Part shown: positions 1-64,000 of the stretch, piece by piece
Position numbering within the stretch: position 1 is the first letter of the stretch
How the letters are laid out: each line of letters opens with the position of its first letter
Source of the DNA: Hormiphora californensis
Lineage: Eukaryota; Animalia; Ctenophora
Assembly (NCBI GenBank): GCA_020137815.1
Contig: CM035351.1
Span: 2,976,001-3,040,000 of the forward strand
Direction of reading: 5' to 3'
DNA length: 64,000 bases
Notes under the pieces: generated by a model
Told to the model about the DNA's origin: nothing
The model's input: the letters and a program-made list of their open reading frames with translations, nothing else
Databases searched by the model: none
Position numbers and translations under genes: made by a program

Positions 1-242
1 TCAGAAAGAAAGGGTATCCATATGCTGAAGTCTTTTCGTCAAGCTGAGCTTTCTTTCTCTCCCTGAGTTTCTCTCATTCTCGCCCTCTCTCCTGTTTCCA
101 TCTGTCTGTCTCTATTCTCTCTCCTCTCTTTCTTGTCTTACAATACCCCATCTCCTAAGTCGATTTCTCTAAACGCTCCTCTCAGCCCGAATATATATTA
201 ACTACAATGGGAGAAGGTCACAGAAAAGCATACCCGCTATGT

Positions 243-301
<59 letters not shown>

Positions 302-1966
302 CTTTCTCTCTCTCTCTCTCTCTATCTCAATGTGCAGCCTGTCAGCGGGTTGAGCGTTGTGGCGGCAACATGGCGGCATGTGTCCACTTGACCAATATTT
401 ATGTAGGGAGAGATAGATAGAGAGAGATCCAGGCCCTATACTAGATGAGAGAGAGGGAGAGTGAGATATTGGGCGGACGAGGAGCATTTATGAAGAAGAA
501 GGAAGTTTGTTAGGTAAAAGTGTCAAGCCTTGAAGTGTTTCTCCCCTTACGGAAACCATACCGACAGGGAGGGCTCTCACTACCTCTCTCTCTCTCTTTT
601 TTCTCTATCCCTCTTTTTCTCTCTCTCTCTATCTCTCCCCCTGGCCTCTCTCTCTCTCACACGTGGTCGGTGCGTGTTGAAATGTGGCTTCGCCAAGCAT
701 TGCTCGATCAACTCACTGGGCAACTAGGCGGCCAGTCGTGATGTGCACAGGAGAATATATAATATAGTATTCTCAGGAAGCGTGCTGCTGTGCTGCACCG
801 AAAGTCTGTCCGTGTGACCCAATATTCCCCCGTGTTCGATGCAATAACCTTTCTCTTAACTACAAGAAATGGAATTATTGATCTTTTCTTTGTTTGTTTA
901 AGAAACAACCGGAGAAGGCCCGTTGAGAAGGCGAGGGGGTATGTGGAGCAGAAATGCAGGAAGAAAGAGGGAGGGAGAGAGTGAGTGAGATAAAGAGAGA
1001 GAGAAATGAAAGATGAGACGCACACATAGAGAAACAAGGCGACACAGAGAGCGAAAAGAAAGGAGTAGGGCCTACGAGGAAAACCCCAGAAAGAAAATAT
1101 CACACAGCATAATCTAAACCCCACCTGACCTCAAAACAGGCTTATTATATATCACGTCGCCCCCACCCTCACATAGAACAATAACTTCAGACTGGACAGA
1201 CTATGACTGTTTTATATGCCAATACTGTTTTTATGTAGCATAAATGCTTTTATATATCTCCCAAAAAGAGAGTGTTATGTAAAAGTTTAAAATGTTTTTA
1301 TTCTTTGAGTTGTGGTGTGCGATTATGTATAACGGTGTTAATTTTTTAACGAAATCGTGCTGTCCGTCTTCTTAGAGACTAAATATAATATAAACATATA
1401 TATATAAATATATATAATGCATGTAGGGCATTGTTTTTTGTGCAGTAGGAACTTAATGAGAGAACTATATATACCAAGGGGCATGCTTGTCGTAAGCATG
1501 CCTTATTAAAGCTGGAGGCTGTCAATCAATTTCCCCAAAAGAAGACACTTCTCTCCAGTATACCTATCTTTCTGTCTCTTCTTCCCCTCATTATATCTTG
1601 CTGGTACGTGTGCTGAATTTGTTACTTCCTTGAACAAAAATTTGGAAACCAAAATTTGAAGTTGCCATGTGTGGGATCAATTCTCTTACTCCTACCCCTC
1701 ATACTGCCAAATACAAATTCGTTGCGAAGGAGAGAGGAGGTACCATAGACTTCCATATAATGTTCTTCTAGTTCATTTATTTTTCAGAAACTATTCGCTG
1801 TTCCTTTTCCTAAAAAGTTAACGATTGGCAGCCCCGCTTTATCTTTAATTTACTTTGAGTCCTGTAAACAGAGCCAAAATTCCTCATTCCTTTTTCTCTT
1901 ACGGTTCTGCTTACAATATTGTTTACTTTTATATTTTTTGACGTGTCTCCGCGTGCTCTCTCTCAG

Positions 1967-2297
1967 TGTGGACATAGAGGAGTTTACACCGACAATTTCA
2001 GGTCGTCGGTTCCGGTGCCCACATTGCAACAAGTGTTATGCTTCGTATGACTGTCTCTCCCGACATAAGCGAATCCACACTGGTGCTAACAAGAAAACCT
2101 GTCCACAATGCTATCGATTGTTCTTTCGGGCCGATCACTTTAAGACCCACCTAAGTACATGTACCCGTAAAAATGGCATGAAGAAGCCCTCCGACTTTGA
2201 GGCTGAGGAGGAGTCCAGGATTATCTGGGCGAACTGCATGCACGATCCGGACATGTTCAAAGTCATGGGAAATAGAGATTTTCGAACCGCGATATAA
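1967..2297 (+). CDS. Two-zinc-finger terminal exon A (C2H2 + C2HC); no in-frame ATG before the fingers; putative alternative 3' exon
   Basis: ORF 1938-2297 encodes CPHC..HKRIHTG then CPQC..HLSTC. Pyrimidine tract + CAG at 1964-1966 (phase 2). An alternative TAG at 1975-1977 gives phase 1. Confidence 0.8.
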
Positions 2298-4972
2298 GCT
2301 CCCTTGCCCTTTCATGGGCCAAACGTAATGTATGACCGGACTCGTCTTTTGCAGTACGAAATCTTACTACTGCGTGATTTTTTAACTGACACTTCAACTG
2401 GCTAAACTCATTGCGAAAAGGTTATGTCACCTTTCGACTTTAAATTATAGGTCACGAGATTCCAAAAAGATTGCATCGAGCCTCTCCTATTATTCAGGAT
2501 AATTTGATACTCCTAAATGAACTTTTTGTCATAAAACATCAATAGGTTAATTAAGGAACATGAAATTGTGTTGAAAAATTGGAGACGTTGGATACAAATG
2601 TTGCATCCTGGCCTAAAATCAGAAGTCGAAACGAGAAATATTTTGACGCAATTCGAGTTTAACCAGTATCAGTTAAAAAGTATCACAAAGTAATGTGACC
2701 CGATGGCGATGAAGTCAGAGTGTGTTACTTTGACGATATACCGTCATCAGATCACGTACCAATAGAGAGAAAAAGATCAACGTGGGAAGAGTATATATAT
2801 ATATTTACATAGTGTCCTGTTGCTGATAGCTGAGTCTCAATCGATTGACCGTACCTAGAGTTCGACAGGAGTGGCCGTGTGTCATGTATTGACTGTCGAT
2901 TCTCTTTGCACACTCTTTGCGGTTGCAATCGAGACTAATTGTTTAAAGGATTAATTCTTTACAGGTGCACCCTAAAATTGTTTGATTGGTTGTTAGCACT
3001 GTAGTGCTTTATAACAGTATACAGATATATGTGATATAGATATAAATATGATATATAAATGTGACATCTCAAAAAGGGTGCATCATTTTTCTGCGATTTT
3101 ATGTATGTTTAAGTCATCTGACACTTGTTTTGGGTAATTATTTTCCCTCTTATATCCTTTATTACATACACTATATATATATATATAATGCTCCCACTGT
3201 CTGACCATTACGTTATGGCCCAGGGGGAGAGTGCAGCTGTATTTTAGCACCATGGTCTCCCCAATCCTCAGAAAACAGTTGATATATATATACATGTGGC
3301 ATTTTTTGTCAGGCTGATGTTACATACACAATATAATATATCAATAAGTTATACAATGTACAAAAGTTGAAATACTAACGGATATTGTTTGGTGCTCCTA
3401 GAAAAAGGTAACGTCCTTAGTATGTAAGATCACCCCAGGACACTTTAATATTTCGAGTAATGAAAGACAGTATCTATCTCAACTTTTCTGTGTGAACGAA
3501 TTTCGTTCTAGCACGTGATGTGCACAACTTAGCATGGATTGGTTGTCTAACCATGACCTCTGTCCCTGTTAAGTATTTGGCCGTTCTATCCTCAGATGTA
3601 TTTTTCCCTTTAAACCGAAGTCTTTTACATTATTCTTTGAAAAGACGTAGTGTCTATTATAACTAACGTCCACTCATTTGATTGACCTGTTGCTGTTTAC
3701 TAAGAAGATTTTTACAAAAGGTCCGTTTTTACAAGATACTTCGTCAACCTAGATAGTACGGCCACTATATATTGTTTGTTTGGAAACACCAAATCTAACA
3801 CTGTTTAATTTACGTCTCCAATTTCAAAATCCCAGAACAAGCTAGGTTTTGTTTGAATCATAGATTTGAACTAATCTAGCTTGAGCAATTGTGAAATTGG
3901 TCGCTGACCACTACTGTCGCGGTGGTTTCTGCTATTTTTTGTTTTATTATATCGGTCAGAACCTAGTAGGAGAAAAAAGAGAGATGGTATAGGATCTGTT
4001 ATAATACAGTATAATGCATTCACTTAATGAATGCCGCATTAAGTAAATTTTGGGTAAATACTACTACGAGTATATTACTTCATGTGATTTTTTTCAGTAA
4101 TCATATATCGTATTGTTATATATATTATATATCAGGAAACTTGCTTGGGCCAGTATGAAGTCCCGTCCTTTAATTGCACTATAGAATGCGTCCTCTTTGG
4201 ATACAGGTGTCCAGGATCTATCGGTACACTCTGTTCGCACACTTAGAGTAAGAGTGGATAAAACTTGACGTAAAATTTTGACATGAAATTTTGACACGAC
4301 CGATGGAGCAAAATAAATGATGGAATATGACTTCCCCGAAAGGTGTATCTTGAATTGATGTAGCACATTTTTTACTTTCGACCTTATCATTTTGCGTCAT
4401 TTACTTTGCTCCGTTTGCCTAGCGTATACTTTTTATCCACTCTTACTTTAAGAAAAGGTTTAATCTTCCAGTTTACAAGAGCCAACTTACGTCTTTGAGC
4501 ATGATTGAAACATAATACATTTTCCTAGATTCACTACCATCTGAATTCTAGGAAACCCGTTTTCGAGAGATACAAAAACACAGGCCATTCTTTCGCCGCT
4601 AGATCTTTTTCATAATATGGTTTACTGAATGAAATCAGTCGTCCAGGTGCAGTTTAGTGTGTGTGGATTGGTTTGGTTGTCGCTAGTAATGCAAATATGC
4701 ATTGGCATCACGGCATTCATCTGGTATTCCAATCGTTCACGTGTGTGGACATTATATAAATATGGTTGGGTTCAGAATCGATGGCCTCTCTAATCCACTC
4801 ACTGTTACATCTGGGGGAGAGATTTAGCCCTGCAGGCTCAGTTTCCCATATTGTGATTTACGTAACTAGTTGTGAGAGAAAGGGTCTTGTGAAGTATAAC
4901 TCATGAAAAAAGTGCAATTTTGTCATCATGTTTGTGTCACAGTGGAAACTGCATCGGAAAAAGGGTTGGTTC

Positions 4973-5136
4973 TAGGAGCCGGCGATATCGATATCGAATG
5001 GAATATCGATATTTCGAGTCGATATTATCGGATCAATATCGAATTGAGCCATTTTGATCCTGAAATATCGAATCGATATCGAAAACTTTTGATGATATCG
5101 AATCGAAAAATAAAAGTGGGATATCGCTGGCTCCTA
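4973..5136. mobile_element. Short MITE, TA-flanked, ATCGAT/GATATC-rich interior
   Basis: Terminal inverted repeat taggagcc(g/a)gcgatatc ... gatatcgctggctccta. Confidence 0.7.
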
Positions 5137-5401
5137 GTTGTTTCCCTCAAATATCTCGTTGTAGTCTCTGTGTACATCGTAAAACAAACTGTAAAAGATT
5201 TGTTGAGGCATAGTGTTTCTAAAATGCTTCTTGCCAGAAAAAACGCTTTATAATAAGGGAATAGTTCATCTTGACCAGGAACAAATATTAACAAGGCTAT
5301 TGCAATCTGAATGGACCCCTCTAACGATCTTCAGCAATTGTCACATTTACCATTGGGTGCTAAGGCCTCATTTCTGGGTAAGCGTGGTACCTGTATTTTT
5401 A

Positions 5402-5567
5402 GCCTGAGGCCAAAATCCATCCTTATGAATCTACTAGATTCACACGATTTTGGGAATACGATTGAAACGATTCAGATGCGATTTGAGCTTTTTTTTTGCT
5501 CAAAACTCGTCTGAACCGTTTTAACCGTATAGCCAAAATATTTGTTCTTTTGGGTTTAGCCTCAGGT
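5402..5567. mobile_element. Possible short MITE
   Basis: Imperfect TIR cctgaggccaaaatcca ... tgggtttagcctcagg. Confidence 0.45.
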
Positions 5568-6815
5568 TCAAAATGCAGGTGCTGCACCTACCCGAAAATC
5601 AGGCATTAGCACCTCATGTGACTATAATGGATATCGTTAGAGTGGTCCTTTCAGATTACAATGGCGTTGGAACACTCCAATATTTCTTGTTAAAAAACCT
5701 TGTTGTTTGCCGAATACAGACCAAAGAAGTAACCCATAGAGAGAGAGAAAAGAAGAGTTAGTCTTGATATGATGTTGTTTATCCTAAACTATTTTATCTC
5801 CCTGATACACACCGATCATGAACTGTGTCTGGTTCCGAGACGAATTCACTTTAATAGGGCTGATCATTAGCAGGGGCAATTTAGAACACACTGCTTAGAA
5901 ATGTAGCTAAGCAACCACATGTGAAAAATAAGGCTGAAGTATAAAAGTGCATTGTGGTATTTATCATTCCGACCGCAGCTCCAAGCCCTTTCCCCAATTA
6001 ACACCACTCCAATTTTACACTCCTCGAACCATACACAAGCTTGATATCGGTATAATGTTTTGATTTACTAACATTGAAAAGTCAATACTGAGAGTAATAA
6101 AAACTAGGAAAACACGAGTGATTTTGGTACTTGGAAGTATGAGAGAGATAGACCCCGCTGTTTGTGTTATACTTAATGTTATATGGGTCACTCGAAGAAG
6201 ACATGTATCTCCCCTTATGGCAAATATAGATTTATATATCGCTAATTAAAAGTAACATGTCTCTCTGTTGAAGGAGCTTAAATTCCTTTGATCTCATGTG
6301 TCTTTTTCGAATGGCCTTTTAAGAAAATGAAAGACGCCCCCTGTCCACAGAAAACACAAGTCTGAAATAGTGAGTATCACACACACGTTGCTGTGAGGCA
6401 GCACCACGTACGTTTAATGACGTTCGGCTGTCTCATTGCAATGTGATTTGTGCACTGCTCAATTACCAGAAGTTGCCGGTTATCATCTGATACAGTTTGT
6501 GAAAATGTTTTGACGGTTAAAAAATCCGCGATGACGTATATCAAAGGTGTTTCAAATGGTTCACAAAGAACTACTCTCTGTATAAAACATGTTCACTCCC
6601 TTAGGATAACTATATTTTCAGCAAATATTCCTTCCTGTACCACCAGCAAATCTATATTTCCCCCTGTTTTGTGTGAAGTAGAAATATGCGGTAAATTTTT
6701 TGGTGTAAAAGATCTGATTTTTGACCTTCGTACCAACTTATGAAAAAAAACTAATCATCGTATCTCAATGCACTTCATCTACCACTTGTTCCTTAGAACG
6801 CTACGAAATCACCTC

Positions 6816-6998
<183 letters not shown>

Positions 6999-7391
6999 TC
7001 CCTCCTTTTCATGTTGAGTCACATACACATTCAATGAAGCAAGCCAGTCACACACAGAGGTAGATCAACAAGGAGAGAGAGAGAGCAAGCACATTAAATA
7101 AGTGTGAAGGAACAGTGCAGTGTTCCGTAGAACTGTGTCGACTGGCCTAGTCGTGATGCAAGATAGAGAAGGAGAGAGAGAGAGAGAGATAGATGAGGAG
7201 AGGGAGAGAGAGAGAGATAGAAAGATAGATAAAGAGAGATGATAGCTGCTATAAAGAAGAAAGCCTTTTCATTAGTGATATAGCCTCGCTATTAATTCTC
7301 TTTGAACACGAAAGCTTAGCTTTAGATCCAAGTCCCGGCCCCACTCTCTCTATCTATCTATCTCTATCTCTCGTTCTCTCTTTCTCCCCCT

Positions 7392-7448
<57 letters not shown>

Positions 7449-8322
7449 CCTCTCTCTTTCTCCCTCTCTCTCTCGTCTAGACGTCACATACGATTTCAGT
7501 GATTTGGGGGAAGTTGCAGAAAAATATCATTATCGCTCCATTCTTTTTAAATCACTCTAATTCCGATCTAATTTTTACTCTCCACCATTTTATTCCTCCA
7601 TTCTGTCGATCTCTCTTTCAATTCAACTCTCCCCTTCTTTCTCTCCCTTTAATTTCTCTCTCCCCTCGTATTCTTGTTGTGGGCCCAAATCCCTGGAAAC
7701 AAGACATTGAGAAAGATATGTTGAGAGAGAGAGAGAGAGCAGCGATAGAGATAGAGAGAGAGAGAACACGGCGTACTCATTTTATCGATTGTGCGTTGTG
7801 TGAATGTGCGTGGTCTTCGGAACCTCTAAATTGGATTAGGTTCCCTCGTGTTTGGCCGAGTAAGGGATGGCGAGATAGAGGGGGTGGATTTTATTAGTAA
7901 CCGGCTAGGTCGGAGAGAGAGATCGAGAGATGAGAGATAGATAGAGATATGTAAAGGGAAGGTTCGTTACCAAGGCTGTGTGTGTGGTACGTATATAAAT
8001 ATACATCACATACGACCATATTGCATCTCTATCTATCTACCTCCTCTTTTCTCTATGGCCTACACGCAAAGGCATCAGCGACGCTGTGCTGCTATTTGAG
8101 TCTCACAACTTCCAATATGGCTTCCAGCCGATCTTGCAGGAGGGCGCGGACACTGCGCGTCATATTAAAGTGAACAGTTGTTTACCATTTGTTTGTTGCG
8201 CGCACTGTTCTAGGGACCTACTGGCTGGGATTGAATATTGCGGCCTTCGCAACGTGTATGTGGCTGCCTTCTCACTGTTTCCTGTGTATCATGTGTACAT
8301 ATACGAGAGAGGTTATAACGTT

Positions 8323-8923
8323 GGGGGGGTCCAGCCCTAAAAAAAGCTAAAGGTACCCTGATTTTGGTCGATAGCGTTTTTTATTTTAGCTTTTTTTAGC
8401 TTTTTTTAGCTTTTTTTAGCCCTACTTTTTATGTTTTTTCAGCATTCATCTTGACACTTTTCCATTAAATTTTCATCCTTCCGGACGTCTATTGACTGCA
8501 TTTGTTCATTTCCTGCACATTTTTTACCATAATCTACCGTTTATGTTCATACATAGCAATTTATGTATCCACCCCTACTGCTATTTTCTGGAGACATTTT
8601 TTCGATAAAAATATTATTCAAATTTGATAAAAATAGTTTAAAAAAGTTCAAAAAACGTTATAAAACGTTATAATAAAAGTTTAAAAAATTTGGCGTCAGC
8701 GGGATTCGAACCTATATGAATCCACTAAAAACTCAATTTTAGCTTTTTTTAGCTTTTTTTAGCTTTTTTTAGCCTCAAAAAAGCTAAAAAAAGCTAAATA
8801 AAGCTAAAAAAGCTAAAAAAAAGCTAAAAAAGGCTAAAAAAAGCTAAAAAAAGCTAAAAAAAGCTAAAGGTACCCTGATTTTGGCCGTTAGCTTAGCTTT
8901 TTTTAGGGCTGGACCCCCCCCCC
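8323..8923. mobile_element. MITE with G-run/C-run termini and subterminal 9-mer (AAAAAAGCT) arrays
   Basis: TIR gggggggtccagccctaaaaaaagctaa ... ttagctttttttagggctggaccccccc. AACGTT on both flanks. Confidence 0.8.
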
Positions 8924-9034
8924 AACGTTAAAAAATGTAAAATTTTGTCCCAAAAAAACTAAGTAACAAAACCGGTTGCACATGTGTGGGTAGCACCTCC
9001 ACCCTCCCTCATCCATCCCTGTCTACCTCCCCAG

Positions 9035-9342
9035 ATGTGGCGAACAGCACCTCGTCTTCGGGTTCAGATGAAAAGTTCTACCAATGCCCCTACTGCCCAA
9101 AGGTTTACACAACCACCCAATCACTCCATCGTCATAAGCACTCCCACACGGGGACTAACATGAAGGCGTGCCCGCTGTGCGGGAAGACTTCCTACCGTGT
9201 CGACAACCTCAAGTCCCATATAAGAAACTGTTACAAAAAGCGCCTCCGCCTGGAGACCCACCCGGGAGAGTTACCGATGGACACTGGCAGCGAGAATGGC
9301 ACAGCCCTTGGAGGGTCTGCCGCTGCAGAGGCGTGCGAGTAA
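9035..9342 (+). CDS. Two-zinc-finger terminal exon B (C2H2 + C2HC)
   Basis: Encodes CPYC..HKHSHTG then CPLC..HIRNC. Acceptor ctccccAG at 9033-9034 (phase 1). No in-frame ATG before finger 1. AATAAA at 9476-9481. Confidence 0.85.
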
Positions 9343-10241
9343 TTTCCCAACACGTCCCGGGGTTTAAAATGTGGTAATCATCCTATGGATGGACTTGCCA
9401 ACTCAGTGGAAGAGATTTAGAGAGGCGCTGGCGGCTCTCTCCGCCCCCCTGGAGAGAGTGAGAGTGAGAGAGAGCAATAAATTGTGGTGGAAGAAGAAAT
9501 TGAGTGGCGATGTATCTGTTAACTGAGATCTCGCTACAAGCGCGAGGAGAGTGCATTATTATAAAGTGAGATTTTTAATTCTAGGCTGTATTGGCGAACC
9601 TTACCTAACTCTTTATTACTTATATAAAACCCATAGAAACCCTAGCATGCATTTATTTGTTTCACGCGATGAAATTAGGCCCCCACACCCCCTTTCACCA
9701 TCTGTGTGTTGGGTGAGTGACCCACCCCCTCAACATCAGTTGTTTGAAAGGTGTGTTGGGGGCCTGATCAGGACGGAGTTGTCCTACTAAAAACGAGAAA
9801 GAAGAAACTACTGTTTGTGTTATATTATAACCCTGGATACATTATAGCATTTCTTTTACTTATTATCTTGCTTAATTTTATCCGACTTCTACTGCACTGC
9901 CATGGTCGTACGTGTCTGTTCGAGAGACATTAGTACGAGAGAGGGAGAAAGAGAGAAGCGGTGCAAACTCTCCTGTCCCATGGATGCATGCTTTATTATA
10001 TTGCGTGTGTATGGAGAGAGATATCTGAAATTTTTAACCGTTTTTTTTCAAAACTGTTCAGCTGTGAACTACACTATATATAATAGTTATATACACACAC
10101 TTCTTCAAAAGCCAGCTGAATCTCTTAATTATCATTTTCGGTATAATAAGAGAGAGTATTGCTTTTTCTACAGGTCTTTTAGTTTTACTCTTTTTATCCC
10201 ATCTGTTAGTAGTTAAAATGGCAGTGCCATTCTTTAGTTAA

Positions 10242-10287
<46 letters not shown>

Positions 10288-10759
10288 GAGTGAGAGAGAG
10301 AGAGAGTGAGAGAGAGGCATATCGTGGGAGGTACTGGTAGTTAGAGTCTAAATGTTAGACAGAGTATACGTCGGACGAATATCCAAGTCTAATGTAAAAC
10401 GAGATCAAGCACGACTTCGTAGGGACCAGCAAAGGAGGAGAGTAAGAGAGAGAGTGAGATGAGGGAGAGAGAGAGAGAGAGATATTGTTATATGATACAT
10501 TTTTCTGTATTCAACAGAGGTCTGAGTTGCAACTGTGTCATGTTTTCACCAGCCCCGTCCTTTCAATACCCTAAAAAGTGCGAGGATGGGATTGGTACGA
10601 AAGCTAGACACCTCAATATATATATGATAGTCACATGCAAACATGTTATAAACACTTATATATAAAGTTCGTTAGAATACACCAGTGCCTGCAATATACA
10701 TAATAATGTTTTGGAAGAATGAAGGAAATTTTCAGACAGGGGACTGTAACCTAAAAAGA

Positions 10760-12015
10760 TACCGTTCACCCGGACTTTGTTTATGTAACGGAAACTCAAA
10801 TATATTTTACACATATTGATATTCTTTATTTAGAGCAAAAACTAATTGAAATTAGTTCGCCAGAAAGGTGGCCCATTTTGAACTTACTCCTTCATTTCCG
10901 TCACCTTTGAGTTGAGGCTTCAAAGACATTGAGGTATCCATAAACTTTTCCGCCTTCAACTCAAAGGTGACGGAAATGAAGGAGTAAGTTCAAAATGGGC
11001 CACCTTTCTGGCGAACTAATTTCAATTAGTTTTTGCTCTAAATTTGTACTCTTTTTTGGTCGTTTGAGGTCATTTATGACCTCAAACAACTAAGCTAATT
11101 GTCAACTAAAGTGTTCAAATGTAATTCAAATGTACCTGGGTAATGGGTTGTAGGAAACTGATTTGACGAAATTTTCAAAATTCGACGTCGTTTTGACGTC
11201 GTGACTTCACACGTGACGTCACGACGACGTAAAAAAATATGACAGACTATTCGGTCAATGAAGCACTAAACGTGTGAAAAGTTTTAAAGGCCATGGTAGT
11301 CAAGAACTGAAGTTATTGCACGAAATGTGAGTTTTTATGTTGATTTTCACATCAAATTTTTGAGTTCCGACGCGTTTTAAGGTCTGAAAATGACAAGTTA
11401 GAAAAATTTGCGATAAAGTATCTGAAAGTTCAGACAATTTCCCACTAACGATTTTTCGTCAAATCAGGAATTAGAAAATGTCTTGAGGGTGCTAAAGGCG
11501 TTTGAAAATATTTGGTCTGAGATTTTTCAATGACGTCACTTTGTGACGTCATTACGCCCGTCATAGTGGACATTTTCACTTGAAACCTTAACTAATGCAT
11601 GCCCCGCACGATTTACTAACGGATAAAACTTGGTTCAAGTCTCTAGCTAGTATGGTTCAGGCTACAAGTGTTACACAGTGAAGCGTCTATAGCTATATAT
11701 CTATCTATATATCTATCTATCTATCTCTCGCCACACTGAATTTTCTGTTTTGGGGGTGGTGTCATAACTTGCGACCGGAATGAGCTAGCTACTTGAAATT
11801 TTTACCTTCAGTAGAGGTCTATGTGAAGCTTCTTAGTACCAAATTTCAGCCTCCTAGCTCATCTGGTTCCGGAGTTAGGAGGGGTCGAAAAGTGCCAATA
11901 TGGGCTTAAACTTCAAAATTGTTATATCTACGCTGTTGGCAAGCGGGCCCACTTTTTCGGGAAAAGTTTTTGGGGGGATGGGATGGGGCCACCTTTGCGC
12001 TTGCCAGCGCAGTGA
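10760..12015. mobile_element. Probable non-autonomous Helentron/DINE-like element containing the palindrome above (boundaries approximate)
   Basis: Internal (CTAT)n at ~11695-11725, an imperfect inverted repeat at 11765-11878 (gagctagct..ttgaaattt / aaatttcagcctcctagctc) and a short terminal hairpin gcgcttgccagcgc. The family assignment is an inference. Confidence 0.4.
10828..11043. repeat. Long inverted repeat (~88-bp arms, ~38-bp spacer)
   Basis: atttagagcaaaaactaattgaaattagttcgccagaaagg...gagttga is mirrored at ~10955-11043. Confidence 0.9.
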
Positions 12016-14228
12016 TATATACATATATATGTTAAATATCGGGTTAGAATCGAGTTAGAAATATCCTGATTTAGATAACAAGGTACTGCTGCACCCATGG
12101 ACCCCAAATTCACACTCACATCACACAACATCACACACATATTGTCACACTATGCTGGGATCATTCTCGATCTATCTGCCTCGTGTTTGTGTAACCCACA
12201 CTACTATCAGGGTGGGTGTCGCCCTCTCTTATAGTAACACGTTGTGAAATGAAGCGACGAAGATTGGAGAGTTGAGCGACACACTCCTCTTAGTTACACA
12301 TTCGCATTAGTGACTGAGCTCGCGTCGAGCTAATGTTGTGTGGGAGTGTGTGTTTTTGGGATCTTGGGTACCGGTATAATCTAGACGAAGGGTGTAAATA
12401 GTGTTAGTGGTTGTGTTGTCTGGTTTGGCTCCATTGCAACCTATTCTCGCTCCGCGAAGAATAGGCTCCCGGCCTGTGGACAGCAAGAACTCACGTGCGC
12501 GCGATGTAAAGCACGTTTTCAGCAGTGGGACTATCAAATCGCGCGCGATATACTGTTTTAGCAGGCATTTTTAGCCGACATAGCACTACCAAAATCCCAA
12601 TTACCGCCTCAATTGGCACTTTGATGTATCGGCGGGTATTTTCCCATACTCACAAGGCCATGACGATTCACCCAGTACCCGCAGATTGTCCCAGGACCGA
12701 GTAGGAGCTTGCAGCCAGGTCTTTAAAGAATTGCTCATGTTTAGCGTCAATTTTGACCCACTATTCCTCAAATGCTGATATTCGCGGGTATTTTCCGTAA
12801 AACTAGAGACAATTATCTGCCAGGAGCAACAAACGAGATGCAAATCGGTTCAGTAGTTCCTTGCAGCCAGGTCTTTGAAAAAGTTTGCTCTAAAATCAAT
12901 AACGCGCCGGAGGCCTAGATGTGAGATCGATCTCGGTCGCTGCGCGACCTCGATCTCACTCAGGCATCAATGTGGCCAATTGTCTGGTATGTATTTGACC
13001 CTGCTTCAATTTTCTCATTCCTCGATGAGAGTTGAACGGGTCGGGTACAAACTATAGACCAAAATTGAGAGAGAGGGAATGATAGAGATAGAGAGGGTAC
13101 ACTAGAGTTCAATTTGCAGCATTTTTGTTATTTTTAAAGCAAGAGTGAGAGGTTTTGGCTCTATTTTTGCTGAGTATGGGTACCCGAATGCACAAGATAT
13201 AGATAAGATAGAATGAGAGAGATCTGAGAGGTGACCTTATCTCGTATTCACCTTAGCTAAGGACATCTCGTGATCATAAAACTTCATCCATAAAAATCGT
13301 TTGGAGGGAATTTGCATAATTCGCATAATAATATCGTGTGATCGCTTACACCAAAGCTCAAAACACGATTCTTTATGCATCTTCCACTCCTAATTCGAGA
13401 GTCCGAGGTTTGGTATTATCACTCTAATCAAGCGAGATTCGGTTCACAGAGGGAGAGAGAGAGAGGCCAGGGTGAGAGAGAGAGATATAGAGAGAGAGGC
13501 CAGGGTGAGAGAGAGAGAGAAAGAGAGAAATGGTTATTCAATGCAGAAGCCGCTTAAACTCAGTCAAGTACGGAGCCATACGATTACTAACCGAGAGTTC
13601 ATATGGAGTGATTAATAATAAATAGCACAGTTCAGGCTTCCCAGGACAGAGAGTGAGAGAAATAGAGTGAGAGAGATAGAGTGAGAGAGTGAGAATGAGG
13701 CTATCTTTATATGTTCAAATATTATCATAATATAAGTTCCTAACAATTAACTCCACCCTTTGATTCTATGCCCGGAACATTTATTAACTTATTTAACTAC
13801 CTTAACTAACATAACAAATCCACAAATAATGAATCAGTCTTTACTCATGGCAGTATATGGACCGTAGAGCGAGGTGCAGGGGTACAGCTGTGAGTGGCAG
13901 TACACCCTCGTCCTATAACAGCTCATGAGTCCAGTACCGATACTATAAATTTCCAAATATTATTATTATTCATATAATTTTGTGTGTGAGTGTGTATTTA
14001 TATCTGATTAGCGCGGGAGGGGGAGATAGTTCCCTAGTCAGAATTAAATACGTATTTATTGCGCAAATACGTATTTAAATAGCGCGTAAATACGCTATAA
14101 ATACGTATTTAATACGTATTTTTTGCTAATAAATAAGTAAAAGCCGCGCATTTTGCTCGTGCTGACAATACTAGCGGTGAGTTTTATGCCCAGATTGCAT
14201 GCTTGAGCGCCTTACGTCGCGTAAAACG

Positions 14229-14644
14229 TCTCACCTTCCCTTTCCAGCCCTATCGCCAATTGCTACCCCCTTTCCCGTGCTGTAAACCTTCTGTGAAACA
14301 TCTCACCTTCCCTTTCTAGCCCTATCGCCAATTGCTACTCCCTTTCCCGTGCTGTAAACCTTCTATAAAACATCTCACCTTCCCTTTCCAGCCCTATCGC
14401 CAATTGCTACCCCCTTTCCCGTGCTGTAAACCTTCTATAAAACATCTCACGTTCCCTTTCCAGCCCTATCGCCAATTGCTACCCCCTTTCCCGTGCTGTA
14501 AACCTTCTGTAAAACATCTCACCTTCCCTTTCCAGCCCTATCGCCAATTGCTACTCCCTTTCCCGTGCCGTAAACCTTCTGTAAAACATCTCACCTTCCC
14601 TTTCTAGCCCTATCGCCAATTGCTACTCTCTTTCCCGTGCTGTA
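14229..14644. repeat. Minisatellite, 72-bp unit, ~5.8 copies
   Basis: Unit tctcaccttccctttccagccctatcgccaattgctaccccctttcccgtgctgtaaaccttctgtaaaaca. It appears as a 24-aa repeat in ORF 14332-14607. Confidence 0.95.
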
Positions 14645-15448
14645 ATTGGTACGTAGTATAACTACATAGGTTTATTAAAATGATTATAGCATTATATATT
14701 GTTATTGGTTCTGTGAACAAAAGTAGAGGGTGTGTGCGTGTGTGAGAGGTTGATATCTTCGTTCTTCAGGAGAAAGGATGTACAGAGTCGGAGTCGTGGT
14801 ACGGGACAAAATGTGAGAGAGAGTGCTTTTGAGAGCTTTTTATTAGTATTATATTATATACATACAACATAATGAGTCATATATTATATAAACTGGATGT
14901 AAAACAAACCTACTAAAACATGATATATTTTGTTGGTGCATTGTGTGGTAGAGGTATTGGTCAAATCAAACCTAATATATCCTTTTTTAAACACAGCGAT
15001 TGTCCCCATACGTTATTATGAAATACTATTATTATTATACATTCAAGAGAATAGATATAGCGGCTTTCTGAGTTATACCATTGTTACTGTATCTCACCTG
15101 TTATTGAACTTTTCAAATTCGGTCTATAAATTCTCCCATACATCTCTGGGTTTTCAACAGCGGAGAAACCGGTTTATGTTGGCAAAATATGTGCCACAAT
15201 CTTTGAATTCTCGTTAAAATTAAATCTGACTGCCACTGATTGGCTATCTGTCTCTCTCTTGCATGTCTCTCTCTCTATCTCTCTCTCTGTTCTCCTTCTC
15301 TCTCTCTCTCTCTAACCTTGCATGTTCCTCAGCTTGTCCCCTCAGCAGCTTGGTACACTCACTCTATAAATGGTATGTGTTGAAATGCATGGTGCCTGCA
15401 CACCACCACACCCCGCCGCCCCAGATCGCTCTCATCCCCCATTCTCAG

Positions 15449-15822
15449 CAGTGGTTCCAAGTGGAGGACCGCGGAACACGGCCGCCACTACCAAGGCATT
15501 CCAGTGCGAGGAGTGTCCCAGGTCGTATAGTAGTAAGTATGCGTTGGTGAGGCATGCCCGGCAACACACAAACAGCCACCTGCGGGCGTGTGTCTTCTGC
15601 GGGAGGACAAGTACACGTGCGGATATAATCAGGGTTCACATGATGAACTGTGTTAAGAAGTATGTGAAGGCACCCTCACCGGCCGAGAAGGAGGTGGTGG
15701 TGGCCCCTGTAGCCGGTCTACAGGACCCCGCTCAGTATCTCCTGGCCATTACCAAACTGATGGAGGAACAGGCGGCAGCGGGGAGCAGCAGCTCTGCCGA
15801 ACAGGTCCAGGGTGACTCCTAA
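15449..15822 (+). CDS. Two-zinc-finger terminal exon C (C2H2 + C2HC)
   Basis: Encodes CEEC..HARQHTN then CVFC..HMMNC. Acceptor attctcAG at 15447-15448 (phase 1, NAGNAG). Possible upstream 27-nt phase 1-1 microexon 15346-15372 ending at GTATGT. An in-frame ATG at 15370 is an alternative start. AATAAA at 16387-16392. Confidence 0.85.
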
Positions 15823-17279
15823 AACTTGGAGAGAGTGAGAAATCTCACAAACTGGGAGTGAGAATGTGAGCTATTATATGGGTTAATTGTGAGCGAGTCA
15901 GACAGTTTCTAGGGTCTTAGCACTTGGCTGTATATATATTCGAGGGACTCCTTTGGTGTCCTGAATTAGGAATTAGAAAACAAAAGAGCTAGAAAGTGAC
16001 CGAATCGTGAAGAACACTGACAGATATAATCGCGGAGTAGGTTTAGCATGACGACGTGATGAAAGAGATATCAAATACTCCCAGTAAAAATACTGTGGAA
16101 AATATAAATTTATAATGAGAGATGATACTGTTTGATATATATCTAGTTTGGTAGATCTAAACGGATAAATCTACTGATCTCTTATTGAGTAAGAGGTGGT
16201 TCTCATCTCTTTTAGTTAACTAAATAACTGACTAAAAGACGAATATATGTTTATTTTTAGGTAGGAATTACTTTAGATTTACTTTATTGTATAGTCTAAT
16301 TCTTGAGATTAAGTTAGTTGTGTGTGTGTGTGGGTGGAGAGTGGAGTTTTTATACGTAGCTATATTCTTTAACTGTATAAAAATAGAATAAAAGCCCTTG
16401 TTTACAAGATATATCCGCACTGACCTGTGTGGATAGCTTTAGTTATAATAGCTTTTGAATCTATTTTATAAAAATATAAACCTCGGGCTTCTCTTTTTAA
16501 TCTTTTATCAATTTCTATATTGTTTTACTAATAATGTTGGTCTTTTTAGATGCCGAGTTTTAATATCTTCCTCTATAGTCTCTAAGCCCATATTTTAGAT
16601 TTTTTCAAAGGAATCTAAAATGTGTTGAAGCTTACGAATGTTCTCTAGTTTGTGTGTGTCAATAATGTTCATTTTCTGTCTGTTTACATGTTTGTATCTC
16701 TGTCTGTGTGTCAGTTTGTCAGTGTCTTCCTCCCTAACTATTCCTCAGTTAACCCAACTTGATCATGCACCGTGTGATCCATCATCCCAAGAAGACGAGA
16801 AGCCGATCCCTGCACTTTTGATCTGAGAGAGAAAGAAGATTTTGATTTAAAAGCACCCTTTCCCCACTATTGGTAAGTTGAACTGTGTGTTTTGTGATTT
16901 AGTAGGACTCTTTTATTCTTAGAATGAGTGAAACTGAGTGCTGCAAATAGACAATGTAGGAAGGGTGCCTCAAGATAAATGTCTTCGAAAACTATAGGGA
17001 TATTAAACATGGGACTGGCATGGTACGGCTACATACAGTCATTGATAGAAATTGAGGCTTAGTGGGCTGATATGTATATTGACACGTCTGCTAGGTGGCG
17101 TGTTCCCGGCGTGTTACTTCCTTGTTAATGTTGGACACTGGGCAACAAAAAAGTGATATCTCACTTTCGTAGCTATACAATTGATAGGAAAATATCAGAA
17201 AATTATCCCAGATTATTCCCATGGCCCCTACCAACTAACCCCTCACACCAACACTAACACTCCACCCATTTTCCCTCAG

Positions 17280-17467
17280 AGCGGTCTAAGAGGAGGATAG
17301 CCTGCCACATCTGTGGGAAGACGTTCTCAGTAGCGTGCAGCCTGAACCGTCACCTGAGAATACACGTTGGATTCCGAGTCTCCTGTCCAGTGTGTCACGC
17401 TCTATTCTCAAGGAGAGACAACCTTATGAGTCACTTCAGAAAGGCTCATGCCTCCGTTTTCAAGTGA
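17280..17467 (+). CDS. Two-zinc-finger terminal exon D (C2H2 + C2H2), missed by the ORF track
   Basis: Acceptor ttccctcAG at 17278-17279 (phase 1). Hand translation: RSKRRIACHICGKTFSVACSLNRHLRIHVGFRVSCPVCHALFSRRDNLMSHFRKAHASVFK*. Confidence 0.85.
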
Positions 17468-17716
17468 CTTGTTGTGTGGACAATATAAATTCAATTGAGT
17501 ATCTCTTGAAAGAGATAATTGAGAGATAATTTCCCGGGAGAGAGAAGGACTAGAACATCTGATGAGATTGAGAAATGAGAGTGCTTGACATTTCGTTTGT
17601 GAACATTTTGGTGCCCCTAATTCTTGTGTACAACAGGGGGGGTCGTCATGTTAATGTTAATGTTTCATGAAAATTTTAACAAGATTGATTGCATTATGTT
17701 CTAACATAATGCTGAA

Positions 17717-18119
17717 TTTCCCTGCCGTGTGAATCTATGAAGAAAGGAAATCATGACTAGATCCGCTATAGCAGCGAGCGGGACACAAAATCCCGATCAT
17801 TTATATATCATACAAACAGTATAGAGCAAATCCTTGTGTTTTAGTAGCACTAAATTGAGCGCCACGCCGCCACATTGCGCGCCACACATTTCCTGAAAAC
17901 GTGCCAATGAAGTGGTTTATGAAGGAGCAGCTCGTAACTGTGTGCGCGGCTCTAGTTGCTACACCGTTGCCCTCGCAACGAAAGTGTGACCAAAATGGTC
18001 CCTCTACCGATTAGTTAGTATACCAAAATGTCGTTTTCGAATTCTAACCCTGCTATGCCTTTTTACAAAGTAAAAAGGCATCCGGGTGAATGCCTTCGGC
18101 ATTCACCCGGGCAGGGAAA
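17717..18119. mobile_element. Nested small element with sub-TIR and terminal hairpin (Helentron-like)
   Basis: tttccctgccgtgtgaat ... attcacccgggcagggaaa. 13-bp-stem hairpin at 18082-18110. Confidence 0.55.
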
Positions 18120-18415
18120 AAATGTTAACATTAACATTATTAACATTATTAACATTATTAACATTATTAACAAAAAAAGAAGCTTTTTTAAGTCTTTTTG
18201 AAGCTTTTAATCCCGCTTTAATAGATCATTTGCGTTATTTTTGACAATATTATACGTACTACCCATCCAATCAACACTGATATACAGTCGAACCCCGATT
18301 TAATGGCCCCCGATTTAGTGGCACCCCCGATTTAGTGGCAGGATTTTTTCCCCAAAAATTTTTTTGAATTTTTTTTTGTGAATTTTTTTTGAATTTTTTT
18401 GACCCGCCACTAGTT

Positions 18416-19556
18416 GCGGTAATATGACGAAAATTTTCGGCATAATCGTTCTAAAGCTAATTCCACTTCTAGGGTACTCTATAGGGTCCCTAGAATCAAC
18501 CCCTGAAGTTGTCGCAAGATCGGCGATGAAGAACTTGCCTTAATTGGGCCTAATTGGTTACAGGGTGCTTTCAGCCTGAAGCCAAAACCATAAGTACCCT
18601 TAAAATAGGAGTATAGACAAAACCGAGGGCACTAAAGTGATCAGCGTCCTCGCATTAGTGGGGGTAGGTGCTGGAATTAAGTCTCTATCTCATCTGGTTA
18701 ATTAGTTAATTGGATAATTAGATCTGCACATAGCCGTTTTCGGCCATATGGCTATAGCCACTTAGGAATGGTTTAGAGATATTTCACGGGTGCCATCTTG
18801 TAGACAATGGCCAAGTGTGGGTGGTCGACGTCGGACTTTTATGCTCTATCTCCAACCGTTTAGCCGTTATTTGGTTTGCTCAAAATCGGGCTTTTTTACC
18901 GTTTTTTTTGCTCATTTTGAGCACCTTTAAAGCCAAATAACGGCTAAACGGTTGGAGATAGAGCTTAAAAGTCCGACGTCGACCCCCCATAACTTGGCCA
19001 TTGTCTACAAGATGGCACCAGTGAAATGTCTCTAAACCATTCCTAAGTGGCTACAGCCATATGGCCGAAAACGGCTATGTGCAGATCTAATTATCAAATT
19101 AACTAATTAACCAAATGAGATAGAGACTTAATTCCAGCACCTACCCCCACTAATGCGAGGACGCTGACCATTTTAGTGCCCTCGGTTTTGTCTCTACTCC
19201 TTTCCTAACATAGCTATAGCCATATGGCCAAAAACGGCTATGCGCAGAGCTGATTATCCAATTATCTGATTAACCAGATGAGATAGAGACTTAATTCCAG
19301 CACCTACCCCCACTAATGCGAGGACGCTGATCACTTTAGTGCCCTCGGTTTTGTCTCTACTCCTATTTTAAGGGTATTTATGGTTTTGGCTTCAGGCTGA
19401 AAGCACCCTGTAACCAATCAGGCCCAATTAATACAATTTCTTTATCGCCGATCTTGCGACAACTTCAGGGGTTGTTTCTAGGGACCCTATAGAGCATCCT
19501 AGAAGTGGAATTAGCTTTAGAACGATTATGCCGAAAAATTTTCGTCATATTACCGC
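18416..19556. repeat. Giant foldback palindrome (~460-bp left arm; right arm has an extra internal duplication)
   Basis: gcggtaatatgacgaaaattttcggcataatcg... is mirrored by ...cgattatgccgaaaaattttcgtcatattaccgc. The centre is near 18880-18925. Confidence 0.9.
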
Positions 19557-20279
19557 ACTATTTATACATTAAACTGGTGTTCTTTACTCGTATACCCCTC
19601 CTTTGTTATAATGACCCTTTTCTTACCTCAAAACCTTTGATGAAATACAAACAATTATCCTGGCTATGAAATATCTGCCATGGGAGATAGTGAGTTTATG
19701 ATAGAACCACCTAAACACACCTAAAAACACATAAAACAGCTATAAACCGACTAAAAACATCTGAAACGCGATTTTTGTTAATTTTGTTAATTTTGTTAAT
19801 TTTGTTAATGTTTCACCAAGGGTCGTTTGTTAATTAACAAAACATTAACAAAATTAACATGACGACCCCCCCGTACAACAAAACCCCGACTTTTTAGAAT
19901 TCCTAACTCTGATGAGGGCGACTTTTATTCCTCCATGATGGAGTCCGTGACTTGTTGAATAAGAGAGATCCTCCACCCCTTTCTCAACAATCCATGACCC
20001 CGACACTAAATTTAAAGTGTCCCTCTTTGTACCCCTCTTTCTAAAGTGGGGATCCCGTACATTTAAAAGCCCTGTTTATACCTTAAAAGTCGCCCTCCTC
20101 AAACTGAACATATAGAAATACACAGCGGTTGGGGGACCCCAGCTAACAACATATGTGTGACGTCAATCAGGGGTCACATAAAACAAGTACTTTTGGTAGG
20201 TCATGAAAGCAAGCATTGTCAGCTTTTAACATGACCTACCTTTTCATGACCTACCTTTTGTCTATCCGTCAAATCTGTT

Positions 20280-20592
20280 TTTCTCTTGTTTGTTTGTTTG
20301 TCTGTTTTTCTGTCTGACTTTCTGTCTAACTTTCTGTCTGTCTGTACATATCTGCCTGTCCTGTCAGAGCATTGGCCTGATCCTTTTCTCATTTCTTCTA
20401 CACGCGGAGCGTGAGAGAACTGTGGTCAGAGCATGAGCATTGGCCTGACAGTGTCTGTCCATGTCTGTCTGTCTGTATTTTATGCCTGTCTGTCTGTCTG
20501 TGTCTGTCTGTCTGTTTGTTTGTATGTCTGTCTGTCCGTCCATATTTGTCTGTCTGTCTGTATTTATGTCTGTCTGTCTGTCTGTCTGTCTT

Positions 20593-20633
<41 letters not shown>

Positions 20634-21270
20634 ATGTATGTCTGTATGTATGTATGTCTGTTTCATTGTCTGTCTGTCTGACTTTCTGTCTGTATGTGGG
20701 CTGTATGTCCATGTCTTCTGTATGTCTGTCTGTATCTGTCCATATCTGTCTATCTGTCCATATCTGTCTGTCTATCTTTCTGTATGTGACTCTGTCTGTC
20801 TGTTTCATTGTCTGTATGACTTTCTGATTGTCCATGTCTTCTGTATTTCTGTTCATGTCTGTCTGTCTGTCTGTCTGTATGTCTGTCTCTCTGTCTGTCT
20901 CTCTGTCTGTCGTTCTGCAGAGCTCTTTCTGTCCGTTCAGAATACTTGCATCCTCTCAATTTCTCAGGAGAATAAGGGGATTCAATGTCTGTCTGTTTGT
21001 CCGTCAGCTCACGCCCATCTGTCTTTATATGGTTTTGTTGTTGGACTGTTTCATGAGACAGACCGATACACATGTATGTTTTTCTGTCAGTCTGACTCAA
21101 TATTTCTGTCTGTGTCTGTATATTCGTTTGCCTGTCTGTCTGTGTAGTGTGTACTCTAATACAATCGCCTGTCTACTAGACAGTCTAGTGTCTAGTGTCT
21201 AGCGGCACCGACCCGATCTGAGTACTGACAGTCTGTCTTTTGTTTGACTGTCTGTCTGTATGTCTGTCAC
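20280..21270. repeat. Degenerate (TGTC)n microsatellite field
   Basis: Directly visible. It produces the spurious CLSV/DRQT ORFs. Confidence 0.95.
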
Positions 21271-21769
21271 ACACATGCAAACCCAAACTGACAGAAACCC
21301 AAAACACACCTGTATGGCGGCGCCATACCCCATTTGATTCTCAAACGACGCGACAGTGTGCTCAGATGGGGTCGCGGCGTCAGGCAGAAACACATGCAGT
21401 GTGTCTGTCTGAGCCCCGCTGAGTTTCTTTTAGTCTGAGTTTCTGTCTGCCTGACTGAATTTTTGTCACTGTCAGGCTGGGTTTCTGTTTCTGTGTCGGT
21501 TTGGCCCAACAACTTTGTATTGTTGGGTTTGCTTGTGTGATTGTCTGAGTTTTGAGATACAGCTCATGTCCCGTGTTTATGATTCCGGAGAAAGAAATAT
21601 TGTCACAAATTACTGTTGTTAAAAGTTAAAAAATGTACAATTACAACACACGCAATGATTCAAAAAAATACCACGTGTGCACTCGGTTTAAATAAAAGAA
21701 ATTGTGCAGTGTAGATAACTTTAGTTTTGTTCAATTACTATGATGATGAATAGAATATACACATAGATA

Positions 21770-21910
21770 CAGTCGGACCCCGATTTACCGAGAGGATAAA
21801 CTTCCCCCGATATGGGAAAATAACGGTATTTGACCACGATATACCGGGCACCCCGATTTACCAGGCAAAACCCTTTTCCCCGAGCATCCTGGTAAATCGG
21901 GGTCCGACTG
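21770..21910. mobile_element. Tc1/pogo-type MITE with TA TSD
   Basis: TA|cagtcggaccccgatttacc ... ggtaaatcggggtccgactg|TA. A related end (tacagtcgaaccccgattta) lies at ~18283. Confidence 0.88.
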
Positions 21911-22250
21911 TATCTTAATTTTAGCTCATACTCACAAGAAGTACTGGACAATTATTCAGGTGTTTAACCCAACGAGCGAATACCGGTACGGAATAAATGA
22001 CTCTTTTCGGTACAATTCAGGATATGATTTTACTATCTGACTCTCAAAATTAGGAAAATAAACTTCACAAAAATATTCTTCTGAAAATGAGAAAACCTAT
22101 TCATTTTCAATAACACAATCTTTATCTTTCGATTTATTTTAAGTAAAAACTAAAAGAACATCAATTCTTCAAGGTTCAACATTAACAGAACTCCTAAAAC
22201 ATCCTAGACCCTATTCCTAAACAAACCTCCCCTTAGTACTAAGTACTCGT

Positions 22251-22378
<128 letters not shown>

Positions 22379-22711
22379 TCTCTCTCTCTCTCTCCCTCGT
22401 TTTCTCTCTCTCCCTATGTAAAGATTAACTCAGTTTGTACAAGTGTCACGGGTAAAAGCAAGTATCCAATGCAATAAATAGTGTCCATACACGATCAAAT
22501 AAACGGCAAAAACGGGTGGTAGCCAGGCCCCAAACTCGTTATATATATTATCTTCAGAAAACTGTCCAATGTCATGTGTGGCCTGGCGGAATTGCACCAT
22601 ATATGTCTTGTCTTGAATATGATCGGCTGTAGATTTTGATAGATATCCAGATCCACAATATAATTAACTCCATCTTTCTTTACTAGTGTCATGTTAGTCA
22701 CACATTGTTTC

Positions 22712-46538
<23,827 letters not shown>

Positions 46539-47540
46539 GTTGAGCTAAGGAAGGAAATTGCAGTTTCGAGACAGATTAAATAATCCTGGCCGGAGAAAAT
46601 GGAAATGCTGCTTATAAATAGGATTCTTTTGAGCGAAGGCCGGCGCAATGACTAGTCAAGTTGTTCTCTATCTCTCTCTGCTTATTCTTTCTCTTCTTCT
46701 ATTTCTCAGTTATTCATCGGTTATGCATGACTGCCAAGTGCTCAAGTCATGTCAAACTGGACGAACTCATTAGGCAGAATCGTTTAATAAACAAATTGTG
46801 AGCAGGCTTTGTTGAGTAAGGGGTGTGCCTAAATTTGCAGCCAATGAAACACATTTAAACGTTTATTATCTATGAAAAAGAGACAAGTTTTCAATAATTA
46901 TACCCAGGCATGAGACTACTGGGTCTTAGGCAATGGTGAATGGCATCAAGTATCAACAACTGCAAACAGGTTACATAAATGCTCTCATAGGAGTGCAGGA
47001 ACTAGTACGCCCCGGAGGCTGCGAAGCAGAGGAAAGGGTCAGGGTAACCAAAGGGACTGGAAACTTTTTAACATTCAATAATAAAAATAGGGTTTTAGAT
47101 TCAACATCACCTTGCATGCATTATTTAATGGGTCAGCAACAAATGTTAACAGCAAATGTAATTAGTATTGATCTCACTTAAGACACACTAGAGTCGACAG
47201 TTCACTATCACATAGGCGCAAAAAGTGTCTGGCGTCTGGTTGGGAAACGCTGCTGGCCCCCGCAACGCGGGATAAGACAGCGCTTTTCAAGTAAAAGAAG
47301 AAAAAGTAAAAACAGAAAAAAGAAAAAGGAAAGGAAAAAATGTCGTTAAAATTTTAAATTATTTCGTTGCGGGTGACGCGCAAGCGGTATGCAGCGCATG
47401 CCAACTTTACGGATCGGCGCCGCGCGCGACCTGTTTCGGGATTTTCAAACTTGTGGAAATTTTGAAATTTGTTACGAGTTTTTCTTGGAATGCGCTGCAG
47501 CCCCCTCATGCGCGCACCCCCGCAACGTTATTATTATAAG

Positions 47541-47762
47541 TAGTGGAAGCTCTTACGGTAATTCCCACGCCCCGTGGGAAAGTTTTCGACCGTGGGAAAG
47601 TTTTCAAAGCGTGGGAAAAGAGAGATACATACAATAACATTAAAAAAATAATTATTTTTTTAAAGTTATTGTATGTATCTCTCTTTTCCCACGCTTTGAA
47701 AACTTTCCCACGGTCAAAAACTTTCCCACGGGGCGTGGGAATTACCGTAAGAGCTTCCACTA
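47541..47762. mobile_element. 222-bp near-perfect palindromic MITE, TA-flanked, containing eight CGTGGGAA motifs
   Basis: tagtggaagctcttacggtaattcccacg ... cgtgggaattaccgtaagagcttccacta. Confidence 0.88.
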
Positions 47763-47928
47763 AAGGGGCCTGCAACGTATGCCAAGAGTTTTTCAAAAAT
47801 CGCTCTCTGATTTGTTGTGTCGCCTGCCACGGGTCACTGTAAACTGTTTCTGTATGTGTGGCATTCTGCTGAAATTTATCGATTATAATATGAAATATTT
47901 TGTAATCTGTACAGCGATTTTCTAGGAA

Positions 47929-50757
47929 ATGCAAGTCAAGAAAAAGAGGAAAGTTGTTTCAGACGATGTTCTACTGTCCTACTCTCGTGACAGTTATCTG
48001 GAGGAGCAGCTAAATCAACTCTACTCTAGTATAGACGGGACCTGTACCTCCTCATCAGTCGAAACTGTTACTTCCTTCTTGAAATCACTGAAAGCAACCA
48101 AAAAGAAATCGATAGCAGAGGTTGTTGCTGGGAAAAAGAAATCTCCATTCCCGGACTGGTTAACTGTTCCAAATGGAGTTTTCAAGTTTGCCCCTCCCGA
48201 GAGAGTAGAACTTGCTGGCGGTATGGCTTGTGGAAGTTTGGTAAAAAGTAGGTCTGAGGTAGATCTTCTAGTTCTCATCCCAGACTCAGTATTCCAGGAG
48301 AAAGACTACATAAATGCTCGGTATAGCTGTAAACGGTTACTGTACCTCAATCACTTGTCTCTAAAACTAAGCAAGACACTAGACATTGTGAAACGTTGTT
48401 CGTTAGTAGGAGATGATGTGCTTTGTCAGACACTAAAAGTAACACTGAACACTGGGGAGGTCTTCCACCTGATACCAGTCATATCGGAGAGTGTGTTCAA
48501 GGTCAGCCAGCTGGAGGCAGATAAGAATTGTATCCGGCCAGCCAAGGTGTTCTCATCTGGTAGTTGTACTGAAGTCTCCACTCCTCACTACAACTCAACT
48601 GTTGTGTCTGATATCCTATCTGAGAAGATCTTATCGTTCTTCCCAGTTGTTGCAGGGAGCACTAATCTGCAGAAAGCCCATGCCCTTCTGAAGGTATGGT
48701 GTAGAAGGAAGGGGTTGGTGATCACATCTCATGATCTTCTGGTTCTAATGGAAGGGTTCTATTCAGCAGGTGTTATCACTCAGGACACCCCACTTTTGAC
48801 AGTGCTAAAACAAATCTGGGGTGCCTTACCAGGGCTGAAGAGGCTGGATGAAAACCAGAAAGCAGAGACAGATCTCCACACACGGGACATACTAAACGCT
48901 AAGGAATCAAACTTGGCTGCTGTGTTTACCGAGCCCATCTTATCACCACTCCAACAATACGATGTAGTATACACCATCTCTAGCCCAGTTCCAACTGAGA
49001 GGATACCACTCGAGGACAGGTTGCAGTTTGTTGGGGATCCAGTAGCAGGAGCGGTCACATTGATCCATCGTACACTAACTGCTGCCTACACAGACAGGGT
49101 CCATAGAGTCAAGGTTTGGAGCGAGGGAGAGAGGATACGGATAGCACTGATCATCAACAAAGCCAACTCAACCCGTCAAATTGACAAGGGTCCCCCTGCC
49201 GATGACAGAGAGGGAGGGGTGCAATTTAGGGCGTTTTGGGGTGATAAAAGTGATGTTCGAAGGTTCCAGGATGGTTCCATTGTGCTCGCTGTTCTGTGGT
49301 CTGGTGAGACAGCCGGCGATCGGAGGAGTATTGTTAACCAAATAACAGGATATGTTCTAGAGCGACATGTAGGAGTGAGTGATGTGGAGGAGATGAGTAT
49401 TGACACATCATCACTTCTCTCCGCCTCCTGGTATAAAGGAGAGGGGGACGAGCAGGCGCACAAAATCAAAAGTGCATTTGCTGATTTGAGTAAGATACTC
49501 CGGTCTCTCAACCAGGTGCCTCTATCAATAACATCTCTAATCGCAACATCCCCTGCCCTCCGTCATACACAACTGTATCCTGAGCAGCAGTATTCCAACA
49601 CCGTTACAGGACGACCTGTTAGGGTCCATGAGATAGTGGGGAAGTTTGAGGCGAGTGGAAAATGGCCAGAGGATGTACGAGCTATACTGAGGTTGAGAAC
49701 AGCCTTCTATCTGGCTATAAAGGAGGAATTGAAGAGTCTGCACATTACCGCTAAAGTGAACCCTGATTATCTGGATATAGCTCGGGATGGTTTCATTTTC
49801 AGGCTCCGATTCTTTGTTCAGAAGGAGGCAAAACTCCGTGATTCAAACATCTCATTCTGGCAACCGTCTACAGGGGAGGAGCTGCGTTGTCAAATGGAGA
49901 GGACACCTTATGTAACTGCTCACCTAGGCAGTCTGTGTAGTGAGCACCCTGCTATGCCCCTGACTGCTAGGTTGTTGAAGAGATGGATTAGTGGCCACCA
50001 CCTCTCTCTCCGTGTCCCAGAGCTATTCTGTGAGATGGTCACTGCCTATCTCTTCCTTACCTCAGAACACCCTCCTCTAACCTCAACTGCTGGATTCTTC
50101 CGCCTGTTGTGCCTCCTAGCCTCCCACGACTGGCAACTGTACCCTCTTGTTCTCAACTTTAGGGAAGAACTCTCTGCTGAACTTCTAACCAAGTTAGATA
50201 ACTTTATAACTGATAGAAAGCAGTATCCCTCTGCAGCTATTGTGTGTCCTGGGAATGAGGGATCCGAGCTAACTGTGGCATCCCCGGATAAGAGAACCCT
50301 GGGTCTGCTGACTCGCCTGGCAGAGCAGTCCTTGAAACACACGGGGGAGATGGGCGAGATCTTCCAGTCGGATCTGAGATCGTCTTGTAATGCCCTAATT
50401 CACCTGAAATCTCTCACTAAAGAGGTTACTGGTAGCGTCAGACACCACTCTAAGGGGAGTTATTTCCCAGGATCCGTTGGGTTCGATCCCCCTGCACGGT
50501 ATGTCTCCGATCTCACAGCTGCGTATGGGGAGATGTTTAGTTTTCTGTACAGTGAAGGGAATCCTGAAGTAGTCGGGGTGGTGTGTCGAGTGAGCGGGGT
50601 AGAGGAGAGCAAGTTTACCGTCAACAAGAGTCAACTGAGGTGTCCTGTTGGTGAGGAAATGATGGTGAAGTATAATTTAGATGCTGCCCTCTCTGATTTT
50701 ACACTCCTGGGTAAGGGACTGGTGAAGAGTGTCGAGGTACTAAAGATGGATGTTTGA
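47929..50757 (+). CDS. NOL6: Nucleolar protein 6 / UTP22 (Nrap domain), intronless
   Basis: 942 aa ORF with FQEKDYINARY..KRLLYL, TPHYNS, FRAFWGDKSDVRRFQDGSI and FEASGKWPED motifs typical of Utp22/NOL6. Confidence 0.93.
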   Translation: MQVKKKRKVVSDDVLLSYSRDSYLEEQLNQLYSSIDGTCTSSSVETVTSFLKSLKATKKKSIAEVVAGKKKSPFPDWLTVPNGVFKFAPPERVELAGGMACGSLVKSRSEVDLLVLIPDSVFQEKDYINARYSCKRLLYLNHLSLKLSKTLDIVKRCSLVGDDVLCQTLKVTLNTGEVFHLIPVISESVFKVSQLEADKNCIRPAKVFSSGSCTEVSTPHYNSTVVSDILSEKILSFFPVVAGSTNLQKAHALLKVWCRRKGLVITSHDLLVLMEGFYSAGVITQDTPLLTVLKQIWGALPGLKRLDENQKAETDLHTRDILNAKESNLAAVFTEPILSPLQQYDVVYTISSPVPTERIPLEDRLQFVGDPVAGAVTLIHRTLTAAYTDRVHRVKVWSEGERIRIALIINKANSTRQIDKGPPADDREGGVQFRAFWGDKSDVRRFQDGSIVLAVLWSGETAGDRRSIVNQITGYVLERHVGVSDVEEMSIDTSSLLSASWYKGEGDEQAHKIKSAFADLSKILRSLNQVPLSITSLIATSPALRHTQLYPEQQYSNTVTGRPVRVHEIVGKFEASGKWPEDVRAILRLRTAFYLAIKEELKSLHITAKVNPDYLDIARDGFIFRLRFFVQKEAKLRDSNISFWQPSTGEELRCQMERTPYVTAHLGSLCSEHPAMPLTARLLKRWISGHHLSLRVPELFCEMVTAYLFLTSEHPPLTSTAGFFRLLCLLASHDWQLYPLVLNFREELSAELLTKLDNFITDRKQYPSAAIVCPGNEGSELTVASPDKRTLGLLTRLAEQSLKHTGEMGEIFQSDLRSSCNALIHLKSLTKEVTGSVRHHSKGSYFPGSVGFDPPARYVSDLTAAYGEMFSFLYSEGNPEVVGVVCRVSGVEESKFTVNKSQLRCPVGEEMMVKYNLDAALSDFTLLGKGLVKSVEVLKMDV

Positions 50758-50906
50758 GAGGGAAAATGTGTGGTGAAACTCTGATATGGATATTATGGAA
50801 CTATTTTTTACAACCGGTTTTAACTTATTGATCTGGGTACTCTCGTAATTTATTGACACTTTATTTTAGAACACACTGTTTCTCTCTCTCCCTCTTCATT
50901 TGTTAA

Positions 50907-51949
<1,043 letters not shown>

Positions 51950-52316
51950 CAGAGAATGAGATATTGTGTTTGTGAAGTTAATTTATTGTTTTTATCTTTT
52001 GTAGTTTCGGTTTTGAATATTTTAGTTCTTCACGTTTTAAAGTTAACTCTACATGTTTCAAAACTAATCCTAGATCTTCCTATTATAGGCGTGGCCTTGT
52101 ATGCTAACCGACTGCTAACTCGGATCCCTCTTAAACTTCTACAACCGGTAAGTAAGATACAACCAGCTAGTTTTACATCTTACGGCTAACACTATCAACC
52201 CTCCCCATCCCCAATACCATTATATTAGCCCTTACTCCCATTCCTATTTGTCAATCTCCCCATTACCCCTACCCCTTACTCCCACTCTCACCCCTCTCCC
52301 CCAGCAACAACACAGA

Positions 52317-55300
52317 ATGGTACTGGATTTGGCGCTGTTCCGAAAGGAGAAGGGTGGTAACCCTGATCAGATCAGGGAGTCCCAGAAGAAGCGGTACAAG
52401 GATGTAGGACTAGTTGACCAGGTCATTGAGACTGACAACAAGTGGAGGGAGGTACGTGAGAAAGGCTTCGATGAGATTCTAGAATAGGGCTGTTTTTTAT
52501 TAGTTATGCAGTTTGTCTTCTGTTTTTGTCAGCAGCATCACGTTTCGAATGAACTACTAATCTGATAAAAAACTCTCAAACCAAACCCTATTCTTCAGAT
52601 CACCTACAACTGTGATCAGTACAACAAGCTGAAGAACATGATCAGTAAAGGTATTGGTAAGAAGATGAAGGCCAAGGAACCCCAGGGAGAAACTGACGAG
52701 GTTTCAGATGAAGCTAAATCTAACATCCTGTAAGTGAAACATAAATTGGGCAACTTGATCTTGTTTTTGTCATTGTTCATTTTTTTTACCACTCGGCACT
52801 CTTTGTTTCAGAGATATGACCACCGAGTCAATGGATAAGTTCACTGTCCGACAACTTAAAGCACTTAGCCAAGAGGTATGACCCGGAAACACGCCTTTTC
52901 TTTGTTTTTCTGTGTCTCTCTTACATTACACACATTGTGCTAGGTGGTGTTAGAAGCTCGGTGTGGTTGTGTGTGACACGGTGCTGTCCCACTCTGTAGG
53001 TCCCATGTGTTTAGTGACGCGCGCCGACAGACATCCAGTAAACCACACAAGCTTAGACATTGTCAATGCGCGCCGTAGCAAGCACTGCCGCGTTGTGTCA
53101 CACTTCGCGGGTGTGACGACTGACGAGATCTGCAGCAGAAAACGTTACAAATGTCATGTTACTTTGTAAAAGAGGTAATATGAACAGCCTTGATATAACC
53201 ATCTATCCCATGGCAGGTTGATAAGCGAAAGAAGGCTGATAACGAGAGTTTGGGAGCTCTCGAGGAGAAACGATTGCACTACCTGAGGCAAATTGGAAAT
53301 CTTCTCCATCCCTCTGTTGTTGTACATGACGACGAAGACAACAATGAGATCGTTAGGACTCACGGAGATATCAAGGTATAATATTGGTAGTGTTGGAGAA
53401 ATGAATGACTGTTGCATGACGATTCGAGTGCTGTTCGAATATTCGATCTTATTTTACAGTCCATTATTCATCCTCCACCCCATCTCCCAGGTCCGAACCA
53501 AGTACTCCCACGTTGATTTGATCCACATGATTGGTGGAGCTGATCTGGAGAGAGGTTCCAACGTGGCAGGTAGCAGGGGTTATTTCCTGACTGGACCTGG
53601 GGTCTACCTGAACCTTGCCCTAATCCACTATGCTACCACCCTACTGGCTGACAAGGATTTTACCGCCCTTCAGACCCCGTTCTTTATGAAGAAGGAAGCC
53701 ATGAACCAGGTACATGATCAACCTGAATCAATCATTTTCTGATCTAACTCAATCCTTCCCCTCTCTGATCACTAGTTGGGTGTTTACTGTTCAGTGTTCA
53801 CTCCCCTCCCCCCCCCCCCCTTTAAACAAATGCTAGTTAGCTCCCCTCTCACACCTCTCACACAGGTTGCCCAGTTGGCCCAGTTTGATGAAGAGCTCTA
53901 CAAAGTTGTGGGAAAAAGGAGCGAGGACGCCGCTGACACTGAGGTAACCATACCCCTCTAGCTAGAGATAGAGAGGCACACTCTAGTCTCTATCTCTCTT
54001 TGACTAGTTATCCCATGGCTATCTAGCGGTGCCGAACCGATCTGAGATCACTGGGGGTTGACACTGGGTCAGCACACTGTCAGATGAAAACCCCAAAATA
54101 GGCGACAGACCCCACGAATATATCCCTTTACCCTCCCCATAGACTGAGGAGAAGTATCTGATTGCAACCAGTGAGCAACCTATCGCTGCCTTCCACATGA
54201 ACGAATGGATTGGGGAGAAAGATCTTCCTAAGAAATACGCTGGGTTCTCTACTTGCTTCAGACAGGAGGTTGGTCAGATTTTTTTAAGTTGTCACACCCG
54301 ACTATACCACTTGTAACCCCGGCTCCCATAACGAACTTCTCCTGTCAGGCCAATGCTCTGACAGAACTTTTCCAAATTTCTCCTCTCAAACTCAATACAA
54401 CTGTTTCTCACATCCTCGACTCCCTAGGTTGGATCTCATGGTCGGGATACGCGAGGTATTTTCAGGGTCCACCAGTTTGAGAAGGTCGAACAGTTCTGTA
54501 TTACCAGTCCTGAGACTAGCTGGGAGATGATGGATGAGATGATTAATAATGCGGAGGAGTTTGTCAAGAGTCTTGGACTTGCTTACCAAATTGTTAACAT
54601 CGTCAGGTAGAGAAAGAGAGAGGAATTGGTACCATTGTCACATTCAACATTGTGACTTCGATCTCGATTAGGTGTCACCAAGGAGGAAGAGTTTTAAAAT
54701 CCCTGAATTTAACCCTTGTTATCTCCCTTTAGTGGTGAGTTAAACCTGGCGGCAGCAAAGAAGTTTGATCTTGAGGCTTGGTTCCCTGGTGGTGGGGCTT
54801 TCAGGGAACTTGTTAGCTGTTCAAACTGTACCGACTACCAGTCCAGGAGGTAAGATCAGAGTAATTGTCAGGCACTCGCTGCGTGAGGACCGTCTTATGT
54901 GAGACAAGATCAGAGACATTAAACCTCAAAATTCCCTTGTACAAGATAATTCTAAGTATTAAATCTCAACTCTCAATACTGTTATTGTTCCCTTGTACAG
55001 CTGGAAACTTGATAAATTTTGTTGAGTATGGGGTGGAAGAAGGCAAACGAAATATCCTAATTTCCGAAATATAATCCCCCTCCATCCCCCCAGGCTGAAG
55101 GTGAGGTACGGCCAGACAAAGAAGATGGGAGAGAGCGCCCAGTTCGTGCACATGCTCAACGGTACCATGTGTGCCACCACACGTGTCATTTGCTGTATCT
55201 TGGAAACCCACCAAACTGAGGTAAATTGAAACAAACATCTCCATATATGGTCATTATCACACCCATATATGGTCATTATCACACCCATATATGGTCACAT

Positions 55301-55459
55301 TGTGCTAACCCTCCACCCCTCCCCTAGGATGGTGTCAACGTACCAGAGCCCCTGCAGAAGTACATGCCAGCCAAGTATAGGACCAAGATCCCCTTCGTTA
55401 ATCCTGCTCCCATCGATCAATTGGAAACCAAAAAGGAAACCAAAAAGAAGGGAAAATAG
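52317..55459 (+). CDS. SARS1: Cytoplasmic seryl-tRNA synthetase (11 coding exons)
   Basis: Exons 52317-52451 ([26 protein letters not shown]), 52599-52729, 52812-52875, 53217-53375, 53491-53709 (VAGSRGYFL), 53866-53943, 54143-54268 ([14 protein letters not shown]), 54428-54606 ([18 protein letters not shown]), 54733-54849 ([14 protein letters not shown]), 55094-55220 ([13 protein letters not shown]) and 55328-55459. Confidence 0.96.
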
Positions 55460-56328
55460 AGCGGGACTGTTTAGTGTGTTTTGGCCCGAGTTAAATATCT
55501 TTTCATCATTTAGCATCTGGTTTTAGCGGATCTATCATATTTATTTGGCCTCATCTCAAAACTACTGAGTTTGAATTATTCCCAAAACCGATGAGTCATC
55601 GGTCTCGGGTCTCCAGCTAACTGTAAACTAATCATTTGCATAATGTATGCACGAGATCCCGTAAGAGAGAAAGGGATGACGTCAAACTGATGGATTCGTG
55701 ACGTCACACTGTGCTGTGTGGGCCATATGAGGGAGTCAGGCGGTAGAACATTAGGAGAGAATTATGATAATGGATGGAGAAACACGAGACTGGAGAGAAA
55801 TGTGAGACTGGCATGGAGAGAAGGAAGCAGTGCGTCACACGAAGACACACCTTGGCCTTTCTATGTTTTGTGCGCGCGTGTTTTGCAGTGCTGAAACGAG
55901 CACTTTGCACAGGGTATTGTCGCGCGTTCTGGCGCCATTCGTACCAGACGTTACATCAGGCCACTCGGCAGGCGTGAACAACAAATTGTGAGATAGTGGC
56001 CAAACGGGATATGCAGCAGTGGCACTGAAAATACGAAATACTCGGCTGTTTTTGGTTACAAAAAACGTAGGGAAGGTATTACATCAACAATCAACAGTAG
56101 ACACTCTCTCATATATATAACACACGCAAGCAACCGTCTGCAGGGATCTATATATATATTGGACCGGCCCAATTATATCCACAACATACATTGTTGTACA
56201 TACACACACACACTTATAACACAGCTATATAATGTTAGATAGAAGGAGAGATAATATCATTATTACCTACGTTAAAAAAGCATACACACCGTAAAGTGAC
56301 GTAAAATAATTTACACCGTTTGTTGTAA

Positions 56329-58422
56329 TCAATCGAGTCCCTCGTAAAGTCGCTCCAGCTCGACTTTGAATTTCTGGGCCAGGGAAGCCCTCTTTTTCTT
56401 GAAGGTAGGTGTAGCTAGGTCATTATCGACAGAGAACAGTTCATGGAACAAATAAACCTTCTTAACCTGTTCGAATCCTTTGAGAATGGGTCCTCCAATT
56501 CTCTTGATCTCAGCCATAACTTCCTTCAGGACCTCCTCCTTCTGGCACCCCTCCAACATGTCCAGTCCAAACTTGTTCTTCAGCACAGCCTCGTCAGGCA
56601 CAACTACACCCACAAGATTGGCCTTCAGGCTGTCACCATGGACGTAACACTGTGCAATAAGGGGACTATGCTCATACGCAATCTCGATCTTCTCAGGTGC
56701 GATGTACTCTCCCTGTGCGAGTTTGAAGATGTTTTTCTTTCTGTCTATAATCTTTAGACACCCATGCTCGGTCCATGTTCCTATGTCGCCGGTGTGCAAC
56801 CATCCGTCACTGTCCACTGTCTCTGCTGTCTTAGCAGGGTCTTTGTAGTAGCCCTTGAAGACAATGGGTCCCTTTAGACACACCTGCAGAGAATGTGTTA
56901 GTGTTAGTAGTGGGACAATTGAGACACAATAGAGGGAAGGAGTCTGGGCAACGTGCCAATGTTTTTCATCGCCCATCCCGTGGTAATATGATGACGCACG
57001 AATTACACCACGTGCTGTGTTGACAATGATCCAGGTGTCTCATGATGCCCACCCTCTATCTCTCTCTCTTTCTATCCGCCCTCTATCTCTTTCTATCCGG
57101 TCTCTATCTCTTTCTATCCGGTCTCTACCCGTGACCAGTATCTATCTTTTTCTATCCCCTTCCTTTACCTGGCAATCACGCGATTTGGCATGGCCTTAAT
57201 GTTATTTATCTCTAACTAAACTAAACTAAAATGAAACTATTTCGGTGGCTGACATGTAAAATTTGGACTTGTTTGCACAAGGATATGAGAGAGCAGCGCT
57301 GAGAGATTGCTAAAGATAGAGATGATAACGAGTTGGCCAGACATTACACTTACAGACATCAGCCAGAGAGAGAGAGAGATGGAGGGAAAGATAGAGAGAG
57401 ATCGTCTAATATGACCGATTATTGCTCGTAGAGTTAAAGATACCATCTCAAAACTAATAACTTTCGCAATCTACACTCTGTATTCATCATCACACCTATC
57501 TCTCTTCGTCAACTCGTGGTTTTCTAACGGAATTTAACCTAAATTTAACCTAAACTACACTCAATGAATATTGGATAACTCTTCCACACCCCACACACTC
57601 ACCTCTCCCTTTCCCTCAGCAGCATTGTAGTTCATATCAGGTACGTCATTCAACTTCACATGAACTCCAGGAGCGGGCACTCCCACATGCCCAGGAACGG
57701 TGTCACCATACAGAGACATAGTTGCCACTCCACAGTTCTCAGTTTGGCCGTATCCCTCAATCACAAAACAACCGAGTACAGATCGGTACCTGGGGCGAGG
57801 GAAATATTGAGAGCTAGATGTAGCTTCCTCTTCCCTACTCACTAACCAACATATCCTACGCAAAGGAGTAGTATGTGGAGAGAAAAAAGTTACCTAACCC
57901 ATACTATACTGTAATCCCACACCTACCTTCGTACATGTTCCCTACTCTATCCCTATCCTAAACCTACCATCAGTCTCTAACCTAAACCTACCATTAGAAA
58001 ATGTCCCTCTTTCAACCTACCATTGGAGAATGTTTGGTGAGATGGGTGCAGATCCAGTGATAACAAGCCTAACTCGGCCACCCAACAGCTTCCTAATCTT
58101 CTTGAAAATCAGGTAGTCCCAGACAGAATTCTGTCTGATGAATCCCTTGTTAACCTGGCGGGGGGGCATTGTTAGACAAACCGACAGCGGTGTGGAGGGT
58201 GGGTAATGATACAGACAGACAATTAAGCAGATAGAGTTATTATGGACAGACAAACTGGCAGAAGCAATTAAGCAATTAAAGAACTATGATATATGAAAAA
58301 AACACTATCAGAATACTGAATAACATATAACCGCATCATGTACGGAAACCACGAAATTAGTTTTTACATACATTGGCAGTGAACTTACAGGCAGACAACC
58401 ACAGCAGATGGTCAAAGAGAAT

Positions 58423-58464
<42 letters not shown>

Positions 58465-58995
58465 CTCTCTCTCTCTCTCTCTCTCTCACCCATCCTCACC
58501 TCAGACATCTTGGAGCTGGTGGCATGTTTGATGAGCCACTGAACGAATGCTGGCTTTTGTCCAATTCCCTCAGAAATTCTATCATGTAACTTGTTTAACA
58601 CACGAGGCACGGACGGGAATACTGTAGGTTTCAGCTGGGCGATATCGTCCAATAGTAACTTAATGTTACCCTGTAGGGAACGGGGGGTTGGTTATAATCA
58701 TGCAACAGAATCAGTAACATGTATCAGTAACATATTATTAGTAACACATTCTATAGTAGTCAGTAACCTCGACAGCACATTTGTATTGGCACGCTTTTAT
58801 TTATTTAAACATGCTCAAGATATGCGAGCTATGCATGGAATTAGGGCAATTCAGAGCTGCGAATATTTATCTGGCTTTATGCCAGGTCATATAACTTATA
58901 GTCCCCATATCCGGGTTTTGTGCAGCGTGTACTGCGCCAGAAAACTGTGTAGTTTGGACGTGAGGTGACTGGCTGACAGGGAGAGAGAGAGAGAG

Positions 58996-59051
<56 letters not shown>

Positions 59052-62000
59052 CACGTGCACAGTAGTTTGACGTGGTGTAGATGGGTGGAAATTTCTTTGA
59101 AGTTACACAGTTCACTGTGTTTACACTGTGTTTATCAATTGTGCCATTGACGTGAACTAACAGGATGTTTTTCTTATGAAGATGTTGGATAAATAAGCAT
59201 ATCAGTTCGCTGTGTTATGGTGGCGAATACCGCGTACACAGGCTTGATAGGATGCCCCCTTTATTGGGTAGTGCAGGAAAGATGAAACGGGGAGGAATGC
59301 GTATTGCGTATTGCGTACTGCAATTTCTTTCTCACTAATTCTCAGACACATGAATTGCAGCATATTATTCGCCTGTAATTCTTTAACGCATGGTATGTTG
59401 GGCTTCTAACTAGTGCATGTTAGGAGTGCTGGTAGCCTAGGTTCATTACTTTTCAAGCAAGCCTTCTCCAATCAATCTAGCTTTCTTTTTCTCTTCATCT
59501 TAATTTCATATCTCGCTTTATTCCTTCATATCTCTATCTTTTTTTCTCCAAGTCGACCTCTTTCTCTTCATCATTGATTCAACAAATGCATAGCAGCGAG
59601 AGAGATATATACAAAATCAGGCTGGTATTAGTAATTAGTAATAGGGTAAGATGGGGCAAAATGGCCCGCGGGGTAATGTGGCCCATGTATGGGGCAAAGT
59701 GGCCCTAGTTATTACATGTAGTCACGTGACTTTTTCTCCAGCGGAGACCTGCTCGTTCTGTTCCGAATTTTCGCTTTAAAACTGCTGTTATTTCTGTTTG
59801 GGTCGGCCGATTTTAATTTTGCAAAAACTGCCAGTTAGGCTTTATAATTCTCTAAAACGTGGTATAAAAATTTTGAAGAAATTGGCATTTTTTTTGTCTT
59901 AATTGTCAATTTTGTGAAATCGGGGCAAATATGGCCCACTCTCCGGGGCAAAGTGGTCCGGTCTGGGGCAAAGTGGCCCACCTCTAGGACCAATGAAATG
60001 GCGCCTGCAATACCACGTGACATTGGAATGCACAAAAATTTAGTCCAGACGGTCAAATTAGGGGTAAAGTGGCCCATGTTCCGGTGCAGAACATGGGCCA
60101 CATTGCCCCTAATTTGATCGTTTCGTCTAACAACACCAGGCACGTGATAAAATCGAGCAATGCTATTGGCTTGGGCCACTTTGCCCCGATGCAAATTTTC
60201 CAAAAAACGCCTCACCAAATTATTTGAATTGATTAATCAACCCATTAAATAAAACTTGTAGATTTTAAAATTTAGTTCGGCTGAAAGGAAAAGGTTTCAT
60301 TGGATAGCCTATATATTTTTTTTCTTCCTGCTGTATAAATTGCGTATTTTAGAACCTAAAACGTTAAAAGTGGGCCACTTTTACCCCAGCTTACCCTATA
60401 TAAATCAGGCTACTCGGAACAAAAAAGGGGGGGGAGGGCCACATTTACTGCACCTGATAGAATCCAATACTACCACCTATCAGGCCAAAGTAGCACTCTA
60501 GCGCATATTGATAAACATGGGCAGCAGGCAGATAAGAGATCATACAGTCGTCTTGGCCGTGGGGCCACCACATGAGATTACGTTCTATCCCCTGACACGT
60601 GCCGACAACATTTTCTGGAGGGAGGGAAGTGGTTACTTGCCTGGTAAAATCCGATACTGGCTCCTAGGGAAACCAAGAAACACTCCATCGCGAACTCGTA
60701 CACATGAGCGGCGGGGAGATATGAGATGAACACATCATTCTCGTCGACATGGAACCCCCACAGATTCTTCTGGATCAACCCGCATACTGCTCCTATGTTC
60801 TCTAGGTCACACAAAGGGAGGTTAAACAAAAACACAAGGATTGTTTCTGTAGCGAATTTTCACTTACGATGTGTTATCATAGCGCCCTTTGGGGTGCCAG
60901 TGGTACCGCTGGTGTAGCAGATTAGTGCCGTGTCAGAGGCGGTAGGGGGCTTGAAATCAAACAGGTTTGCCTCTCCCAGTTGTTCCAGTTCCTCCAGAGA
61001 CATGATATCAATCCCATACCCCGATAATGTGTCCTAGGAGGGGAACTAGTTATAACAAGTATTGATAATAAAACAGGAGTCTCTCTCTCCCCGTGTAACT
61101 CTCTTACCGTCTGTTCTGTGGTTGGCTGAGCGTCGGTCAGTACGATTAGTGTAACTTTGCTGTCCGGAGTTAGGAATTTAATAAGGTTATCGAGACGTTT
61201 CGAGTCAGTGAACACCACGCGAAGTTGAGTGGCCCCCAGAATATACTGAAAAGAGAGAAATGTACGGAGTATACTGACACATACTGAAGTATACAGAAAA
61301 TATGAGAATATTCTTCGACGTCATAGTCCAGGTCCTGAGTCTACTTTTAGAGCTCGAGTTTCTGAGAATTCTAGTGTGGTTTCTGAGAAAGGTGACAAAC
61401 TGATATTATATTACCACCACCGTCAACCGTGATAGGCATGGTATAATTATTAAAATGAACTGCTATTCTATTATTAGACTTATCATGAGCTTATTTGGCT
61501 AGTTCTTCTAGAAGTCTCTAGTTATTACTAAGTGTGATTGTGAGCAGAATATATCAGACTGCAATAAAATTCTTATCCCCAGCTTTGAGTAATTCTACAC
61601 ATAAAGATGGAGTTAAGTTACCAAAAACGAGTTATTCGGGAGGTGCAAAAATCTATAAAACAGGTTTTGCAGTCTGCATAAAATTCAGAATAACAAAAAA
61701 TGGCTCTGTTTATTTTGGAGCTTTTGTAAAGTGATTTATGAAACAAGAGATTGGTGGCCACTGGCCCCCGTCCCTAGGCCCACTGGTGACCACCAGCGAT
61801 AATACCCAAGAGAACAACTATGATCACGCACGATGATCCCCTCCCAACTTTTGGGCCCCGTACACGAAATGAAGCCCCTGCGTTGAAAATGCCAACTCCA
61901 AAGTCCCAGAGTTAACTATTTTCCATGGTTACAACTCCAAAGTCCCAGAGTTAACTAGTTGGTTAGTGGTTACCAACCCCAGAGTTAACTAGTTGGTTAG

Positions 62001-63882
62001 TGGTTACCAACCCCAGAGTTAACTAGTTGGTTAGTGGTTACCAACCCCAGAGTTAACTAGTTGGTTAGTGGTTACCAACCCCAGAGTTAACTAGTTGGTT
62101 ACCAACCCCAGAGTTAACTACTTGGTTACCTGGACGGCCTCTTTTCCGAGGGTATCATAGAGTGGAACCAGTACCATACTGTAATGATTACACATCTGCA
62201 TGGTACAATGCCATGCCGTGCTGTTCTGGGCGAATATTCCTATCATCGTGTTTTGACCTGGAGGGAAGAGAGTAGGGACTGAGAGAGGAGAGAGAGAGAG
62301 AAAGGAGAGTAGGGAGGGAGAGAGAGGGAGTGAGTGCAAGTGATTGTAATCGCTAAATATAGTCTGGAACCTATAACTAGGTAATAATGCCTATTGGGCT
62401 ATTGCCAGGGGTAAGATCAAAAGCTAGGACCGCCCCCTAACACCTCCTCCCTGTTCTTGCTTCTGCAGTTTTAAGAATGGAATTTCCGCCCACCCCGATT
62501 ATGTTATTGAGAGAGGATCACGGGGTAGTAATCCTAAAAGGAAACAAAATACTCCTGACTTGGTTGGTGACAGTGTGACGACTGACTGTGTGACGGTGTG
62601 AATGTGTATGTATGACTAACCTGGCATATTACTCTTTACAAAGAGTCCCGATCCCATTCGCTTCACTTTGGCTGAAACCTCTGTATAATCCAACCAAGAG
62701 TAGGGAGCATCAGGGGCTGGCCGCTGTCCTAGGCACCTGGGAGAAGAGGGGAGGGATTATTTGATGGATGGGAGGGGGTTAGCACCAGGGTAACTAGGTT
62801 AGCTGATGGAGAGGTACAAATGGTGGTTTATGATCGGATAGTTAATTATAAAGTTAGTTGAATATATGCAGTACTGCTGCAGCACCAATCACCATGGTCC
62901 CTGCCTCAAAGTTATACGTGTACCCGTGGTACATCCTGGTACCCGTGGTACATCCTGGTGGCTGGTGCACCAGATGGGTACACCTATTACAAGGAAGGGA
63001 TACGGTTACATAGCCGTGTTCCTGATAAGAGCGGAATCAAATAACTTGCTTTGACGCAGGGACCTTCCTTATCGCAGCCAGCAGCTCCACTGCAGTACAC
63101 TCTACAACGGCAGCAAATACCACGGCCCACACCCTCTTCCCAATATTTTAAAATTTTCTTCTAAAGAAGTGCTATTTGTAGTTCACCGCACCCATAAAAT
63201 ATTTAACTGCTTCCAGTTACTGGGCATTCATAAATGCCCATAAATGTCCATAAAAAGTTGCCAGGCACTGACAGTAACATCTCGCACGCCGCTCGTAGCC
63301 CAGTGTGGAGTCTTAGACAAATTAAATGCACATTATGCTATCCATGTTCCCCAATGGTCGATAAAATCCTCTCTCACTGCGCCCAAATATTGTAAAGGAG
63401 GGTCAGAACATAACAAATAAAACCCCCTTACCGGTTGTTAGGTCCTATTTTGAGACCGAGCTGGAAGCACTCGTAGGCAGTTTTTATTTCCGCATACCGG
63501 GAAACATACTCCGGGGCTAGGTCCCCGATAATAGACGTCCTCTCACACGTCCGAGGGTCAACCTCTTTTGTGAGCACTGGGGAGAGAGAAGAGTGTGAAA
63601 TATGTTAGAAAATAGTGATTAGTAGAATCATGATATTGAAGAACCAGAATAGTTGTTGTTGTGAATAATGCGGCTAATCCAACTATGTACACGATAATAT
63701 CATGTCTAACTTGCTCGACCTTGTTATATAAAGGAGGGTATGTAACAAGTTTGATCACCTGGTGGCAGGGCACGGGTTGAGGGTAGTCCAAACTGACGGT
63801 ACATGACGTAAGATACTGCAAGGGCACTGGTTGTTATTGCTGCAGGTAACAGGTAGCTCTCGTCTATTTCTAACTGCTGCAT
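56329..63882 (-). CDS. Long-chain fatty-acyl-CoA synthetase (ACSL1/5/6-like) with a mutually exclusive exon pair
   Basis: Exons 63882-63759, 63576-63432, 62736-62621, 62257-62130 (LVPLYDTLG), 61245-61108, 61033-60868 (CYTSGTTGTPKG), [60801-60641 OR 60614-60454], 58670-58500, 58154-58021 (ITGSAPI), 57789-57603 (EGYGQTE) and 56883-56329 (GWLHTGDIG..IIDRKKNIFKLAQGEYIAPEKIE). Phases are consistent. Confidence 0.95.
59641..60399. mobile_element. MITE in an ACSL intron with repeated GGGGCAAAGTGGCCC subterminal motifs
   Basis: TIR atagggtaagatggggcaaaatggccc ... gggccacttttaccccagcttaccctat. Confidence 0.85.
61893..62129. repeat. Minisatellite (~34-bp unit ccaaccccagagttaactagttggttagtggtta) abutting an ACSL 5' splice site
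   Basis: Directly visible tandem copies that end at the donor of exon 62257-62130. Confidence 0.9.
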
Positions 63883-64000
63883 CCTAGTACAGGTAGGGGA
63901 GGGCGGGTCAGATATCTCATATAATCAGTATTAGGAGAGGGCGCTGGGCGGGTCAGATATATCAGTCTTGGATTTCATAATGAGGTGGAGATCATCTCGT

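Follow-up and report, generated by a model that had tools for sequence, protein, structure and literature searches.

The exchange of DNA-binding ends on one transcription factor has been described mainly for arthropod TTK-BTB genes. In lola, 17 of the 20 isoforms combine a constant N-terminus with a finger end that no other isoform has (10.1101/132027; PMC11426971), and the second of these accounts gives the TTK-type BTB of lola as not found outside arthropods (PMC11426971). The ends of mod(mdg4) are described there as mostly FLYWCH domains (PMC11426971); some of its exons are reported to lie on the opposite strand, all its isoforms to be made by trans-splicing, and its variable exons to be capable of having RNAs of their own (PMC12692577). 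For ctenophores, CTEP1 and CTEP2 have been presented as lineage-specific C2H2 loop-anchor proteins (PMC12221973), and a listings-level search of the open-access literature yielded no description of swappable finger ends.

The window analysed here, a stretch of 64,000 nucleotides from the ctenophore Hormiphora californensis, contains four co-oriented two-finger reading frames (units A to D), all of them intact, which end at positions 2297, 9342, 15822 and 17467, respectively:

1967..2297, + strand: unit A, last-exon-like frame with a C2H2 and a C2HC finger; best acceptor 1966 (phase 2)
1977 and 2001, + strand: weak alternative phase-1 acceptors of unit A
9035..9342, + strand: unit B, putative last exon with a C2H2 and a C2HC finger; phase-1 acceptor 9034
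9476..9481, + strand: candidate poly(A) signal AATAAA downstream of B
15425..15822, + strand: unit C, putative last exon with a C2H2 and a C2HC finger; phase-1 acceptors 15424, 15448 and 15451
16387..16392, + strand: candidate poly(A) signal AATAAA downstream of C
17280..17467, + strand: unit D, putative last exon with two C2H2 fingers; phase-1 acceptor 17279, whose use is shown by RNA

Every unit exceeds the Pfam zf-C2H2 cut-off of 25.2 bits (26.7, 38.4, 30.0 and 44.4 bits), and the four finger pairs of the window compare with none in 100 local shuffles; no unit was found on the opposite strand. A, B and C are alike in their C2HC second finger and in linker length, and D is the most divergent unit (14–20 of 58 residues identical to the others). 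An earlier note on this DNA had described four co-oriented two-finger units, the second finger being C2HC in three and C2H2 in one, and this description holds. The recognition-helix residues that it quoted are also correct, but it overstated their variation: position +6 of finger 1 is Arg in every unit, so that the variable part of the reading surface is smaller than was claimed there.

The array resembles lola in being a row of last exons with distinct short zinc-finger ends, none of which has its own start; it differs in its ctenophore host, in having four ends in view, and in being known here from its variable exons, with a presumed constant part. The finger order in the ctenophore array is C2H2 and then C2HC, whereas lola has its atypical finger in first place. 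Given its host, the array is not arthropod lola, and an ordinary arthropod BTB-ZF gene is rejected for the same reason; since the TTK-type BTB is reported to be arthropod-specific (PMC11426971), membership of the lola/mod(mdg4)-type BTB-ZF family is unlikely. By analogy, the array may share with mod(mdg4) the plan of one constant part and many variable DNA-binding ends, but FLYWCH ends, opposite-strand exons and trans-splicing were all absent from what was seen of it. To tramtrack, broad and fruitless (arthropod BTB-ZF genes with few ends) the likeness is one of two-finger ends made available by alternative last exons, and the Arg+6, Arg-1 and Asp+2 pattern of the array resembles what we take to be that of Tramtrack69; these genes differ in belonging to another lineage, the gap frames of the window contain no BTB above the Pfam cut-off, and the likeness is that of the generic finger fold. 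CTEP1 is described as a multi-finger array (PMC12221973), in contrast to the two-finger units here. Identity with CTEP1 or CTEP2 is unsupported, none of five diagnostic unit motifs occurring in the text-readable supplements (two picture PDFs aside).

On balance, B, C and D are likely to serve a single ctenophore gene for a zinc-finger transcription factor as alternative last exons, in the manner of fly lola. The anatomy of the locus points this way, in that these units have top-ranked acceptors of one phase, no start of their own and no domain-bearing exon between them, and C is conserved together with its acceptor. Acceptors were scored with a model trained only on the 11 introns of another gene, ACSL, a small set in which leave-one-out validation placed 10 of the 11 true acceptors at 6.0 or above and one at -3.1. 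Among 1,252 AG sites on the + strand (positions 1–19,500), 15424 (C) ranked first, 17279 (D) second and 9034 (B) third. All three are in phase 1, as had been claimed for these units, and three independent acceptors would have one common phase by chance about once in nine times; tandem duplicates inherit a common phase anyway. For C the earlier note had named 15448, correctly as to phase, but 15424 is the better site. Its phase-1 entry for A by way of the TAG at 1975–1977 found no support, that acceptor (1977) scoring -5.3 and the one at 2001 -6.5, against 4.1 for the phase-2 site at 1966; a single entry phase thus extends to three of the four units, and the one-locus reading is favoured by anatomy for B, C and D and not for A.

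Between acceptor and fingers there is no in-frame ATG in any of the four units, in agreement with what had been said of A, B and D, nor is there one in L001, the only C orthologue among eight loci from a metagenome scan. The in-frame ATGs of C at 15370 and 15385 both lie upstream of its acceptors and are absent from L001. For comparison, in the NOL6, GALNT and SARS genes of the window an ATG follows a pyrimidine tract and its AG at a distance of 2–11 nt.

Unit C and L001 differ at 2 of 57 residues, with pS 0.86 and pN 0.06; to judge from these substitutions, purifying selection on C is strong. The best acceptor of L001 is likewise in phase 1, and its linker is 18 nt shorter than that of C. Seven database relatives are identical to C at 50–58 of 59 residues, compared with 14–24 of 58–59 for the paralogues, so the units are old and have been held separately. 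Small-share marine metagenome rows were left out of the evidence. In the relative group P0001/P0127 there is a Met within the C linker, and the first residue of P0002 lies 8 positions ahead of the finger; to go by these sequences, C could stand alone in such relatives, but the Met is not conserved. A search of 1.84 billion representatives with finger 2 of C gave 78 matches, five of them with E values no higher than 1e-10; all five are read-through gene calls whose N-termini are unrelated, with none in common. Longer proteins containing C numbered two among 484 candidates, and both are again read-through gene calls.

RNA-library contigs cover the region in front of D:

16407..16872, + strand: region under RNA-library contigs; the GTAAGT donor at its end is spliced to D
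16748, + strand: possible acceptor inside that stretch
16873..17279, + strand: GT..AG intron of 407 nt, in contigs from two of the three RNA-labelled runs

This junction, from the local donor at 16872 to the D acceptor, is the sole one found (two low-depth contigs). The units had been proposed to share one donor; what the RNA reveals is D joined to a donor private to it, and we infer interchangeability from the anatomy. The alternative raised at the same time, a private upstream ATG exon for each unit, is half borne out for D, in that the exon is private, but the 16407..16872 stretch contains stops in the D frame and no in-frame ATG after the last of them. The join does bring an in-frame ATT of strong context (ACT ATT G) directly in front of D, and a start at this ATT for the spliced form is a speculation. 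RNA cover begins at 16407–16507, right after the AATAAA of C, and continues to 17555 at a weak depth of 2–5. C is without cover in the three RNA-labelled runs, in which contigs can show presence and not absence; in run X22 both C and D are uncovered, and there too missing cover does not amount to absence.

The constant exon was not found in the window or in the N-termini of C relatives. None of the 77 + strand gap frames of at least 45 aa reached any Pfam cut-off, the inter-unit gaps have no similarity to one another and paralogous 5' exons were not detected in them, and the 6–7 kb gaps, which may harbour short private exons, offered only unconvincing candidates for them. Trans-splicing to a constant exon found no support, and the published ctenophore leader motif has no match within the window. 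Generic multi-finger proteins dominate the best 120 of 720 matches to a profile built from D, B and A, and generic finger families are all that was returned from the ESM Atlas and PDB; an exact look-up of six window frames in a protein collection found none present, Rfam gave no match over 1–22,000, and CpG profiles defined no promoters.

If B, C and D do end one gene, its constant coding exons would be expected upstream of the window, the last of them with a phase-1 donor, and selecting one acceptor, along with the poly(A) site that follows, would put a different two-finger DNA-reading end on a common front. The ends are predicted to have in common a GG-contact core (Arg+6 of finger 1, Arg-1 and Asp+2 of finger 2) and differ at the flanking positions, through which specificity may vary. 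The splice from 16872 to D would probably be non-productive; it may stem from read-through beyond the poly(A) site of C, from a poison exon or from a separate precursor. A is an old paralogue that could join only through an additional small exon, a donor of phase 2 or a weak acceptor. Choice of C is probably under the control of an RBFOX-type repressor that would work through a motif cluster before its acceptor:

15261..15391, + strand: RBFOX-type motif GCATG in three copies ahead of C, noticed post hoc

Three such motifs in 250 nt were reached in 7 of 5,000 shuffles, and the six in 257 nt at the equivalent position of L001 in none of 5,000, both tests being post hoc. Against the one-gene model stand the local joining of D without a finger protein from an ATG, the phase-2 acceptor of A, the missing constant exon and the Met near the finger in some C relatives; the model also requires introns of at least 9–17 kb, and those of ACSL here are 66–1,970 nt.

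Several of these points would suit four separate small genes that arose by tandem duplication, each with a private 5' exon or a spliced leader, and that would yield small two-finger proteins from short ATG exons or near-cognate starts. The private donor of D, the ATT before it (were it used), the weak RNA cover that starts behind the poly(A) signal of an uncovered C, the Met of some C relatives and the reported frequency of leader trans-splicing in ctenophores (PMC8527503) all agree with such genes. They are nevertheless possible rather than probable, because the published leader is given as having no ATG (PMC8527503), leader and B together would open an off-frame peptide of 42 aa, the spliced form of D has no ATG after its last stop, the gaps show no paralogous 5' exons, and the C-linker Met is not conserved. 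The differing phase of A could instead mean that A ends one gene, and that B and C, D perhaps among them, are alternative ends of another, with D (divergent, with a C2H2 second finger and a non-coding join) turning non-coding or coming under poison-exon control. We regard such a mixed locus as improbable, since the frame and acceptor of D are intact and strong, and A, B and C have their C2HC finger and linker length in common; a 45-nt candidate exon at 1559–1603 leaves the phase unchanged and neither rescues nor excludes A.

The long introns of the one-gene model, unusual for this genome, would be avoided if each exon had its own precursor spliced to a separate constant RNA, as at mod(mdg4), where variable exons are reported to have independent promoters (PMC12692577); the RNA of D, starting just behind the C poly(A) signal with C uncovered, would fit, if weakly. 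We think this doubtful in the extreme, as all four units lie on one strand and do not require trans-splicing, the cis donor in the D precursor would consume its acceptor, and free ctenophore acceptors would be expected, on the account in PMC8527503, to receive the spliced leader. Relics or chance frames are a scarcely credible source of the array: C is uncovered in the three runs and A and B have neither RNA nor orthologue evidence, but no finger pair appeared in 100 shuffles, all four frames are intact, C is constrained and D is transcribed and spliced, so that for C and D this reading is largely refuted.

If B, C and D are indeed alternative last exons of one ctenophore gene, the design would either have arisen independently of that in arthropods or be of great age, and this in animals that have neurons of their own and finger proteins specific to their lineage. 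The locus would also be a test case for the coexistence of regulated alternative acceptors and leader trans-splicing where the latter is widespread. A fuller version is distinctly unlikely: a lola/mod(mdg4)-like system without BTB, in which a constant part would receive interchangeable two-finger ends, partly in trans from exon RNAs with transcription of their own and under RBFOX-type control, in an animal that otherwise has its free acceptors capped by a spliced leader. Were it true, modular DNA-binding isoform systems would exist in the deepest-branching animal lineage.

A six-frame scan of the window bears out the four co-oriented finger pairs, each followed by a stop, that the earlier note had described: eight finger motifs fall into four units, A–D, on one strand. 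The first cysteine of each pair lies at:

2016, + strand, unit A
9085, + strand, unit B
15505, + strand, unit C
17303, + strand, unit D

The strict two-finger pattern occurs four times in the window and in none of 100 composition-preserving shuffles, and all four units reach the Pfam zf-C2H2 cut-off; this is a real and conserved ctenophore array. As only 14–24 of 58–59 finger residues are identical between units, these are old paralogues.

Acceptors were scored with a small weight matrix built from 11 ACSL acceptors (placed via the Mnemiopsis orthologue; finger exons left out of training), in which true acceptors scored –3.1 to 20.4 on leave-one-out, 10 of the 11 at 6.0 or above. The top three of 1,252 + strand AG sites in 1–19,500 are 15424 (C), 17279 (D) and 9034 (B), each in phase 1 relative to the finger frame. 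The shared phase-1 entry proposed earlier thus stands for B, C and D but is not supported for A, where phase-1 options score poorly (1977, –5.3; 2001, –6.5), and where a phase-1 donor joined to the best acceptor (1966, score 4.1) would meet a stop two codons in. The lack of an in-frame ATG before the fingers, claimed for A, B and D, extends from acceptor to fingers in all four units. In contrast, three ordinary genes of the window place their ATG right after an acceptor-like site:

27679–29352, – strand, long single-frame GALNT-like gene (glycosyltransferase-2/ricin-lectin)
47926–50754, + strand, long single-frame NOL6/Nrap gene
near 52305, a gene that we take to be seryl-tRNA-synthetase-like

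Here a pyrimidine tract and AG stand 2–11 nt ahead of the start (47925 for NOL6, about 29350 on the – strand, about 52305), the arrangement to be expected under leader trans-splicing. The ctenophore leader, as published (PMC8527503), has no ATG, so that direct leader splicing onto A–D would yield no finger protein in this species.

One (L001) of eight metagenome loci returned encodes an orthologue of C with two differences in 57 residues (pS 0.86, pN 0.06), a mark of strong purifying selection on C. The best upstream AG of L001 is also in phase 1, with a linker 18 nt shorter than in C and no in-frame ATG. That the units are mere relics is very improbable, given this constraint and the use of D's acceptor in RNA. 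Seven relatives of C (six distinct types) share 50–58 of 59 residues, and the database relatives are read-through gene calls with mutually dissimilar N-termini; judged from protein sequences alone, a Met within the linker (P0001/P0127 group) and a beginning 8 residues ahead of the finger (P0002) were counted against the last-exon reading. Protein searches retrieved no spliced full-length form.

The sole 5-mer with at least two copies before C and at least three before the L001 unit is GCATG, an enrichment noticed post hoc: three copies in 250 nt before C (reached by 7 of 5,000 shuffles) and six in 257 nt before the L001 unit (0 of 5,000), despite introns that do not align. No copy lies within 250 nt of A, B or D; another trio occupies 1419–1500, some 500 nt ahead of A. 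In RNA this motif, GCAUG, is the RBFOX element (PMC11874969).

Three RNA-labelled runs and one DNA run supplied contigs for comparison with 14700–18000 (units C and D). In X16 (depth 4.9; its RNA label is a guess) and in X19 (depth 2.6), one contig each skips a 407-nt GT..AG intron, 16873–17279, which the DNA run retains, so the D acceptor is real and used. The partner, however, is not the common phase-1 donor that had been proposed but nearby sequence that carries TGA and TAA in the frame of D and lacks an ATG beyond these stops; candidate acceptor 16748 would give a 124-nt exon with stops in all three phases, and the X16 contig continues unspliced through it. A candidate poly(A) signal lies behind both B and C, and RNA cover starts at 16407 and 16507, directly past C's AATAAA (16387), C itself being uncovered in these low-depth contigs but for one 39-nt partial match; at such depth this is no more than a weak hint. 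All 30 bins of the region are covered by DNA of coded organism B, on separate contigs.

The simplest account, to which we give somewhat better than even weight, is alternative last-exon choice from a putative constant phase-1 donor that would lie upstream of the window, because three same-phase, top-ranked acceptors open start-less, selected finger exons. The single locus of the earlier note thus survives as likely for three of the four units, although the only observed junction, that at D, points away from a common donor; the local join from 16872 to D would then be non-productive. The most serious competitor, a set of separate small genes, is unlikely. Short private exons in the gaps are possible, but of 77 + strand stop-to-stop frames (at least 45 aa, outside finger exons, 1–17,300) none reaches a Pfam cut-off, the lone weak match being a CT-repeat frame; at E 0.01 no gap resembles another in DNA (best protein match, E 0.019), and the donor candidates that were enumerated yield peptides that are unconvincing or come from repeats. 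A mixed locus in which A stands apart, suggested by the phase 2 of acceptor 1966 against phase 1 in B, C and D, is less probable again, and trans-splicing is improbable.

Elsewhere in the window, the ACSL last exon shares 73% identity with that of Mnemiopsis leidyi and 75% with that of Bolinopsis microptera, and no other named animal within the best 120 of 4,795 matches exceeds 59%; the host is therefore a ctenophore, but neither of these two species. ACSL also has tandem paralogous 161-nt exons (60801–60641 and 60614–60454, – strand, 26 nt apart), both phase 1 in and phase 0 out, of which the first carries a GC donor; their use is likely to be mutually exclusive. In vertebrates, ACSL1/6 likewise show alternative exons for the gate domain in this part of the gene. 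The intervals 14150–14717, 10828–11043, 18430–19541 and 47541–47762 contain a 72-nt minisatellite and several long inverted repeats, likely remnants of small transposons.

The A–D locus would work like lola (10.1101/132027), but has no exons on the opposite strand such as mod(mdg4) possesses (PMC12692577). According to PMC11426971, the TTK-type BTB that forms the constant part of both has not been found outside arthropods, so lineage matters, and a BTB is unlikely in a ctenophore host; with this, and a common donor that is putative, we do not file the locus in the lola family. A–D did not match CTEP1/2 in the text and text-readable supplements of PMC12221973, and searches of open-access literature listings showed no locus of this kind in either ctenophores or annelids. 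Metagenome locus L008 (JAAUYA010284663.1, 533–2545) carries three complete phase-0, three-finger last-exon-like units and two partial finger units, within 2.5 kb, a second lola-like array unrelated to A–D.

The Arg-1/Asp+2 pair that the earlier note saw in finger 2 is indeed kept in all four units, and Arg+6 of finger 1 is likewise constant. By the usual finger–DNA code, A–D would have a GG core in common and would differ mainly via small flank residues.
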